Below the pieces are notes generated by a model. It did not search any database and was not told the DNA's origin. It worked only from the letters and a program-made list of their open reading frames with translations. The position numbers and the translations under genes were made by a program. A stretch of 64,000 nucleotides of DNA from Planctomycetota bacterium (lineage in GTDB: Bacteria; Planctomycetota; PUPC01; JACPCR01), in the NCBI GenBank assembly GCA_016179685.1, contig JACPCR010000061.1, forward strand, positions 28,336-92,335, written 5' to 3'. This document shows, one piece after another, positions 1 through 64,000 of this stretch (positions within the stretch are counted from its first letter, which is position 1; each line of letters begins with the position of its first letter).

Positions 1-146
1 TTCGATCGGATAGGTGGCATCGGGCGGCCATCGGCGCGACCGCTCGACGCGTTCCACATACCGTGCCGCAAGAAGATAGACGCCCAAGGCGCACATCAAG
101 AAGAGAAGATGCTTCATGGACGGGTTGCAGGGTCGAGTTGGCTTCC

Positions 147-1829
147 CTATTTCACCGATCTTTCCGGCTTGAAGATGTCGTAAACCCACCAGCAGATTCC
201 AGAAACGACGGAGAGGATTGCTGCATGCGCGATCGCTCCGGCGGTGAGCACCGAGAGGGTCAATACGATCGATTCATCTCCCGATTTCAGGAACGAAAGC
301 TCGTCGAACCGGGTGCCCATCTGGACCGCCGGGCTTGCAAGGTCCATCAGGAAGTAGAGGCCGATAAGGAGCAGGGCCGACCAAGCCATTGAGGCATGGA
401 GTGACGTGGGCTTTTTCCCCGGATTCTGCGAAGGATGCAGGCAGAGCCCGAGAAGGAGTCCGGTCACGGTCCCAACGTTCAAAATATGCTCCAGAAAAGG
501 AGCATTCGCGCTGATGCTGAGGGGGCCGCCGGTCACGTTTCCAAGGATTGCGCCCGCGAACAGTCCCACAAGGGGAAAGACGGGACGATGCCATCGCGGG
601 ATACGCGCGACCCCGTCCGTAGAAATTCCCGAGGACTCGGATGCAGCCCGCGGAGAACACTGCGCGCCGGAGGCATCAGGCTGGCTGATTTCTGCCAGCC
701 TCTGATGGATCAAGCGTTGAAGCCACTCCAGCTCCTTCCAGGACAGCCCGTGCCCGAAGCGGATGGAAGCTCGGTCCGACCTTGCCACGAGAAACCCGGC
801 GAACTCCTCGTAGGCCATATCCAGGTGGCCGTTGGTGTCACGCCGGACGAGCGCGACTTCCTCGAGTTCCTGGATCGGGAAATCCACGGTCTTGCGAAAG
901 ACGAGCCCCTTGAAACAGGCTCGGAGGCGCTCGGGTGAAAGGTCGACGTCGGCAGAGAGGCCATACCGGACCTTGAGCCACCCCAAAAACGTGCACAAGG
1001 GAGGCAGTATGCCGACCAGGGGATTGCCCAGGAAGCCTACGGGAATCGTCCAGAAAAGAAAGCCGACGACCGAGACCCTGGCCAAAGTCATGGTGGCCGG
1101 CCGCGGCACCCGGATTCGCAAGTGACCGTCAGGCGATTCTTCAACCTCAGATCGGCAGTCAGCAGGCCTGTCGGGTGGCGATGCAGGTGCGGGGGCAGCC
1201 GAGGCCACTCGTTCCCGGAGAGAAAGGTCAAGCTCGTGGTAGCCGCGGGTGACGCCCTGGGTCGCATCGTGTATAGGAAAGCGCAAAAAATGCGCTGCGG
1301 CCTCGGCGATTGGGACGGCACTCTCCCACGTGCCCGCGCGCCCGAGCAGGACAGGCTCGGATTCTCCCGACAAGCTGATGCAATAGACGGTGTTCGTTCT
1401 CCCTTTACCAGCCGGCTCCTCTCTCCGATCCAGGAGGACCTTCGAATAGCCGGACAACTTCCCACGCGTCCTCCACACCCAGACGCCCATGGCCAAGCCA
1501 GTGGAAAATGTCCCCTTGCGCCGGTCCAGCACGACCTGTTCCCGTCCGAATAGCAGGGCCGAACCGTAGAATGCGATCAGTATGAGAAAACAAATCAACA
1601 CCATGACGATGAGGGTGACGAAGGGGATGGGAATAACCCCTCTCCAGAGCATTCGGCCAAATTGGAGTTCCCCCATTATGCCGATGACAAGCAAGGCGAC
1701 CGCTAGAACGAATGAAGCCCCCCTGGAGCGCTGCTTGAAGATCAGGCGCTCAGATTCCCAGGAGTCGATACCGTACCGAACATGGGGGCCGCTAGGCGGG
1801 GGGAGGATGAGCTCAATCGATATGGGCAT
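147..1829 (-). CDS. hypothetical polytopic membrane protein
   Basis: 560-aa ORF with several long hydrophobic segments and ordinary amino-acid composition. No recognisable catalytic motif. The overlapping + strand ORFs are Arg/Gly-rich. Confidence 0.55.
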   Translation of the reverse strand: MPISIELILPPPSGPHVRYGIDSWESERLIFKQRSRGASFVLAVALLVIGIMGELQFGRMLWRGVIPIPFVTLIVMVLICFLILIAFYGSALLFGREQVVLDRRKGTFSTGLAMGVWVWRTRGKLSGYSKVLLDRREEPAGKGRTNTVYCISLSGESEPVLLGRAGTWESAVPIAEAAAHFLRFPIHDATQGVTRGYHELDLSLRERVASAAPAPASPPDRPADCRSEVEESPDGHLRIRVPRPATMTLARVSVVGFLFWTIPVGFLGNPLVGILPPLCTFLGWLKVRYGLSADVDLSPERLRACFKGLVFRKTVDFPIQELEEVALVRRDTNGHLDMAYEEFAGFLVARSDRASIRFGHGLSWKELEWLQRLIHQRLAEISQPDASGAQCSPRAASESSGISTDGVARIPRWHRPVFPLVGLFAGAILGNVTGGPLSISANAPFLEHILNVGTVTGLLLGLCLHPSQNPGKKPTSLHASMAWSALLLIGLYFLMDLASPAVQMGTRFDELSFLKSGDESIVLTLSVLTAGAIAHAAILSVVSGICWWVYDIFKPERSVK

Positions 1830-2028
1830 GCCTAATTTTTCAACGACTGACCCGGAGACGAATCGTTCGTCCCTCCGCGTTTGGATGGGGCTCGAGCAGG
1901 GGCTTCAGCGGGGGGATGTCTTCGAGGGCAGTCCCGTTTAGTGTAATATCTTCTAGGTTGACCAATCCGGTGAGCGGAGTCAGATCGGAAGTTAACATGT
2001 TTTATAATATGGACTTATAATTGATGCT

Positions 2029-2056
2029 TTGACAGCAAACAAATTGATGCTATGAT
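2029..2056 (+). promoter_or_regulatory. sigma70-type promoter (TTGACA-N16-TATGAT) upstream of vapBC
   Basis: -35 hexamer ttgaca at 2029-2034, 16-nt spacer, -10 hexamer tatgat at 2051-2056. It lies inside a conspicuously AT-rich stretch (about 1935-2110) in an otherwise about 68% GC window. Confidence 0.55.
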
Positions 2057-2126
2057 GCCACTTTCTGCTGAATGCCGATTATCCATCAGTCAAACAGAAT
2101 CAAAATTGCTTAACAGGGGAATGGCC

Positions 2127-2393
2127 ATGCGGACAACGATTACCATCGACGACGACTTGTTCGCGACCTTGAAACAGGAAGCTTTCAAGAATCACATGTC
2201 GTTCAAAGAGATAGTTAACAGAAGCCTTCGGTCCGGTCTCAAAGCGACCACCCACCCAGGTCAATCCCGGCGTTATATCTGCAGGACGTTTCCCATGGGG
2301 TATCCACCGCTGGTGAATATTGATCGTGCCCAAGAAATTGCCGACCTGCTCGAGGAAGAAGAAATCGTCCGAAAACTCGAACTGCGAAAATGA
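2127..2393 (+). CDS. vapB: type II antitoxin VapB, ribbon-helix-helix family
   Basis: MRTTITIDDDLFATLKQEAFKNHMSFKEIVNRSL fits the RHH strand-helix-helix pattern. Its stop overlaps the vapC start (ATGA at 2390-2393). Start 2127 was chosen for GGGGA spacing; 2121 is also possible. Confidence 0.75.
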   Translation: MRTTITIDDDLFATLKQEAFKNHMSFKEIVNRSLRSGLKATTHPGQSRRYICRTFPMGYPPLVNIDRAQEIADLLEEEEIVRKLELRK

Positions 2394-2821
2394 AAGTTGT
2401 TGACATCAATCTCTTGCTCTATGCCGTCAATGTTGACGCACCCCACCATGCCAGGGCCCGGGCCTGGTGGGAGGAAACTCTCTCAGGTGAAGAACCCGTT
2501 GGACTAGCGTGGTCGGTTGTGCTGGGTTTTCTGCGGGTCTCAACGAGCGGCCGGGTCATGCCTCACCCTCTCAAGCCCGACCAAGCCCTGGACTTGATGG
2601 AGGAATGGCTGGGGTTGCCTCCTGCAACAATATTGTTGCCGACGGAGCGTCATTGGGAAATTTTCAAGGCTTTGCTTCTGCCCCTGGGCATGGCTGGCAA
2701 CCTCACGTCGGACGCCCATCTAGCTGCCTTGGCGATCGAGCACGGTGCTCGATTATACTCTTCGGACAATGATTTTGGCAGGTTTCCGCACCTCCGCTGG
2801 GTCAATCCGCTTGCTGCTTAA
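2390..2821 (+). CDS. vapC: PIN-domain ribonuclease toxin VapC
   Basis: 143 aa beginning MKVVDINLLLYAV with an early acidic residue, and a C-terminal SDAHLAALAIEHGARLYSSDNDF motif typical of PIN/VapC. Translationally coupled to the upstream antitoxin. Confidence 0.85.
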   Translation: MKVVDINLLLYAVNVDAPHHARARAWWEETLSGEEPVGLAWSVVLGFLRVSTSGRVMPHPLKPDQALDLMEEWLGLPPATILLPTERHWEIFKALLLPLGMAGNLTSDAHLAALAIEHGARLYSSDNDFGRFPHLRWVNPLAA

Positions 2822-2869
2822 TACGGAAACGTTACGCTTCCGCATTGCATAGTCATTCCTTGGCAAGCC

Positions 2870-5315
2870 CTAAGATTCAAACATCGCACGCCACCGTGTT
2901 GCCGAAGCCGTCGTCGTCACCGGAACAAGCCATGCCCCTCCGCTCCCGCGCCGGGCCGTGACGGGTTGGCCGTCCACCTCAGCGCCCCGCATGGCCATGC
3001 CGGATGCGCTGATGGCCACGTAGCCCTGATGACCTGCGGGACGCACGGCTACGCCGGACAGGACTCGAGTTTCCAAGTTCCACCGCACGTCTTCCAGCTC
3101 GGCCCCGCAACTCTGGTGGAAGCTCGTCCCGGCCACCCATGGGTGCGGCCGCGGCCGGCGCAGGCACAGGAGCTTGACGCCGGGCCCGGCAAAGGTGATG
3201 TCCAGCCAGCCAGGCTCGCCGCCGACCGACAGGTCCTGATGGTCGCCTGGGTGCACGTAACCCTTTGGATTGACACGCTTTGACGGAATCAGCCCGAGAA
3301 ACTGGCCCGACCAGAATTCATAGGCCCAGTACTTCTCGGACGGGCAAAGCCCCACCCGCTCGAAAGGGAGGGCGAACCGGGCGATTTTTGGCGGCTGACT
3401 CGATCCTCCCGCGGTGTCGAAGGCGAAAAACGCCACCAAGTCCCATTCGTCCCAGTCCCGTTTGAAGTGAAGATGCCAGACACAGCCGGGCGGGTGCTCA
3501 CGGACCTCCGTGGCGTTTGCCTTTTCGCCCTTGCAGACCGCCACGTAATCGGCATTCCCAGGGTCATACGCCGGCTCGAAAAGATCGACCGCTCTGGCGG
3601 ATGCGTCCGGCGGCGGAAGTGTGGCCTCGAGCACTTGCCACCGTTCCTCCGGCAGCGACTGGAGGGTGTCCCCGACGTCGATCTGGCCGCCGCTGAGGAA
3701 GGCGGCGGTCGCCCGCATCCGGGCTTCGTCGAGGGTGCCGGGCAGTCCGACGCACAGGCAGGAGGTCTGGATCAGGCCCCACCGGCGATTCTTGAACAGA
3801 TGGCACGCCATGGAGCGAAGATTCGCCCGCTGGAAATCCCAGGTGATGCAGCCCGTGTTGCCCGTGTCGTTGCAGGTATACAGCAGAGGCCACTGGCCCG
3901 TCCCCGGCAGCTCGGGCCCGCCGCAGTTGAGCAGAAGCGCGCCGGGCAGCTCCTCACGGAGAATCCGGGCGCCCCTGCGGGCGGCCTCCACCCCGGACCC
4001 CGCAACCATGCGCCGGTCGAACCGCCTCTTGGCCAGGGCGTGGCAGGCGAAGCCGAGGAAATCGCCCTTGAAGTAGCGCACTCCCTTTCGATGCAGCGCC
4101 CGAACCTTTTCCCGCAAGTACTCCTGCGCGCCCGGGTGGGTCAGGTCCAGGATGAATATCTTCCCGTGCGGCTGCCAGAACCAGGTCCAGGCCTCCGCGG
4201 GCTTACCCTGTTCGTCCAGGATGAGCCACTCCGGGTGCTCCCTGGCCACGGGATCGAACTCGCTGACGGCGAAGGGTGCTTTCCAGACGCCGAGCTCGAG
4301 GCCCAGGCCTTTCAATTCTCCGGCCAGCCATGCGAGCCCCCGGGAAAACTGTTCGTTCTCCTCGAACACGCTCGGCAACTGGCCCTTCTCCCACCCGAGG
4401 TCGGCCTCGATGATCTTCATGCCCAGAGGAGCGAGCCGCTCGGCCGCTATCCGGGCGGTCCCGAGAATCCGGTCCTCCGTCACGCCCAGTCGATAGGGAT
4501 ACCAACTGCACCAGGAAACGACGGGTCCTGGTGGAATCTCGGGCCGATGCCGGGCCCGCACCAGGTCGCCATACGATTCCATCAACACGTGCGGGTCAGG
4601 CCCCACGAGGAGGACCGCATCTTCAAGCTCGACGGTCTCGCCGGGTATCAGCAGCAGGTCCCCGCCGTCGAAGCCGAGAGCCCATCGCTCGACGTTCCCT
4701 TCCGCACCGGTGCGCAGCTCGATCTGTCCGTTCCAACGCTCGCTGGTCTCGTATCCGGCCAGGAACGCCTTCTTTTCCCCGCGGTCATAAAACACGGCAA
4801 AATGGGTGGAGGCCAGTTGCCGCGGCTTGAGCGTCTGCGGCCCGGGCGATCCGGGTTCCGAACCCGACGCGGCCGTGATTTTCGGCGACTCCTGAAGCGC
4901 CACGACGTCCCCGTGGTATGCACCCTGGACCAGCACGCGCACCTGTCCCGGCCGAGAACCGAAACGAATGGACGACCCGGCCTGGTCCGTCTGCAGCAGT
5001 TCCACTCGGTTCAGCACCGCCTCGGTCCGGCCCGTGTAAGAGAGCTGGCTTCGCCATTGCACGCCGCAGCAGCCCGCTGGAAGGGCTTGAAGCCGAAACC
5101 GCGCTCCGCCTTCGAGCTCGTATTCTGCGGTCACTCCTCCGGCAGCCGCCGGAGTCGCCGCTTGCCACCGGAGGACCCTGCGGCGGATGCCCTCGAGCCA
5201 CACCGCCGGCGCGAGGCCGGCCAGCGAGAATCCTTCCCAGCCCGGGCATCGAAGGTGAACGAATCCGGACGAATCCATCGACGTTTCCAGCCGAAGGTCA
5301 CTTGAATCTGCCATG
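2870..5315 (-). CDS. glycoside hydrolase, alpha-galactosidase-like (GH36/clan GH-D-like)
   Basis: IEADLGWEKGQ (DDGW-like) and RYFKGDF (K-x-D nucleophile-like) motifs, and about 815 aa of TIM-barrel-like sequence. Start set at ATG 5315 (MADSSDLRLET); the 65 aa upstream in the track ORF are Arg-rich and probably not coding. Confidence 0.5.
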
Positions 5316-5365
5316 GGGAACACCGGTCCTGGGTTACGAAGATTCCGAAGCGCTCGCGTACGCTT

Positions 5366-5604
5366 AGCCGACGCGTGGTGGCAGGCGGCCACGCCTGCCT
5401 TCCCCTCCGAGGCGCGCACGCGTAGCCGACGCTTCCCAACGGGATGAACTCCGAGGGGGGGCGGACGCACAGCGACCGCGCTACCTGGCCCCCGGCGCGC
5501 TCGTGCGCGCAACGCGTAGGGGGAGCGGACGCACAGCGACCGCGCTACCTGGCCCCCGGCGCGCGTCGTAGCATGCGGCCGCGCCTGCCACCCCCTCCGG
5601 CGCG
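5366..5604. repeat. tandem direct repeats (about 65-bp period) in an intergenic region
   Basis: Exact 40-nt duplication gcggacgcacagcgaccgcgctacctggcccccggcgcgc at 5461-5500 and 5525-5564. It is flanked by degenerate copies of cgcgtag... and ggcggccacgcctgcc motifs. Confidence 0.7.
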
Positions 5605-5741
5605 CTGGCGCACTTCGGCTACGAAATGAAGATTATGCGTGGAGACTCGACTGGCAGGCAAGTCTCATCGGCGCGGGAATCCCGCCGGGGGGGCGCAGCG
5701 GAAAACTTTCACAAGCCAACTGAAGCCCTTCGGCTTTTGCA

Positions 5742-8700
5742 TCATGGCATCAGCTTTTCAGGCCGGTCCGTCTGGCCCTTGCCGTCGTCTCTGTTTCCGG
5801 AATCGGGTCCCAGCTTTCCCGACGACCTCAAGGATTCCAGGTGTGAAGCGGCCTGGCGATCCCGCGCGTTGACTTTCAGAGCGGACTGGTAGCTTTCGGC
5901 CGCGTCGGAGAAACGCCCGAGCTTTTCGTAGATCAGTCCCATCCGCACGCAGGCCGGGCCGATTTCGGCCTGAGCCGCAACCGCAAGCTGTTCGAGCGCC
6001 TCGTCCGGCCGGCCCAGGTTGTCCAGCACCAGCCCGAGATTGAATCGCAGGCGGGGTCGCTCCGACTCCGTTGCCAGGGACACGGCCTTTTCCAGGAGCG
6101 GGAGCGCCTCTTCGAATCGGCCGCGCCGCACCATCAGGACGCCCAGATTCGTATGAGCCTGGGTGGAATTCGGGTCGAGCTTCAGGGCAAGCTCGAAGGC
6201 CTCGATGGCCGATTCCAATTCCGCTTCGCCCGCTGCCCCGCGTTCCGGCTGCCGGGCGACGAGCAGGACCCCGAGGTTGCAGGCCGCTTTGGCGAAGAGG
6301 TCGCTCGGGGACCCCAGGTTCTGAAGCCGGCGTCTCAGCCGCTCGGGGCCGCTCTCCTCCAGGGCCAGGATCGGGGGCAGGAGCGTCAGCAGCTCCTGGA
6401 GTGCCAGACACGCCCGATCGGTCTGTTTCGCCTCGTAGAGCCTGCCCGCGTGGTCATTGAGCAGCTCATACAGAGCCAGTAGAGCCTCCAGGTCACCGGG
6501 ATGAGCGGCCTGGGCCGCCCGCACGCGGTCGAGCGCCTTGTCCACCTTCTCCACCTTGAGCCACATCGCGCTCATGTGGAGATGCCACACGGCCTGGCGT
6601 ACCTGGGCCAAGCGCTTCATTTCCTCCTGGCCCGCGGCCCCCTCGGCCAGAATGGCAGCGACCGGCTTCATCGTCGTCTCGAATTGCAGGACAGGGTCCA
6701 GGTAGCTGCGGTACATCTGCCGCGGCATGTCGAACTCGAGCCGTGCATTGTCGTCCGTGTGGAGAAGCCCCGGGCCCGCCAAGCGCGCCGCGCCTTCGCC
6801 ATCCGTCAGGAAGTGCGCTAGTAGCGTCGCTGCATCGGCGACACCGATCAGCTCGACGTCGGCCTTGACCTGGGGCCGATCGAGCCTTGGACCCAGCTTC
6901 GCCAGGTCCACTCGAAGCGGCTGCTTCGAGCCGATCAGCAGCAAGTCCGCCGAGCTGGCATACCAGATTCCCATTTCCGGAAACACCTGATGAAAGGTGC
7001 GCAGGATCAGGTGGAACGTGGGCAGGTCGAGCTGGTAGGTCTGCAGCCACTGGCACATGATTCCATCGTCGCTGAGCCGCTCCCGGCACTTCTGCCAGAA
7101 TTCCAGGGTGAAAAGGTCGCCCACGCCGGCCATCCACGGGTTCGACGGCTCGGACGTGATGACGTCATAACGGTGATCGGTGAGGAACACGTGATTGCGG
7201 CCGTCGCCGATCAGAAGCCTCGCTGCCGGATGATTCAGGCAGTCCCCGTTGAATTCCCGGAAGAACAGGCTGACCGCTTCGGCGACCTCCGGAGAAATCT
7301 CCACGCAGTCGGCCCGGTCGGGCCCGTGGGTCAGAATGGAACCCAGGGTCATGCCGCTGCCGAGCCCGATGACCAGGACCTCGCGGGGCGACGGGTGCAG
7401 CAGGGCGGGCAGGTGGCCCAGGAGCTTCTGGGTGTTCATGTCGCCCACGGAGGTGGCATCGACCTTCCCGTTCACGGCGAGGTGAAGGACGCCGGGCGAT
7501 GATTCCTTCACCGTCACGGTGCAGGCCGTGCCGTCTCGGCTGTACCGGATGGCGCCGTGCAGCCTGGCCACTTCCTCGACGATCGCCCGCGGATCGCTTT
7601 CTGGCTTGAGCTTCATGACTCCATAGAGGAACGGGGCGCTCGTCATGGAGTGCATGTCCCAGCGCGGGAGGAGGAAGACGCAGAGGGCGGCGAGGCCGAT
7701 GACGGCCGCGGCGCGGTTCACCCGTTTGGCCAGGCCCCAGGTCCGGAAAGACAGGAGCACGATGCTGCACGCGCCGAAATTGAGGGCCGCCCCAAGGATG
7801 AGCGTGTCCTGCACCCCGAGGCCAGGCAGCCAGAGGAATCCCGCGCTCAGGGACCCCAGGATGGCGCCCAGCGTATTGACGCCGTAGACCTCCGCGGTGG
7901 ACCGTCCGAGGCTCTCCAGACGCCGCGTCCAGATGGCCGCCGTCAGGGGAAACATCGCCCCCATCAAGGACGTCGGGATCACCATCAGCCCGAAAAGATA
8001 CAGGAATTCGGTCCACTGCAGCCACCCGAAGGCGTCCCGATACCGCGCTAAGGCGGCCAGCACCCACACCGGGAGACGGCCGATGAGAAACACCATGACG
8101 AGGGTGAAGACTCCAATCCAGGCCTGGGCTGCACCGACCCAGGGGATCAACTCTCTCGTCGGGCGTATCCACGCGGCCAGAATCAGGCTGCCCAGTCCGA
8201 TCCCCAGGATGAAGGCGGTGAGCATCAGGCTGAAGGCGTAGGTGGAGGAGCCGAGGAGCAGGCTGCAGACGCGGGCGAGAGCCACCTCGTCCGCCATGGC
8301 CGCAAAGCCCGAGACGCCGAAGGCGATGAGCGAAGCCCGGGCCTCCCAGGGAGTGAAGACAACCGGCTGCTCCGGGCCCCCTGACGTCACCTCGGAATCC
8401 GCGGCCTCGGTCGCTTGCTCTGCCGGCACCTGCCTCCGGCCCAGGAAAAGAACCGCCACAAGGCCCACGGCCACGTTGACCCCCACGGCGGTCCAGACCG
8501 TGGCCTGGACGCCCAGCTTCGGGATCAGAAAGAATCCTGTCAGAACCGTCCCGGTCACCGCTCCAAAGGTGTTCAAGGCATACACGAGCGCGACGGCCCG
8601 GCCGAAACCCTCCGCTCGACGCACAAACGCCCGGAGGAGAAGCGGGAGGGTGGCCCCCATGAATGTCGTCGGGACCAGCAGGAGCAGCCCGCACGCCAGC

Positions 8701-9056
8701 GTCCTGACCAGCACCAGGGTCGCCGAGGCGCCGCCTTCCGCCTGCCGGTAGAGCGCTGCGTAGAGTGGCGTCAGAAGGTCCAGAAGTTTTGGGAGAACGA
8801 GGCAATAGAACCCCACGCCGATCTCGAGCAGGCCGTAGAGCCGGACCGGGTTGTTCCGGCGGTCGGCCATGCGGCCGCCCCAGAAGCTGCCGAGGGCGAG
8901 ACCGCCCATGAAGGCGGCGAGGACCGTGGCCGTGGCATGGACCGAATTGCCGAACACGTGGCCCAGCAGGCGGCTCCAGACGATCTCGTAGACGAGGCCG
9001 CACGCGCCCGAGAGGAAGAAACAGGCCAGCAAGAGCAGTGTTCGCCCGCGCACCAT
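5742..9056 (-). CDS. fused MFS-like membrane domain / spermidine synthase-like aminopropyltransferase / C-terminal TPR repeats
   Basis: N-terminal about 450 aa with many TM helices. Central VLVIGLGSGMT...DVITSEPSNPWMAGVGDLFTLEFW segment is a spermidine-synthase (class I SAM MTase) fold. C-terminal has repeated TPR-like helices (NLGVLLVARQ..., AHTNLGVLMVRRGRFEEA...). ATG at 9056. Confidence 0.8.
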   Translation of the reverse strand: MVRGRTLLLLACFFLSGACGLVYEIVWSRLLGHVFGNSVHATATVLAAFMGGLALGSFWGGRMADRRNNPVRLYGLLEIGVGFYCLVLPKLLDLLTPLYAALYRQAEGGASATLVLVRTLACGLLLLVPTTFMGATLPLLLRAFVRRAEGFGRAVALVYALNTFGAVTGTVLTGFFLIPKLGVQATVWTAVGVNVAVGLVAVLFLGRRQVPAEQATEAADSEVTSGGPEQPVVFTPWEARASLIAFGVSGFAAMADEVALARVCSLLLGSSTYAFSLMLTAFILGIGLGSLILAAWIRPTRELIPWVGAAQAWIGVFTLVMVFLIGRLPVWVLAALARYRDAFGWLQWTEFLYLFGLMVIPTSLMGAMFPLTAAIWTRRLESLGRSTAEVYGVNTLGAILGSLSAGFLWLPGLGVQDTLILGAALNFGACSIVLLSFRTWGLAKRVNRAAAVIGLAALCVFLLPRWDMHSMTSAPFLYGVMKLKPESDPRAIVEEVARLHGAIRYSRDGTACTVTVKESSPGVLHLAVNGKVDATSVGDMNTQKLLGHLPALLHPSPREVLVIGLGSGMTLGSILTHGPDRADCVEISPEVAEAVSLFFREFNGDCLNHPAARLLIGDGRNHVFLTDHRYDVITSEPSNPWMAGVGDLFTLEFWQKCRERLSDDGIMCQWLQTYQLDLPTFHLILRTFHQVFPEMGIWYASSADLLLIGSKQPLRVDLAKLGPRLDRPQVKADVELIGVADAATLLAHFLTDGEGAARLAGPGLLHTDDNARLEFDMPRQMYRSYLDPVLQFETTMKPVAAILAEGAAGQEEMKRLAQVRQAVWHLHMSAMWLKVEKVDKALDRVRAAQAAHPGDLEALLALYELLNDHAGRLYEAKQTDRACLALQELLTLLPPILALEESGPERLRRRLQNLGSPSDLFAKAACNLGVLLVARQPERGAAGEAELESAIEAFELALKLDPNSTQAHTNLGVLMVRRGRFEEALPLLEKAVSLATESERPRLRFNLGLVLDNLGRPDEALEQLAVAAQAEIGPACVRMGLIYEKLGRFSDAAESYQSALKVNARDRQAASHLESLRSSGKLGPDSGNRDDGKGQTDRPEKLMP

Positions 9057-9068
9057 TTACCCCCATCC

Positions 9069-9116
9069 TAGTAGACGCGTTCGCAAGTGCACCCGCACCT
9101 GCGAACACATCTACTA
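9069..9116. repeat. palindromic hairpin element, family copy 1 (12-bp inner stem, accc loop, 7-bp outer stem)
   Basis: tagtaga-cgc-gttcgcaagtgc-accc-gcacttgcgaac-aca-tctacta. Inner and outer arms are perfectly complementary. The apex AAGTGCACCCGCACTT is shared with hairpins at 39317, 45594 and 45809. Confidence 0.7.
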
Positions 9117-9144
9117 TAGGAAACCCCAGCGAAATAGGGAAGCC

Positions 9145-9203
9145 CGATATTCCATAAGTGGCCAGTTCACAAGTGGTTAAATTTGAATGACTCTTGAATT
9201 TCG
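9145..9203. repeat. conserved 59-nt intergenic block, copy A
   Basis: cgatattccataagtggccagttcacaagtggttaaatttgaatgactcttgaatttcg; 55/59 identical to 45713-45771. Internal direct repeats aagtgg x2 and ttgaat x2. Sits 150 bp upstream of the aminotransferase ATG. Confidence 0.65.
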
Positions 9204-9353
9204 ATGGGGCTTCAAGAGCGAGTCACCCTATTTGCCAGACACCTCGTCTTGCGCCGTACCGAGTGCAATCCTGCCTGCTCCCCGTACAATGCTTTTCATT
9301 GTTTCCGGCAACGCGGAAATTGTTTCCCAGCTTTCTTGGTGGCGACGTCTTCC

Positions 9354-10649
9354 ATGGGGCACCCTGCAGGAAACGGGACATCGCCGGAAACTCTCGTTTC
9401 CCGCCGTGAGATGCTCGGCGCAGCCGCGGCCACGCTCGGCCTGCTGGCAGGCGGCGGGCTGTCCTCCGCGGCCGGCGGGGAAGAAGAGGACAGCCTCGAT
9501 TCGCTCCGGGGCCCCGCCGGCGTGCTCTGGGACCGAGTTCACAAACAGTTCCGGCTTCGCGGGGGACTCGCCTACCTCAACAACGGGTCCCTCGGCCCCT
9601 GCCCCGTCCAGGTGGTTCAGGCCGCCATCCAGGCCTGGCGCTCCCTCGAAGAAAACCCGGCGGATATGGCCTACGGGCCCCTTCTCGAGAAAATGGAAGC
9701 GGCCCGGACCCGCGCCGCAGGTTTCCTCGGCTGCGCCACGGAGGAATTGGCCGTCACCGGCAATACCACAGAGGGCATGAATGCCGTCGCCCAGGGCATA
9801 CGCCTCGAAGCGGGCGACCGCATCCTCACGACGGACCAGGAACACCCCGGGGGCCTGGCTGGCTGGGGATACCGCCAGAAGCACGAGGGCGTCCCGGTGG
9901 ACCTCGCGGCCCTGCCGACACCGCCAGCGAGCCCAGAGGCCATCGTCGAATCGATCCAACGAGGCCTCACGAAGGCAACACGGGTCATCAGCGTCAGCCA
10001 CGTCACCTATACGACCGGCCTCCGCATGCCCATCGAAGCCATTGCGAGCCTGGCCCGTGCGAACGGTGCGCTCCTGGTCGTTGACGGGGCGCAGGCCCCG
10101 GGGGTGCTGGACGTCGATGTCACACGCCTGGGGTGCGACGCCTACGCCACCAGCGCGCACAAGTGGATGCTCGCGCCTAAAGGCACCGGCCTGCTCTACG
10201 TCCGAAAAGAAAGTCAGGAAAGGATCGCGCCCCTCCTCCTCCAGCACGGATACCGGTCGTATACGGCCTCGACCGGCACCCGCAACGTTCCCGCCCTCAT
10301 CGGACTCGGCGCGGCCGTCGAGTTCCTCCAGCGGCTGGGGAAAATCGACATCGAACGCCGCGCCCTGACCCTGCGCACTCATCTCTACGAGGTGCTCCAG
10401 ACCCTTCCCGGCATCCAAGTGGTCAGCCCGCCCCCGGGCGACCTCGCCTCCAGCCTCCTGACCTTCACGCTCCCCAACGGGAAACAACCGGCAGCGGTCG
10501 CCAAGACTCTGGCCGAAGAGTATGGAGTCATCGTGCGTGTCATGTCCCACGGAAACGTACAAGGCATCCGCGTTTCCACCCACATTTACAATTCAGAAGC
10601 AGATTTGGACCGGCTGGTGTCCTCACTCCGCAAGGGGCTCGGCAAGTAG
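9354..10649 (+). CDS. class V aminotransferase (PLP-dependent, cysteine desulfurase / isopenicillin-N-epimerase-like) with Tat-type signal
   Basis: Twin-arginine motif SRREMLGAAAATLGLLAGG. Class V fold motifs LNNGSLGPCP, TTDQEHPG and the SAHKWMLAPKGTGLLY lysine-containing PLP site. ATG at 9354. Confidence 0.75.
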   Translation: MGHPAGNGTSPETLVSRREMLGAAAATLGLLAGGGLSSAAGGEEEDSLDSLRGPAGVLWDRVHKQFRLRGGLAYLNNGSLGPCPVQVVQAAIQAWRSLEENPADMAYGPLLEKMEAARTRAAGFLGCATEELAVTGNTTEGMNAVAQGIRLEAGDRILTTDQEHPGGLAGWGYRQKHEGVPVDLAALPTPPASPEAIVESIQRGLTKATRVISVSHVTYTTGLRMPIEAIASLARANGALLVVDGAQAPGVLDVDVTRLGCDAYATSAHKWMLAPKGTGLLYVRKESQERIAPLLLQHGYRSYTASTGTRNVPALIGLGAAVEFLQRLGKIDIERRALTLRTHLYEVLQTLPGIQVVSPPPGDLASSLLTFTLPNGKQPAAVAKTLAEEYGVIVRVMSHGNVQGIRVSTHIYNSEADLDRLVSSLRKGLGK

Positions 10650-10695
10650 CGAAGCCATGCACCTCAGCGAAGCGCATGGTGCATGGCTTCGCTAC
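10646..10695 (+). terminator. perfect 18-bp stem-loop directly after the aminotransferase stop (no U-tract)
   Basis: gtagcgaagccatgcacc / ggtgcatggcttcgctac arms with a 14-nt loop tcagcgaagcgcat. The loop near-duplicates part of the stem, allowing an alternative pairing. Starts 1 nt upstream of the TAG stop (10647-10649), overlapping the last codons, and continues into the 3' UTR. Confidence 0.4.
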
Positions 10696-10753
10696 TCCAT
10701 GGATTGAATTTCCGAAACTGTTACCCGAGTTCGCCGGTGGGTATCGACTTGTC

Positions 10754-10774
10754 TGACACCTGACACCTGACACC
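10754..10774. repeat. (TGACACC)x3 tandem heptamer immediately upstream of CDS 10788
   Basis: tgacacc tgacacc tgacacc followed by ttttt. Ends 14 nt before the ATG at 10788. Confidence 0.8.
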
Positions 10775-10787
10775 TTTTTCTCTGAAC

Positions 10788-12167
10788 ATGTCCTGGATTG
10801 AACCCTTCTTCCCCTATCACGACTGGCGAGGGCAGGTCTGGTTCGACCTCCTGGGCATCGGTTTTCTCTGCGTGTTCTGGGATACCCGGAAGTTGTTCTC
10901 GGTCCGGAATCTCGACTTGCTGGTGCTTTGCTCCTGGATTCCGCTGGGAGAATACGAGAAGGGCCCTCTGGCCGTAACGACCCTGCTGGGGTATCTGCCC
11001 CTCCTCTACCTCTGGCCGCGGCTGCTCTGGATGCTCCTGCGTCCCCCTCCCCCGCCACCCCGGCCCAACCTGCACGATCGCGCCCTCCACGTCCTGTCTT
11101 TCGTCCTGCTGGCCTACAGCATCGGCCTCACCCTCTCGGCGCCCTTCCCCTTCGGCCGAGTGGGACAGACCCGGTGGTGTCTCTCCGAGTCCTCGATCGT
11201 CGGCGTCCTCGGGGCCGACCAGTTTCTTCAGTGCCGGCCTCCCTACGGCCACCTTGCGGCATCACAGGAACGGCCCAAGACCATCTATGCCATCTACGGG
11301 CCGTCCTATTTCCTCTCCTTCGTGCCCGGCGTCCTTGCCGCCGGCGTAGGACGGCCGTTCACGGACTGGGCCGCCGCAGCGCGCTGGACCACCATTGCCC
11401 TGCTCCTGGTATCCTTTTTTGGGCTGCGCCGATTAGGCCATCGCCTGGGAGGGCCCCGTGCCGCCGCGACCCTGGGCTTCGCCTGGTCCGTCCTCCCTTA
11501 CCTCCACTCCGCGTCGTACTGGAGCTGGACCGGCAATCTCCTCCCGGCCGCCTTCACCATCCTGGTCTTGCTCGCCTCGGCCACCCGAGAAGGCGCGGCC
11601 CTCGGCCTCTCCGTGGCCAATGCCACGGCCGCCTCCTACTACCCGGCCGCCTGGCTGGCCCTCTGGCCCCTTGGGCTGCCACGCCGCGAAAAACTGGAAT
11701 TCTGGATTTACGCCTCCTGCCTCCTCCTCCTCTTCTTCGGCCTCGCCGTCGCCCAACCCCACGGAATGGCCAGATTCTGGAGTCAGGTCAGCACCTACCT
11801 CATCCCCGGCCGAATGCCCGAATGGCGCTACCAGTGGAGTCCCTACACTTACCATCCCTGGATGCACGCCTTGCGCTATGCCGCACTCGTCGCCTTCCTC
11901 CCGGTCGTGCTCTGGACCGGGTGGCGTCTCTTTTCCCGGTCCGCCGCACCCTCCCTTCAGACCCTCGCCGCCTCATCCGCGCTGCTCGAAATTCACGCAC
12001 AACTCTTTAAAATCCATGCTCCGGGCCGAATGACCCTCTGGTCGCTCCCCTTCCTCCTCGTGCTCCTCATCCCCTGCGGGCCCGACCCAGAAGCCGGAAG
12101 TGAAGGCCTTGGAGACCCGCTCGAAGAAACTCCACCCGCTGCCCGGCCTGACCTTGAACCGAGGTAA
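10788..12167 (+). CDS. hypothetical polytopic membrane protein (possible GT-C-like)
   Basis: 459 aa with about 10 hydrophobic helices, a Pro-rich loop and a C-terminal acidic tail. No diagnostic motif. Confidence 0.55.
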   Translation: MSWIEPFFPYHDWRGQVWFDLLGIGFLCVFWDTRKLFSVRNLDLLVLCSWIPLGEYEKGPLAVTTLLGYLPLLYLWPRLLWMLLRPPPPPPRPNLHDRALHVLSFVLLAYSIGLTLSAPFPFGRVGQTRWCLSESSIVGVLGADQFLQCRPPYGHLAASQERPKTIYAIYGPSYFLSFVPGVLAAGVGRPFTDWAAAARWTTIALLLVSFFGLRRLGHRLGGPRAAATLGFAWSVLPYLHSASYWSWTGNLLPAAFTILVLLASATREGAALGLSVANATAASYYPAAWLALWPLGLPRREKLEFWIYASCLLLLFFGLAVAQPHGMARFWSQVSTYLIPGRMPEWRYQWSPYTYHPWMHALRYAALVAFLPVVLWTGWRLFSRSAAPSLQTLAASSALLEIHAQLFKIHAPGRMTLWSLPFLLVLLIPCGPDPEAGSEGLGDPLEETPPAARPDLEPR

Positions 12168-12223
12168 ACCTTCCGCCGTCCGATTGCCTCCCGGATGCTA
12201 CAACCCTACTCCAAGGAGATGCC

Positions 12224-13600
12224 ATGCAACGCATCGCTCCTGTCCTCATCCTCCTCGCCAGCACGTGCCTGGCCCCCGGTGTCCCCGCTTCCGCAGAGCC
12301 TCCGCTCAATCCACTCGCCGGCGGCGGCCGATTCGCCGGCCTCTTCCTGAGCGATGAGCTGGCCGTGGAAATCAAGGTCGCGCCCGGCGGCTATGCCGGT
12401 TCCATACGGCTGGGAGACCAGGCCTTCACGCTCAAGGCCCGCGAGGTCGGCGGGACCCTCGAAGGTGGTTTCCAGAGCCAGGGACACGATTTCTCTTTCC
12501 AGGCGACCCTGAAAGACAGGACTCTGACCTTCACGACTGAAGGCACGACTTACACGCTCCAGAAGCAAAGCTTGAACCCCTTGGCCAGGCCGGCGCAGCC
12601 CGTGCGGCCCAGGCGGGACGTGCCGCAACGACCGCCGGAACAAAGCCCAGACGGCGAGGCGCCAGGCGACGCGCCAGGCGAGGTGGAACAGGTCGCGCCG
12701 GGCGGCGTGCCGGACGAAGCGCCGGGCGAGGCCGCCCGACCCCAGGCGGACGCCGGAGAAGGTCCGCGGACGGGCAAGACCTACCGACACCCCCTGGGCT
12801 TCAGCTTCGGATACCCGGCCACCTGGAACGTTCAGGAGACGCAAGCGGGGCTGCAGCTCGTGCCACCGGACGTTGCCACGAGCGCCCAGGGCGCCCTCGA
12901 AGCTTATCTGATCATCGGCCAGCCAGCCGCAGGCATCACGAAGCCCGACGATCCCCGCGTCGTCCAGTTCTTTGACCAGCAAGTGCTCAGCTTTGCCCCT
13001 TTTCTCCAGCGGTCCCAGAAGTTCGAGGTGTTGAAGACCGGCGGCCAGGCGGCGGCCGGCTACCTCTGGGAAGGGAAGAGCCCCATCGGCGTGCAGAGTC
13101 GCATGAAGGCCTACGTGGTCATTCTCAAGGGATACGCCATCGGTCTCATCGCCGTGGGCGCTACGGAGCGCATTGAGGCTCGGGAGGGGGTCCTCAGGGA
13201 AATGTTCACCACGTTCGGCTTTGGAGAGGGCGAGAAGGACCCCCGGCTGGTCGGCGCGTGGCGCTACGAGCACTACTATTCCACCAAAGACTTTTCCTCC
13301 ACCTCCATCAAGACCACGGTGCTCCGGCCAGACGGATCGTTCAGTTCGAGCGGCCAGACCATGGCCAACGCCCAGCACCGCGACGGCGGCGGCGACCTCA
13401 CCGGCTCGACGATGCTGGACACGGGCGAGAGCGCGGGCGACCGCGGCCGCTGGGGCGCGGGCGGCAGCAAGCTGTTCCTGATCTGGGACGACGGCTCCTA
13501 TGCGGAATACCAGTACCACGTCGAAGGCCAGCCCGGCGCCCGCAACCTGCTCCTCGTCACCCCCGACGGCAAGAAACAGCTCTGGACCGAAGTGCAGTAA
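12224..13600 (+). CDS. hypothetical secreted protein
   Basis: Signal peptide MQRIAPVLILLASTCLAPGVPASA. AAGGAG RBS 8 nt upstream. A Pro/Ala/Glu-rich linker, then a globular C-terminal domain. Confidence 0.6.
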   Translation: MQRIAPVLILLASTCLAPGVPASAEPPLNPLAGGGRFAGLFLSDELAVEIKVAPGGYAGSIRLGDQAFTLKAREVGGTLEGGFQSQGHDFSFQATLKDRTLTFTTEGTTYTLQKQSLNPLARPAQPVRPRRDVPQRPPEQSPDGEAPGDAPGEVEQVAPGGVPDEAPGEAARPQADAGEGPRTGKTYRHPLGFSFGYPATWNVQETQAGLQLVPPDVATSAQGALEAYLIIGQPAAGITKPDDPRVVQFFDQQVLSFAPFLQRSQKFEVLKTGGQAAAGYLWEGKSPIGVQSRMKAYVVILKGYAIGLIAVGATERIEAREGVLREMFTTFGFGEGEKDPRLVGAWRYEHYYSTKDFSSTSIKTTVLRPDGSFSSSGQTMANAQHRDGGGDLTGSTMLDTGESAGDRGRWGAGGSKLFLIWDDGSYAEYQYHVEGQPGARNLLLVTPDGKKQLWTEVQ

Positions 13601-13601
13601 G

Positions 13602-13630
13602 TTGACAGCATGGCCTGTATTTGCTAAGTT
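13602..13630 (+). promoter_or_regulatory. sigma70-type promoter for acs (TTGACA-N17-TAAGTT)
   Basis: ttgaca 13602-13607, 17-nt spacer, taagtt 13625-13630. A GAGGTGA RBS precedes the ATG at 13671. Confidence 0.5.
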
Positions 13631-13670
13631 TCCTGCGCTTTTCGTCGAGGTTCCCGTTTGAGGTGATCCC

Positions 13671-15653
13671 ATGAACCAGGAAGCGACGGCGTCAGCGGCT
13701 GAGAAATACTACCCTTCTCCCGACTTTGTCCGGAAGGCCTACGTCAGCAGCCTTCAGAACTACCAGGAGATGTATCGCCAATCGGTCCAGGACCCTGAGG
13801 GATTCTGGGCAAAGATTGCAGAGGAATACTACTGGCAGAAGAAATGGGACAAGGTCCATACCCACAACTTCAACCTCGACCGGGGCCCCATCGATCTGAA
13901 GTGGTTCATCGGTGCGAAAACGAACATCACCTACAACGTGCTGGACCGGCACCTCGAAGACCGAGGCGATCAGGTCGCCCTCCTCTGGGAAGGCAACGAC
14001 CTGGGCGAGGACCGGAAATTGACCTACCGGCAGCTCTTCCGGGAGGTGTGCCGATTCGCCAACGTGCTCAACGCCAAGGGGGTGAAGAAGGGCGACCGCG
14101 TGGCCATCTACATGCCCATGGTGCTCGAACTGCCGGTGGCCATGCTGGCCTGCGCCCGCATCGGCGCTGTCCATTCCGTCGTCTTCGGAGGTTTCTCCGC
14201 CGAGTCCCTGGCGGACCGCATCCTGGATTCCCGGGCAAAAATCCTGATCACCGCGGATGGGGTCATGCGCGGCAGCAAGGTCATCCCTCTCAAGCAAGTG
14301 GCCGATGAGGCCATGGCCACCTCCGAAAAGAGGGGTTTTCACGTCGAGGCCTGCATCGTTTATCAGCGCCTCGGCCAGAAAGCTCAAGCCCCGTGGAATC
14401 CCAAGAGAGACTCCTGGTGGCACGACCTCATGGCCAAAGCCAGCGACCAGTGCGACCCGGTCTGGATGGACGCCGAGGACCCCCTTTTCATGCTGTACAC
14501 CTCGGGCTCGACGGGCAAGCCGAAGGGCGTCTTGCACACCGTCGGCGGCTACATGGTCTATACGGGGGTGACGTTCAAGTACATCTTCGACTACCATCCG
14601 GGCGACATCTGGTGGTGTACCGCGGACATCGGCTGGGTCACCGGTCATAGCTACATCATCTACGGTCCCTTGAGCCAGGGCGCCATCTCCCTGATGTACG
14701 AGGGCACGCCGGTCCACCCGGACCCGGGCCGGTTCTGGGCCATCGTGGACAAGTACCAGGTCAACCAGATTTATACCGCGCCCACGGCCATCCGGGCGCT
14801 GATGAGCTTCGGCGACGACTGGGTGAAGAAGCACAGCCGGAAGTCGCTGCGTCTGCTGGGCACCGTGGGCGAGCCGATCAATCCGGAGGCCTGGCGGTGG
14901 TATCACCGCGTCGTGGGCGACGGCCGCTGCCCGGTGGTGGACACGTGGTGGCAGACGGAGACGGGGGGCATCTTGATCACGCCGCTGCCGGGCGCGTGGC
15001 CGCAGAAGCCGGGCTCGGCGACGCTGCCCTTCTTCGGCGTTATTCCGGCTGTTCTGGACGAGAAGGGCAACGAGCTTCAAGGCGAATGTTCGGGCCTCCT
15101 GGTGATCAAGAAGCCGTGGCCCGGCATGATGCGCACGGTCTACGGCGACCATGAGCGCTTCGAGAAGACCTACTTCGAGGCCTACAAGGGCTACTATTTG
15201 ACGGGCGACGGATGCCGCCGCGACGCGGACGGGTACTACTGGCTCACGGGCCGAGTGGACGACGTGATCAACGTGAGCGGACACCGGATCGGCACGGCGG
15301 AGGTGGAGAGTGCGCTGGTGAGCCACACGGCGGTGGCCGAAGCGGCCGTCGTCGGTTTCCCCCATCCCATCAAGGGCTTGGGCATCTATGCGTACGTTAC
15401 GCTGAAGGCGGGCCGGGAATACACGGCCGTGCTCAAGGACGAGCTCAAGAAACAGGTCCGCAAGGAGATCGGCCCCTTCGCCCAGCCGGACGTGATCCAC
15501 TGGGCGCCGGGCCTGCCCAAGACGCGGTCGGGGAAGATCATGCGCCGCATCCTCCGGAAGATTGCCGAGGGGCAGATTTCGGACCTGGGGGACACCACGA
15601 CGCTGGCCGATCCGGCGGTAGTGGACACGCTGCTCGCGAACAAAGGCAAGTGA
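13671..15653 (+). CDS. acs: acetyl-coenzyme A synthetase (AMP-forming)
   Basis: 660 aa with the conserved N-terminus ...[35 protein letters not shown]-binding motifs [27 protein letters not shown] and TWWQTETGG, and C-terminal [17 protein letters not shown]. Confidence 0.95.
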
Positions 15654-15763
15654 TCGACGGCGAGACGGCAGCTTCACCGCCGCACTCTGAGAAATCTTTG
15701 CGCTCCGATCCGAACACTCACCCTCGAACCCGCGCGGGCGGAATCTGGTCCGCGTCGCGACGG

Positions 15764-17851
15764 ATGCTTCCTGCCTGCCACCGCCTCCTTCTTTCCCTTC
15801 CGGTCCTTCTGCTGCGTTCCGGAGGCGCGTCCAGTGCGGACTGGGCTCTCGAAGGCTACCGTTGCCGCCGCGAGCTCGAGGTCCGCGGCGAGCCCGCCGG
15901 AGAGGGCGAGATTGCCCGCGTCCGATTCCTGACCCTGGGTTACGCCCGGCCCGACGGGTCCGATGTGCGCGCCGTCGGGCCAGACGGCATCCTGCCCTCC
16001 AGCGTCCTATCCATGAGACACGACTTGTGCCGCCTCGCCGTAGGCCTGAGGCCCGGCCTCCGGCGCTTCTGGGTCTACTACGGACACCCGGGGCCTGGCG
16101 AGCCTCCCGCACCCGCGCTCGATGCCTGGCGGGGACTCTGGCTTGAGACCAGGCGCTACAATGGAGGCGAGTGCCGCAACTGGGCCGAGATGGAAGAAAC
16201 GATCCGCAAGTCGGGCCCCTCTCTGGGCCGCGATGTCGCGCCCCAGGTCTTCCACGGCTACAACCCCTTCGGGCCCTCGGACCATTACGTCAGCCTGTAC
16301 GAGGGATGGCTGAGCGTCCCGCGGAGCGGGGAATACGTCTTTGCCACGACTTCCGACGACGCGTCGTTCCTGTTCGTCGGCGGGCGGCTCGAGGTCTCGA
16401 AAACAGGCTGGGGCCCCGCGCCCCACCACGCCCGGCACGTGAGCGGACCCGTCAAGCTGGAGCAGGGCCGATCCTACCCGTTCCGTTACTGCCACGTCGA
16501 GGGGACAGGGGAACAAGCCGCGGTGGCCGCGTGGAAGCCGCCGGACGAGGAGTTCCAGCTCATCCCCGCCACCGCTTTCCCGGGCGTGCGCGAGTGTGCG
16601 CCCATCCATCATGACCTGCGGGACTGGCCCATCGCGCCGGATTTCATCGTCGTCAACGAAGGGGAGGCGCCCCTGCAAGGCAAGACCTACTTCCGCCATG
16701 CCTTCCGGGACACCACGCCGGGCGACACGCTTTCTTACGAGCCATTCTGGGACTTCGGAGACGGCGGCACGAGCAAGGACCGCAATCCCGTGCATATTTA
16801 CCTGGAGCCCGGGCTCTACACGGCCTCCTTCTCACTGAGCCGCGCCGGCCAGTCCTACCGCGTCGCGCTCCGCGTCGAGGCCAACTGGGACTGGGAAAAC
16901 CCGTTCAGGCCATCGTCGGACGAGGTGTCCGATTACTATCCCTTCCTGAAGAAGTACGATTTCCCGCGCCTGAGCACGCCCGCGCTCGAGAACGCCCTCG
17001 AAATATTCCGCTTCCTGCGGAAGCCGGATGAGCTGCTCGCCGTTTCACACGCCCTGCTGCTGCGCGACGAGGTGGCGGCGGACGAGGCCAGGCTGTTCGC
17101 TACCGCGCTCGAATACGGCCGCCAGCTCCGGGACCGGCAGAAGGCCTACGGGAAGGCCGTCGAAGCCTTCCTCTTCGCGGACGAGCGAGTGAGAGACCCG
17201 GCGCGGAAGGCCCGCCTTCGCCTCGAAATCGGCGACGTCTTCTTCTTCTTCGAGGAGGACTACGAGCGCGCCCGGGCGGCCTACCTGGGCCTTCTGAAGG
17301 ACTTCGCGGAGTTGAAGGACAGCGTGCTCCGCCAGGCGCAGATTCGGCTCGGAGAGATCGACATGCGATACGGGGATGCCTCGAAGGCCCTTGCTGCTTT
17401 CCAAGCGGCGGAGAAAATGCCTTCGCCGAAAAGGGCCTTCGACCAGGACCTGGCGGTTCTGGGCGGCCTTCCCCTGCGGGTGGAGGACTACCTGCGCCGC
17501 GGCGAGCTCGATGCGGCCGAGGAGGAGCTCGACCGATGGGAGTGGGAATACCCGATCGAACGGCTCGCCGGCTGCTCGACCCTCTGGCGGGTGCGCCTGG
17601 CCCAGGCCCGAGGCCAGCAGGAGGAGGCCATCAAGCTCGCCCGGATTCTCGTGCACGCTTCGCCCCGAAGCGCTTATGCGGCCGAGCTGCTCCTCGAGGC
17701 CGCAAAATCCTACGGAGCGCGAGGCGACCTCGATTCCGCCCGCAAGATGTTCGAACGCATCCTCCAGGACTACCCCGAAACGCCGCTGCAAGGCGAGGTC
17801 AGGGCTCGACTGGACGCCCTCAAGGCCCCGAAAGAAACACCCGGCAAGTAA
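15764..17851 (+). CDS. secreted PA14-domain / PKD-domain / TPR-repeat protein
   Basis: Signal peptide MLPACHRLLLSLPVLLLRSGGASSA. PA14-like GEYVFATTSDDASFLFVGGRLEV. PKD-like FWDFGDGGTSKDRNPVHIYLEPGLYTASFSL. C-terminal TPR-like helical repeats. The track ORF at 15212 overlaps acs, and that upstream part was rejected. Confidence 0.75.
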   Translation: MLPACHRLLLSLPVLLLRSGGASSADWALEGYRCRRELEVRGEPAGEGEIARVRFLTLGYARPDGSDVRAVGPDGILPSSVLSMRHDLCRLAVGLRPGLRRFWVYYGHPGPGEPPAPALDAWRGLWLETRRYNGGECRNWAEMEETIRKSGPSLGRDVAPQVFHGYNPFGPSDHYVSLYEGWLSVPRSGEYVFATTSDDASFLFVGGRLEVSKTGWGPAPHHARHVSGPVKLEQGRSYPFRYCHVEGTGEQAAVAAWKPPDEEFQLIPATAFPGVRECAPIHHDLRDWPIAPDFIVVNEGEAPLQGKTYFRHAFRDTTPGDTLSYEPFWDFGDGGTSKDRNPVHIYLEPGLYTASFSLSRAGQSYRVALRVEANWDWENPFRPSSDEVSDYYPFLKKYDFPRLSTPALENALEIFRFLRKPDELLAVSHALLLRDEVAADEARLFATALEYGRQLRDRQKAYGKAVEAFLFADERVRDPARKARLRLEIGDVFFFFEEDYERARAAYLGLLKDFAELKDSVLRQAQIRLGEIDMRYGDASKALAAFQAAEKMPSPKRAFDQDLAVLGGLPLRVEDYLRRGELDAAEEELDRWEWEYPIERLAGCSTLWRVRLAQARGQQEEAIKLARILVHASPRSAYAAELLLEAAKSYGARGDLDSARKMFERILQDYPETPLQGEVRARLDALKAPKETPGK

Positions 17852-17862
17852 GACGAGCATCC

Positions 17863-19233
17863 ATGGAAACCCTCATGTCCCTCCCAACCCTGGCCTCGGC
17901 CCTCGAATACCTCTATCGGTTCACCGATTACGAAAAGATGGGCCGCTATAAGTACTCCAGGTCCACGTTCGACCTCGAACGCATGGACCGGATGCTGGCC
18001 TGGTGCGGCCACCCGGAACGGCAGATTCCGGTGCTGGTCCACGTCGCGGGCACGAAGGGGAAGGGGAGCACGTGCGCTTACACGGCCGCGCTGACCGAGG
18101 CCTCGGGCAGCCGCACAGGCCTCTATACCTCCCCTCATCTCGAAGGAGTCCGCGAGCGCATCGTCGTCCGCGGGCAGCCGATCGGGGAGGAGGCTCTGCG
18201 GGACTTGATTGATTGGATTCGGGCCTACCTCGAGCGTCCCCAAGAGGGCCTCCCGCCCACGTTCTTCGACATTTTCACCACCATGGCCTTCCAGCATTTC
18301 CGCCAGCAGCAGTGCGGCGTCGGCGTCATCGAGGTCGGGCTCGGAGGCCGGCTCGATTCGACCAACGTCATCCTTCCCACGGTCACCGCGATCACCCCGA
18401 TCCACTATGACCACACGGACAAGCTCGGCGAGGAGCTGCACCAGATCGCTGGCGAGAAGGCGGGAATCCTGAAGCCCGGCGTCCCGGTCGTCGTCGGCAT
18501 CCAGATCGATGAGGCCGCTCGAGTCCTTCAAGACCGGATTCGGGACTTGGGCGTCCCGGCCTGGTGGCTCGGCCGGGAGGTCCGGATACGAGCCGAGCCG
18601 GGCGACGGCTGCTGTTTCGAGGTCGAGACGCCGGTCCGGCGACACCCGGGCCTGCGCCTCCGGGTGCTGGGCCGTCACCAGAGGGAGAATGCGGCCATCG
18701 CCCTGGGACTGAGCGACTGGCTCGGACAACTGAAAGAGATGCCGTTGAGCGCCCGAGCGGCGGCAGATGCTCTCGCCGCGCTGAGGCTGCCGGGCCGAAT
18801 CGAGGTCTTTGGCCGACGCCCGCCTGTCATCCTCGACAGCGCTCACAACGCCCTTTCGGCCATGGTCCTGTCCCAGACGATTCGTGAGCATTTTTCACCC
18901 CGTCGGACTTATCTTGTCCTGGGCATCGCCTCGGACAAGAACCTCCGGGCCATCCTGGAGCATCTGGCGCCGCTGGCGACTCGCATCGCGGCCACCGCCG
19001 CCCATAATTCGAGGGCGCTGCCTCCTGGGGACCTCGCCGAGCAGATCGGGAATATCTCGGCGGTACCCGTCGTCTCAATTTCTGAGCCCGCGGAGGCCCT
19101 GGCCCGGGCGCGGGACTGGGCACAGGCCGATGACCTGATTGTTGTGGCCGGCTCCTTTTACCTGGCTGGCGAGATCCGGCCCATCCTCCACCAACTGTTC
19201 CCTGAACGGGCCGAAGAGGAATACCCGACATGA
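17863..19233 (+). CDS. folC: bifunctional folylpolyglutamate synthase / dihydrofolate synthase
   Basis: Mur-ligase P-loop VHVAGTKGKGST, then TSPHL, then EVGLGGRLDSTNVI. ATG at 17863 (METLMSLP). Confidence 0.85.
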   Translation: METLMSLPTLASALEYLYRFTDYEKMGRYKYSRSTFDLERMDRMLAWCGHPERQIPVLVHVAGTKGKGSTCAYTAALTEASGSRTGLYTSPHLEGVRERIVVRGQPIGEEALRDLIDWIRAYLERPQEGLPPTFFDIFTTMAFQHFRQQQCGVGVIEVGLGGRLDSTNVILPTVTAITPIHYDHTDKLGEELHQIAGEKAGILKPGVPVVVGIQIDEAARVLQDRIRDLGVPAWWLGREVRIRAEPGDGCCFEVETPVRRHPGLRLRVLGRHQRENAAIALGLSDWLGQLKEMPLSARAAADALAALRLPGRIEVFGRRPPVILDSAHNALSAMVLSQTIREHFSPRRTYLVLGIASDKNLRAILEHLAPLATRIAATAAHNSRALPPGDLAEQIGNISAVPVVSISEPAEALARARDWAQADDLIVVAGSFYLAGEIRPILHQLFPERAEEEYPT

Positions 19234-22200
19234 AAGCACAGCGGAGCGTGCTCGTGGCCCATTACGCCGGGTTGGCGCTACTGGGTGGACTTTCCCTGGC
19301 CGCCGCGGAGTCGCTCGCTATTCCTCTGCCTGCAAACTTCGTCATCCGGGGAAACCTGGAATTCTCCGGCCGGACCGCCTCCCCGGCCCACCTGGAATTC
19401 CAGACGGGATCAAACTGCATCGTCCGGATCAGCCTGGCCAGGGATCAGGTCATCCTCGAAGCCGAGCAGCCCCCCCAGAAAACCCACCTCGGCGCGGCCC
19501 GACTGGCCAGCCCGCGCCCCAAGAAATGCACCTTCACCGTCTGCCGTGACGGCGAAGCCCTGGCCTTCCTTTCGCCCGGTTATGCAACGGGGCGGTGGCG
19601 ACTGCCCGGCCCCGAGGCGCCGGAGACGCTCCCCACGCCCGAAGTCGGCACTCGCCCAGCAGAGGAAGAAACGTGGAATCTGATCGTCCGAGAAGGCGCC
19701 GGCGTCCGCATCGCCGACCTTCGCCTCCAGCCCACTACCCCGGTGGAATTTTCGGACGATTTCATGAGATCGGACGAAGGGTCGGGAACCTGGAATCCGC
19801 TCCGGGGCCTGTGGGCTCTGGATGAGATTCCTTATCCCACCTGGAGCGCCAGCCCCTTCCGCTTGAAGGGAACGGGGCCCGGCGTGGCCCTCACCACCTC
19901 GGGTTTCTGGTTCTGGCACGATTATGCCATGCGATGCGCCGTCCGGCCGGGCGGGGACAGCCTGGGCTGCGGGATAGCGCTCTACGCCCAGGGCCCGAGC
20001 GACATGATCCTTTTCCGCTGGAAACGCCGGAATCCTCGCGAGGAGGACGAGCCGCGGCACGTCCAGGGCGCCCTCGAGCTGCTCCTTGTCCACGACGGCG
20101 AGGAAAGACTTCTGGCTTCCCAGGAAGCGTGGCTCGACCCTTCTCAGTGGTATGAGCTTGCTGCCGGCGTGTGCGAGGGCCAGGTCTGCGCCTTCGTGGA
20201 TGGAATCCGCCTGTTCCAGGTCTCCTGCCCAGAAGCGACCCTCGGCGGCATCGGGCTCTGGGCCCTTGACGGGGCCCTCTTTGATGACGTCGAGGCCAAG
20301 AGCTTCTCCCCCGGACTGCTGGCCGCCCCGAAAAACGATCCGGATGAATTCCTCGAGCGCCTCTTCGGGCACCGCCGCGTGGTCGTTGGCGAGCGATTCG
20401 CTCGCGATGCCTTGATGCAGGAATGGGCCAACGCCCAGGGAGAATGGGTGTCCCGGCCCGATCCCCGCGGGCAGCTCCTCTGGCACATCGGCCTCTTCGG
20501 GCCCCGCGTGCGACTCCGCTGGGACTGCTCGTGGAAGCCCGGCGCAATCCCGGACCCGGTCCTGTGGGCGATGACAACGGACGGCCGGGACCTCTCGAGC
20601 GGATACCTGCTGCGCCTGGGGCCTGAAACCCTGCTCCTGCGGGGGGACCGGACGCTCGGCCGCGGGACCTTGCCGGCACAGATCGAGTCCCTGGAATGGA
20701 CACGCCAGGATGGACGCCATACCCTCCGGGCCAATGGGCAGACCGTCCTTTCCGCCGAGGACGCCGAGCCTGCCGGAGCGGGAAAGGTCGGCCTCCTTCT
20801 CCCGGGCACGAGCGGGCTCATCCTGGATGCTGGCCGGCTGACGGCGGACTCTCCCGCCTGCCACGACACCACCTTCGGCACCGCACCGGTGGACTGGCGG
20901 GCCGCCGCGGGCGTGTGGGACATCACGTCCCGCTGGATTTGTACGCCGAAGTGGTCCTGGTTCGGCGGCCTCAGCCACGAGGCCGCGGTCATCTGGAGCA
21001 AACGGGCGTTCCTGGGCGACCAGGTCATCGACCTCCACAGCGCGGTCATGATGGACTTCGGGGCGGCAGGCGGATACCGCCGTCTCGGTGACATCAACCT
21101 GAGCTTCTGCGCGGACGGGGCCAGCCTGGGCAGCGGCTATACCCTCATGTATGGAGGCTTCAACAACACGAGGACATGCCTCTGGCGGCAGGGAGAGGTC
21201 GTAGCCGAGCGATCGGACCGCCTCTATCCCGACAAGAGCCGGGGCGCACACAAGAACTGGTACAACCTGCGTGCGGAGAAAATGGGACCCTCCGTCCGCT
21301 TCTACCTCGCCGATGAATTGATCCTGGAGTATCGCGATCCCCAACCCCTTCCCGGCGGCCACGTCGCCCTCTGGACCTGGGACGGCGGCATGATGATCCC
21401 TCGGGTGCGCATCTACGCCGAGTCGGAGATGACCCCGCCTCGCGAGACCCTCTTCGCCGCTCCCGACGCGTCGCCCGGCTCGGCCGACGAATACCGGAGC
21501 CGGGAGGCCCGGATACGGGATGAAACCGGCCGCGCCTGCCTCCGGTTCGTCAATCCCCAGTCCGGCGGAGATTTCTCCTCGGCCTTGCCGATCGGCGAGT
21601 TCGACGCCTTGAAGACGGGCGTCCTGTCCTTCGACTACCGGATTCCAGCGGAGGCGCGGCTGCATCTCTACCTCGAAGCGAACGGCCGCGATTTCTACGT
21701 CGCTCTCAACGGACCCGAAACGCCGTCGGAACACGCTATCCGGCAGGCGACCGAGGTCTCGGGCAGGCGCATCAACGTCTCTGCCCTCACGGGCCGCGTG
21801 CGCCGTCCCGCCCGGCTCGCCTCGCTCCCCATCTCCGCCGACGATTGCTGGCATCACGCCGAGATCGAGCTTGCAGACCTGCTGCGCCCGTTCTTCCCCA
21901 GAGCATCCGCCATCCGAGTTCGCGGCGTCCATCTTGCCAACTGGTGCAACGCGGATTACCTCATGTGCGGCCTCACCGGCAATCCCGCAGGCTGCACCCT
22001 GTTCCTGGATGATGTCCGATGCCGCCGAGGAGCATCCGCCGCGGTCGCCGGGGCCGCCGGGGCCGCGGCGGCCCCGGAGCCTTCCGATTCCTACGAGGCC
22101 GATTCCGGCCTGTGGTATCCCGCAGAGGAATCCCCACCGTTCAAGATGTTCCTGGATGCGGCCCCAGAGCGTGAACGCGAGCGCGCCCTCCGGATTGAAG

Positions 22201-23636
22201 CCGGGGCGCTCGGATTCAAGGCCGTCCTTCTGGACCGCCGCTTCGATATCCGCAGGCATCCGACCCTCTGCCTGGACTATCGCGCAGAGCAACCTCTGGG
22301 CCTCTCACTCGCTGTACGGGTCGGCGGACAGTGGCAGCCCCTCGCGGCCGCATCCGCCCTCGGACTCGCCCTCGACGGCCAGTGGCACTCCGCGCAAATC
22401 AACCTGTCGAACTGGCTCGCCCGACGAAACGCCGCCCGGTTGCCGATCATCGAGGCCATCGGCCTGGCCGCTACGCCGAAGGAAAGCCCCGAGGAGACCG
22501 CCCTTTGGGTTGATAACCTGAGCCTTCCGGCCCAGGCCTTCCCCGCAGATACAGCGCCGCCGTCCATCGTTGCACGCACGCCCGGGCCGGAAGCTGACGC
22601 CGCTGCCCAGACGATCCAGTTCGAAATCCGGGACGAGGATAGCGGGCCGGACCTCGCCTCGCTGCGCATCGAGGTCGAAGGCCGCGTCTTCGACCTCAGC
22701 CATCCGGATGCGACCTATAAGCCGCTGGCTGGCAAGGAGGCGCTGCGCGGCGGCATCTTCTCCGTCCTGCTGAGACAACCCCCTGTGGACCGGAAAAAAA
22801 TTCGCTGCGGCATCCAGGCCAGGGACCGCGCTGGGCACGACCTGCCCGCGCCCGAGGAATGGACATGGACCATGGATTACCGGCAGGACGGGCAGCCGCC
22901 GCCAGCCCCGTTCGTCTCCTACCTGCCGAGCAGGCGCATGACCTGGGACGACTTCGAGAACACCATGGGGGAATGGAGCAGCCGCTCGGGCGCAGTGATG
23001 GAGCGAACGACCGCCAGCGCCGCCACGGGCCTGCACAGCCTCGAAGTCCGAAGCGGGAGCGCCTTTGCCGTCTATACCCCCTTTGACGCCAGCAAGTTCC
23101 CCGTCGTCCGCTTCGACTATTGCCTGAAGCCCGGCGCGAGCTTCGATTGGCTCGTCCGGATCGATAACACGAACTGGCAAATCCGGTGCGGGCCTGGCCG
23201 GCCGAGGGCGGACGTCCTCTCCGTGGTCCCCGGCATCGTGAGCGACGGGCAATGGCATCGGGCCGAGTTCGACCTGCTCGCTTGCCTGGAGAAACGGCCC
23301 GACCCGGGCGTCGATTTCATCGTCGAGCACCTGGCCACGCAGCACAGGGGAAACGCCGGATGCTGGCTCGACAACTTTACCCTGAGCGCCCGAGGTGAAA
23401 CCGAGCCTTTGTTCCAGTGGTCCCGGCCGGTGGACGCGACGGGAATTCGGGGCTACAGCTTCGTGCTGGACGAATCCGCGGACACCCTTCCCGACGAGGT
23501 CCTGGATACCAAGGAAACCAGCCATGCCTTCAAAGGGTTGAAGCCCGGGTCCCATGTCCTCCACGTGCGGGCGTGCGATGGCGCGGGCAACTGGGGACCG
23601 GCTGGACACGCGCAGGTGGAGGTGGTCAGGAATTAG
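19230..23636 (+). CDS. giant secreted hypothetical protein (1468 aa) with C-terminal fibronectin-III-like domain
   Basis: Signal peptide MKAQRSVLVAHYAGLALLGGLSLAAA. Start overlaps the folC stop (ATGA). Beta-rich Trp/Gly-rich composition. C-terminal IRGYSFVLDESADTLPDE...LKPGSHVLHVRACDGAGNWG resembles fn3. Confidence 0.7.
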   Translation: MKAQRSVLVAHYAGLALLGGLSLAAAESLAIPLPANFVIRGNLEFSGRTASPAHLEFQTGSNCIVRISLARDQVILEAEQPPQKTHLGAARLASPRPKKCTFTVCRDGEALAFLSPGYATGRWRLPGPEAPETLPTPEVGTRPAEEETWNLIVREGAGVRIADLRLQPTTPVEFSDDFMRSDEGSGTWNPLRGLWALDEIPYPTWSASPFRLKGTGPGVALTTSGFWFWHDYAMRCAVRPGGDSLGCGIALYAQGPSDMILFRWKRRNPREEDEPRHVQGALELLLVHDGEERLLASQEAWLDPSQWYELAAGVCEGQVCAFVDGIRLFQVSCPEATLGGIGLWALDGALFDDVEAKSFSPGLLAAPKNDPDEFLERLFGHRRVVVGERFARDALMQEWANAQGEWVSRPDPRGQLLWHIGLFGPRVRLRWDCSWKPGAIPDPVLWAMTTDGRDLSSGYLLRLGPETLLLRGDRTLGRGTLPAQIESLEWTRQDGRHTLRANGQTVLSAEDAEPAGAGKVGLLLPGTSGLILDAGRLTADSPACHDTTFGTAPVDWRAAAGVWDITSRWICTPKWSWFGGLSHEAAVIWSKRAFLGDQVIDLHSAVMMDFGAAGGYRRLGDINLSFCADGASLGSGYTLMYGGFNNTRTCLWRQGEVVAERSDRLYPDKSRGAHKNWYNLRAEKMGPSVRFYLADELILEYRDPQPLPGGHVALWTWDGGMMIPRVRIYAESEMTPPRETLFAAPDASPGSADEYRSREARIRDETGRACLRFVNPQSGGDFSSALPIGEFDALKTGVLSFDYRIPAEARLHLYLEANGRDFYVALNGPETPSEHAIRQATEVSGRRINVSALTGRVRRPARLASLPISADDCWHHAEIELADLLRPFFPRASAIRVRGVHLANWCNADYLMCGLTGNPAGCTLFLDDVRCRRGASAAVAGAAGAAAAPEPSDSYEADSGLWYPAEESPPFKMFLDAAPERERERALRIEAGALGFKAVLLDRRFDIRRHPTLCLDYRAEQPLGLSLAVRVGGQWQPLAAASALGLALDGQWHSAQINLSNWLARRNAARLPIIEAIGLAATPKESPEETALWVDNLSLPAQAFPADTAPPSIVARTPGPEADAAAQTIQFEIRDEDSGPDLASLRIEVEGRVFDLSHPDATYKPLAGKEALRGGIFSVLLRQPPVDRKKIRCGIQARDRAGHDLPAPEEWTWTMDYRQDGQPPPAPFVSYLPSRRMTWDDFENTMGEWSSRSGAVMERTTASAATGLHSLEVRSGSAFAVYTPFDASKFPVVRFDYCLKPGASFDWLVRIDNTNWQIRCGPGRPRADVLSVVPGIVSDGQWHRAEFDLLACLEKRPDPGVDFIVEHLATQHRGNAGCWLDNFTLSARGETEPLFQWSRPVDATGIRGYSFVLDESADTLPDEVLDTKETSHAFKGLKPGSHVLHVRACDGAGNWGPAGHAQVEVVRN

Positions 23637-23700
23637 GAGAGCGCTGCCTCAAACCGGCTCGTTCTCCGGATTGAAGCGCTTCCACACTTCCGAGAAGCAT

Positions 23701-24462
23701 ATGGCAAGAGTCCATGATCCTGGGAAGAAGAAACGGAGCACGGCACGAAGAGTTGCCAGGACGGTGAGAACTCGGCCGGTAGGATCGAAACCTGCCCCCA
23801 CCGGCGCACGCGGGAAGAACGCGGCAAGAATCCGAGGCATCGCTGAGGGACTCCGCCATCTCTACCCGGACGCCACCTGCGAGCTGCGCCACGATAACCC
23901 GCTCCAGCTCCTCGTCGCGACCATACTTTCGGCCCAATCCACTGACAAGAGGGTCAACCAAGTGACCGAAACGCTTTTCGCCCGTTATCAGACTGCGGAG
24001 GACTATGCACGGGCCGACCCTGCTGAGTTCGAACAGGAAATCCGGTCCACAGGCTTCTACCGCAATAAGACCCGAAGCGTGTTGGGCGCTGCTCGCCGCC
24101 TCGTCGAGGGTTACGGTGGCCGTGTGCCGGAAACGATGGAAGAGCTTCTGACGCTGCCGGGAGTAGCACGAAAGACGGCGAACGTCGTGCTGGGCACGGC
24201 CTTCAGCAAGCCGGCCGGCGTCGTCGTGGATACCCATGTCAAGCGCTTGGCCTGGCGTCTGGGCCTCTCGAACGAGAAGGTCCCGGAGAAAATCGAGCGG
24301 GACCTCATGGAGCGATTTCCCGTGAACGAATGGATTTTCATGGGGCATGCCCTGATCTGGCACGGTCGGAGGGTCTGTCATGCCCGTATGCCCAAATGTG
24401 GACAATGTGCCTTGGCGGGCGTGTGTCTGAAGCGCGGACTGGGGATGTCGATGAAGAGGTAA
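23701..24462 (+). CDS. nth: endonuclease III (DNA-(apurinic or apyrimidinic site) lyase)
   Basis: HhH-GPD motif LPGVARKTANVVLG with the D of VVDTHVKR, and the 4Fe-4S cluster CHARMPKCGQCALAGVC. ATG at 23701. Confidence 0.9.
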   Translation: MARVHDPGKKKRSTARRVARTVRTRPVGSKPAPTGARGKNAARIRGIAEGLRHLYPDATCELRHDNPLQLLVATILSAQSTDKRVNQVTETLFARYQTAEDYARADPAEFEQEIRSTGFYRNKTRSVLGAARRLVEGYGGRVPETMEELLTLPGVARKTANVVLGTAFSKPAGVVVDTHVKRLAWRLGLSNEKVPEKIERDLMERFPVNEWIFMGHALIWHGRRVCHARMPKCGQCALAGVCLKRGLGMSMKR

Positions 24463-24938
24463 ATGGCTGTATGCCCGTCTTCAATGACCCTCATCATTTC
24501 AATTTGACAGAAGGTATCGAAATTTAATGATATGGCAGTCGCCGCCACGGCTCGTTGTCTGGATTACGGTGTTCTGGTCAGCGACCGCGACGAGGCGCTT
24601 TTTAGATCCGTAGCCGGTCTCGAAGTCGTCAAGTTGGGTTAGACCGTCGCAGGCGTATACCCCCGGGACTTCCCGGCACGGCGGAGCAAGGTAACTGCTG
24701 AGTGGTCGTCACCGGAGGCCTGTTTCTGTGAGTCCCGAAGGGACGTCCGAAATGAGCCCAGGGCACCAGTTCGCCGAAGCCCCGCGAAGGCGAACGCAGC
24801 CCTGGGAAGGGAAGCGCATCAACCACAAGAGTCCCGTAGGGACGACAGAAGTTTTCGCTAAGGAGTTACGGAGCAAGAGCCTCATCATTTCAACCGGTAT
24901 GCCGCAGCGAGAGGCGCGACTGAATCTGAGTGACTCAC

Positions 24939-24967
24939 GTGACGGTGTCGAGTCGCTCCGGTATAAT
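24939..24967 (+). promoter_or_regulatory. candidate promoter (gtgacg-N17-TATAAT) upstream of the MBL-fold gene, overlapping a palindrome
   Basis: Perfect tataat at 24962-24967. A -35-like gtgacg lies 17 nt upstream. The gtgactcacgtgac palindrome is adjacent and may be an operator. Confidence 0.35.
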
Positions 24968-25032
24968 GTGTATGTGAACCACAAAGTGACCGCTCGCATG
25001 CACTCTCGACTCCTGAAGTTGGCGAAAGCTCA

Positions 25033-25809
25033 TTGAAGATCACCATCCTGGGTTCTGGGACTTCGCACGGGGTGCCGATGATCGGCTGTTACTGCCCCGT
25101 CTGCACCTCCTCGAACCCCCAGAACCGGCGATTCCGTCCCTCCGTCCTGGTCAGCCAGGGGGAGCGGAACATCTTGGTCGACGCTGGCCCGGACATCCGC
25201 TTGCAGGCCATCACCTTCCGCGTGAACCATCTAGATGCCGTGATGTTCACTCATTCCCATGCGGACCACATTCTTGGCGTCGATGACCTCCGGCTCTACA
25301 ATTACCGGAGCGGCAAGAAGCTGCCCTGCTACGCCGACGCCGCAACTTTGAAAAGGCTCGCCACGGTCTTCGATTACGCGTTCGACGACCGAGTAACCGA
25401 GCAGAGCCGGCCGATGCTCCTCCCGGTTGAAATTCAGGGTCGGTTCGACCTTTTTGGACTCTCGGTGTCGCCTTTGGAGCTTTATCACGGGAAGCTCCAA
25501 ATCTTGGGATTCCTGTTCGAGGATGCGGCCGGCCATCGGTTCGGCTACGCTACGGATTGCAGTTTCGTCCCGGCCCAGGCCGAGGAGCGACTGCGAGGAG
25601 TCGATTTGCTCGTCCTGGATGCCCTGCGCTATGATCCTCATCCGACGCACTTCAGCCTGGCGCAGGCCGTCGAGGTGGCCCGTAAACTGTCGCCCCGGCA
25701 AACCTTATTCACCCATATCACGCACCAGCTCGAACAGGGGACCGTCAATGCCAGCCTCCCGCCCGAGATTCAGCTTGCCTTTGACGGGCAGGTGATCGAT
25801 TTCCCATGA
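25033..25809 (+). CDS. MBL-fold metallo-hydrolase, PhnP-like
   Basis: ILGSGTSHGVP, Cys cluster GCYCPVC, and HxHxDH (FTHSHADHILG). The track start is TTG at 25033, so the exact start is uncertain. Confidence 0.7.
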   Translation: MKITILGSGTSHGVPMIGCYCPVCTSSNPQNRRFRPSVLVSQGERNILVDAGPDIRLQAITFRVNHLDAVMFTHSHADHILGVDDLRLYNYRSGKKLPCYADAATLKRLATVFDYAFDDRVTEQSRPMLLPVEIQGRFDLFGLSVSPLELYHGKLQILGFLFEDAAGHRFGYATDCSFVPAQAEERLRGVDLLVLDALRYDPHPTHFSLAQAVEVARKLSPRQTLFTHITHQLEQGTVNASLPPEIQLAFDGQVIDFP

Positions 25810-25938
25810 GTCCGCGGCGGCGGCAGCGCGGGGGAGACTCTTGCAGCAGCCGAGGCAGCCGCTGGATGTCTCGCCCGGCAAGAAGGTGGGGAGGCTGGCC
25901 CCGCCGAATGGGTGGCCAATCCAGAGGTCTGAACGGTC

Positions 25939-28704
25939 ATGCTGGCCGACATTCTTCATCGTGAAATCCTTCCGAGGGTGGAGAAGCCCAGCCGTTACCT
26001 CGGCACGGAGCTGAATACGGTCCGTAAGGACCCTGCCTGCGTGGATTTCCGGATTTGCCTGGCTTTTCCCGACAGCTACGACATCGGCCTGGGCAACCTC
26101 GGGCTGCAGATTCTTTACCACATTCTGAACCGGCAGCCGCGTGTCTGGGCTGAACGCGTTTATGCGCCGGGCCTGGACATGGAGGCGCAGCTCCGCCGAC
26201 GTGGCCTGCCCCTCTTCAGCCTGGAGAGCCGGACGCCGCTCGACCAGTTCGACGCCATCGGTTTCACGCTCCAGTGGGAGCTGACCTACACGAACATTTT
26301 GAATCTGATCGATATGGCTGGCCTTCCCGTGCTCGCCCGGGAACGGGACGAGCGCCATCCCGTTCTTCTGGCAGGCGGGCCTTGCGTGTTCAATCCCGAA
26401 CCTTTATGCGATTTCATGGATGCCTTCGTCATGGGCGATGGCGAAGAGGTTGTACTCGAGGTCGCCGAGGCCCTTGTCGATGCCAAGGGAAGCAGCCGCG
26501 GCGCGCAGCTCGAACGACTCGCTCGAATTCCCGGCGTCTATGTGCCCGCCCTCTACCCCATGCGCCCAACGGAGGATGGGTCGCTCATCATGCCGGAGGA
26601 CGCCCGCCCCATCGTCAAGCGCACGGTCGCCGCCCTGGACACGGCCGCGTTCCCCACGGAATACATCGTCCCCTACACCCGACAGATTCACGACCGCGTC
26701 AGCCTCGAAGTCCTCCGCGGCTGCACGCAGGGCTGCCGGTTCTGCCAGGCGGGCATGGTCACGCGGCCCGTCCGCGAGCGCACGCTTCCGGATCTCGACC
26801 GGCTCATGGAGGAGACCATGCGGAAGACCGGTTACGAGGAAATCTCGCTGGTGAGCCTCAGCACCTGCGACTACAGCCAGGTCAAGACGCTGGTCCAGCA
26901 GAGCGTGGCGAGGGCCGTTCCGGAAGGGGTTTCCGTCTCGCTCCCTTCGCTGCGTCTCGATTCCTTTTCCGTCGAGATGGCGGACATGATCTCGGTGATG
27001 GGAAAAAGCGGGCTGACCTTCGCGCCCGAGGCGGCGACGAACCGGATGAGGGCGGTCATCAACAAGTGGATACCGGACGAAGACCTGCTGGAGATGGCCC
27101 GGGAGGCCTATGAGCGCGGCTGGGACCACATCAAGCTCTACTTCATGATCGGATTGCCGACGGAGCGGGAGGAGGACGTTCTGGCCATCGCCGACCTGGC
27201 CAACCGGGTCCTCGGGGTGGGCAAGTCAGTCCTGCGCAAGGCGCGGCTGAACCTGGGGGTCTCCACCTTCTGCCCGAAGCCGCACACGCCATTCCAGTGG
27301 GATCGGCAGATTCTCCTGGAGGAGACGGAAGCGAAGCAGGACCTGTTGATGCGAGGTCTTCGGCCGGGTATCAAATTTGGACGGCACGACGCCCGGGAGA
27401 GCTTTCTCGAGGGGGTGCTCTCTCGGGGTGATCGGCGGACGGGCCGGCTGCTCCTCGAAGCGCACCGTCTGGGTTGCCGCTTCGACGGCTGGCGTGAGCA
27501 CCTCGACTGGTCGAAGTGGCAGGAAGCTTTCCGCCGCTGGGGCTTCGACGCGGCGGACCAGCTTCGGGCCCGCCGGCTCTCCGAGCCTCTGCCCTGGGAT
27601 CACATCGATAGCCTTGTCCCGAAGAGCTGGCTCATAGCGGACTACTGGCGATCCCGCGGTCTCGTGTGGCAGGGCGACTGCCGCCATGCTCGTTGCAATC
27701 AATGCGGCGTCATCGACCGAGAAAAAGACCTCTGCGTATCCATGTTGCGGAAGAGCCACAAGGACCGGAAGGCCGAGAATGCCCGCCAGTTCCCGCGGAT
27801 CGAGCGGCCGCCAGAACCCCCGCCAGCCGCCAGGTTGCGCCTCCGCTTCGCACGCCGCGGGCTCGTCCGGCTGCTCTCTCACCTTGAAATGATGAACATG
27901 TTCCTCCGGGCCATCCGGCGCGCTCGATTGCCGGTCAGCTACACCCAAGGTTTCAACCCTGGCCCCAGGGTGGCCTTCAGTTGTGCCCTTCCGGTAGGCC
28001 TCGAAACCGAGGGCGACTACATGGACATCCACCTCCGGGCAGCGGTGCCGCCTGAAGAGGCCCGGGAGCGGCTCAACGCTGTATTGCCGGAGGGCTTTGA
28101 AATTCTCCGGGCAGCGGAGGTGCCACTGAGAAGTCCCGCGCTCATGGCGGTCGTCGCGGGCGAGCGATACCTCGCCCGCATCGAGGGGCCCGTCCGACGG
28201 AGCCCGGAGGCGCTGGCGGACGCCGCCCCTGAAGTGGAAGGGGAAGGAGGTGGCAGCGCGGCCGGCGCGGCGGCATGTCCATCGAAAGACCTTCTCGATA
28301 GGATTCTGGGCGCTGCCAGGTGCATGAAAAGCCGGGATGCCCTCTGGGTGGACAAGGAAAGCAAGAGAGGGAGAGTCCGCCGGGAAAATCTCCTCGGATC
28401 GATCGAAGAAATTCGGGCCATTCGGGAGAGCTCGGGGCGCCTGGCCGTTGAAATGCTCCTGCTCAAGCAAGGCGAGACCAAGGCGAGTGCGAGGCAGGTC
28501 CTCACCGCCCTCGCGCCTGAAATCGCTTTCGAGGACTGGCGCATCGTCAAGCTCGAAACCTATGTTCGCACTCCCTCCGGCCTGGCGGGCCCCATCGATG
28601 CGCCGGACGCGCTCCGGCCCGGCGGGCCCGGCCCGGCCATCGTGCCGGATTCGTCCGGCACGGAATCCCATCCGGCGCAGCCCGCCTCCCTTTCAGCTCG
28701 GTAA
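25939..28704 (+). CDS. radical SAM enzyme with B12-binding-like N-domain fused to a DUF2344-type C-domain (TIGR03960/TIGR03936-like fusion)
   Basis: CxxxCxxC (LRGCTQGCRFCQAG) about 250 aa in, preceded by a Rossmann-like B12-binding-type domain. C-terminal about 300 aa matches the radical-SAM-linked DUF2344 pattern. 921 aa. Confidence 0.75.
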   Translation: MLADILHREILPRVEKPSRYLGTELNTVRKDPACVDFRICLAFPDSYDIGLGNLGLQILYHILNRQPRVWAERVYAPGLDMEAQLRRRGLPLFSLESRTPLDQFDAIGFTLQWELTYTNILNLIDMAGLPVLARERDERHPVLLAGGPCVFNPEPLCDFMDAFVMGDGEEVVLEVAEALVDAKGSSRGAQLERLARIPGVYVPALYPMRPTEDGSLIMPEDARPIVKRTVAALDTAAFPTEYIVPYTRQIHDRVSLEVLRGCTQGCRFCQAGMVTRPVRERTLPDLDRLMEETMRKTGYEEISLVSLSTCDYSQVKTLVQQSVARAVPEGVSVSLPSLRLDSFSVEMADMISVMGKSGLTFAPEAATNRMRAVINKWIPDEDLLEMAREAYERGWDHIKLYFMIGLPTEREEDVLAIADLANRVLGVGKSVLRKARLNLGVSTFCPKPHTPFQWDRQILLEETEAKQDLLMRGLRPGIKFGRHDARESFLEGVLSRGDRRTGRLLLEAHRLGCRFDGWREHLDWSKWQEAFRRWGFDAADQLRARRLSEPLPWDHIDSLVPKSWLIADYWRSRGLVWQGDCRHARCNQCGVIDREKDLCVSMLRKSHKDRKAENARQFPRIERPPEPPPAARLRLRFARRGLVRLLSHLEMMNMFLRAIRRARLPVSYTQGFNPGPRVAFSCALPVGLETEGDYMDIHLRAAVPPEEARERLNAVLPEGFEILRAAEVPLRSPALMAVVAGERYLARIEGPVRRSPEALADAAPEVEGEGGGSAAGAAACPSKDLLDRILGAARCMKSRDALWVDKESKRGRVRRENLLGSIEEIRAIRESSGRLAVEMLLLKQGETKASARQVLTALAPEIAFEDWRIVKLETYVRTPSGLAGPIDAPDALRPGGPGPAIVPDSSGTESHPAQPASLSAR

Positions 28705-28713
28705 GCCGCGATC

Positions 28714-29661
28714 ATGAGCCGAACTTTGAAGCTTCCATTACTGCAACCGGAGAGGGACCTGTCGCGCGAGCGCAAGCCGGACTGGCTTCGCGTGCGTTTT
28801 CCGGGCGGCGGGGAGTATCCGCGCCTGGCCAGTCTCTTCACACGCCTCAGGCTGCACACCGTCTGCGAGAGCGCCCATTGTCCGAACATGGGCGAGTGCT
28901 GGGCACACGGCACGGCCACCTTCATGATCCTCGGAAACGTGTGTACCCGAAGTTGTGGCTTCTGCGCTGTTCCGACGGGCAGGCCGCAGGGGCTCGATCT
29001 CGGAGAGCCTGCCCGCGTCGGCGAGGCCGTCGAGAGCCTCCGTCTCGACTACGTGGTCATCACGTCCGTGAATCGCGACGAGCTTCCTGACGGAGGCGCC
29101 AGCCTCTTCGCCGCCACGGTCCGGGAAATTCGACGCCGTTGCTCCCAGACCCGCGTCGAGCTGCTGATTCCCGACTTCATGGGCAACGCGCAGGCGCTCG
29201 CCGAGGTGATCGAAGCTGCGCCGGACGTGCTCAATCACAACCTGGAAACGGTCCCGCGGCTCTACCCCTGGATGCGCCCCCAGGCCAAGTTCACCCGGTC
29301 ACTCGAACTGCTGCGCCGGGCCAAGGCCATGGCCCCTGGCCTGCCGTCCAAGTCCGGATTCATGGTCGGAGCCGGCGAGGCCATGAAGGAGCTCCTCGAT
29401 GCCATGGGACAGGTCGCCGACACCGGCTGCGATATCCTGACCATCGGCCAGTACCTCCGGCCGACGAAGGAACACCATCCGGTCTTCAAGTATTACCACC
29501 CGGACGAATTCGACGAGATCAGGCGGCGGGGACTCGCCATGGGTTTCCGACACGTCGAATCTGGGCCCCTGGTCCGCAGTTCCTACCATGCCTGGGAACA
29601 GGCGAAAGCCATGGAAAATTCAGACCCGCGGATTCCCTGTCCCGGGAGGCCGACGGTCTGA
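28714..29661 (+). CDS. lipA: lipoyl synthase
   Basis: CESAHCPNMGEC, then the radical-SAM CTRSCGFC, and conserved FMVGAGE and SGPLVRSSYHA. Confidence 0.92.
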   Translation: MSRTLKLPLLQPERDLSRERKPDWLRVRFPGGGEYPRLASLFTRLRLHTVCESAHCPNMGECWAHGTATFMILGNVCTRSCGFCAVPTGRPQGLDLGEPARVGEAVESLRLDYVVITSVNRDELPDGGASLFAATVREIRRRCSQTRVELLIPDFMGNAQALAEVIEAAPDVLNHNLETVPRLYPWMRPQAKFTRSLELLRRAKAMAPGLPSKSGFMVGAGEAMKELLDAMGQVADTGCDILTIGQYLRPTKEHHPVFKYYHPDEFDEIRRRGLAMGFRHVESGPLVRSSYHAWEQAKAMENSDPRIPCPGRPTV

Positions 29662-29700
29662 TGCGCAAGCGAGGTCTTTCATGATGCGGGAGGGTTGAAC

Positions 29701-30756
29701 ATGTCGATGGATGGGCTGAATGAACTGGGTGAGCGGATTCTGGCGGGCGGCGAGCCCGCCACGGAAGAAGAGGCCGTTCAAATCCTGGAGGCGGACCCTT
29801 CGGAGGTGTTCGAGCTGGCGGCCTGGGCGAACCGCATTCGCAAGCAATTCAAGGGTGACAAGGTCCACCTCTGTGCCATCATCAACGCCAAGTCGGGAGG
29901 CTGTCCGGAAGACTGCACCTTTTGCGCCCAGTCGGCCCATTACGACACCGGGGTGCAGCGCCACAATTTTCTGGGCCGGGAGGAGGTGCTTCGCGCCGCC
30001 CGCGATGCCCGCATGAGCGGAGCCCAGGCTCTCGGCATCGTCACCGCCTGGCGCGGCCTCAAGGACGGACCCGTGCTCGATGAGGTCTGCCAGCGCATCC
30101 GCGAACTGGCAGAAAGCGGGATAGTGCGGGCCGACGCGTCCCTCGGCATCATCGAGAGTCCGGAGGTGGCCCAACGACTGAAGGACTCGGGCCTGCACTG
30201 TTACAACCACAACTTGGAGACCGCCCGGAGCCACTTTCCCAACATCTGTTCCACGCATACCTTCGACGATCGCATCCGGACCATTCACCATCTCAAAACT
30301 GCCGGCCTAAAGGTCTGTTCCGGTGGGATTTTCGGGATGGGTGAGACGGTCCGGCAGCGCGTCGAATTGGCGCTGGAGCTCCGCCGGCTCGACGTCGACA
30401 TCGTGCCGCTCAACTTCCTGCACCGCATTGTTGGCACGCCCCAGGAGAAGAACGAGCCCTTGCCGCCCCTCGAAATCCTCAAGACCATTGCGATGTTTCG
30501 CTTCGTGCTTCCGCGCAAGGAGATCATGATCGCCGGCGGACGCGAAGTGAATCTCCGGGACCTTCAGAGCCTCATCTTTCATGCGGGCGCCAGCGCCCTC
30601 ATGGTGGGGAACTACCTGACGACCCAGGGCCGCGGCGCCCGCGCCGATCTCCAGATGCTCAAAGACCTGGGACTCGACCCGAAGTGGCCCGGATGGGACC
30701 ACGACGGCGAGGCGGCTCGTGAGGCCGGCGTGGCGCTGGCCGCCACACCGACGTAA
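29701..30756 (+). CDS. bioB: biotin synthase
   Basis: CPEDCTFCAQS radical-SAM motif, NHNLET, and the Cys-containing GLKVCSGGIFGMGE. A GGGAGGG RBS precedes the ATG at 29701. Confidence 0.9.
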   Translation: MSMDGLNELGERILAGGEPATEEEAVQILEADPSEVFELAAWANRIRKQFKGDKVHLCAIINAKSGGCPEDCTFCAQSAHYDTGVQRHNFLGREEVLRAARDARMSGAQALGIVTAWRGLKDGPVLDEVCQRIRELAESGIVRADASLGIIESPEVAQRLKDSGLHCYNHNLETARSHFPNICSTHTFDDRIRTIHHLKTAGLKVCSGGIFGMGETVRQRVELALELRRLDVDIVPLNFLHRIVGTPQEKNEPLPPLEILKTIAMFRFVLPRKEIMIAGGREVNLRDLQSLIFHAGASALMVGNYLTTQGRGARADLQMLKDLGLDPKWPGWDHDGEAAREAGVALAATPT

Positions 30757-30791
30757 GTTCTTCGTTGCTCGAGCACAGAAATCCGCCCACC

Positions 30792-31184
30792 ATGTCCGAT
30801 ACGCCACAACCTGCCAGCGGCAGGAGAATTCTCGTCATCGCCGAGATGTTCTTCGCCTCCAAGCTCAAGGGCGAGGTCCAAAAGGCCGGTTACGAGTACG
30901 TGCCCGCAGCGGCCGAGAAATCGGCCCTCGAGAAGGCGGGGTCCCTCAGGCCCGACGCCATTGTGCTCGATCTCGCCAAGACACGATTCGACGTGCCCGG
31001 CTTCCTCTCGCGCCTGCGAGCCGAACCGGAGCTCTCCGCCATCCCCGTGATCGGCTTCAGCGGCCATCTCGACACCCAGCGGATGCAGGAAGGACAAGAG
31101 AAGGGCTGTACCCTGGTCGTCAGCAACGGCCAAATCACCGGAAATTTTCCCTCGGTCCTTCAGAAGGCGCTCCCGAAAGGTTGA
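30792..31184 (+). CDS. stand-alone response-regulator receiver (CheY-like) domain protein
   Basis: RILVIAEM (acidic pocket), phospho-acceptor-like D in AIVLDL, and a later conserved K. No output domain. Confidence 0.55.
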   Translation: MSDTPQPASGRRILVIAEMFFASKLKGEVQKAGYEYVPAAAEKSALEKAGSLRPDAIVLDLAKTRFDVPGFLSRLRAEPELSAIPVIGFSGHLDTQRMQEGQEKGCTLVVSNGQITGNFPSVLQKALPKG

Positions 31185-31346
31185 TGGAGCGCCAGAATTC
31201 GACCTTCACGATCAACGGTCCGCAGGGAAACCGCCTGGCGAAACGCCGAAAACACCCTCTCCATCACCTCTTCCGGAAACGTGGGGATTGCCTTCCGCCG
31301 GATGAAACGATGCTCTGCGTCGGCAAGGAAGTTTCCATGATCCGGT

Positions 31347-32410
31347 TCACGCATGCTTCGCCCGCAATCGGGATGCGGCCGCACACATGGCCTTCAGTTT
31401 CAGATACGCCTCGTCCAGGTCCATCGGATTCTGCACCGAAGGTGCGAAGCCACAGTCGGGATGAAGAACGATGCGCTCGCGCCCCACATATTTCATCGCC
31501 TCCTCGACGCGCGTGACGATCTCGTCCGGCGTCTCGACTCGGCGTTCACAGTGATCGACACAGCCGAGCCCGAGGCGTGTACCGGGGGGAAAGTGCGCGA
31601 GGGAATGCAAGCCCCCGGCGACCGGGGTGGCGTATTCCATGCAGATCATGCCCACCCGTATCCTGGCCAGTGCCGGCAGGATGAGATCATAGGGGCCCTC
31701 GCTTCCGTGGCGATGGTCGAAGTGCGCGTGGCAGAGGTGCATCGCGGTGTCGATACCGGTCACGCCGTCCAGTGTCTCGTTGACCATGTCGGCACAGAGG
31801 TCCATCTCGTAGTGCGTATCTTCGATGCCCTCTTTTTTCCGGAACTTCGGATCGACCAGGACGCTCAGCCACGGCTCATCGAGCTGGACGGTATCGGCTC
31901 CGGCGTCCTTTACCGCCTCGATCTCGCGCCGGAGAATGGGCACACAGGCCCGCATCAGTTTCTCGCGGGTCGGGTAGGCGGACCGGGAATAGTCCGGATG
32001 CCACATGCGCCGGCCGATGATGTAGGGCGAGGGTAGCGTCGCCTTAACACGGCGGTCCGTACGGCCGCGGACGAAGCGGACCTCCTCCGCGGCGATGGGC
32101 CGGTAGTACTCGAGGGGCGACACGGCCGCGGGATAGGGGATGCCCCCGCTCGGGTTCAAATCCTTCTGGAATCCGCGGACACGCTCTGCAAAAACCTTGA
32201 CGTAGCTCTCACGCCTCCACTCGCCGTCCGTGATCTCATCCAGACCCGCCCGCTCCTGCAAGGCAATCGCCAGCGGAATCGCCTGGTCGAGCCGCTCATC
32301 CGCGTCCCGCTCCGAGATTTTCCCGTCCTTGCGATCCAGGATCAGGTCGCGCAGCCACGCGAGACGCGGCAGGCTGCCAATGACGGTCGTGGGGAAAAGC
32401 ACATCAGACA
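31347..32410 (-). CDS. cobalamin-independent methionine synthase, short single-domain form (MetE C-terminal-domain-like)
   Basis: VIGSLPR N-terminal motif. Zn ligands in HLCHAHF and LHPDCGF. GGAGGAT RBS before the ATG at 32410. The track ORF begins 71 codons further upstream and is likely over-extended. Confidence 0.75.
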
Positions 32411-32775
32411 TTGGGTATCCTCCATGCAGGTGTTCATGCCCCATGGGCATGAGAAATCCTTCGATCCCGACGCCCGCTACGCGACGGCCCCGAGAAACTT
32501 GAATGAGACCACCATGTCCCCCTTTTTTCAACCCCCCGCACGCCAGCGAAAACGGGAAGAGCCGGGAAGCCGCGGCAGGATCCAAGAACCATCTTGAGCC
32601 AATCCTATCAAGATGGAACGGCATCGCTTCGCGATTGACATTCCGAGATTGAGAAGATACACGAGGGGCTACAGGTGTTGCGCCTCCGCAGAATCCCGCT
32701 GGGGGGCTTTTGACTCGTACGCCGGAACGGGAGGCATTGGGGCATCCCGTTCCGGCGTACGAAGGAGTTCATTTC

Positions 32776-33798
32776 ATGAAGCTCGGCCTCGGTCTTTATA
32801 CCAGCATGTTCACGGACGACAACCTCCGTTTCGCCCGTCAGCTCGGGGTGACTCATCTCGTCGCGCATCTGCCGTTCCCTCCGGGCGACGGCGTGTGGGA
32901 ATTCCTCGATATGCTTCGGCTGAAGAAGTACGCCAATTCCTTCGGTCTGGAGCTGGAGGCCTTCGAGAATTTCCATCCCGCCCATTGGCACAAAATCCTG
33001 CTGGACCTGCCCGGCAAGGAGGTCCAGATGGAAAACCTGAAAACGACGATCCGGAACATGGGCAGGGCTGGCATTCCGGTCATGGGCTACTATTTCAGCC
33101 TTGCCGGGGTCTGGGGCCACTGGCGGGCCGGCAACAACAACACGGGCGGCCGCGGAGGCGCCGGCATCAAGAGCTTCGATTACGACCTCGTCCGTGACGC
33201 TCCCTTCATCCGTCTGGGCGAGGTCTGGGGCGGCTGGAAGGTCGATGAGCATGCCACGCCCGGCACCCTCGGCGAAGTCTCCCAGGAAGTCCTCTGGGAG
33301 CGCTTCCGCTACTTTCTGGAAAACCTCGTTCCCGCCGCCGAGGAGTCTGGCGTCAGACTGGCGGCGCACCCGGACGACCCGCCCGTTCCGGTGCTGCGCG
33401 GCGTCGGCCGACTCCTCACCAGCCATGAAGGTTACAAGAGGCTGATCGAGATGAAACCGAGCCCATCGAATGCGCTCGAGTTCTGCCAGGGCACGGTCGC
33501 GGAGATGGGGCAGGACATCTACGAGGCCATCCGCTACTTCGGCTCGAGGGGAAAAATCGCCTACGTCCATTTCCGAAACGTCCGCGGGGATTTTCCGAAC
33601 CGGTTCGACGAGGTCTTTATCGACGAGGGCGACGTGGATATGGTCCGGGCGATGCGGGCCTACCAGGAGGTGGGATACGATGGGGTGTTGATCCCGGACC
33701 ACACGCCGCACGTCACCTGTCCGGCGTCCTGGCACGCCGGGATGGCCTATGCGCTCGGCTACATGCGGGCCTGCTTGCAGCACCTGGGGGCCGCGTGA
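32776..33798 (+). CDS. uxuA: D-mannonate dehydratase (UxuA family), paralog 1
   Basis: AAHPDDPPVPVLRG, GDVDMV and VLIPDHTPHV match UxuA signature regions. GAAGGAG RBS before the ATG at 32776. Confidence 0.85.
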   Translation: MKLGLGLYTSMFTDDNLRFARQLGVTHLVAHLPFPPGDGVWEFLDMLRLKKYANSFGLELEAFENFHPAHWHKILLDLPGKEVQMENLKTTIRNMGRAGIPVMGYYFSLAGVWGHWRAGNNNTGGRGGAGIKSFDYDLVRDAPFIRLGEVWGGWKVDEHATPGTLGEVSQEVLWERFRYFLENLVPAAEESGVRLAAHPDDPPVPVLRGVGRLLTSHEGYKRLIEMKPSPSNALEFCQGTVAEMGQDIYEAIRYFGSRGKIAYVHFRNVRGDFPNRFDEVFIDEGDVDMVRAMRAYQEVGYDGVLIPDHTPHVTCPASWHAGMAYALGYMRACLQHLGAA

Positions 33799-33845
33799 GG
33801 ACACTCGCCCCATCCCATTTCCGGGACCTCTAAGAGGCAGCAGCC

Positions 33846-34199
33846 ATGGGACTCACTTATATCGAAGGAGTGGTGGCCGGGCCCACCGGAAGACGAAGGA
33901 CGTTGGAATTCCTTGTTGACAGTGGCGCCATGTACTCTTTATTGCCCCACAAGGATTGGAAATCGATCCGGTTGGCTCCCAAACGGTCCATGGTCTTCAC
34001 CTTGGCTGACGGCACGAAAATAGAGCGCCGAATCTCGGAATGTCATATGGCTCTGCCACAAGGGGAAGGCCACACCCCTGTTATTCTTGGCGAACCCGGC
34101 GATGAGGCTCTTCTCGGAGTGGTCACGCTGGAAAACTTGGGCCTTGTCTTGAATCCTTTTAATCGGACCCTACAACCCATGCGCATGCTGCTGGTATAG
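33846..34199 (+). CDS. small retropepsin-like (clan AA) aspartic protease domain protein
   Basis: 117 aa with hydrophobic-hydrophobic-D-S-G-A (FLVDSGAMYS) and the C-terminal GxxxL pattern of the retropepsin fold. Inserted between two uxuA paralogs. Confidence 0.6.
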   Translation: MGLTYIEGVVAGPTGRRRTLEFLVDSGAMYSLLPHKDWKSIRLAPKRSMVFTLADGTKIERRISECHMALPQGEGHTPVILGEPGDEALLGVVTLENLGLVLNPFNRTLQPMRMLLV

Positions 34200-34327
34200 C
34201 CCGTATCCCTGTTCAGAAGCGCGGGTGCACTTCTGAACAGGGATACGAGGGAAGATGCGGCGCGGGTCCGCCCGGGGCACCCGGACTTGCAGCCTCTGAA
34301 TTTCCATCCCGTCGAAGGAGTTTACCC

Positions 34328-35350
34328 ATGAAACTGGGACTCGGCCTCTACCCGAGCATTCTGACGGACGACAACCTCAAGTTCGCCCGCCAGCTCAGCG
34401 TGACTCACATCGTCGCCTGGATGCCCCTTCCCGTGGGCAACGGCGTCTGGGAGTTCGCTGACCTGCTCCGTCTGAAGAAGTACATCAACTCTTTCGGGCT
34501 GGAGCTGGACGCCCTCGAGAATTTCCAACCTGCCCACTGGGACAAGATTCTCCTGGACCGACCCGGCAAGGAGGCGCAGATGGAGAACCTGAAGGCGACC
34601 ATCCGCAACCTGGGCAAGGTCGGCATTCCCATCATGGGTTACTATTTCAGCCTCGCGGGGGTGTGGGGGCACTGGCGGTCCGGCAGCAACAACTCGGCCG
34701 GCCGCGGCGGAGCAGGCCTGACCAGTTTCGATTACGACTTGGTGAAGGATGCTCCACTGATTCCCAAAGGCGAGGCCTGGTGCGGCTGGAAGGTGGAGGC
34801 GGACCCTGAGCCGGGCACGATCGGCGAAGTGGCCCACGCGGAGATGTGGGAGCGCCTCCGCTACTTTCTGGAGAGCCTCGTTCCCGTCGCCGAGGAGGCC
34901 GGCGTACGGCTCGCGGCGCACCCGGACGACCCGCCCGTGCCGGTGCTGCGCGGCACCGCGCGTCTTTTGACGTGCCATGAGAACTACAGGCGTCTGATCG
35001 AGATGAAGCCGAGCCCGTCGAACGCGCTCGAGTTCTGCCAGGGAACCGTCGCGGAGATGGGGCAAGACACCTACGAGGCCATCCGCTACTTCGGCTCAAG
35101 AAAGAAAATCGCTTACGTCCACTTCCGCAACGTCCGCGGGGACTTCCCGAACCGGTTCGACGAGGTCTTCATCGACGAGGGCGACGTGGACATGGTCCTG
35201 GCGATGCGGGCCTATCTGGAGGTGGGATACGATGGGGTGCTGATCCCGGACCATTCGCCGCACGTGACCTGTCAGTCGCCCTGGCACGCCGGGATGGCCT
35301 ACGCCCTCGGCTACATGCGGGCCTGCATGCAGTTCCTGGGCGTGAAATGA
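34328..35350 (+). CDS. uxuA: D-mannonate dehydratase (UxuA family), paralog 2
   Basis: About 80% amino-acid identity to 32776-33798 with the same RBS. The C-terminal 150 codons are nearly identical at nucleotide level. Confidence 0.85.
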   Translation: MKLGLGLYPSILTDDNLKFARQLSVTHIVAWMPLPVGNGVWEFADLLRLKKYINSFGLELDALENFQPAHWDKILLDRPGKEAQMENLKATIRNLGKVGIPIMGYYFSLAGVWGHWRSGSNNSAGRGGAGLTSFDYDLVKDAPLIPKGEAWCGWKVEADPEPGTIGEVAHAEMWERLRYFLESLVPVAEEAGVRLAAHPDDPPVPVLRGTARLLTCHENYRRLIEMKPSPSNALEFCQGTVAEMGQDTYEAIRYFGSRKKIAYVHFRNVRGDFPNRFDEVFIDEGDVDMVLAMRAYLEVGYDGVLIPDHSPHVTCQSPWHAGMAYALGYMRACMQFLGVK

Positions 35351-35360
35351 GCGCGCGGTC

Positions 35361-36533
35361 ATGAAAATCTCAGACGTTCGATGTCACCTGATGAGCGTGC
35401 CCAGGCCCGACGGGCCCGGCGCCTGCCGCAACTGGCTCTTCGTCGAGGTGGAAACGGATGCTGGCCTGACGGGGCTCGGCGAGGCCACAACGGAATACCA
35501 CGAGCTGGCCGTGAAGGCCCAGATCGAAGCCGAGCTGCGGCCGAGGCTGCTCGGGATGAATCCGGCAGAGATCGAACGCATCTGGCAGATGGGATACCGT
35601 GAATTCTGGTGGCGGCGCGGGGTCGTCCATACCAGCGCCTTCAGCGGCGTGGACATGGCGTTATGGGACATTGCTGGCAAGGCGGCGGGCCTGCCCGTTT
35701 TCCAGCTCCTGGGCGGCAAGGTTCGTGAAACGGTCCGCCTCTATATCCGATACGGACCCGAATTCTACGGCGTTGACCGCGACACCGCGGCACACCGATG
35801 CCGCGCCATGGGCTTTGATGCCTTCAAACACGGCTGGGGCACGCCCACCCGGCCCTACGACGGCGACCGGCAGGTCGAAGTCTCTATCGCCGAGAACGCC
35901 CGCTTTCGCGAGCTGCTCGGGCCGGAGGTGGCCCTGATGGTGGACGCCGCTGGAATGTTCTCGCCGCAGCAGGCCCACCGCCTCCTCGAGCAGCTCCGCC
36001 CCCTCCGGCCGCTATTCGTCGAGGAACCCACCGCCCAGGACACGGTCGAGCCAACGCTCCGGCTCAAGCGCTCGTTTCCCGACGTCCTGCTGGCGCTCGG
36101 GGAGCGGATGATGACGCGGTGGGATTTCCGCCCCTGGTTCGAGCCGCAGGCCATCGACGTCTGCCAGGCCGACATTTGCCATACCGGCGGGATCAGCGAA
36201 TTGGTGAAAATCGCACATTTCGCCGAGATCTATGGAATCCAGATGGCGCCCCATAATCCTTATGGCCCCGTGGCGCTCGCCGCCTGCGCACACGCCTGTG
36301 CCGCCATGCAGAACTTCCTCATCCTGGAATACTGCCCGATCCAGCCCTGGTTCGACCAGGTGCAGGCCCTGAAGGTCCCGGTCCACCAAGGCCGCGTGGA
36401 TATGAACGAACTGGGGCGGCGGCCCGGACTCGGCGTGGAGCTGGACCGGGAGATCGTCGCCTCCCGCGCCGGCTGCATCCGTCTGGCGTGGAATCGGGCC
36501 ACGACGGCGGACGGTTCCACGCCGTTGCTTTAG
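35361..36533 (+). CDS. enolase-superfamily sugar-acid dehydratase (mandelate racemase/muconate lactonizing enzyme fold; ManD/galactonate dehydratase-like)
   Basis: N-terminal capping domain with LFVEVETDAGLTGLGE. Barrel metal ligands in MVDAAG, VEEP and a later D/E. HNPYGP-like C-terminus. Confidence 0.75.
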   Translation: MKISDVRCHLMSVPRPDGPGACRNWLFVEVETDAGLTGLGEATTEYHELAVKAQIEAELRPRLLGMNPAEIERIWQMGYREFWWRRGVVHTSAFSGVDMALWDIAGKAAGLPVFQLLGGKVRETVRLYIRYGPEFYGVDRDTAAHRCRAMGFDAFKHGWGTPTRPYDGDRQVEVSIAENARFRELLGPEVALMVDAAGMFSPQQAHRLLEQLRPLRPLFVEEPTAQDTVEPTLRLKRSFPDVLLALGERMMTRWDFRPWFEPQAIDVCQADICHTGGISELVKIAHFAEIYGIQMAPHNPYGPVALAACAHACAAMQNFLILEYCPIQPWFDQVQALKVPVHQGRVDMNELGRRPGLGVELDREIVASRAGCIRLAWNRATTADGSTPLL

Positions 36534-36570
36534 CATATGCGTACGGCAATGCACCCTTACTTCTGTACGC

Positions 36571-37443
36571 GTGCACGAGTTGAATCGAGATGGCTCTTGG
36601 AGAAGACATGAGGCATCGCCGGTTGCGTTTCGGCCTGGTCGGAGCAGGCGATTTCGGACCCGAGCTGGCGCGATACCTGGCGGAAGTCGCCGATGTGGTC
36701 GCGGTGGCCGATCCAAGCCCCGAGGCACGGTCGAAATCTTCGCCCGGACCGAGGGCCGTTGCCTGGGCCAGGCCGTGGACGCGGAGGGCAGCCTCCACGC
36801 CGCGCATGTGCCGGGCAACGTGCTGCGGATCACACCTCGGGGCGACATCCACACCTATGCGACCGGCCCCGGCGGCCGAAAATTCCTCTGTGCGAATTAC
36901 CCGGCCTTCGACCGCAAGGGATGGATGTATCTTTCGGACAGCGGCGACTGGTCCGACACGATCAACGGGGCCATTTACAAAATCCCGCCCGGCGGTGGCG
37001 AAGCCAGGCCATGGTTTCCGGAGGCCGTAAACACGCCGAACGCCATCGCGCTGGACGCGGACGAGAAATACCTCTATTACGTAGAGACCTATGGTCCCGG
37101 CATCTGCCGCATCGAGGTCCGGCCCGATGGGGCGGCGGGCCGCCACGAGCGAGTCGTTCACATGCCCGGCTGGGTTCCCGACGGCATCGCCTGGGACACC
37201 GAGGAGCGCCTCTGGATCGCCTGCCACCGGCCTGACGCCATTTATGTGTTCGACTTGCGAAGCCGCAAGCTGGACCTCTTCGCCCACGACTGGAGGGGAG
37301 AGGCGCTGCGGGGGCCAACGGACGTGGCCTTCGCTGGGGCCGAACGGAACATCCTGCTCGCCTCCTCGCTGGACAACCTCGTGATCCACCGGTTCGGCGA
37401 CGTGGGTGCCCGCGGGCTGCCCCTCAACCATCCCAAGTGGTGA
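36571..37443 (+). CDS. SMP-30/gluconolactonase/LRE-like beta-propeller hydrolase with anomalous Arg-rich N-terminus
   Basis: From VEIFARTEG onward (about 36730) there are clear lactonase-type blades (YLSDSG, YYVETYG, DGIAWD, NLVIHRF). The first about 53 codons of the ORF read the alternate frame of the Gfo/Idh/MocA remnant and look non-native. Confidence 0.55.
   Translation: MHELNRDGSWRRHEASPVAFRPGRSRRFRTRAGAIPGGSRRCGRGGRSKPRGTVEIFARTEGRCLGQAVDAEGSLHAAHVPGNVLRITPRGDIHTYATGPGGRKFLCANYPAFDRKGWMYLSDSGDWSDTINGAIYKIPPGGGEARPWFPEAVNTPNAIALDADEKYLYYVETYGPGICRIEVRPDGAAGRHERVVHMPGWVPDGIAWDTEERLWIACHRPDAIYVFDLRSRKLDLFAHDWRGEALRGPTDVAFAGAERNILLASSLDNLVIHRFGDVGARGLPLNHPKW
36590..36735 (+). pseudogene. 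N-terminal remnant of a Gfo/Idh/MocA-family oxidoreductase (Rossmann GxGxxG) out of frame with the downstream SMP-30 domain
   Basis: RLRFGLVGAGDFGPELARYLAEVADVVAVADPSPEA in frame 2 is the canonical Gfo/Idh/MocA N-terminus. After about 45 codons, protein-like sequence switches to frame 1. Confidence 0.35.
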
Positions 37444-37536
37444 GCCCCAACCCGATGGCCTACTGAGAATCAGGTCTGCACGGCTCTGCCGGGCACTCGC
37501 TTCCCACCGGGAATGAAGCCGCGGTAAAATAACCCC

Positions 37537-38511
37537 ATGCGCCAACAGCCATACAGCTTCGGCTTTGCCGACACCCTCCTGGCAGAGGTCGGCGGGGTCT
37601 CGCTCGGCGCCCTCCATCACGACGTGGACGCCATCTGCCGGAGCTACGACGCCATTCGGACCGTGGCTGACCGCATGGGAGTGCCGGCGCCTCGGCCGAG
37701 GCTGGCCGGCTTTGCCTATCCCCATGTTTCCACCCTGGGTGCGCGGATCGCCTGGGTGGCCGATTCCGAGCCGAAGCCTTTGCCGGTCATCCGCACGCCC
37801 GAGGATATCGACCGGCTGGCCGAGCCGGAGGATTATCTGAACAGCGGCGTCGTGCCGGAACGGCTGCACACCTTGGAACGGCTGTTGGGACGGCGTCCGG
37901 ACGCGGGCAGAGGGATCGGCCACACCTATGAAGGCCCCGTGACGACCGCCGTATTGCTCATGGGACCGGCCTTTTTCACGCTTCCTTACGACGACCCGAT
38001 TCGAGCGCATCAGCTTCTGGGCTTCTGTGTTCGAAGCGCTTTGAACTATGCGCGAGCGATCCGAGAGCATTTTGGCGGCGGAGATGAGCCCCGGCCGGTG
38101 GGCATACCCGACGATTTCGCCGGGATTTTCAGCCCGGCGCTGTTTGCCGATTTTGTTGTGCCCTACTGGAATCAGATGTACGAGGGACAGCGAGCCACGA
38201 AACGTTACTTGCACAGTGAGTTGCTTCGAAGCGAGCACCTGGCGTTCCTGTCGGGCCTCAAGATTGACCTGTTCGACCCCTCAGCGGACCAATACGTGAC
38301 AGCGGAACTCCTCCGGCATTCTTGCCCCGTGCCGTTCACCTCGCGGATTCTGACCTATCACGTTCGGCATCGGACGCCGGAGGAATTGCAGGCCCTATAC
38401 CGGCATCTGGCCGGATTCGATCCCGTGTCGATCGATTTCCATCAGTGGACGCTGGAGGAAGAGCCAAAGATGCTGGCGCTCCTCGAGGTGGCCCGTCAAT
38501 TGGACCGGTAA
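37537..38511 (+). CDS. hypothetical protein, uroporphyrinogen-decarboxylase-like (URO-D/MtaA-type TIM barrel) fold suspected
   Basis: 324 aa with ordinary composition and weak resemblance to URO-D family spacing. No firm motif. Confidence 0.4.
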   Translation: MRQQPYSFGFADTLLAEVGGVSLGALHHDVDAICRSYDAIRTVADRMGVPAPRPRLAGFAYPHVSTLGARIAWVADSEPKPLPVIRTPEDIDRLAEPEDYLNSGVVPERLHTLERLLGRRPDAGRGIGHTYEGPVTTAVLLMGPAFFTLPYDDPIRAHQLLGFCVRSALNYARAIREHFGGGDEPRPVGIPDDFAGIFSPALFADFVVPYWNQMYEGQRATKRYLHSELLRSEHLAFLSGLKIDLFDPSADQYVTAELLRHSCPVPFTSRILTYHVRHRTPEELQALYRHLAGFDPVSIDFHQWTLEEEPKMLALLEVARQLDR

Positions 38512-38622
38512 TCGCGGGGCACCCTTTCCGGTGTATGGAATACCGCACCGTTCAGGACCATGCGGGAATTGGCAAAGTTCCGATAGAGGGACCGTTCATC
38601 AGACTTGTGAGGCGCGATCAGC

Positions 38623-39363
38623 ATGACGACCAGGGCCAGAAGAAGACCTTCCTTCGGTTCTCCGGATTTGAGGCTGCCCGACGATCTGCGGGGGCCCCTC
38701 TTGCAGCATCTCGCGGACCTCCGGCAGCGTTACCTTCAGCGCGGCTGGGGCGGCAGCACCGGTTTCGGCCAGAGGCCGGCCCTCCTGGTGATCGACCTCG
38801 CGCTGTTCTGGACGGATGCCCAGCAGCAGATCGGCAGCTCGCTCGACTCCGTGCTGCACGCCGCCCGCCGCGTGCTCCGTGCCGCTCGAAAAGCGAAGAT
38901 TCCCGTCTTCTTCTCGACGTACGACTACGATCCGGCTGAGCCGCCGAGCCCGCATTCAAGGAAGCTGAAACTCGCTCTGAAGCCGGGCGATCAGGACTTG
39001 TTCAAGCTGGACCCCCGGCTGAAGCATCGGCCCGGAGAGAAGGTCATCCGGAAGAAGTACGCCTCATGCTTCAAGGGCACCAATTTTCACGAGATGCTGG
39101 CGGCCCTGGGCGTGGACACGCTGATCGTGACGGGGATCAGCACCAGCCACTGCGTGTACGCGACGTGCCGGGACGCCACGGACAGCTTTCACGTCATCGT
39201 GCCGCGGGAGGCGGTCGGCGAGCGCTGCGAGCTCATGCACGAAGTGTTTCTGCACGACATCGGAATGGACCTGGCCGACGTTTTGCCCGCGGAGGAAGTC
39301 ATCGCTTACCTGGCTCGTAGACGTGTAGGGAAGTGCACCCGCACTTCCTTACACGCCTACTAA
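38623..39363 (+). CDS. isochorismatase-family cysteine hydrolase
   Basis: ALLVIDL (Asp), K in KKYASCFKGT, and Cys in VTGISTSHCV form the isochorismatase catalytic triad pattern. The 3' end overlaps the convergent gene's stop and encodes a hairpin. Confidence 0.75.
   Translation: MTTRARRRPSFGSPDLRLPDDLRGPLLQHLADLRQRYLQRGWGGSTGFGQRPALLVIDLALFWTDAQQQIGSSLDSVLHAARRVLRAARKAKIPVFFSTYDYDPAEPPSPHSRKLKLALKPGDQDLFKLDPRLKHRPGEKVIRKKYASCFKGTNFHEMLAALGVDTLIVTGISTSHCVYATCRDATDSFHVIVPREAVGERCELMHEVFLHDIGMDLADVLPAEEVIAYLARRRVGKCTRTSLHAY
39317..39360. repeat. palindromic hairpin element, family copy 2, embedded in the 3' end of the isochorismatase CDS at a convergent gene junction
   Basis: gtag-a-cgtgtagggaagtgc-accc-gcacttccttacacg-c-ctac. 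One G:T wobble position. Same apex as 9069, 45594 and 45809. Confidence 0.65.
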
Positions 39364-42300
39364 CGGCCGTAGACCGCCACGGTGTTGTCCATGTTCCCGG
39401 CGATGAGGATTTCGCCGTCGGGGCTGAACTGAAGGACCGTTGCGGTCCCCTTGTGCGGCAGCCTCTGGAGCATCTGGAGAGAGAAGAGGTCCCAGACCTG
39501 CAGGCCGCCGGTGGCCGAAGAGAGGGCGAGAAACTGTTCCTTGGGCGAGACGGCCATGGCAAGGACCTTGCCGCCATGGGGATCGAGGACCCGGCGCAGC
39601 TTGAGGGTCGAGGTATCCCAGAGGCGGACCAGGCCGTCGATGCCGCCGGTGGCGAGGGTGCGGCCGGTGGGAAAGAAGGCGGCAGAGGAGACGCCGCGGG
39701 CACCCGTCTCGAAAGAGCCGACAACCTGGTACTGAAGGAGGTCCACGAAGTCGCACTTGGAGGGCCGCAAAGCGACGGCGTAGAAGCCGTTGGGCGAGAC
39801 CGCCACGCCGTGAACCGGCCTGACGCCCTGGGGCAGCTTGGCGGAGCCGTCCCAGAGCTCGATCCCCATCTTCGCATCGGCGGTCTCGCTTTCCTTGTCG
39901 AGCCGGGCCTGAGCGTCCGGTGGGAGGTCACCCGCTGCGCCGGGCCCCTGTCCCGTGCCTGCGCCGGGCGGGAGATCGGACCCGCTCGGGGGACCCGGAA
40001 CTTCTTTGTCCGGTTTCTGGAGCAGCTTGACGCTGCTGCCGCTCGGGCGGAGCTCCCCCTCGACGAAATCGGGGACCGCATCGCCGATGGGTCTGCGCGG
40101 CGGGGCTTTCCCGGCCGGCTTCTTCACACCCTTGTACTTCTCGATGTTCAGACGCCATCTCGATTCCCCCTTCACCGTCTCCATCACGGCGTAAACGCCG
40201 CGCTCCTGCTCCGGAAGAACCCAGGTCGCATCGAGGTCCGGCGTCTTCCATGGGAATGTGCCCACCAGGTTGAACTTCTCGCCCAGCTCGAATTCCTTCA
40301 CTTCTCGGTCGGTCGAGACCAGGAGATGGTGCGTCCTGGCGTGGAAGGCGACCATCAGCACCGGGCGGTTTTCCCTCTGTTCGGCGGCGCGTTCGCCGGT
40401 GCGCGTCTCCCAGACGTCGATGCGGCCGCTCGGGGAGGCGGCGGCGAACCATTTCCCGTGGGAAGAGACGGCGATGGAGGTTAGCCCGGCGTCGGTATAG
40501 CGGGGCAGGCCCAGGGCATGAAGGAGCTGCAGAGGAGGGGCCGGGGGCGGCTCGGAGGGCTGGGGGAGAGCAACGACGTCCGAGCCTTTGACCCAACCGG
40601 CGATGCGCCGCGAGCCCAGGATGGTCACAATGCGGTAGGTAGGCTGGCGTTCCTCGGCCAGCAAGAGGGGCCAGGCTGCGGGCAGCTTGCCGACCATCTT
40701 GTCGCCGTCCATGACGTGGGTCTCATCGGCGCGGGTTGCGGCCAGGCCGGGTACGGCGATGTCCGAGCCCGACTTCTGAAGCGAAGCCTCCTCCATCCAT
40801 CCCAGCACTTCCTGGCCTGAAACGGCCAGTTGCACGCCGTACCACTTCCCCTTCTTGTCACGGACGGTCACCGCCTGCCCCTGTTTGAGATTGAGCAGGA
40901 GCTGATTGCCCTGGTAGAGAGGGGCCTGGTCGGAGGCGACGACGAGAGTGGCCCCGACGGGGAGGGATTCTTCCTCGACCTGGAGGAGGCCGTTCTCCTC
41001 GAGCTGGTCGATGGACACCTGGATGATGAAGGCCAGGTCCAGGTTCTGGGCGTTGGTCTCGAGGCCTTTATAGAGAGTCGAGAGGGCTGAACGGTCGCCC
41101 AGGTCCCCGAGCGTGCGGGCCGCGGCCATGCGGACGGCGACGGGCCCGGACTCGAGGAACGGGAGGAGGTCGGGCACCAGTTCAACCACTTTCTCCTCGC
41201 GGACGGTCTTGATGGCGGCGAGGACTCGGGGCTCGTTCTGGATATGCAGCTCGTTTTGCAGGCGCTTGATGGCCTCGGGCGAGGCGAGGGCGGCGAAGCC
41301 GGCCAGCACGTCGAGACGCTGGGCATCCTTCGCCTCGAGGGCAAGCTTCTGGAGGACCGGAAGGACGGAGGCGTCCTTGAGACGAGCGAGGGACTTGGCT
41401 GCCGCGATCCGGACCCGGATGTCCGCATTCGAGAGCAGAGGCTGCAGGACGGATTTCACCTCCTGGCCTCCGAGGCGGCCAAGCGCCTCGATGGCCGCCG
41501 TTCGGCTGGCGATGCCAGCCTGGGACCCGGCGAGCCGGACGAGTGCGGGCAGGGCGGTCTTGGCCTTGAGGATGGTCAAGGCCTCGATGGCGAGGAGTTG
41601 GGCGCTTTCCACCTTGGAATCGAGGACCTTGATGAATCGTTCGTCGGCTGCTCGCGAGCCGAGCAGGGCGAGCAGCTCGATGGCCCGTTCCCTGGCAACG
41701 ATGTCCCGCGAGTTCAGGTCCTGGACGAGCGGGGCCTCGACGGAGGACCCCATCAGGCGCACGATCGAGGTCAAAATCTGCCGCTGGGCGGGTACGGACC
41801 ACGAGAGATCGCGAAAGAGTTCCAGGAGGATTTTGGGGCCCCTGGCCGCCACCGTGCGGATCACTTCATCGCTGTTGATATCCTCGGCTTCCTCGCGGAG
41901 CTTCTGCAACAGGGTCGCCGTCGGTATCCGGTCCATCCGCGAAAGGTCCAGGTAACGCCGGGTCTCCCAACCGCCGATGAACTCCCGGAAATCATTCTCG
42001 TCTCGGATTTTAAGAATCTCCCCGTTGGCCAGGAGGATGAGGTTGAGACCCTCGTGGTTGCCAGCCTTGTCCCAGACGAGGGGCCGCAGCGCCGGGAGAT
42101 TGAGGTCGATCTTCTCCTGCACGATATCGAAGGCCGACTGGTAACCGACCAGGAACTCGCCGATCTTTCCAGGATTCGGGTCGCCGGGGCAGGTCAGGCC
42201 CTTGCGCGGGTCCACGAGTTTTTCCTTGGCCAGGTCCACCAGCTCGTCCGGGTAGTACTTTCCTTCGCCCTTGGCTTCAACGAACTTGTGGAGCGCCTGG

Positions 42301-42425
42301 CCGATCGCCTTCAGCCGGTTTTCGCATTCCGCGACCTCCTCGACGGCTTCCGGGACGGCCGGGCCAAAGAGAAGGAGGCCGAGTCCGAGGAAGAGGCGGG
42401 CGGGGATGTGCGGTGGCGTCATCAT
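39360..42425 (-). CDS. large secreted HEAT-repeat / WD40 beta-propeller protein
   Basis: Signal peptide MMTPPHIPARLFLGLGLLLFGPAV. PBS-lyase-type HEAT repeats (ERAIELLALLG, LAIEALTILK, RIAAAKSLARL, RMAAARTLGDLGD). C-terminal WD40 blades (LVRLWDTST, LQVWDL). Confidence 0.7.
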   Translation of the reverse strand: MMTPPHIPARLFLGLGLLLFGPAVPEAVEEVAECENRLKAIGQALHKFVEAKGEGKYYPDELVDLAKEKLVDPRKGLTCPGDPNPGKIGEFLVGYQSAFDIVQEKIDLNLPALRPLVWDKAGNHEGLNLILLANGEILKIRDENDFREFIGGWETRRYLDLSRMDRIPTATLLQKLREEAEDINSDEVIRTVAARGPKILLELFRDLSWSVPAQRQILTSIVRLMGSSVEAPLVQDLNSRDIVARERAIELLALLGSRAADERFIKVLDSKVESAQLLAIEALTILKAKTALPALVRLAGSQAGIASRTAAIEALGRLGGQEVKSVLQPLLSNADIRVRIAAAKSLARLKDASVLPVLQKLALEAKDAQRLDVLAGFAALASPEAIKRLQNELHIQNEPRVLAAIKTVREEKVVELVPDLLPFLESGPVAVRMAAARTLGDLGDRSALSTLYKGLETNAQNLDLAFIIQVSIDQLEENGLLQVEEESLPVGATLVVASDQAPLYQGNQLLLNLKQGQAVTVRDKKGKWYGVQLAVSGQEVLGWMEEASLQKSGSDIAVPGLAATRADETHVMDGDKMVGKLPAAWPLLLAEERQPTYRIVTILGSRRIAGWVKGSDVVALPQPSEPPPAPPLQLLHALGLPRYTDAGLTSIAVSSHGKWFAAASPSGRIDVWETRTGERAAEQRENRPVLMVAFHARTHHLLVSTDREVKEFELGEKFNLVGTFPWKTPDLDATWVLPEQERGVYAVMETVKGESRWRLNIEKYKGVKKPAGKAPPRRPIGDAVPDFVEGELRPSGSSVKLLQKPDKEVPGPPSGSDLPPGAGTGQGPGAAGDLPPDAQARLDKESETADAKMGIELWDGSAKLPQGVRPVHGVAVSPNGFYAVALRPSKCDFVDLLQYQVVGSFETGARGVSSAAFFPTGRTLATGGIDGLVRLWDTSTLKLRRVLDPHGGKVLAMAVSPKEQFLALSSATGGLQVWDLFSLQMLQRLPHKGTATVLQFSPDGEILIAGNMDNTVAVYGR

Positions 42426-42547
42426 CGCGGTTTCGTGGCGATATCCGGAATTTCAATCGCGTGGCTCATCATGAAAGCACAGGGGGGCGGGGAGCAGACC
42501 TCCGCCTTCATCAATCAGGACTCGCCGCCAGCAACCGTCTCGTGTCT

Positions 42548-44092
42548 TCAGTCTTCAGCCTTCAGCATGGCCTTGGCGAAGGCGCAACTCTCGCAGTTCC
42601 GGTCGTCCCGTTCGAAATCGGAGTAGAGCTGGTAAAGCCCCTGCTGCCGGCAGGCGGAAGTCACGACCGCGGAGGCGCGGGCTTCGTCGCCGAACACCCG
42701 TGCGGCCATGAACCGGGTGACGTTCGTCGGCGGCAGCGGCTGCCATTGATGATACACCTGGTGGAGGAGCGATTCCAGGCCAGGGTCTGGCCGCTGGAGG
42801 GCCCGGGCAAGGAGAGCGGGGAGGGCGACATTGACGAGCATGACGCCGATCCGGTCGCGCCCGATGAGGCGTGAGGGCCTGGTGGCGCGCCGGTCTCCGA
42901 AGGCGCACCGGAGCGACCAATAGGGGTCCCTGCCCGGGGAGAGCTCCGACTCCAGGGCTTGGGTGATGCGGCGTGATTCCTCCCGGCTCAGAGGTTGCCT
43001 CGAAAGACGCGGGTCATCAGGGATCGCTTTTTCGAGGGAGGCCACGAGTCCGTGGTCGAGGCGTCCGGCGAGCCAGTGGCTGGCGGCAGCGAGCCGTCGG
43101 GCGGGAAAGTTCACGGGCCTCGTGCCGGAGAGGTCCCAGTCAGAAGGCTGCATGTGGACGAGGCCTGTAAGGGCCGGCAAGCCGGCCAGGACTTCCGAGT
43201 AGGCCTGAAGCAACTTCTCGGTTTCGGCGTCGGCCAGGCCCGGAAGCCAGCCTTCCTGCGGCCACAGGCCGGAAAGCCGGAAGAAACAGGCCTGGAGGGC
43301 GATGGGACCGAGGGCGGCGGCAGGGGCGAGCGCCCGGAGGGGAGCGTTCCGGGCCAGGGTCTCAAACGCGTCCTGATTCCTCTTGTAGCCGAGCGATGCC
43401 ATCCAGGCTTCATAAAAAGCCTGGTCTTCACCGGCCTGCCGGGCCCGGCGTGCGAGGGCGCGGGCCTTCCGGAGGATGCGTTCGTCGCCTGCGGCCTCGA
43501 GAAACGAGGCCACCCAGGCCCCGTCCACCCGATTCTCCCGCAGGTAACGGTGGCACAGCCCCGCGGTGGGGGCCGAAGGGATTGGAAAGTGCTCCTGGGA
43601 GAGCGTGTCCAGAAGCTCGCCCAGGTCCCGGTCCAGGTTGTCCTCGACCACGAGCTGCCGGACCGGTTGACCTTGTTCGTTCACCACGAAGTCGCTCTCG
43701 CGGTCGTTCCAGAGGATCACATGGAGGAGGACGCGGTTATAGCGGGGGTCACGATGATGCTCGTGCCGATACCAATCGGACGCGCCGAGGTGGATTTCGA
43801 CGTCGCCGCGCTGGACGGGCTCGTCCCCGAAGGCGAGTTCTGCCTTGAGGAAATCGGGGCCGCCTTCGGGATTCCACCAGCCGGGGGTGACGATCCGGAC
43901 AGACTCACCGTCGAGCGTATGAAGGCTTCCGAGGGCGAGGTGCTGCCCGTACCAGATGCAGCGGACGACGCGCTCGCGGACCGGCACGCCGCGATAGTGG
44001 CCTTTCTCTTCGACCACGCCGGTGGCCCGTTCCACCGCCTCGCGATAACGTTCCATGAAACGGTACGGCGGGATGTTTTCTGGCTGGAGCAT
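42548..44092 (-). CDS. DUF2851-family protein (conserved, function unknown)
   Basis: 514 aa with the characteristic ...GDVEIHLGASDWYRHEHHRDPRYNRVLLHVIL... region of DUF2851 proteins. Confidence 0.65.
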   Translation of the reverse strand: MLQPENIPPYRFMERYREAVERATGVVEEKGHYRGVPVRERVVRCIWYGQHLALGSLHTLDGESVRIVTPGWWNPEGGPDFLKAELAFGDEPVQRGDVEIHLGASDWYRHEHHRDPRYNRVLLHVILWNDRESDFVVNEQGQPVRQLVVEDNLDRDLGELLDTLSQEHFPIPSAPTAGLCHRYLRENRVDGAWVASFLEAAGDERILRKARALARRARQAGEDQAFYEAWMASLGYKRNQDAFETLARNAPLRALAPAAALGPIALQACFFRLSGLWPQEGWLPGLADAETEKLLQAYSEVLAGLPALTGLVHMQPSDWDLSGTRPVNFPARRLAAASHWLAGRLDHGLVASLEKAIPDDPRLSRQPLSREESRRITQALESELSPGRDPYWSLRCAFGDRRATRPSRLIGRDRIGVMLVNVALPALLARALQRPDPGLESLLHQVYHQWQPLPPTNVTRFMAARVFGDEARASAVVTSACRQQGLYQLYSDFERDDRNCESCAFAKAMLKAED

Positions 44093-44478
44093 GGAGTCCG
44101 GCGCTACAGTCTAAGGGTGTAACTTCTCCGCGCCCGCTAGCGCGGGCACCCGGCGGAGAAGTTGAAAGGTGTCAGTTGATTCCTGAACCCTGACACCTTT
44201 TCCAGCCTTGTTCGGTTGCGGGCCTCGCCCGCCTTAGGCACTTGGGACGCCAAACTTGGAAACTTTTTTCGATCTGCGCCGCTTCGCGAATGATCTTTGC
44301 CGGGTTTAGAAGGTTCGGCTTTTTGCCATGGATCGCAGATCCCGCCGGGATGGCAAATCTGAAATCCGCGAGCCCAAAGGAGAAATGCCGCCGCCCTTCG
44401 GGCGTCTGCATTTCTTGTGAAATCCGCTTGCCGGCGGATTTCAACAAAAACTTCTGCGGACCCGCCAGGGGCGGCGGG

Positions 44479-45480
44479 TTAAGACCCCTCGTGCTCGTCC
44501 TTCGGCTCGCGGCGCATCAGGTCGCGGACGGCCCGAGCGGGACTCTTGTGCTGGAAAAGGACACGATACACCTCCTGGCAGATGGCCATTTCCACGCGGC
44601 ATCGGGCAGCCAGACCGCGGACGGAGCGCGTCGTGTCGACACCTTCGGCTACCTGTTCCATGGAGGACCGGATTTCCTCCAGTGATTCGCCACGACCCAG
44701 GCGTTCACCGACGGCCCGATTCCGGCCGTAGGGGCTTGCGCAGGTTGTGTAGAGGTCGCCCACCCCGGCCAGCCCGGCGAAGGTCTGGGGCCGGGCGCCG
44801 AGGGCCTTGCCGAGCCTGGCGATCTCGGCCAGACCACGAGTGAGCACTGCGGCCTTCGTGTTGTCGCCGTAGCCGAGCCCGTCGCAGATGCCCGCCGCAA
44901 TCGCAATGACGTTCTTCACCGCTCCGCAAAGCTCTACGCCGATGAGGTCCGAATTGGTATAGACCCGGAAATTGCCGCCGTTGAACAGCTTCTGCGCCTG
45001 CCGGGTGAGGGTGCGGTCCTCGGAAGCGATAACGACGCTGGTCGGCCGGCCCCGAACGACTTCCTCGCAGTGGCTGGGACCCGAGATGGCGCCGACCGGC
45101 ACGTTTCCCAGAACGTCGCGAATGACCTGGCTGCCTCGAAACAAAGTGCGGTTCTCGATGCCTTTCGATCCGCTGAGGACCGGCACGCCTTCGGGATAGA
45201 CTGGGCGCACGTGCTTCAGGGTCGGCCGGATGAACTGGGTGGGGACGGCTTCAACGACGAGCTGAACACCATCGAGCGCCTCGGCGGCATCCGTGACCAG
45301 GTGCACTTCGGGCGGAAGCTTGATGCCCGGGAGGTACTTGGCGTTTTCCCGCGTCTCCATCATCGCCCGCACGTAGTCCGAGCTGCGCCCCCAGAGTTTC
45401 ACGGCGCAACCCCGATCGCGGAGGTGGATGGCCAGGGCCGTGCCCCAGCCGCCTGTGCCCAGGATGCAAATGTTTCTCAT
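44479..45480 (-). CDS. gpsA: NAD(P)H-dependent glycerol-3-phosphate dehydrogenase
   Basis: ILGTGGWGTALA Rossmann motif, AVKNVIAIAAGICDGLGYGDNTKAAVLTRGLAE, 333 aa. Confidence 0.92.
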   Translation of the reverse strand: MRNICILGTGGWGTALAIHLRDRGCAVKLWGRSSDYVRAMMETRENAKYLPGIKLPPEVHLVTDAAEALDGVQLVVEAVPTQFIRPTLKHVRPVYPEGVPVLSGSKGIENRTLFRGSQVIRDVLGNVPVGAISGPSHCEEVVRGRPTSVVIASEDRTLTRQAQKLFNGGNFRVYTNSDLIGVELCGAVKNVIAIAAGICDGLGYGDNTKAAVLTRGLAEIARLGKALGARPQTFAGLAGVGDLYTTCASPYGRNRAVGERLGRGESLEEIRSSMEQVAEGVDTTRSVRGLAARCRVEMAICQEVYRVLFQHKSPARAVRDLMRREPKDEHEGS

Positions 45481-45593
45481 CGCTGGAATCCTGTGACCGA
45501 GAACGCGAACGCCGATTCCGAAGCGGACCCGTTAATCCGCCAAGCCGGATTTCTTATGCCGCCGGGATGAGAAATCCAACTTATCCTCCGCCG

Positions 45594-45639
45594 AGCAGAC
45601 GAGTTAGCAAGTGCACCCGCACTTGCTAACTCGTCTGCT
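45594..45639. repeat. palindromic hairpin element, family copy 3 (perfect 21-bp stem, accc loop, followed by TTTT)
   Basis: agcagacgagttagcaagtgc-accc-gcacttgctaactcgtctgct, then tttgg. Relative to copy 1 the stem carries a compensatory C:G to A:T change (ttCgc/gcGaa versus ttAgc/gcTaa). Confidence 0.75.
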
Positions 45640-45712
45640 TTTGGAAACCCCTCCCTCCCGTAGGGATTCCGCTGGGAAACGGGAGCACTGCGGGAGGCGA
45701 AACAAGAAAACT

Positions 45713-45771
45713 CGATATCCCATAAGTGACCAATTCACAAGTGGTTAAATTGGAATGACTCTTGAATTTCG
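45713..45771. repeat. conserved 59-nt intergenic block, copy B
   Basis: cgatatcccataagtgaccaattcacaagtggttaaattggaatgactcttgaatttcg; 55/59 identical to 9145-9203. Confidence 0.65.
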
Positions 45772-45808
45772 CCTCCCATCTGAATCCCTGCTGGAGGGGT
45801 TTCCGGCT

Positions 45809-45854
45809 AGCACACGTGTAAGGAAGTGCCCCCGCAATTCCTTACACGTGTGCT
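45809..45854. repeat. palindromic hairpin element, family copy 4 (perfect 17-bp stem, 12-nt loop gtgcccccgcaa)
   Basis: agcacacgtgtaaggaa / ttccttacacgtgtgct arms. The stem sequence is related to copy 2 (cgtgtaRggaagtgc). Confidence 0.7.
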
Positions 45855-46320
45855 ATGTAGAAGGAATGATCTCCCATGTCGTTACTATAATGAGAAGCCT
45901 CAGTCGGTCAACTCCATCGGATGCACCCGTATTGCCCCAGGGATGCGGGGCCGGGGGGCGTTGCCGCTGATGTGCGGCGGTTACACAGTCCAACCATTCA
46001 CAGACTTGACGCGACAGCGCTCAGCGAGAGACCGAAGACTCCCCATCCACCGTCACACGAATGCGCTCAAGCACATTTCTGCTAAAATGCCGACCATATA
46101 TTTCCATGCCTGAGGTCTGCCACGAATGACCCACGGTGTTCGCTGTGTCCATGTGACAGGCCATGTGCGGGGTGTATGGAGGTCAAGTCTGTTTGGGCTT
46201 TCGCTGTTCAGCATCACGGTAACTTTCTGTAAAGCAAGAGTTTAAAGCTCACACCATAACTGCTCGATGAGTTCGGGTAAGACGATCGGGTCAAAGCTAA
46301 GAGTTACGAACGGAGAACCC

Positions 46321-47103
46321 ATGAAGACCAACCTGGCTCGGAAAAGGCTTCGTGACGGGCAAGCGACGATCGGCACGTGGGCCGTCTATGATTCGCCGGA
46401 CCTTGTGGAGCAGATGGCGCACCAGGGCCTCGACTGGGTGGCCCTCGACTGGCAGCACGGCCAGTTTACCGAATCGACGCTGAATCAGGCGCTCGGCCGT
46501 TTCCTCGCCGTCTCCTCGTGCCCCATCGTCCGGGTTAAAGCGATCGATCCGGGCAACATCAACCGGGTCCTGGACATGGGGGCCATGGGAATCATCGTTC
46601 CCATGATCGAGAACGCGGAACAGGCCAGGGAGGTCGTCCGGGCCGCCCATTACCCGCCGAGGGGCGTGCGGTCCGGCGGGGGCGTGCGCCTGGGTCTGAT
46701 CGGGGGGGGCGGTTTCCCCGAATATCTCGGCCGCGCCCAAGAGGAAATCCTGGTCGTTTTGATGGTGGAGACCGAACCGGCGATCGATAATGTCGTCTCC
46801 ATCATGGAGGTGCCGGGCGTCGATGCGGTGCTGATTGGGCCCGGAGACCTGATGATCGATGTCAAGGCCCGGGGGCATGACGAGGCGCGCCACGAACATC
46901 TCGTCCTCCAGGTGGCCGAGGCCGCCCGCAAGACGGGCACGGCCGCCGGATACGTCTGCACGACCCGTGAGATCGTGGAGAAACGGATGGCGCAAGGCTT
47001 CCGATTCCTGAGCTACCGGTCCGATCATGCCATTCTCATGGACGGCTTCACCGACCTTCGCACCCAGTTCAAGGCCTGGACGCGGGAGGGTCAAGCGAGA
47101 TGA
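46321..47103 (+). CDS. HpcH/HpaI-family 2-keto-3-deoxy-acid aldolase
   Basis: GTW...DSPDLVEQMAHQGLDWVALDWQHG ... MGIIVPMIENAEQA ... ETEPAIDNVVSIMEVPGVDAVLIGPGDL matches the HpcH/HpaI class II aldolase pattern. GGAGAA RBS before the ATG at 46321. Confidence 0.8.
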   Translation: MKTNLARKRLRDGQATIGTWAVYDSPDLVEQMAHQGLDWVALDWQHGQFTESTLNQALGRFLAVSSCPIVRVKAIDPGNINRVLDMGAMGIIVPMIENAEQAREVVRAAHYPPRGVRSGGGVRLGLIGGGGFPEYLGRAQEEILVVLMVETEPAIDNVVSIMEVPGVDAVLIGPGDLMIDVKARGHDEARHEHLVLQVAEAARKTGTAAGYVCTTREIVEKRMAQGFRFLSYRSDHAILMDGFTDLRTQFKAWTREGQAR

Positions 47104-47852
47104 GAAGCATCCGAGAGGCTCTCTGGCTTTGGGGGACGAAAGTCAACGGCCTGGAAAGCATGGGATTCCCGCCCTCGCGGATGAGCGTCGCACGAGGCTT
47201 GCAGGCCCTGCGCCTGGACCAGGCCATGATGTGCGGATTCCTGCCGCCTGCGGAGGAGGAATACGCCCCGGTGAGCCATTGCCGCAAGCTGCTCTGGGAA
47301 ATGAGCTTCGAGCCGAATTTCGCTTTCGAGCGGCCCATGTCCCCGATCGTCGAGCTGCATCGGCGACATCCGAACGTGACCGGCGTATTACTGGACGACT
47401 TCAGCTCCATCGAGATCAAGAAAGGTGCCCGGCCAGAGGTTCTCGCCCGCATGCGCGAGGCTCTGCCCCCGTCACTCCAGCTCTGGATCGTTGTTTATTC
47501 CATGAACCTGGGCATCTCGAATCTCCCGGACTACCTGCGGCACGTCGATGGCATCAGCTTCTGGGTCTGGCACGCGAAGGACCTTCCTCGGATAGCGGAA
47601 TGGGTGGCGCGCTGCCGTGACCTGGCCGGCCCCAAGCCCATGATTGCCGGTCTGTATTTCTATGATTTCGGGGATGGGAAGCCGCTGACGGCCGATGCCA
47701 TGGCCCAACAAGTGGATTCGGGAGTCGAGCTTGTCCGATCGGGTCATTGCGAAGGTCTGTGCCTCTTAGGCTCCTCCATCATGGATATCGGGCTGGAGGC
47801 GGTGGACTGGACCCTCGGGTGGGTGGAGCGGAACGGCGACGCGGCGGTCTAG
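47100..47852 (+). CDS. hypothetical protein
   Basis: 250-aa ORF with normal composition, translationally coupled to the aldolase (ATGA overlap). No recognisable motif. Confidence 0.45.
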   Translation: MRSIREALWLWGTKVNGLESMGFPPSRMSVARGLQALRLDQAMMCGFLPPAEEEYAPVSHCRKLLWEMSFEPNFAFERPMSPIVELHRRHPNVTGVLLDDFSSIEIKKGARPEVLARMREALPPSLQLWIVVYSMNLGISNLPDYLRHVDGISFWVWHAKDLPRIAEWVARCRDLAGPKPMIAGLYFYDFGDGKPLTADAMAQQVDSGVELVRSGHCEGLCLLGSSIMDIGLEAVDWTLGWVERNGDAAV

Positions 47853-48011
47853 TGTGCCGATTTCGAAGCGCGGGAATATTTCAGAACTCGAGTACTGGAG
47901 GGGCATTCTCGGGTAGGACGAATCGGCGCGGTCCGAAAGTCGCGCCCGGCCTGTGTTGCGAGAGCCCGAGGGATGGATAGAACGATGAGGAGTCATGAGG
48001 GGATACATTGA

Positions 48012-48374
48012 ATGGGAAGGACTCCTGTTACCGTGATAGTTTGTAATCCGGCCCAGCTTGACCGAACGTGGGAAGGGCTTTTTCTCGTGGATACTGACGC
48101 CGTGGATTGCTGGGTAGCCGGCGAATATTTGCGGGGTATCGGTATCGAGCCCCGCGGAAAACGTTTCTATGAATGGGCTGATGGCTCGGAGGTCAAGTTC
48201 GATATCGCGACGGGGGAGACCAAATTTATGGGCGATATGGTGGGAACGACCGTCATTTTCGTCTCCGATGACGCCGAACCCATTCTGGGTGTCACGGCAT
48301 TGGAGTCCGCAGGTATTGAAGTGAATCCGCGCAGCCAGCGAATGAAGCGCCTGCCGGCGCCGCGTCTAAAATAG
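48012..48374 (+). CDS. small retropepsin-like (clan AA) protein, paralog of 33846-34199 with D-T-D in place of D-S-G
   Basis: Alignable to the first copy (LFLVDTDAVD versus FLVDSGAMYS; GVTALESAGIEVNP versus GVVTLENLGLVLNP). 120 aa. Confidence 0.55.
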   Translation: MGRTPVTVIVCNPAQLDRTWEGLFLVDTDAVDCWVAGEYLRGIGIEPRGKRFYEWADGSEVKFDIATGETKFMGDMVGTTVIFVSDDAEPILGVTALESAGIEVNPRSQRMKRLPAPRLK

Positions 48375-48505
48375 TCAACGCACGCATTTTTGACGAATCG
48401 CCCATTCGCTTCGAAGGACCGTTAAGAAACGGCATCCTGTCGAGGGGGCCTGATGCCCCTTGCGGACGTGCCTCCCACAAGGGTGTCGTCATCGGAGAAA
48501 CGCCT

Positions 48506-49834
48506 ATGCCTCTTCACTTCAAGCCCGTGGTCGAGGTCGAGCAGGACGTCTATCGTTATGAGCCGGCGAACAACGGCGCATCGCCGTTGTGGTGTCACGG
48601 ATCGACTTGCCTCGCGCGCATCGGGTCGGACGTCTTCGCCACCGGGCTCGAGACCCTTCCAGACCAGAAGCCGCTGCTCAACTGCCGCTGGATGCTGTTC
48701 CACCGGCGTGATGACGAAAAAGAGTTCCACCTTGTCTGCCGCGACCTTCGCGAGCGCACGCGTGAGCCGAGTCCCATCGCCTGTTCTCAGGACGGCCGCT
48801 TCTTTGTCTCAGTGAATCCCACGCTCACGGACCTGACGAAGTACAGCGGTCCCGCCAGGCCGCAGGTGCTCGAGCTGACGGTGCGGGACCCGTTTGCGCC
48901 CTGGAAGAGCCTGTCCCCGCGCTGGGAGGGTGAGCCGGCCTTCACCGAGCACTCCTACCGCACCTTCACGGCCGACGGAAGCCGAGGCGAGTTGCTGCTC
49001 CTGCAGAATACGGGCTATGACCGCGCCTGGTGGAGCTTCCGGGACTCGAACGGCGAGTGGTCCGCCTGCGGGCACGTCGACTGGCCCTGGGGCGGCGAAT
49101 ACGTTAAGCCGCAGCCGGTCCGGCTCTGCTACCCGAACGTGGTTCTTGCCGACCGGGCCGTTCATTTCTTCGGTGTGAGCGACATTGTCGAGCCGAATCC
49201 GGCATGGAAGGCTTACAAGAAGGAGATCACGGGCCGGGAATGGGATTTTGACTTCCGCCGACTTTTCTATTCCTGGACGCCGGATATCACGCGGCAGCCC
49301 CTTCATCCGTGGATCGAGGTCGCCAGCCGAGAGAAGACTTGCGGCTGGCTTCAGATGGGCGACCTCTGGCTCGCGCCCGACGGGGCGGTCCACCTGCTCT
49401 GGCACGATCGAAGCCTGGACGAACGCCTGCGGCAGAAGTTCTTCCCGGGCGAACGCCTCACGATTTCACTGGAGTACGCCGTTCTGCGGGACGGGCGGAA
49501 AGTGTTTCAGGGGACCCTGGCCGTTTCCGGCGATGGCGGCACGGGCGAGGTCCCCGGCGCCGGCCGCTTTCAGGTCGCCGAGGATGGCCGTCTTTTCGTC
49601 CTGTATGCAGTCACCTTGGCCGGAGGCGCCATCGAGAATCGGATTCTGGAGATTCGGCCTGGCGGCCACGCCACCGGTCCGATGCGGATTCCGCTGGCGA
49701 AGCCCTTCGTGCCGATGTTTTTCACGGCGACGACTCGAGGCGGCTCGCGCCCTTCGAACGTCATCGATGTGCTGGGCCACGGCGCGGGCGACCCACAAAC
49801 GATCCGGTACGCCCGCATCCGGATCACGGAGTAG
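48506..49834 (+). CDS. hypothetical protein (beta-rich, Trp-rich; possibly propeller or sialidase-like)
   Basis: 442-aa ORF with a GGAGAA RBS and normal composition. No firm motif. Confidence 0.5.
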   Translation: MPLHFKPVVEVEQDVYRYEPANNGASPLWCHGSTCLARIGSDVFATGLETLPDQKPLLNCRWMLFHRRDDEKEFHLVCRDLRERTREPSPIACSQDGRFFVSVNPTLTDLTKYSGPARPQVLELTVRDPFAPWKSLSPRWEGEPAFTEHSYRTFTADGSRGELLLLQNTGYDRAWWSFRDSNGEWSACGHVDWPWGGEYVKPQPVRLCYPNVVLADRAVHFFGVSDIVEPNPAWKAYKKEITGREWDFDFRRLFYSWTPDITRQPLHPWIEVASREKTCGWLQMGDLWLAPDGAVHLLWHDRSLDERLRQKFFPGERLTISLEYAVLRDGRKVFQGTLAVSGDGGTGEVPGAGRFQVAEDGRLFVLYAVTLAGGAIENRILEIRPGGHATGPMRIPLAKPFVPMFFTATTRGGSRPSNVIDVLGHGAGDPQTIRYARIRITE

Positions 49835-50124
49835 ACCCGGGGATTCGCTCAAAGGGGCCGTTCGGCCGTGCTTCGCGAAGCTCGAGGCGGCCGTTCCGGC
49901 GCAGTGGAGAGGTGTTCGACTGTGATGAGGAAGGCATGCAGGCTCAATGGCGGCGCCTTCACGTTCGCGCGTGCGGGCGTAGGGAGTTGCCGCCGTTTTC
50001 ATACCGGTGCGCTCACGACTATTTTCTGGCCTATGTGCGTGCGCGTGCTGGACACATGGATCAGAATTCAAGAATCGCGCCCGGGCGTACGGGAGTGAAT
50101 ACCCATTCCATTTTTGGAAAGCCT

Positions 50125-53100
50125 ATGGACGAGCCACGACATTCGTTTCGAATTGCCTGGATGGGTCTGTACCTCTGCTGCATTTTTTTTGTCGGCGAGT
50201 TTCATGCCACCGCGGCCCCATCTTGGGCCAAGGAATTCCCGCCCGACCCTCCCGTGCCGCTGTCGTTGCCCATCGATCTCGAGGCGGCCAAGAAGGAGTG
50301 GAAGATCGTCGGCGAGCCGAAGGTGATCGAGGACGAGATTCTCAAGCGCAAGGTTTTCATGGTGCCGCTCTACCAGGGCTTTTATCCGAGGTCCCTGGCC
50401 AGCTTTTCAGGCTCTTACGCTGCTGAAATGCTCGTGAGGCTGTCGGACCCGAAACAGGGCTATGGTGGAGCGTCGCTGCGAGTGGGCGTTCGGGACAAGA
50501 ACGGCGCGGCCTCACCGGCTTACTCGATCTCGATCGGAAGGTACTACGAACGTGGATACATCCTCACACCTGCCTTGGGTGAATCGACGCTGTGGACCCA
50601 GCCGCACCGGCTGCCCGGCGAGCGCAAGACCTCCTGGTCGGTCTGGGACCCTCTTTACGGCATGGAGCGATTCCCGCCGGACAAGATTTCGCCGCTCTGG
50701 GACGAGGACTTTCGCATCGGTGTAGAGAACGGCATGGCCAAGGTGCCGAAGGTGCATGAGCGCTGGCATCGAGTGCGGATCGAGGTGCGGGATGGCCGCG
50801 CCCGGTGCTACCATGGCGGCATGCTCGTCGCCGACGAGGAGAACCGCGTGCAGGCCGACGGCGCGGTCCAGCTCGATCTGTCCGGGGAGGCCCGCGTGGC
50901 CTCGCTCGTGTTGCAGCCCCTCGTGGACCGGCCCAGCGCCTACTATCCCGTGCCGCTGGATGACATTCTGAATGCTCGGGGCCCCGTCGATCCCGCGACT
51001 TTGCCGGCCGCGGGACGGGAGGCCTCCGTCGCCGGCGTCCCCTTCCTCTTCCCGCCTCGGAGCGACCAGGCCGACCACGTCGACGTGGGTCAGAGCTTTT
51101 TCCGCTACGGGCTCGGCCAGGGCTACGGGGACGCGGACCCGATGACCACGTGGCCGACGGTGACGGTGCTCGATCCGGCCATGATCCGGCTGAGGGTGCC
51201 GAACCAGGCCTACCAGCGCCTATGGATTCTGGCGGCATCGGATGGCGAGCCGAACAGCACGCCGGTGATGACCGTTCGTTTCTACAGGGGCTACAAGGGG
51301 TGGCCGCTGGACGCGGCGACCCGCGTCCCGGAGTTCACGGCGAAGTCCTCGCCGAAGGAGGCGCTGCAGATGCCCATCGAGACCGTGGATGGGGGCGACC
51401 GCATCCATCTGAAGCCGCGCCCGGTATTCGAGCCCGAGCGCCTGAAGGTGAGGATGACCGATGGCAGTGCGGGCAGCCTCTGGCTCGTCCCGATCGAACT
51501 GGATGCGGGTGCGCTGGCATCGGACTTTAGGGAGGAGCCGGCGCTCTGCATCGAGCTGACGAAAGAAGTGAAGGACTACCGCGCTTTCCCGGACCCCATG
51601 TTCTACGGCAGCTACCCGGCTGGCCTGCCCAGCGCCGTGCGCGTTTATGCCCTCACGCTGGAGAGGGCGCCGGTTTCCGTCATCTCCTCCGGCACCCGTC
51701 ATGGAAAGGTTTATCCCTCCCCCGAGCAGCCGGTCTGGGCGGTCGATCTCAAGAGCCAGTCGGCCTCCGATACCGTGGCGACGCTGCGGGTCGAGTGCGT
51801 CTCTCCGGGCGGCCGGCGGCAGACCTTCATCGAGGGCGTTCATGTCCCCGCGGGGCAGAAGGCCCGGCTCGAGTTCCTTCCCGAGCTGCCGGAGTTTGGC
51901 CTGTATGCCGTGCGAACGACCGTGACCACTGGGAAGGATGCTCAAGCGCGGAACGGGACGTTCCTGAGGTTACCACCGGACACGCGTGTGACGAACGAGC
52001 ACAACAGCCGCTGGGGCCTCTGGTGCTGGGGTGGGGGGCACGAGACGGAATCGGACCCGGACAACAACATGCAGATTCTGCGGGCGCTGGGCAGCCGCAT
52101 CGGCGGGCAGTTCGAATACGAGAAGCGGCAGAAGTGGGGCATCGGCCCCACGGCTTCCCTGTGCTCGAATCTTTACTTCGACCTTCCGGAATGGTCGAAG
52201 AAGGAGCCGTATGATCCCGCCGAATACGAGAAGTTCAAGGAGACCTTCTCCAAGGAAATCGAGGACCGGATCAAGAAGGACCCGGGCATCGAATACTTTT
52301 CCGTCTTCGCCGAGCACATGATCTCGCTGCCCATCACGCACAACATGCCGCCGGAAATGTTCGGCAAGCCATGGCACGAATACACGGAGGCCGAGAAGGT
52401 GTCCATCCGTGCGCATTTCATCAGCGCGAAGGCCGCCTTCGAGGCATGCCGCAAGGCCGCCCCGAAGGCCAAGTTCCTTTTCGGGCACTGCGGCCCCCTC
52501 TTCTCGCTCCCCTTCATGCGCATGGGCTACGACAAGCAGCTTTTCGACGGCTACGGCGTGGACTCGCCGCAGTTCGAGCGCATGCCCGAGCGGCCCCCGC
52601 GGTCCGTCGAAGCCAATATCATGTATTTTCTCAAGGAGGACATGAAACGGCTCGGCTACGACAAGGAGCTGGTGCACGTCGAGTCCTACTATCCTTCGAG
52701 CCATCCGTTGGCGCTCGGCTTCCGCCGTTCCGCGGACAGCGTGGTCCGGACGGCCGTCTTGTCTCTGGCGCTCGGCTCGGACCGTTTCTTTGCCTGCTGG
52801 ACGACGCACGACTGCGAAGGCTACTGGGGCAGCCAGCACTACGGCTGCATCGGCATGATCAGTCGAAAGCCGGAGTACAACCCGAAGCCGGCGGCCGCGG
52901 CCTTCGCCACCCTGACCCAGATGCTGGACACTGCCCTGTACGACGGCTGGCTTCCGACCGGCTCGCGCACCGCTTACTGCGTGCGCTTCAAGGACTCCGA
53001 TAAATGGATATACAGCCTTTGGACCCTGCGGGGGACACGGCCGATAACGCTCCACGCGCCGGCGAACTGCAAGCTGGTCCGGGTGGACGAGAATGGCAAC

Positions 53101-54336
53101 TCCACGCCGATGGCGCTCGTCGAGGGGCGGGCCACGGTCACGCTTTCCGAGACCGCTTTCTGGGTCGTAGCACGGGGCGCACCCATCGAAAAGGCGGAGG
53201 TCGGCGCGCCCGACTACAGCGCCGAGTCCCTCATCGCCCGTTCCAGCGGGGAGGCGATCGCCTCCCCGCGCGGGCCGGCCGCGCGATATCTCCTCGAGGA
53301 CTTCGAGGCCCGGGAATGGTCCACCAGCGCTGAACGCGATGTCCGTTACGATACGAATTGCTGGGACGTGGTCCGCACGCCGGGCCCGTTCCAGTTCGAA
53401 CGCGTCCACTCGCCTGAACGGCAGTCCCGGGTCGTCCGGGTCACCCTGACCGAGCGTCCCGGGGGCAAGCCGTTCGTGAGTTGGTACGGCAGCACTGCGC
53501 CGGCCCGTCCTCTCCCGATTCCCGGAAAGGCGCGGGCGTTGAGCGTGCGGGCCAAGGGCAATTCCGGCTGGGGCCGAATCGTTTACGTCGTCCAGGACGC
53601 CAAGGGCGAGGTCTTCCAGAGCGTGGGAACAAAAGACGACTGGAACTGCGACGACGTTCATTCCTGGTCCTATTTCAACTTCGACGGCTGGCGAACCATG
53701 GAATTCCCGTTGCCGGCCAATTCGCCCGGTGACGATTACCGTGAAATGGACAGTGTCTGGTGGAATCACTCGGAAGAGGGGATTGTCGATTTGCCCCTCC
53801 AGCTTGTCCGGATATTCATCGAAATGCAGACTCACCAGATTTACGTGGATGAGATGCTCCCCGTCGAGAATCTGACCATCGAGCTGGACGACCTCGAGGC
53901 GGTATACGACGATCCGGAGGACATGACGGAGAAGCCGGTCCTCGTCCAACGGTCCGCTGCCGGCACGTTGAAAGCCAGGGCCACGGGCGGCTCGCTGCCG
54001 AACCCGATCGCCGGGCTGCGAGAGGCCGGCGTAGGGGCCGCGACGGAGATTCTGAAGGCCTACCGGCCCGAGCGGGAGTATGACGGCACCCGCATTCATC
54101 TCTCGCTCCGGCCGGTCGAAGGCGTCAAGGAATACCAGGTCTGGGTCAGCGCCTACGAGGACGGGCGCGGCGCCGTGGCTCACCTGAAAACGAAGGAGAC
54201 CGAGCCCCTGGTGACAGGCTTGAAGCCGAATGTCCCGCTCTATTTCTTCGTCACCTACACCGATGCGCAGGACAAGCCGTCCAAGCCCTCGGCCGTCCGG
54301 CGGACGGTGCTCAAGGACGAGTTCCCGATGAAGTAG
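50125..54336 (+). CDS. giant secreted hypothetical protein (1403 aa) with central TIM-barrel-like region and C-terminal fn3-like domain
   Basis: Start chosen at ATG 50125 (MDEPRHSFRIAWMGLYLCCIFFVGEFHATAAPSWA, a signal/anchor). The upstream 270 codons of the track ORF are Arg/Gly-rich. The C-terminus EYQVWVSAYEDGRG...LKPNVPLYFFVTYTD is fn3-like. Confidence 0.65.
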   Translation: MDEPRHSFRIAWMGLYLCCIFFVGEFHATAAPSWAKEFPPDPPVPLSLPIDLEAAKKEWKIVGEPKVIEDEILKRKVFMVPLYQGFYPRSLASFSGSYAAEMLVRLSDPKQGYGGASLRVGVRDKNGAASPAYSISIGRYYERGYILTPALGESTLWTQPHRLPGERKTSWSVWDPLYGMERFPPDKISPLWDEDFRIGVENGMAKVPKVHERWHRVRIEVRDGRARCYHGGMLVADEENRVQADGAVQLDLSGEARVASLVLQPLVDRPSAYYPVPLDDILNARGPVDPATLPAAGREASVAGVPFLFPPRSDQADHVDVGQSFFRYGLGQGYGDADPMTTWPTVTVLDPAMIRLRVPNQAYQRLWILAASDGEPNSTPVMTVRFYRGYKGWPLDAATRVPEFTAKSSPKEALQMPIETVDGGDRIHLKPRPVFEPERLKVRMTDGSAGSLWLVPIELDAGALASDFREEPALCIELTKEVKDYRAFPDPMFYGSYPAGLPSAVRVYALTLERAPVSVISSGTRHGKVYPSPEQPVWAVDLKSQSASDTVATLRVECVSPGGRRQTFIEGVHVPAGQKARLEFLPELPEFGLYAVRTTVTTGKDAQARNGTFLRLPPDTRVTNEHNSRWGLWCWGGGHETESDPDNNMQILRALGSRIGGQFEYEKRQKWGIGPTASLCSNLYFDLPEWSKKEPYDPAEYEKFKETFSKEIEDRIKKDPGIEYFSVFAEHMISLPITHNMPPEMFGKPWHEYTEAEKVSIRAHFISAKAAFEACRKAAPKAKFLFGHCGPLFSLPFMRMGYDKQLFDGYGVDSPQFERMPERPPRSVEANIMYFLKEDMKRLGYDKELVHVESYYPSSHPLALGFRRSADSVVRTAVLSLALGSDRFFACWTTHDCEGYWGSQHYGCIGMISRKPEYNPKPAAAAFATLTQMLDTALYDGWLPTGSRTAYCVRFKDSDKWIYSLWTLRGTRPITLHAPANCKLVRVDENGNSTPMALVEGRATVTLSETAFWVVARGAPIEKAEVGAPDYSAESLIARSSGEAIASPRGPAARYLLEDFEAREWSTSAERDVRYDTNCWDVVRTPGPFQFERVHSPERQSRVVRVTLTERPGGKPFVSWYGSTAPARPLPIPGKARALSVRAKGNSGWGRIVYVVQDAKGEVFQSVGTKDDWNCDDVHSWSYFNFDGWRTMEFPLPANSPGDDYREMDSVWWNHSEEGIVDLPLQLVRIFIEMQTHQIYVDEMLPVENLTIELDDLEAVYDDPEDMTEKPVLVQRSAAGTLKARATGGSLPNPIAGLREAGVGAATEILKAYRPEREYDGTRIHLSLRPVEGVKEYQVWVSAYEDGRGAVAHLKTKETEPLVTGLKPNVPLYFFVTYTDAQDKPSKPSAVRRTVLKDEFPMK

Positions 54337-54345
54337 CACATCGTC

Positions 54346-54933
54346 ATGGGGAAGAAGCGTTCGGCCCGGTCGGTGATCCTGACGTTGGCAGGGGCGACAG
54401 TTGCAGGCCTTCTCATCCACTTCGCCATTGCACGGCTTGGCGGGACCGGCCGCATCTCCCTGGAGCGTTTGCTCTCTTCGCGCACCGAAGTGCTGATGGA
54501 AGAGGTCGGGCGCTTCGAGGGCTATCCCGTGGCGACTCGGCGGGAGGTCATCTCGTTGTTGAGGTCGGTCCTGCGCCGGGATGAAGAGAGCGAGCGTCGT
54601 TTTCGTGCGGCTCTGGCGCTGCACCAACTTCAGCCGCCGGATGTTGAGGAGGACTTTCTTGAAGCGCTAGCGGACTCGGAGGCCAGGGTCCGGGCGAGTG
54701 CGGCCACCTCGCTGGGCGCCTACGGATACGTGCCGGCGGTGCCGGGCCTGGTCGGCTTGCTCTGCGACCCGGACGTCACGGTCCGAAGGAGCGCCATCTA
54801 CGCTCTGGGCGAGATCGGCAGCCACGACTGCATCGAAGCCCTGAAATCGCTGCCCCGAGACGCCCTCGAGGACTCCCTCACCCGGCAGCGCGTCCAGGCC
54901 GCGCTCGAGTCGGCCGATCGGGCACGACCCTGA
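54346..54933 (+). CDS. HEAT-repeat (PBS-lyase type) protein with N-terminal membrane anchor
   Basis: Hydrophobic segment SVILTLAGATVAGLLIHFAIA. Repeats ARVRASAATSLGAYG and VTVRRSAIYALGEIG. Confidence 0.6.
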   Translation: MGKKRSARSVILTLAGATVAGLLIHFAIARLGGTGRISLERLLSSRTEVLMEEVGRFEGYPVATRREVISLLRSVLRRDEESERRFRAALALHQLQPPDVEEDFLEALADSEARVRASAATSLGAYGYVPAVPGLVGLLCDPDVTVRRSAIYALGEIGSHDCIEALKSLPRDALEDSLTRQRVQAALESADRARP

Positions 54934-54949
54934 CAGCGGTGTTCCTGTG

Positions 54950-56452
54950 ATGCGATCATCGTTTCCCTATCTCCTGGTGGCGACCCTGCTGGCCGCGGGT
55001 CTCTCCGCTGGAAATCTGACCAAGGAGCTCTGGTTCGACGAGGCCTACACGCTCGGGCACTTCATCGCTCGCGGCTTTTTCGGGGTCTTCACCGACTACC
55101 ATTCCACCAATAACCATATCCTTTTCACTTTTCTCCTCGTGGGGTGGGTAAAGCTCCACCTGCTGCTCGACTGGCCCGAATGGTGTCTGCGCTTGCTGCC
55201 CTGGTCCTTCGCCCTTGCCTCCGTCGCCTGCCTCCACGCCGCGGTGCACGCCTGGCGCGGTCCCCTGGCTGCCTTTTACGCCGCCGTCCTTCTGGGGACA
55301 TCCCACGTCTTTCTCAACTTCTCATGCCAGGTTCGAGGCTACTCGCTTTCGGCCCTCGAGACCTCGCTCGCCCTGTGGCTGATCCTTCGGCTTCTGGAGA
55401 GGCCAACACGGATTGGCCTGGCCGCTTACGCGCTCGTCGCTCTGCTGGCCGTAGGGACGATTCCGACGAACGTGTTGCCCCTGAGCGCCCTGGCGGCGTG
55501 GGGCATCATCGAGCTGGTACACCGCGGCGCGCTGAAGAGCGCGGCCGGCCTCCGAGCCGCCGCGGTCATCGCTCTGGCCCCGCCGTCGGGCCTGCTCTGG
55601 TATCTCTGGCATCCCCGCGTGCGTTCCCAGTTCCTCCAACTCGTGCCGTCCGAGCCGGCCAGCTTCACAGCGGCCACGCGGGTCTGGGCTGACCTGGGGT
55701 ACGCCCTCCTTACCGACCTTCTCTGGCTGACGCCGCTTTTCATCGGCGGCGTTCTACTTCTGGGTCTTAGGCCGGACCTCGACGACGAGCGGAGTCGGCC
55801 CAGGCCTGGGTATTTTCTGCTCGCGGCGCTGACGCCGCTCCTGCTGGTCTTTCGCTTCAACAGCCTCTCGTTGTCGCGGGTCTTCTTCCCCTTCTTCCCC
55901 TGGTGGTTCGCAGGCCTGGGAATAGCTCTCGATGAAGCCTGCCGCCGCCTCGCACGGCGGTGGCCCAGGCTCGGACAACCTTTGCGCCTGCTCATCCTGG
56001 GCGTAGCGGCCCTGGCCGCATGCCGGGAGGCGACGTTCGTCACGGGGTATCGGGAGCGCTTGGCCTCGGAGCGGCCTCAAGGCGTTTATGACCAGTATTA
56101 CCAGGTGGACTTTTCGCCCCATGGGGTGATCGACTTTTTGAGCCGGGCCGGCGACTCGGGCCCCGGGGTCGCCCTGACGGACGAGAGCGACCATTATGCG
56201 CTGAAGTTCCACGCCTTTCTGTATGAATTTGCGCCCTTGTACTCCGCCGGAGGCGTGGGGTCTCGCGAGGCTTTCGCCGATGCCCTCGCCTCCGGCCGCG
56301 ACGTCTACCTGGTCTCCAACGGCCTTCTCAATGCCTGGTCCATGCTGGCCAAGGTCACGGAGAAAGAATTCAAGCTGGATGACTTGGCTCTTGTGCGGGA
56401 CACTGGCTTTTTCAAAATCTACGTCCTGCCTCGGCAGGGACTTCATCCGTGA
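54950..56452 (+). CDS. polytopic membrane protein, GT-C-type glycosyltransferase-like (PMT_2/GT39-like), paralog 1
   Basis: ELWFDEAYT (a D-E motif in the first extracytoplasmic loop) and about 11 TM helices. ATG at 54950 is preferred over the GTG at 54947. Confidence 0.5.
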   Translation: MRSSFPYLLVATLLAAGLSAGNLTKELWFDEAYTLGHFIARGFFGVFTDYHSTNNHILFTFLLVGWVKLHLLLDWPEWCLRLLPWSFALASVACLHAAVHAWRGPLAAFYAAVLLGTSHVFLNFSCQVRGYSLSALETSLALWLILRLLERPTRIGLAAYALVALLAVGTIPTNVLPLSALAAWGIIELVHRGALKSAAGLRAAAVIALAPPSGLLWYLWHPRVRSQFLQLVPSEPASFTAATRVWADLGYALLTDLLWLTPLFIGGVLLLGLRPDLDDERSRPRPGYFLLAALTPLLLVFRFNSLSLSRVFFPFFPWWFAGLGIALDEACRRLARRWPRLGQPLRLLILGVAALAACREATFVTGYRERLASERPQGVYDQYYQVDFSPHGVIDFLSRAGDSGPGVALTDESDHYALKFHAFLYEFAPLYSAGGVGSREAFADALASGRDVYLVSNGLLNAWSMLAKVTEKEFKLDDLALVRDTGFFKIYVLPRQGLHP

Positions 56453-57618
56453 AATCCATTCCGGTTGCCCTTATTTTGGTACTCCTGCTCGGCGCGGCCC
56501 TATCCGCGCCCTACCTGTGCAAAGACTTCTGGTTCGACGAGCGCTGGACGATCACGGACTTCGCGCCCCTGGGCTTCTGGGGCGTCTTCACGGAATACCG
56601 CCAGCCCAACAATCACATGGTCTTCACGTCGGTGCTCGTCCTCTGGATGAAGGTCTGCACGCTGCTGGACCTGCCGGAGAAGTGTCTGCGCCTCCTCCCG
56701 TGGCTTTTTTCCCTGGGCGCGGTCGCCGCCCTCTTTCTGTCCGTACGCGCTTGGCGCGGACCCCGCGCAGCCGTATGGGCCGGGGTGCTGCTCGTCACCT
56801 CCCATTTCTTCCTGCTGCACTCCTGTCAGGTCCGAGGCTATGCCCTTTCCTGCCTCGAGTGGTCCCTGGGCTTTGGCCTGACCTTCAGGATACTCTCGCG
56901 GCCCTCCGGTCCACTCCTCACTGCCTACGCCTTGGTGGCCACCTTGGCGGTGGGCACGGTGCCCACGAATCTGCCCATCTTCTTCTGCCTCGGCCTCTGG
57001 ATGGCCGCGGAATTGAAACGACAAGGCGATTGGAGTAGGGCGTATGGCAAGCTGCGGGCCGCCGCATGCCTGTTCGTTCCCTTGCCCGGCCTAGCCTTTT
57101 ATCTCGTGCATCCTAGGGTCCGCCAGCAATTCTTCGGTCACTCGATGAATCCTTTCTTCTGGAAGGACGTGAGGGAGCTGTACGAGGAGCTGGGGCATCG
57201 GCTGCTGCCGGATTTCCTGTGGTTGCTCCCGCTGGTCGCCGCGGGCCTGTATGCCGCCTGGCGAGGCGGACCGCATGGAAACACCCAGGACGTCCGACTC
57301 GGCCCAAGCCTCCCCCTCTTCGCTCTGGCTTCGGTCATTCCGTTGGCGGGCGGGCTCTTTCTGGCCTACTATGCCCGCAATTTTGTGCCGATGCTGCCCT
57401 GGTGGTCCGCAGCCTGCGGCCTGGCGCTGGACGAAGCCTTCGTGTGGCTTGAGACGGGGTGGCCGCGAGCACGCCGATGGGCAGCGGCGCTCCTGGTGGT
57501 GGTCGTCCTGTCGGCCGCGGCACGCGAAGTCCTGCTGTTCCGCAAGCTGGGCGGCCGCTGGGTGCCCGCCGCGGCCGTCTCGAAGTCGGACACGTCCGAC
57601 ACGTCCGACTCCTGCTGA
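56449..57618 (+). CDS. polytopic membrane protein, GT-C-type glycosyltransferase-like, paralog 2
   Basis: DFWFDERWT motif and the same helix layout as paralog 1. GTG start overlaps the upstream stop (GTGA). C-terminal SKSDTSDTSDSC is encoded by a short tandem repeat. Confidence 0.5.
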   Translation: MKSIPVALILVLLLGAALSAPYLCKDFWFDERWTITDFAPLGFWGVFTEYRQPNNHMVFTSVLVLWMKVCTLLDLPEKCLRLLPWLFSLGAVAALFLSVRAWRGPRAAVWAGVLLVTSHFFLLHSCQVRGYALSCLEWSLGFGLTFRILSRPSGPLLTAYALVATLAVGTVPTNLPIFFCLGLWMAAELKRQGDWSRAYGKLRAAACLFVPLPGLAFYLVHPRVRQQFFGHSMNPFFWKDVRELYEELGHRLLPDFLWLLPLVAAGLYAAWRGGPHGNTQDVRLGPSLPLFALASVIPLAGGLFLAYYARNFVPMLPWWSAACGLALDEAFVWLETGWPRARRWAAALLVVVVLSAAAREVLLFRKLGGRWVPAAAVSKSDTSDTSDSC

Positions 57619-57629
57619 AGGGTGTGAAA

Positions 57630-59513
57630 ATGCTTCTGAGGCTATGGCAGGCTCTCCTCTTGTGCAGCCTATCACCCGCCTCGGGCGAGCCGGCGGTGAG
57701 GCGTGTGGTTCTTCTGCCGCTCATCCCGGCGAATCCGGCAGCCGAGAAGGTGGTGGAGGAGGTCGGGAAGCTCCTCGTGAACGAACTGGAGGTTCAACCC
57801 GAGCTGTCGTGTCGGGCATTGAGTCGTGCGGAATTACTGGCCCTCGAGCCGTGTCCCTTGAAGGCGTTCGTAGCATCGGCGAGCCACGCGGGCGGTGGGG
57901 CGGACGTGGTGCTCCTGGCCAGGGTTTCGGTCTTCGAGGCGTTGAGGGAGCTGGACATGACCCTTTTCGACGGCGGGGGAGAGGTGCTGGGCTGCGTTTG
58001 GGACCACGGCTACGCGGGGCCGAACGGGGGGCGTTTCGACCGGGTGGGCCGCGACGATCTGGCTCTGCCGAACGCGATGGAATACCTGGTAGGGAATATT
58101 CTTCAGGTCATGGATTTTCCGGCCCGGCCCAAGAGGTTGATCGCGGTGAGTCCGTTTGAGGACGCGGTGAGTGCGGGAGACTACCGGGAAGGTGTTGCCG
58201 TCCTGCTGGCGACGTGCCTATCGGACTCGGGTGAGGCGTGGGGCCTGGCCCGGCCGGGGGAGGTGACGGCACGCTGGGCGGGTCCTTTGGCCGAATCCAT
58301 GGAAGGGGCCTGCGGCGAGGCGACCCAGGCGGTGAAGGGGAAGGTCCACCTCGTGGGCGAGATTCCGACCATCCAGCTTTCCTTGGAAAGAAGCGGCCGC
58401 GAGGCGGAGACGGCCCAGCAGTCCTTTCAGGGGCCGCAAGCGCTGCGCGGGACGGTCCAGCAGCTCGCGCGGGCGCTGCGTTCCGGAGGCTCGGACCGGC
58501 TCATCTGGTCATTCCGGTCGGCGGCCCGCGCTTCCGGCTCGCCCGTCTTCAGCGAGGGAGCGGTCCATTTTACGGCGGAGGACGAACACCTCTATTCCAT
58601 CAGTCTGGCCAGTGGCGAGCTGCGCCATCAGGCCCTCGTGGAACACTCGGCACACGGCATGGGCACCGTCGGACTGGCCGGCCCCTTCCGGCTCGGCCAG
58701 GCGCTGGCCGTGGTGACCGAGAGAGGGAGCATCATCGGCTACTCGCCCAAGGACCTGAAGCCGCTTTGGCGAGCCTCCGTCGGATCGGCCCCGAGACCGG
58801 TCGGCCTGACGTCATCCGGCCTGTTTCTGGCGGCCGGAGACGAGTTGACCCTGGTCCGTGAGGATGGAAAGGTCGCATGGACCGCTGCGGTGTCGGGAAC
58901 GGTTTCCGGGGGGTGCGAGGCGGGCGGACGCTGGTTTTTCGGGAGCGGCGACCAGCGCTTCCACGGGGCGTCTGTCCTGGATGGCCAGGAAGCCTGGGCC
59001 ACCGATCTGGACGACCGACCGTGTGGCATACCTGCCGCGGACGCCGAGAGCATCTACTTCGGCACGGAGGATGCCCGATTTCACGCAGTCCGGCAGGCGA
59101 ATGGCGAGCGGCGGTGGTCGATCGATCTGGAGGACAGTGCGACCGGAGCTGCCCGGTTCATGGGCGGCCTGCTGCTCGTGCCCTGCTCGAGCGGATCGCT
59201 TTACGGAGTCGATCCCGCGGCAGGTCGGGTCTTCTGGAAGCAGAATCTCTGCGGGCGCGGCACGCCGCTGCTCGTGCCCGCTGGCGGCCGGATACTCCTT
59301 GTGCGGGCGGACGGCGTGCTCGAAGCCCGGTCGAATTTCGAGAAGACGCCGGACTGGACTTTCCAGATGCCGGCGCGGGCGCGGTTTCCGGCGCTCTTCA
59401 TTTCCAAGGCCGAGCTGGACGGGTCAGAGGATTTGGACGTCGAGGACCGCAGCTGGATCGTCGTTGGGGACGAGGCGTGCAACATGTTTGCTTTAGATGC
59501 GGGAGGTGAATGA
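57630..59513 (+). CDS. secreted PQQ-like beta-propeller repeat protein (BamB-like fold)
   Basis: Signal peptide MLLRLWQALLLCSLSPASG. Repeated G-x-hydrophobic-x-A-hydrophobic-D-x-x-x-G-x-x-x-W units (GSIIGYSPKDLKPLWRA, GKVAWTAAV, DARFHAVRQANGERRWS, GSLYGVDPAAGRVFWKQ). Confidence 0.65.
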   Translation: MLLRLWQALLLCSLSPASGEPAVRRVVLLPLIPANPAAEKVVEEVGKLLVNELEVQPELSCRALSRAELLALEPCPLKAFVASASHAGGGADVVLLARVSVFEALRELDMTLFDGGGEVLGCVWDHGYAGPNGGRFDRVGRDDLALPNAMEYLVGNILQVMDFPARPKRLIAVSPFEDAVSAGDYREGVAVLLATCLSDSGEAWGLARPGEVTARWAGPLAESMEGACGEATQAVKGKVHLVGEIPTIQLSLERSGREAETAQQSFQGPQALRGTVQQLARALRSGGSDRLIWSFRSAARASGSPVFSEGAVHFTAEDEHLYSISLASGELRHQALVEHSAHGMGTVGLAGPFRLGQALAVVTERGSIIGYSPKDLKPLWRASVGSAPRPVGLTSSGLFLAAGDELTLVREDGKVAWTAAVSGTVSGGCEAGGRWFFGSGDQRFHGASVLDGQEAWATDLDDRPCGIPAADAESIYFGTEDARFHAVRQANGERRWSIDLEDSATGAARFMGGLLLVPCSSGSLYGVDPAAGRVFWKQNLCGRGTPLLVPAGGRILLVRADGVLEARSNFEKTPDWTFQMPARARFPALFISKAELDGSEDLDVEDRSWIVVGDEACNMFALDAGGE

Positions 59514-59514
59514 C

Positions 59515-62500
59515 ATGCCGCGCAGGATGGATTCCCTTCGACTCGGGGCAGGCGCTTCAGTCGTGCTGCGGATTCCATGCGCAAGCGAAGAAGGGTCTCC
59601 CAGCGAATTCTTCTGGACCCGTCCCCGTGCCGCTTTGCTGATTCCCTGGGCTTGCCTGGCGATGGCGGTATTTCCGTTCCGCCAGTGCCCGGCTCAGGAC
59701 CTCGAGCCCGAGGAGGACACGGAGCTGGAAGCGGAAATGGAGGAGGAGACGGACTTTCAGTTTCTCGCCGACAGCGTGTATCTGGAAGCAGAGGAGTTCG
59801 AGGGGGTTTCGGCCGAAACGAAGCCCGGGGAGAAGGCCGGGTGGAAGGCCGAGGCGGACTCCTACGTGTGCCGCGAGGTGGCCGAGCCGTTGCCCGAGGG
59901 TGGGAAAATCCAGAGGCGGTTCGAGGTCCCCGCGGCCGGGGACTATGCGCTCTGGGTGCGGTATTTCTTGAAGCCGGAGCTGGCGGACCCCTTCGAGCTG
60001 GTCGTCCGGCAGGGCGACCAGGAACGGTTTCGAGGGAAGTTCTATGACCGGCCGGTGGAACGCGGCGTGACGGCCGCCGATCTGGAGAAGGGGCGGGGAC
60101 TATGGATAGACGACCCGGCGGTGCGGGAAGGGATATTCACCTCGGAGACTTTTGTGTGGGACCGGCGCGAGGTGAAGCTGGGGCCGGGTGAGGCATCCGT
60201 GGAACTGGAACACCACCCGCGTCCCTATCGGCAGCCGACGCGCTTCCGCGTGGACGGGTTGCTCCTGACGCGCTCGAAGTCATACCGGCCCGCCTTCCGG
60301 GACTTTCGGACCCTCTTCGTGCGCGTGAAGGTGCTGGAGATCGAGCCGGCGGATGCGGAGTTCACCTGCGCGTTCACGCTGCTGAGGCATGACGGGCACT
60401 ACACGTTCCGGGATGGCAGTCCGCGCTGGTGGTATGGCGGCGTGTGGGGCGTCACGGGGCCAAAAAAAGCGCCTTTGAAGGCCGGGGAGTACTCGGACTG
60501 GGTGAACATGGACGTGCACCTGAAGGAAGGCGCCCTGCCCTGTACCACCGCCGTGGAGTTGAAAGGGAAGAGCTTGGGCCGTTGCAGGGTCCAGCTCGAG
60601 GCCGCGTGGGGCATGCAGGACTCCCAGGTGGTGAAGCGGGTAGTCGAGGAGGGGATGCTGCCCCTGGCAGGTTTCGTTCTGCCCTGCCAGGACGTCAGGT
60701 CCAGAGACGAGGTGGTCCGCAGCGTCTGGCCGCAGCGATACCGTGATACCGTCCGGGGTATCTCCGAAGAGGCTTTGAAGCGCCTGGAGCTGGTGAGGTC
60801 GTTCGAGAGGTCCGCTCGGGCGCGGCCCGAGAAGGTCTGGGTGAGCATCGGTGCGGGCGGCTTTGGCGGCTATCACTCCTCGCCGGCCGTGTCGGAGGCG
60901 GAGGCGGAGGTGCTGGAGCGCATCGGGGCCAATGCGGGGGGGACCGGCGTGCCGGAGATCGATGGGCGGCACGGCATCGGCCCCGCTGGCTTCGGAGGAG
61001 CTGCGGACCCGCCGACGTATTATTCCGGAACGGTCTGCCCGTCGGGCCCCGCTTATGCCCGCGGCATCCGCGCGCATTACGAGCGCGAGGCCGCAGCCAT
61101 CCGGAAGAGCCGGCCCGGCGCGATCGAGTCCTACCGGCGCTTCAAGCTCGGCGACGAGATCGGCTACGCGACGACCGTCGCCCATGCGCGGCAGTGCTAT
61201 CACTGCATCCGGGCGTTCCATCGTTTCCTGGCCGAGAATGGATACCGGCCCGAGGATTTCGGCGAGAAGTCCTGGAATCCCTCCCTCCTGCCCCTGGAGA
61301 AGGACGCGGCGGAGGGCCGGATCGGACGCCTGCTCTACTTCAATACGATGCGGTTTCTAGCGACCCTGACGGGCCGGACCTACGCCCAGGCCACCCGGGC
61401 GGTCGAGGAGCACTTCTCACCCGACGTGAGGACGTATGCCAACTTCTCGCCGCACCCCATCACCCTCGGCAGCGGCATGGGCATGGACTGGTTCGAGCTT
61501 TCCCGGCAGCGCGGCGTCACCTTGGGCTGGGTCGAGGGCTGGATCACCATGGGAAGCTGGGGCGGACCTGGACTCCAGATTCTGTCCTACCTGACCGAGA
61601 TCATCCGGTCCGCTCACCGGAAGCAGCCGCCCGGCCCCCTGGGCTACTATCTGGTGGGCTCGACCGGCGGCATCCGGACCCAGTTCAACACGTTCCTGGC
61701 GCATGGGGGCAAGATGGTGGACGTCTACGGCTACGGCCCCCAGTATGCCGCGACGGAAACCTACTTCGCGGAGGACCCGGGCTCTTTGCGGGGCTGCGCC
61801 GACGGCATGACCTCGCTGGGGAAAGCGGACGCGCTCATCCACGCAGGATCGGACCGTCCGGCGGATACGGCGCTTCTCTACTCCCGGAGCGCGGAGCTGT
61901 GGCAGGAGGATACGGCGATCAATACGAACCGGAGGCTGATCTACCTGGCGCTGCTTCACCAGCATCTTCGAGTGGATATCCTGACGGAGGACGACCTGGT
62001 GGGCGGCGTCCTGGAGAAATACCGGGCGCTTTACCTCACTGGATTGAACGTGCGCCGTGACGGGCAGAAGGTGATTAGGGACTGGGTGGGCCGGGGCGGC
62101 GTGGTCTGGGCGGACGCGGGTTGTGCGATCCGGGACGAGTCGGACAGCCGATGCCGCGACCTGGACGAGGTTTTCGGCGCGAGCCACGTGCGGCTCGTCC
62201 AGGTGAAAACGAGCTACCACGAGTTCCAGTTTCCGAAGCTGAAAGACCTGGATGCGGCGACCTATGAGGCCTCGGAGCATTTTCCTGCCGGCCCGGCTCG
62301 GGTGGTGGGATACCGGGAGACCCTGAAGGCGGAGGGCGGGGAGGTCCTTGCCACGTTCCAGGATGGCAGCCCTGCGGCTCTGGTGCACGGTTTTGGGAAA
62401 GGCAAGGCCTTCCGTTTCGCCTATTTTCCCGCTTTCACGTACCGCCTGTACGCCACGCCGGAGGCGCTCTCGCTGCCGAACGGATACCGGGAGGAGGAGC

Positions 62501-62787
62501 GGCGCATCATCGCGCGTGCGGCGGTCACCGCGGGATGCCGGGGTCCCGTGGCCCTATCGGACCCCCTGGTGGAGCCGGGATTACTCGAATCCGCCGGGGG
62601 CCGGGCGCTGATCCTGGTCAACTTCCGTTTCAAGGAAATCCCGAAACTGGACGTGCGGGTGAGGTCCGTGCCCGGCGTCGGCCTCGTCGAATCGGTCTAT
62701 CAGGGTCCCTTGGACTTTCGGCAGGAGGGGGCGGACGTGTTATTCTCGATGCCGCTGGGAACTTCGGACGTGGTGATTTTAAGATGA
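59515..62787 (+). CDS. large hypothetical protein (about 1090 aa) with a C-terminal region resembling a GH42-type trimerisation / class-I-glutamine-amidotransferase-like domain
   Basis: A GGGAGG RBS precedes the ATG at 59515. An internal hydrophobic segment (AALLIPWACLAMAVFPF) suggests a signal or anchor. The ALLYSRSAELWQED...YRALYLTGLNVRRDGQKVIRDWVGRGGVVWADAG pattern resembles beta-galactosidase trimerisation domains. Confidence 0.55.
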   Translation: MPRRMDSLRLGAGASVVLRIPCASEEGSPSEFFWTRPRAALLIPWACLAMAVFPFRQCPAQDLEPEEDTELEAEMEEETDFQFLADSVYLEAEEFEGVSAETKPGEKAGWKAEADSYVCREVAEPLPEGGKIQRRFEVPAAGDYALWVRYFLKPELADPFELVVRQGDQERFRGKFYDRPVERGVTAADLEKGRGLWIDDPAVREGIFTSETFVWDRREVKLGPGEASVELEHHPRPYRQPTRFRVDGLLLTRSKSYRPAFRDFRTLFVRVKVLEIEPADAEFTCAFTLLRHDGHYTFRDGSPRWWYGGVWGVTGPKKAPLKAGEYSDWVNMDVHLKEGALPCTTAVELKGKSLGRCRVQLEAAWGMQDSQVVKRVVEEGMLPLAGFVLPCQDVRSRDEVVRSVWPQRYRDTVRGISEEALKRLELVRSFERSARARPEKVWVSIGAGGFGGYHSSPAVSEAEAEVLERIGANAGGTGVPEIDGRHGIGPAGFGGAADPPTYYSGTVCPSGPAYARGIRAHYEREAAAIRKSRPGAIESYRRFKLGDEIGYATTVAHARQCYHCIRAFHRFLAENGYRPEDFGEKSWNPSLLPLEKDAAEGRIGRLLYFNTMRFLATLTGRTYAQATRAVEEHFSPDVRTYANFSPHPITLGSGMGMDWFELSRQRGVTLGWVEGWITMGSWGGPGLQILSYLTEIIRSAHRKQPPGPLGYYLVGSTGGIRTQFNTFLAHGGKMVDVYGYGPQYAATETYFAEDPGSLRGCADGMTSLGKADALIHAGSDRPADTALLYSRSAELWQEDTAINTNRRLIYLALLHQHLRVDILTEDDLVGGVLEKYRALYLTGLNVRRDGQKVIRDWVGRGGVVWADAGCAIRDESDSRCRDLDEVFGASHVRLVQVKTSYHEFQFPKLKDLDAATYEASEHFPAGPARVVGYRETLKAEGGEVLATFQDGSPAALVHGFGKGKAFRFAYFPAFTYRLYATPEALSLPNGYREEERRIIARAAVTAGCRGPVALSDPLVEPGLLESAGGRALILVNFRFKEIPKLDVRVRSVPGVGLVESVYQGPLDFRQEGADVLFSMPLGTSDVVILR

Positions 62788-63112
62788 ACTGCAACGACGA
62801 AAACGACAAGAAGAGATTCAGGGACAGGTGGGGCGATACCGCCACGTACTCAAGAGAGCCCTCTTGGCCCTGTCCGCCGGAGCGGCCCCGCGGAGGTGGA
62901 AGCCGCCGCAAAGGCGGGAAGGAGTTGGGGTCAAGGACGTGGAGAAGTTCGCGGAGGCAGCGGTTCTATGAAATAGGATCCGAGCCAACAGCACCGCAGG
63001 TCAATTCGCCTGAAGGGGTACGATGATTCCCAGGCCGGGGCGTCTTTCGTCACGGTCTGCGCGAAGAATCGTTGAATCGCATCTGGGAATACATCATCAA
63101 CAAACCGTTACG

Positions 63113-64000
63113 ATGGGAATGGGACCAGGAAAGCCCGTTGTCGGCGTGGTTTTGACGCCTCCAGGCGAGGGCGGCATCGGGGTCCTGCAGGTAGTCGGGA
63201 CCGATGCCGTGAAGGTGCTGGAGCTTGTGTTCCGCGGCAAGAGCGACGGGCCCCCGGGCGGCCCCTGGACGCCGGGCGAGCTGCGGCTGGGCAGGCTCAT
63301 GGACGGGAAGGATGTCCTGGACGAGGCGATGGTCTGCGTCCTGCCGGGCGACCCGCCCGCAGTCGAAATCCAGTGCCATGGGGGTCAGGAGACGATCCGG
63401 CGCATCCTCCGCTGCCTGGAGGCGCAGGGGGTCAAGCTGGTGAAGCCGCCGGAATGGCTGAGCCTGAGCGCCTGTCGGATGGGGCTGGACCGCATCCAGT
63501 GCGAGGCGGCGGAGGCGATACCCTGGGCTCGGAGCGAACTGGCGTTGTCGCTGCTCCTGGCGCAGCACGAGGGAGCGCTTTCAGGGTTCGTCCGGGACCT
63601 GGCGGGGGGCCGTGTCGGCAAGGCGGAAGTCGAGGCCCTGCTGCGGCGGCCGCGCTGGGGCGAGGTTTTGTGCTGCCCCCGCCGGGCCGTGCTGGCAGGC
63701 CCACCCAACGCCGGCAAGAGCAGCCTGTTCAACCGCCTCCTCAAGGAGGATCGCGTGATCACCGCAGAGTCGCCCGGGACGACGCGGGATGCGATCGCCG
63801 AGGAAGTGCTGGTCCGGGGCGTTCCCGTGGTGCTCGTTGATACGGCAGGCCTGAGGGAAACGGAGCACCCGGTCGAGAAGCTGGCCATCGAGGTTTCGGT
63901 GCGGGAGCTGGCCCAAGCGGACCTGGTCTTGTTCGTTTTCGATGCTTCGCTTCCACTCGACGAGGCGGTTCTCGGGAATTACCGTTCGGTGTGCGGGCGC
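63113..64000 (+). CDS. mnmE: tRNA modification GTPase MnmE (TrmE), 5' partial (runs off window end)
   Basis: N-terminal GVVLTPPGEGGIGVLQVVG and CHGG motif. G-domain G1 GPPNAGKSSLFN, G2 TTRD, G3 DTAGLRE. No stop before 64000, so it is absent from the ORF track. Confidence 0.88.
   Translation, partial: MGMGPGKPVVGVVLTPPGEGGIGVLQVVGTDAVKVLELVFRGKSDGPPGGPWTPGELRLGRLMDGKDVLDEAMVCVLPGDPPAVEIQCHGGQETIRRILRCLEAQGVKLVKPPEWLSLSACRMGLDRIQCEAAEAIPWARSELALSLLLAQHEGALSGFVRDLAGGRVGKAEVEALLRRPRWGEVLCCPRRAVLAGPPNAGKSSLFNRLLKEDRVITAESPGTTRDAIAEEVLVRGVPVVLVDTAGLRETEHPVEKLAIEVSVRELAQADLVLFVFDASLPLDEAVLGNYRSVCGR

Follow-up and report, generated by a model that had tools for sequence, protein, structure and literature searches.

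Glycosyltransferases of the GT-C fold that use polyprenyl-phosphate donors, among them ArnT (GT83), the PMTs (GT39), STT3/PglB (GT66), ALG12 (GT22), AftB and DPY19, have one or more conserved acidic residues in the first extracytoplasmic loop, and ArnT-type enzymes also possess a small C-terminal soluble domain. GT-C proteins can occur as pairs, exemplified by Pmt1-Pmt2 and EmbA-EmbB. In the GH39 glycosidase 5JVK from Bacteroides cellulosilyticus WH2, a barrel is followed by a beta-sandwich. Retaining enzymes of clan GH-A have one glutamate past strand 4 and another where strand 7 ends. The GH42 enzymes of Geobacillus stearothermophilus (4OIF and 5DFA) combine a barrel with a trimerization domain. 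Polysaccharide-utilization clusters of PVC phyla bring together glycosidases with sulfatases, oxidoreductases and sugar regulators. Literature searches on GT-C and HEAT proteins in Planctomycetes, and on GH39 in PVC phyla, found no report specific to the families described below.

Here we analyze six genes, termed A to F, from the contig of a Planctomycetota metagenome-assembled genome (MAG); "the window" denotes the whole stretch of 64,000 nucleotides that was studied. The components are uncharacterized members of known superfamilies. Their combination was found in no relative examined, so that it looks less like a new conserved system than like an operon specific to this lineage and made up of recognizable types of enzyme. 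An earlier note had seen in the array a novel surface glycan/protein-processing system built of mostly unassignable proteins. The anatomy that it described holds, including the glycosidase-like segments in the two giant proteins, but comparative support is lacking in that the neighborhood is unconserved, and "mostly unassignable" proved too pessimistic given that A is GH39-like (clan GH-A) and F is GH42-like.

Gene layout and spacing

Six ORFs fill the array (50125-62787; Table 1), and the order, common strand and tight spacing reported previously were all confirmed. The products of A, C, D, and F are identical over their full length (100%) to GenBank entries HYU36_08160, HYU36_08170, HYU36_08175, and HYU36_08185 of a "Planctomycetes bacterium" MAG. 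Read from the sequence, the junctions measure 9 bp (A/B), 16 bp (B/C), -4 bp (C/D, a GTGA overlap), 11 bp (D/E), and 1 bp (E/F). Each is within 1-2 bp of the value given earlier (10, 17, overlap, 12, overlap). E and F overlap only when F is started at an upstream ATG at 59497. The annotated ATG at 59515, which has a Shine-Dalgarno sequence (GGAGGTGA) 5 nt ahead of it, leaves the 1 bp gap.

Table 1. Genes of the array and of the region upstream, numbered by position in the window.
Feature	Position	Strand	Description
HpcH/HpaI aldolase	46267-47103	+	HpcH_HpaI, E 1.6e-32
250-aa protein	47100-47852	+	ATGA overlap with aldolase gene; no significant Pfam or PDB match
120-aa ORF	48012-48374	+	No significant Pfam or PDB match
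442-aa protein	48506-49834	+	No significant Pfam or PDB match
Gene A	50125-54336	+	1403-aa secreted multidomain protein: signal peptide; weak LamG/3-keto-disaccharide-hydrolase-like jelly roll; beta-sandwich domains; (beta/alpha)8 barrel (~630-895), GH39-like; more beta-sandwich domains; FN3-like C-terminus
Gene B	54346-54933	+	195 aa; N-terminal membrane anchor; HEAT repeats
Gene C	54950-56452	+	500-aa GT-C-fold membrane protein; small C-terminal alpha/beta domain (~400-500)
Gene D	56449-57618	+	389-aa paralog of C, without the C-terminal soluble domain; SDTSDTSDSC tail
Gene E	57630-59513	+	627 aa; signal peptide; unassigned N-terminal half; BamB-like PQQ_2-type beta-propeller (~290-600)
Gene F	59515-62787	+	1090-aa GH42-like protein: N-terminal hydrophobic segment and acidic linker; weakly CBM35-like domain; divergent TIM-barrel half; GH42 trimerization-type domain (~783-966); C-terminal beta domain

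All five junctions of the array are ≤16 bp, compared to 5 of the 24 same-strand junctions in the rest of the window that are ≤20 bp. If junctions are taken to be independent, with those 24 as background, the chance of five such short junctions running is ~0.21^5, or about 4e-4. The six genes are likely to be co-transcribed because five junctions in series all fall at ≤16 bp against this background. Scans for promoters and terminators inside the array gave no convincing terminator and no convincing internal signal, the one weak promoter-like site (54930-54959, 9/12 matches) lying across the B/C junction. Rfam and tRNA scans of the window returned no matches. Gaps of ~10 bp are also seen in the window between unrelated genes, namely where a radical SAM/DUF2344 gene precedes that for lipoyl synthase and where a BioB-like gene precedes a receiver domain.

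The genes upstream (46267-49834) are loosely attached, with 290 bp between them and A. Also upstream, and on this strand, are genes for sugar-acid catabolism, which encode the HpcH aldolase, two UxuA dehydratases, an enolase-superfamily dehydratase, and a lactonase-like protein. The product of the 120-aa ORF had been called retropepsin-like; Pfam gives no support for this assignment, and inspection by eye shows only an LVDTDA motif. None of the upstream genes recurs beside relatives of A or C, with the exception of an aldolase homolog in a single locus (L031).

Gene A: a GH39-like secreted protein

The sequence of A alone matches nothing in Pfam, NCBIfam, or the PDB sequences. An AF2 model of residues 246-1403 has a pLDDT of 85, with values above 90 across the barrel, and the Foldseek matches to this model are headed by the GH39 structure 5jvk_A (E 3.8e-19, TM 0.70 on the target), with GH2 enzymes next. 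The barrel and the C-terminal beta-sandwich superpose on 5jvk_A, which is the architecture of clan GH-A, and a profile of the A family matches the 5jvk_A sequence weakly (E 0.019). On the strength of the model, we conclude that A is a GH39-like enzyme of clan GH-A.

Two glutamates are candidate catalytic residues. Glu-730, four residues past modeled strand 4 (724-726), is conserved in 71/71 relatives of A down to 28% identity, and Glu-853, which lies inside strand 7 (848-854), is present in 67 of these 71 sequences, with the other four having a glutamate one alignment column later. We therefore regard Glu-730 as the candidate acid/base and Glu-853 as the candidate nucleophile, and glutamates in these two barrel positions imply that A would be a retaining, double-displacement hydrolase. 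Nevertheless, A differs from 5JVK in several respects. It shares 14% identity with this protein in the structural alignment and is about three times longer, the additional parts being a LamG-like domain at the N-terminus, several more beta-sandwiches, a domain with NCDDxHSWS, and a tail that is FN3-like. Moreover, the acid/base motif of clan GH-A is typically N-E-P, which A lacks, the context being A-E-H in A (within F-A-E-H) and P/A/G-E-x in its relatives. The Pfam GH39 model matches neither A nor any other of the 31 family members searched, six of which match PF06439 weakly.

Among GTDB species-representative genomes, the A family was found at 76 loci in Planctomycetota, Verrucomicrobiota, Lentisphaerota, Kiritimatiellia, and Omnitrophota, mostly PVC-type phyla. 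There are several copies per genome, as for CAZymes, the members are secreted proteins of ~1,400 aa, and all are annotated as hypothetical. Homology of A to F, or to the other giant protein of the window (19230-23633), was considered and rejected, no relationship being found in either case.

Genes C and D: a pair of GT-C-fold membrane proteins

The earlier assignment of C and D as a GT-C pair is upheld. The AF2 model of C (pLDDT 84, pTM 0.86) has 30 Foldseek matches in the PDB at E ≤ 1e-3, all of which are GT-C proteins (ALG12, STT3, AftB, ArnT, PglB, DPY19, and Pmt4), although identity to the solved GT-C structures is just 9-16%. C resembles ArnT-type enzymes in its size and in having a small C-terminal soluble domain. 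D is 47% identical to C across 346 residues, from which we predict that it has the same fold, but it differs from GT-C enzymes with a C-terminal domain in not having one. A short-form ortholog of D (P0051, 384 aa, 46% identity) is found elsewhere.

A signature of C, consisting of W28-x-D30-E31-x-x-T34, N54-N55-H56, R129-G130-Y131, P172-x-N174, and R310, is kept in at least 95% of 148 family sequences. Its acidic pair, D30-E31, is placed as in GT-C enzymes, in the first extracytoplasmic loop directly after TM1, and is present in 147 of the 148. The absence of any conserved acidic loop motif on alignment, which the earlier note had linked to pure transporters and named as a refuting outcome, was thus not observed. 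D keeps all signature residues, which are invariant in the family alignment that includes it. Compared to other GT-C families, the pattern WxDExxT...PNNH...RGY...PxN...R is specific to the C/D family. Of 1.84 billion cluster representatives, at least 412 belong to this family at E ≤ 1e-30. Ten representatives of the C family that we looked up, one of them from Fuerstiella sp., are all named "hypothetical protein".

C has no match in Pfam or NCBIfam, and no member of the family reaches the cut-off of a GT-C model in either collection. Matches below the cut-offs were obtained for D with Pfam STT3 (E 0.016, 15.1 bits against a cut-off of 24.5), for distant family members with PMT_2 (22-24 bits against 26.1), and for the relative P0049 with Agl23 (20 bits against 126). 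C and D are paralogous GT-C glycosyltransferases that look catalytically competent and, judging by the fold, would use a polyprenyl-phosphate-linked sugar donor.

Genes B, E, and F

The HEAT and propeller assignments made previously for B and E were substantiated by Pfam. B matches HEAT_2 (E 7e-23) and HEAT (E 6e-14), and its translation reads as a hydrophobic N-terminus following KKRSAR. E matches PQQ_2 (E 2e-27), and searches of the PDB sequences retrieve structures of BamB (E 1e-9 to 1e-7). The similarity to BamB (YfgL) and other PQQ_2-type propellers lies in the C-terminal half of E. Unlike BamB, E has an extra N-terminal region of ~290 aa, and there are no Bam genes nearby; the N-terminal 310 aa have no match in Pfam. 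E scores far below the cut-offs of the BamB equivalog TIGR03300 (63 against 285 bits), PRK11138 (37 against 423 bits), and the PQQ-dehydrogenase model TIGR03075 (14.8 against 480 bits).

The GH42-like trimerization-type domain noticed earlier in F is borne out weakly, the match to Pfam GH42M (E 0.0019, 18.2 bits) being below the 25.8-bit cut-off. Only three relatives of F are detectable (24-26% identity), two of which exceed this cut-off (~1e-9; 38.7 and 39.8 bits); matches of the relatives to Glyco_hydro_42 are weak and below cut-off. Searching the PDB sequences with F or C singly gave nothing useful. A profile of the four F sequences, however, finds the GH42 beta-galactosidase 4oif (E 6e-9) over the barrel and trimerization domain, the alignment covering the second half of the GH42 barrel and the trimerization domain. 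F appears to be a divergent GH42-like protein, with ~430 N-terminal residues more than GH42 enzymes. Asp-547, Glu-548, and Glu-674 are invariant across the four sequences, and the acid/base could be provided by the D-E pair, which lies in a TDEP-like context. The GH42 nucleophile, mutated in 5DFA, is located in an insertion with no conserved counterpart in the F profile, and for this reason F may not be a hydrolase.

Genomic neighborhoods of the relatives

The earlier note had proposed to look for conserved co-occurrence of the GT-C pair with the giant proteins across genomes, and had named a neighborhood conserved nowhere else as a refuting outcome. That is essentially the outcome obtained. 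Relatives of B, C, D, or E lie within 10 kb of A relatives in 0 of ~80 loci (the 76 genome loci and four on other contigs), and relatives of A, E, or F lie near C relatives in 0 of ~90 loci, of which the closest relatives of C are on contigs of 1.5-4 kb (those of P0049 and P0051 are <2 kb), meaning that close kin are poorly sampled. Neighbors of C relatives differ wholly from locus to locus and include NadA, URO-D, a PilT-like ATPase, GH38, and a GDSL lipase. Tandem GT-C pairs are seen in three loci (L106, L149, and L165), and in one short contig (L089) a B-like HEAT gene (38% identity over 74 aa) is directly upstream of a D-like short GT-C gene.

Genes recurring beside A relatives encode GFO/IDH/MocA oxidoreductases, sugar epimerases, DUF1559 pseudopilins, and sulfatases, and an alpha-L-fucosidase gene adjoins the A relative in L084. 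In two loci (L055 and L083), A-like and F-like genes are <2 kb apart and B-E are missing; beside them are genes for a GntR/LacI sugar regulator and a DHDPS-type aldolase, and one that is weakly heparinase-like. Of the array, only these two fragments, A-like with F-like and B-like with D-like, recur. Loci of A relatives are similar to PVC polysaccharide-utilization clusters in their sulfatases, oxidoreductases, epimerases, fucosidase, and regulators, together with F-like proteins, and the window likewise has sugar-acid catabolic genes upstream. In contrast to those clusters, the genes for the HEAT protein, the GT-C pair, and the propeller stand between A and F in the window, an insertion found in no other locus, and no sulfatase or regulator is adjacent to the array. 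In L001, the A relative has a neighboring 508-aa gene that was considered as a possible GT-C, which it is not.

Discussion

We lean towards the view that the array is a local operon of this planctomycete lineage, in which an envelope glycosylation module has been placed between two polysaccharide-degrading enzymes to which it may be functionally coupled. A and F on the one hand, and B-E on the other, would represent two kinds of extracytoplasmic carbohydrate-active proteins, each having a separate evolutionary history. As clan GH-A glycosidase-like proteins, A and F most likely act on a complex polysaccharide, either external or associated with the envelope, and the cleavage products would, judging by gene proximity, feed the upstream sugar-acid catabolic genes. 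B, C, D, and E would form the envelope module. Given the D-E pair in the first periplasmic loop, C and D would take a sugar from a donor linked to polyprenyl phosphate and pass it to a lipid, glycan, or protein acceptor in the periplasm. The two may act as a pair, with the HEAT protein B and the propeller E serving as putative non-catalytic scaffolds. One point against such a two-module view is that the five short junctions argue for joint expression, an odd arrangement if the modules have unrelated functions.

Alternatively, all six genes may encode one dedicated machine for processing envelope glycans or glycoproteins, in which the GT-C pair builds or attaches a periplasmic glycan, this glycan is trimmed or remodeled by the GH39-like and GH42-like proteins, and B and E hold the complex together, much as oligosaccharyltransferase is paired with glucosidases in the ER. 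The unbroken spacing, significantly tighter than the window background, is consistent with this idea, as are the predicted extracytoplasmic or membrane location of six/six products, the apparent catalytic competence of C and D, and the adjacency of B-like and D-like genes in L089. We nevertheless consider a single machine unlikely, because the ~80 A-relative loci contain no B, C, D, or E, the ~90 C-relative loci contain no A, E, or F, A-like and F-like pairs elsewhere sit in catabolic settings free of GT-C genes, and unrelated genes in the same genome are also ~10 bp apart. A more specific version, in which C and D form a heterodimer of a full-length and a truncated subunit, by analogy with Pmt1-Pmt2 or EmbA-EmbB, that is scaffolded by B as a periplasmic HEAT protein and by E and makes a surface glycan or glycoprotein subsequently trimmed by A and F, seems to us very unlikely; if true, it would constitute a line of bacterial glycan maturation that has no earlier description. 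At the other extreme, the six genes may be functionally unrelated, perhaps on several transcripts, as a by-product of a compact genome in which a duplicated housekeeping GT-C gene, its HEAT partner, and a propeller lipoprotein landed between two CAZyme genes. About one-fifth of the other same-strand junctions in the window are ≤20 bp, including those of unrelated cofactor genes, and C relatives have different neighbors in every locus seen, both of which would fit. Such an origin is distinctly unlikely, however, when set against the ~4e-4 chance of five very short junctions in series and an array interior with one weak promoter-like site and no convincing terminator.

A further alternative is that C and D are PMT-like O-mannosyltransferases, and that A, F, or E are client proteins glycosylated during export. 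The D-E motif right after TM1 resembles the D-E found in loop 1 of PMTs, the fold matches of C include Pmt4 and DPY19, distant family members match PMT_2 weakly, and A and F have long linker and beta-sandwich regions. Yet the lipid- or glycan-acceptor enzymes ArnT, ALG12, and AftB score at least as well as the PMTs, no PMT, PMT_2, or MIR domain is above cut-off in C, D, or the family members scanned, and a GT-C neighbor is almost never present beside A relatives, making this proposal highly improbable.

Whichever way the genes of the window work together, the interest of the local operon that we favor lies less in the system than in three protein families (A, C/D, and F) that lack any curated model, and its non-conservation spares effort on a presumed new pathway. 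The C/D family, with its sharp WxDExxT/PNNH/RGY signature, could join the family databases, and F represents a rare GH42-like family that travels with the A family. The A family may be a new family of glycoside hydrolases, a candidate for acting on the complex and perhaps sulfated polysaccharides that PVC-type phyla degrade. The same MAG carries a paralogous A locus (P0003).

Organization and transcription of the array

The window belongs to a contig from a 'Planctomycetes bacterium' MAG, and its GC content stays at ~65% along the whole length, without a shift in composition at the array. The junctions between the six genes, from A/B to E/F, measure 9, 16, -4, 11 and 1 bp, in agreement to within 1-2 bp with the gene order and spacing described in the earlier note. 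Elsewhere in the window, 5 of 24 same-strand junctions are ≤20 bp, so that the chance of five such short junctions in succession is ~4e-4. Because a run of this kind is improbable by chance, genes A to F are probably co-transcribed, to judge from their spacing, from a start in the 290-bp gap preceding A. A promoter and terminator scan gave no convincing terminator within the array, and the sole promoter-like site inside it is weak (9/12 matches) and spans the B/C junction. The array is real and probably constitutes an operon. Unrelated genes in the same genome also lie ~10 bp apart, however: a 9-bp gap separates a radical-SAM/DUF2344 gene from the lipoyl synthase gene after it, and one of 8 bp a BioB-like gene from the next gene, which encodes a receiver domain. 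Such cases call for caution in inferring a pathway from the operon.

Genes of the array, with identical GenBank proteins
Feature	Position	Strand	Product	GenBank protein
Array	50125-62787	+	six genes	
A	50125-54336	+	1403 aa	HYU36_08160
B	54346-54933	+	195 aa	
C	54950-56452	+	500 aa	HYU36_08170
D	56449-57618	+	389 aa	HYU36_08175
E	57630-59513	+	627 aa	
F	59515-62787	+	1090 aa	HYU36_08185

Glycosidase-like proteins A and F

The single sequence of A has no match in Pfam, NCBIfam or the PDB sequences. Homologs number 36 at cluster level, and relatives occur at 76 loci in GTDB species genomes, often in several copies per genome (seven in one PVC MAG), across Planctomycetota, Verrucomicrobiota, Lentisphaerota, Kiritimatiellia, Omnitrophota and others. 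Residues 246-1403 were modelled with AlphaFold2 from 31 aligned sequences (pLDDT 85), and a Foldseek comparison of this model with the PDB ranks the GH39 enzyme 5JVK first (E 3.8e-19, TM 0.70 on the target) and many GH2 enzymes after it; the family profile also finds 5jvk_A among PDB sequences at E 0.019. The modelled barrel spans residues ~630-895, with Glu-730 just past strand 4 and Glu-853 at the end of strand 7. Glu-730 is kept in 71 of 71 relatives, at identities down to 28%, and Glu-853 in 67 of 71, the remaining four having a glutamate one alignment column on; His-639, Asp-813, Glu-822, His-905 and Tyr-906 are conserved as well. As modelled, the placement of the two glutamates is the clan GH-A geometry of a retaining glycosidase, although the usual N-E-P acid/base motif of that clan becomes A-E-H in A and P/A/G-E-x in its relatives. 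Given the barrel fold and these placed glutamates, A is best read as a predicted secreted multidomain glycosidase of an unclassified GH-A family. Its N-terminal domain bears a weak likeness to the LamG-like 3-keto-disaccharide hydrolase family.

Conservation in the A family extends to the very end of the protein (window 54313-54336), where our family alignment shows the consensus ...LKDEFPMK and a nearly invariant Phe-1400. This tail comes after an FN3-like domain, with no transmembrane segment following it, and may act as a tag for sorting or docking or supply a strand that completes a domain. Another secreted giant of 1468 aa (19230-23636) proved on comparison to be unrelated to A; its sole domain match, to DUF6250, is weak, and its gene shares 4 bp, stop codon included, with the Mur-ligase-like gene before it (17536-19233).

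Protein F is nearly an orphan, with one database homolog at 24% identity; two further relatives were met by chance beside A-like genes. F itself scores below the cut-off for GH42M, which two of its three relatives exceed, and the four-sequence profile matches GH42 beta-galactosidase structures at E 6e-9 over the second barrel half and the trimerisation domain. The D547-E548 pair is invariant in the four sequences, whereas the GH42 nucleophile falls in an insertion relative to the F profile. These profile comparisons make a GH42-like fold a fair assignment for F.

A GT-C family and the proteins around it

Over the membrane domain, proteins C and D share 47% identity; the soluble domain at the C-terminus of C (~110 residues) has no counterpart in D. 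The model of C (pLDDT 84) has structural matches to GT-C enzymes only (ALG12, STT3, AftB, ArnT, PglB, DPY19 and Pmt4). A word-indexed search returned 10 relatives of C, and an exhaustive profile search 11,971 representatives at E≤1e-3, 412 of them at E≤1e-30; no curated model covers C, D or the relatives checked, and all named members are called 'hypothetical protein'. The family signature comprises W-x-D-E-x-x-T directly after TM1, P-N-N-H, Arg-81, R-G-Y, P-x-N, Tyr-218 and Arg-310, each element being present in at least 95% of 148 sequences, and D retains every one. The earlier note had allowed that such proteins might be pure transporters without a conserved acidic loop motif; the D30-E31 pair, however, is present in 147 of the 148 sequences, and with this conserved acidic motif C and D look like active transferases. 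At its 3' end (57585-57618), D carries a short tandem repeat of ACACGTCCG, encoding SDTSDTSDSC, exactly where C runs on into its soluble domain, a position that suggests the repeat may be a scar of truncation. Tandem same-family GT-C genes ~1.5-2 kb apart in three metagenome loci (L106, L149 and L165) indicate that this duplication recurs independently of the window.

Protein B is a HEAT protein with an N-terminal anchor, and the C-terminal half of E is a BamB-like propeller; scores against curated models exclude E both as a BamB equivalog and as a quinoprotein dehydrogenase, and the other half of E could be given no assignment, its first 310 residues having no Pfam match. B and E are most simply read as scaffolds. 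A 1021-aa protein encoded on the minus strand (39363-42428), with HEAT repeats at residues ~300-460 and a C-terminal WD40 propeller, is a single-chain counterpart of this pairing.

Conservation of the gene combination

All ten proteins encoded at 46267-62787 in the window were compared with all comparison loci using tblastn, blastp and phmmer. No relatives of B, C, D or E were found near A relatives in 76 genome loci and four further loci (L001, L002, L084 and L171), covering up to 10 kb on each side; a paralog of A in the source MAG lay outside this comparison. Recurrent neighbours on this side are GFO/IDH/MocA oxidoreductases, NAD-dependent sugar epimerases/dehydratases, DUF1559-type pseudopilins, beta-CASP nucleases and sulfatases. 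Likewise, no relatives of A, E or F were found near C relatives in 80 metagenome loci and ~10 contigs, the closest C/D relatives lying on very short contigs, and the neighbours differ in each locus (NadA, URO-D, PilT-like ATPase, GH38, GH4 and GDSL lipase). A URO-D-like (uroporphyrinogen decarboxylase family) gene lies directly upstream of the C relative in one such locus (L085, 2-733; 10-bp gap) and another at 37537-38511 in the window, 12 kb upstream of the array, which is probably coincidence.

Two pieces of the array are seen again elsewhere. In a Verrucomicrobiaceae MAG (L055, 4429-13732) and a Planctomycetaceae MAG (L083, 4950-13510), an F-like and an A-like gene are ~2 kb or less apart, and neither locus has B-E relatives. 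In the former, a 618-aa protein with no Pfam match separates the two, and the same-strand run also holds a weakly heparinase II/III-like gene and a DHDPS-type aldolase, both upstream; the latter also carries a GntR/LacI-type regulator and pseudopilins. Given the rarity of F-like genes, these two co-locations point to A and F as catabolic partners. For the B-E genes, a single conserved adjacency was found, on a 1.5-kb contig (L089) whose length leaves no room for further neighbours; there a B-like HEAT gene (1-228, 38% identity) precedes by 54 bp a short-form GT-C gene (283-1437) whose 384-aa product is nearest to D (46% identity; 389 aa). The earlier note proposed a novel surface glycan/protein-processing system and looked to conservation of the neighbourhood; essentially, the whole array was found nowhere else among ~80 A-side and ~90 C-side loci, only the A/F and B/D fragments recur, and the array is not a conserved system.

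We lean towards a lineage-specific operon in which an envelope module, consisting of HEAT anchor B, GT-C transferases C and D and propeller E, would lie between two secreted glycosidase-like enzymes, A and F, of kinds that elsewhere appear to travel together in polysaccharide-catabolic loci. Putative transferases and glycosidase-like proteins encoded within one probable transcript would also suit a true build-and-trim system in the source organism, which we consider unlikely, the A/F pairs elsewhere occurring apart from any GT-C gene. Pure juxtaposition, with neither function nor transcript shared, accords with the closely spaced unrelated genes of this genome; the run of short junctions speaks against it, and it seems distinctly unlikely. 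That a glycosyltransferase is encoded together with its client proteins in one operon is highly improbable. In the lineage-specific operon that we favour, the components are uncharacterised members of the GH-A, GH42-like, GT-C, HEAT and PQQ_2 propeller superfamilies, and the value of the array is that it flags two sizeable families without models, one of GH39-like giant proteins in PVC bacteria and one of GT-C proteins with the WxDExxT motif.

Other features of the window

Genes upstream of the array encode an HpcH aldolase, two UxuA-type dehydratases, an enolase-superfamily dehydratase, an SMP-30/lactonase-like protein and a melibiase-like protein, a context that fits catabolism. Some of them form a block for sugar-acid catabolism on the array strand (32710-36533), with two tandem UxuA-type mannonate dehydratase paralogs, a 10-bp gap, the MR_MLE enolase-superfamily dehydratase and the SMP-30/lactonase-like gene. 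In the 120-aa ORF (48012-48374) that the earlier note described as retropepsin-like, an LVDTDA motif is present, but no Pfam match is better than E 0.1. A minus-strand gene (5745-9059) encodes a 1104-aa fusion of MFS-like membrane and spermidine-synthase-like domains with TPR repeats. Finally, GC3-based calling places no gene at 15653-17535, yet a long plus-strand ORF there encodes PA14, PKD and TPR domains, and probably specifies a secreted carbohydrate-binding-type protein.
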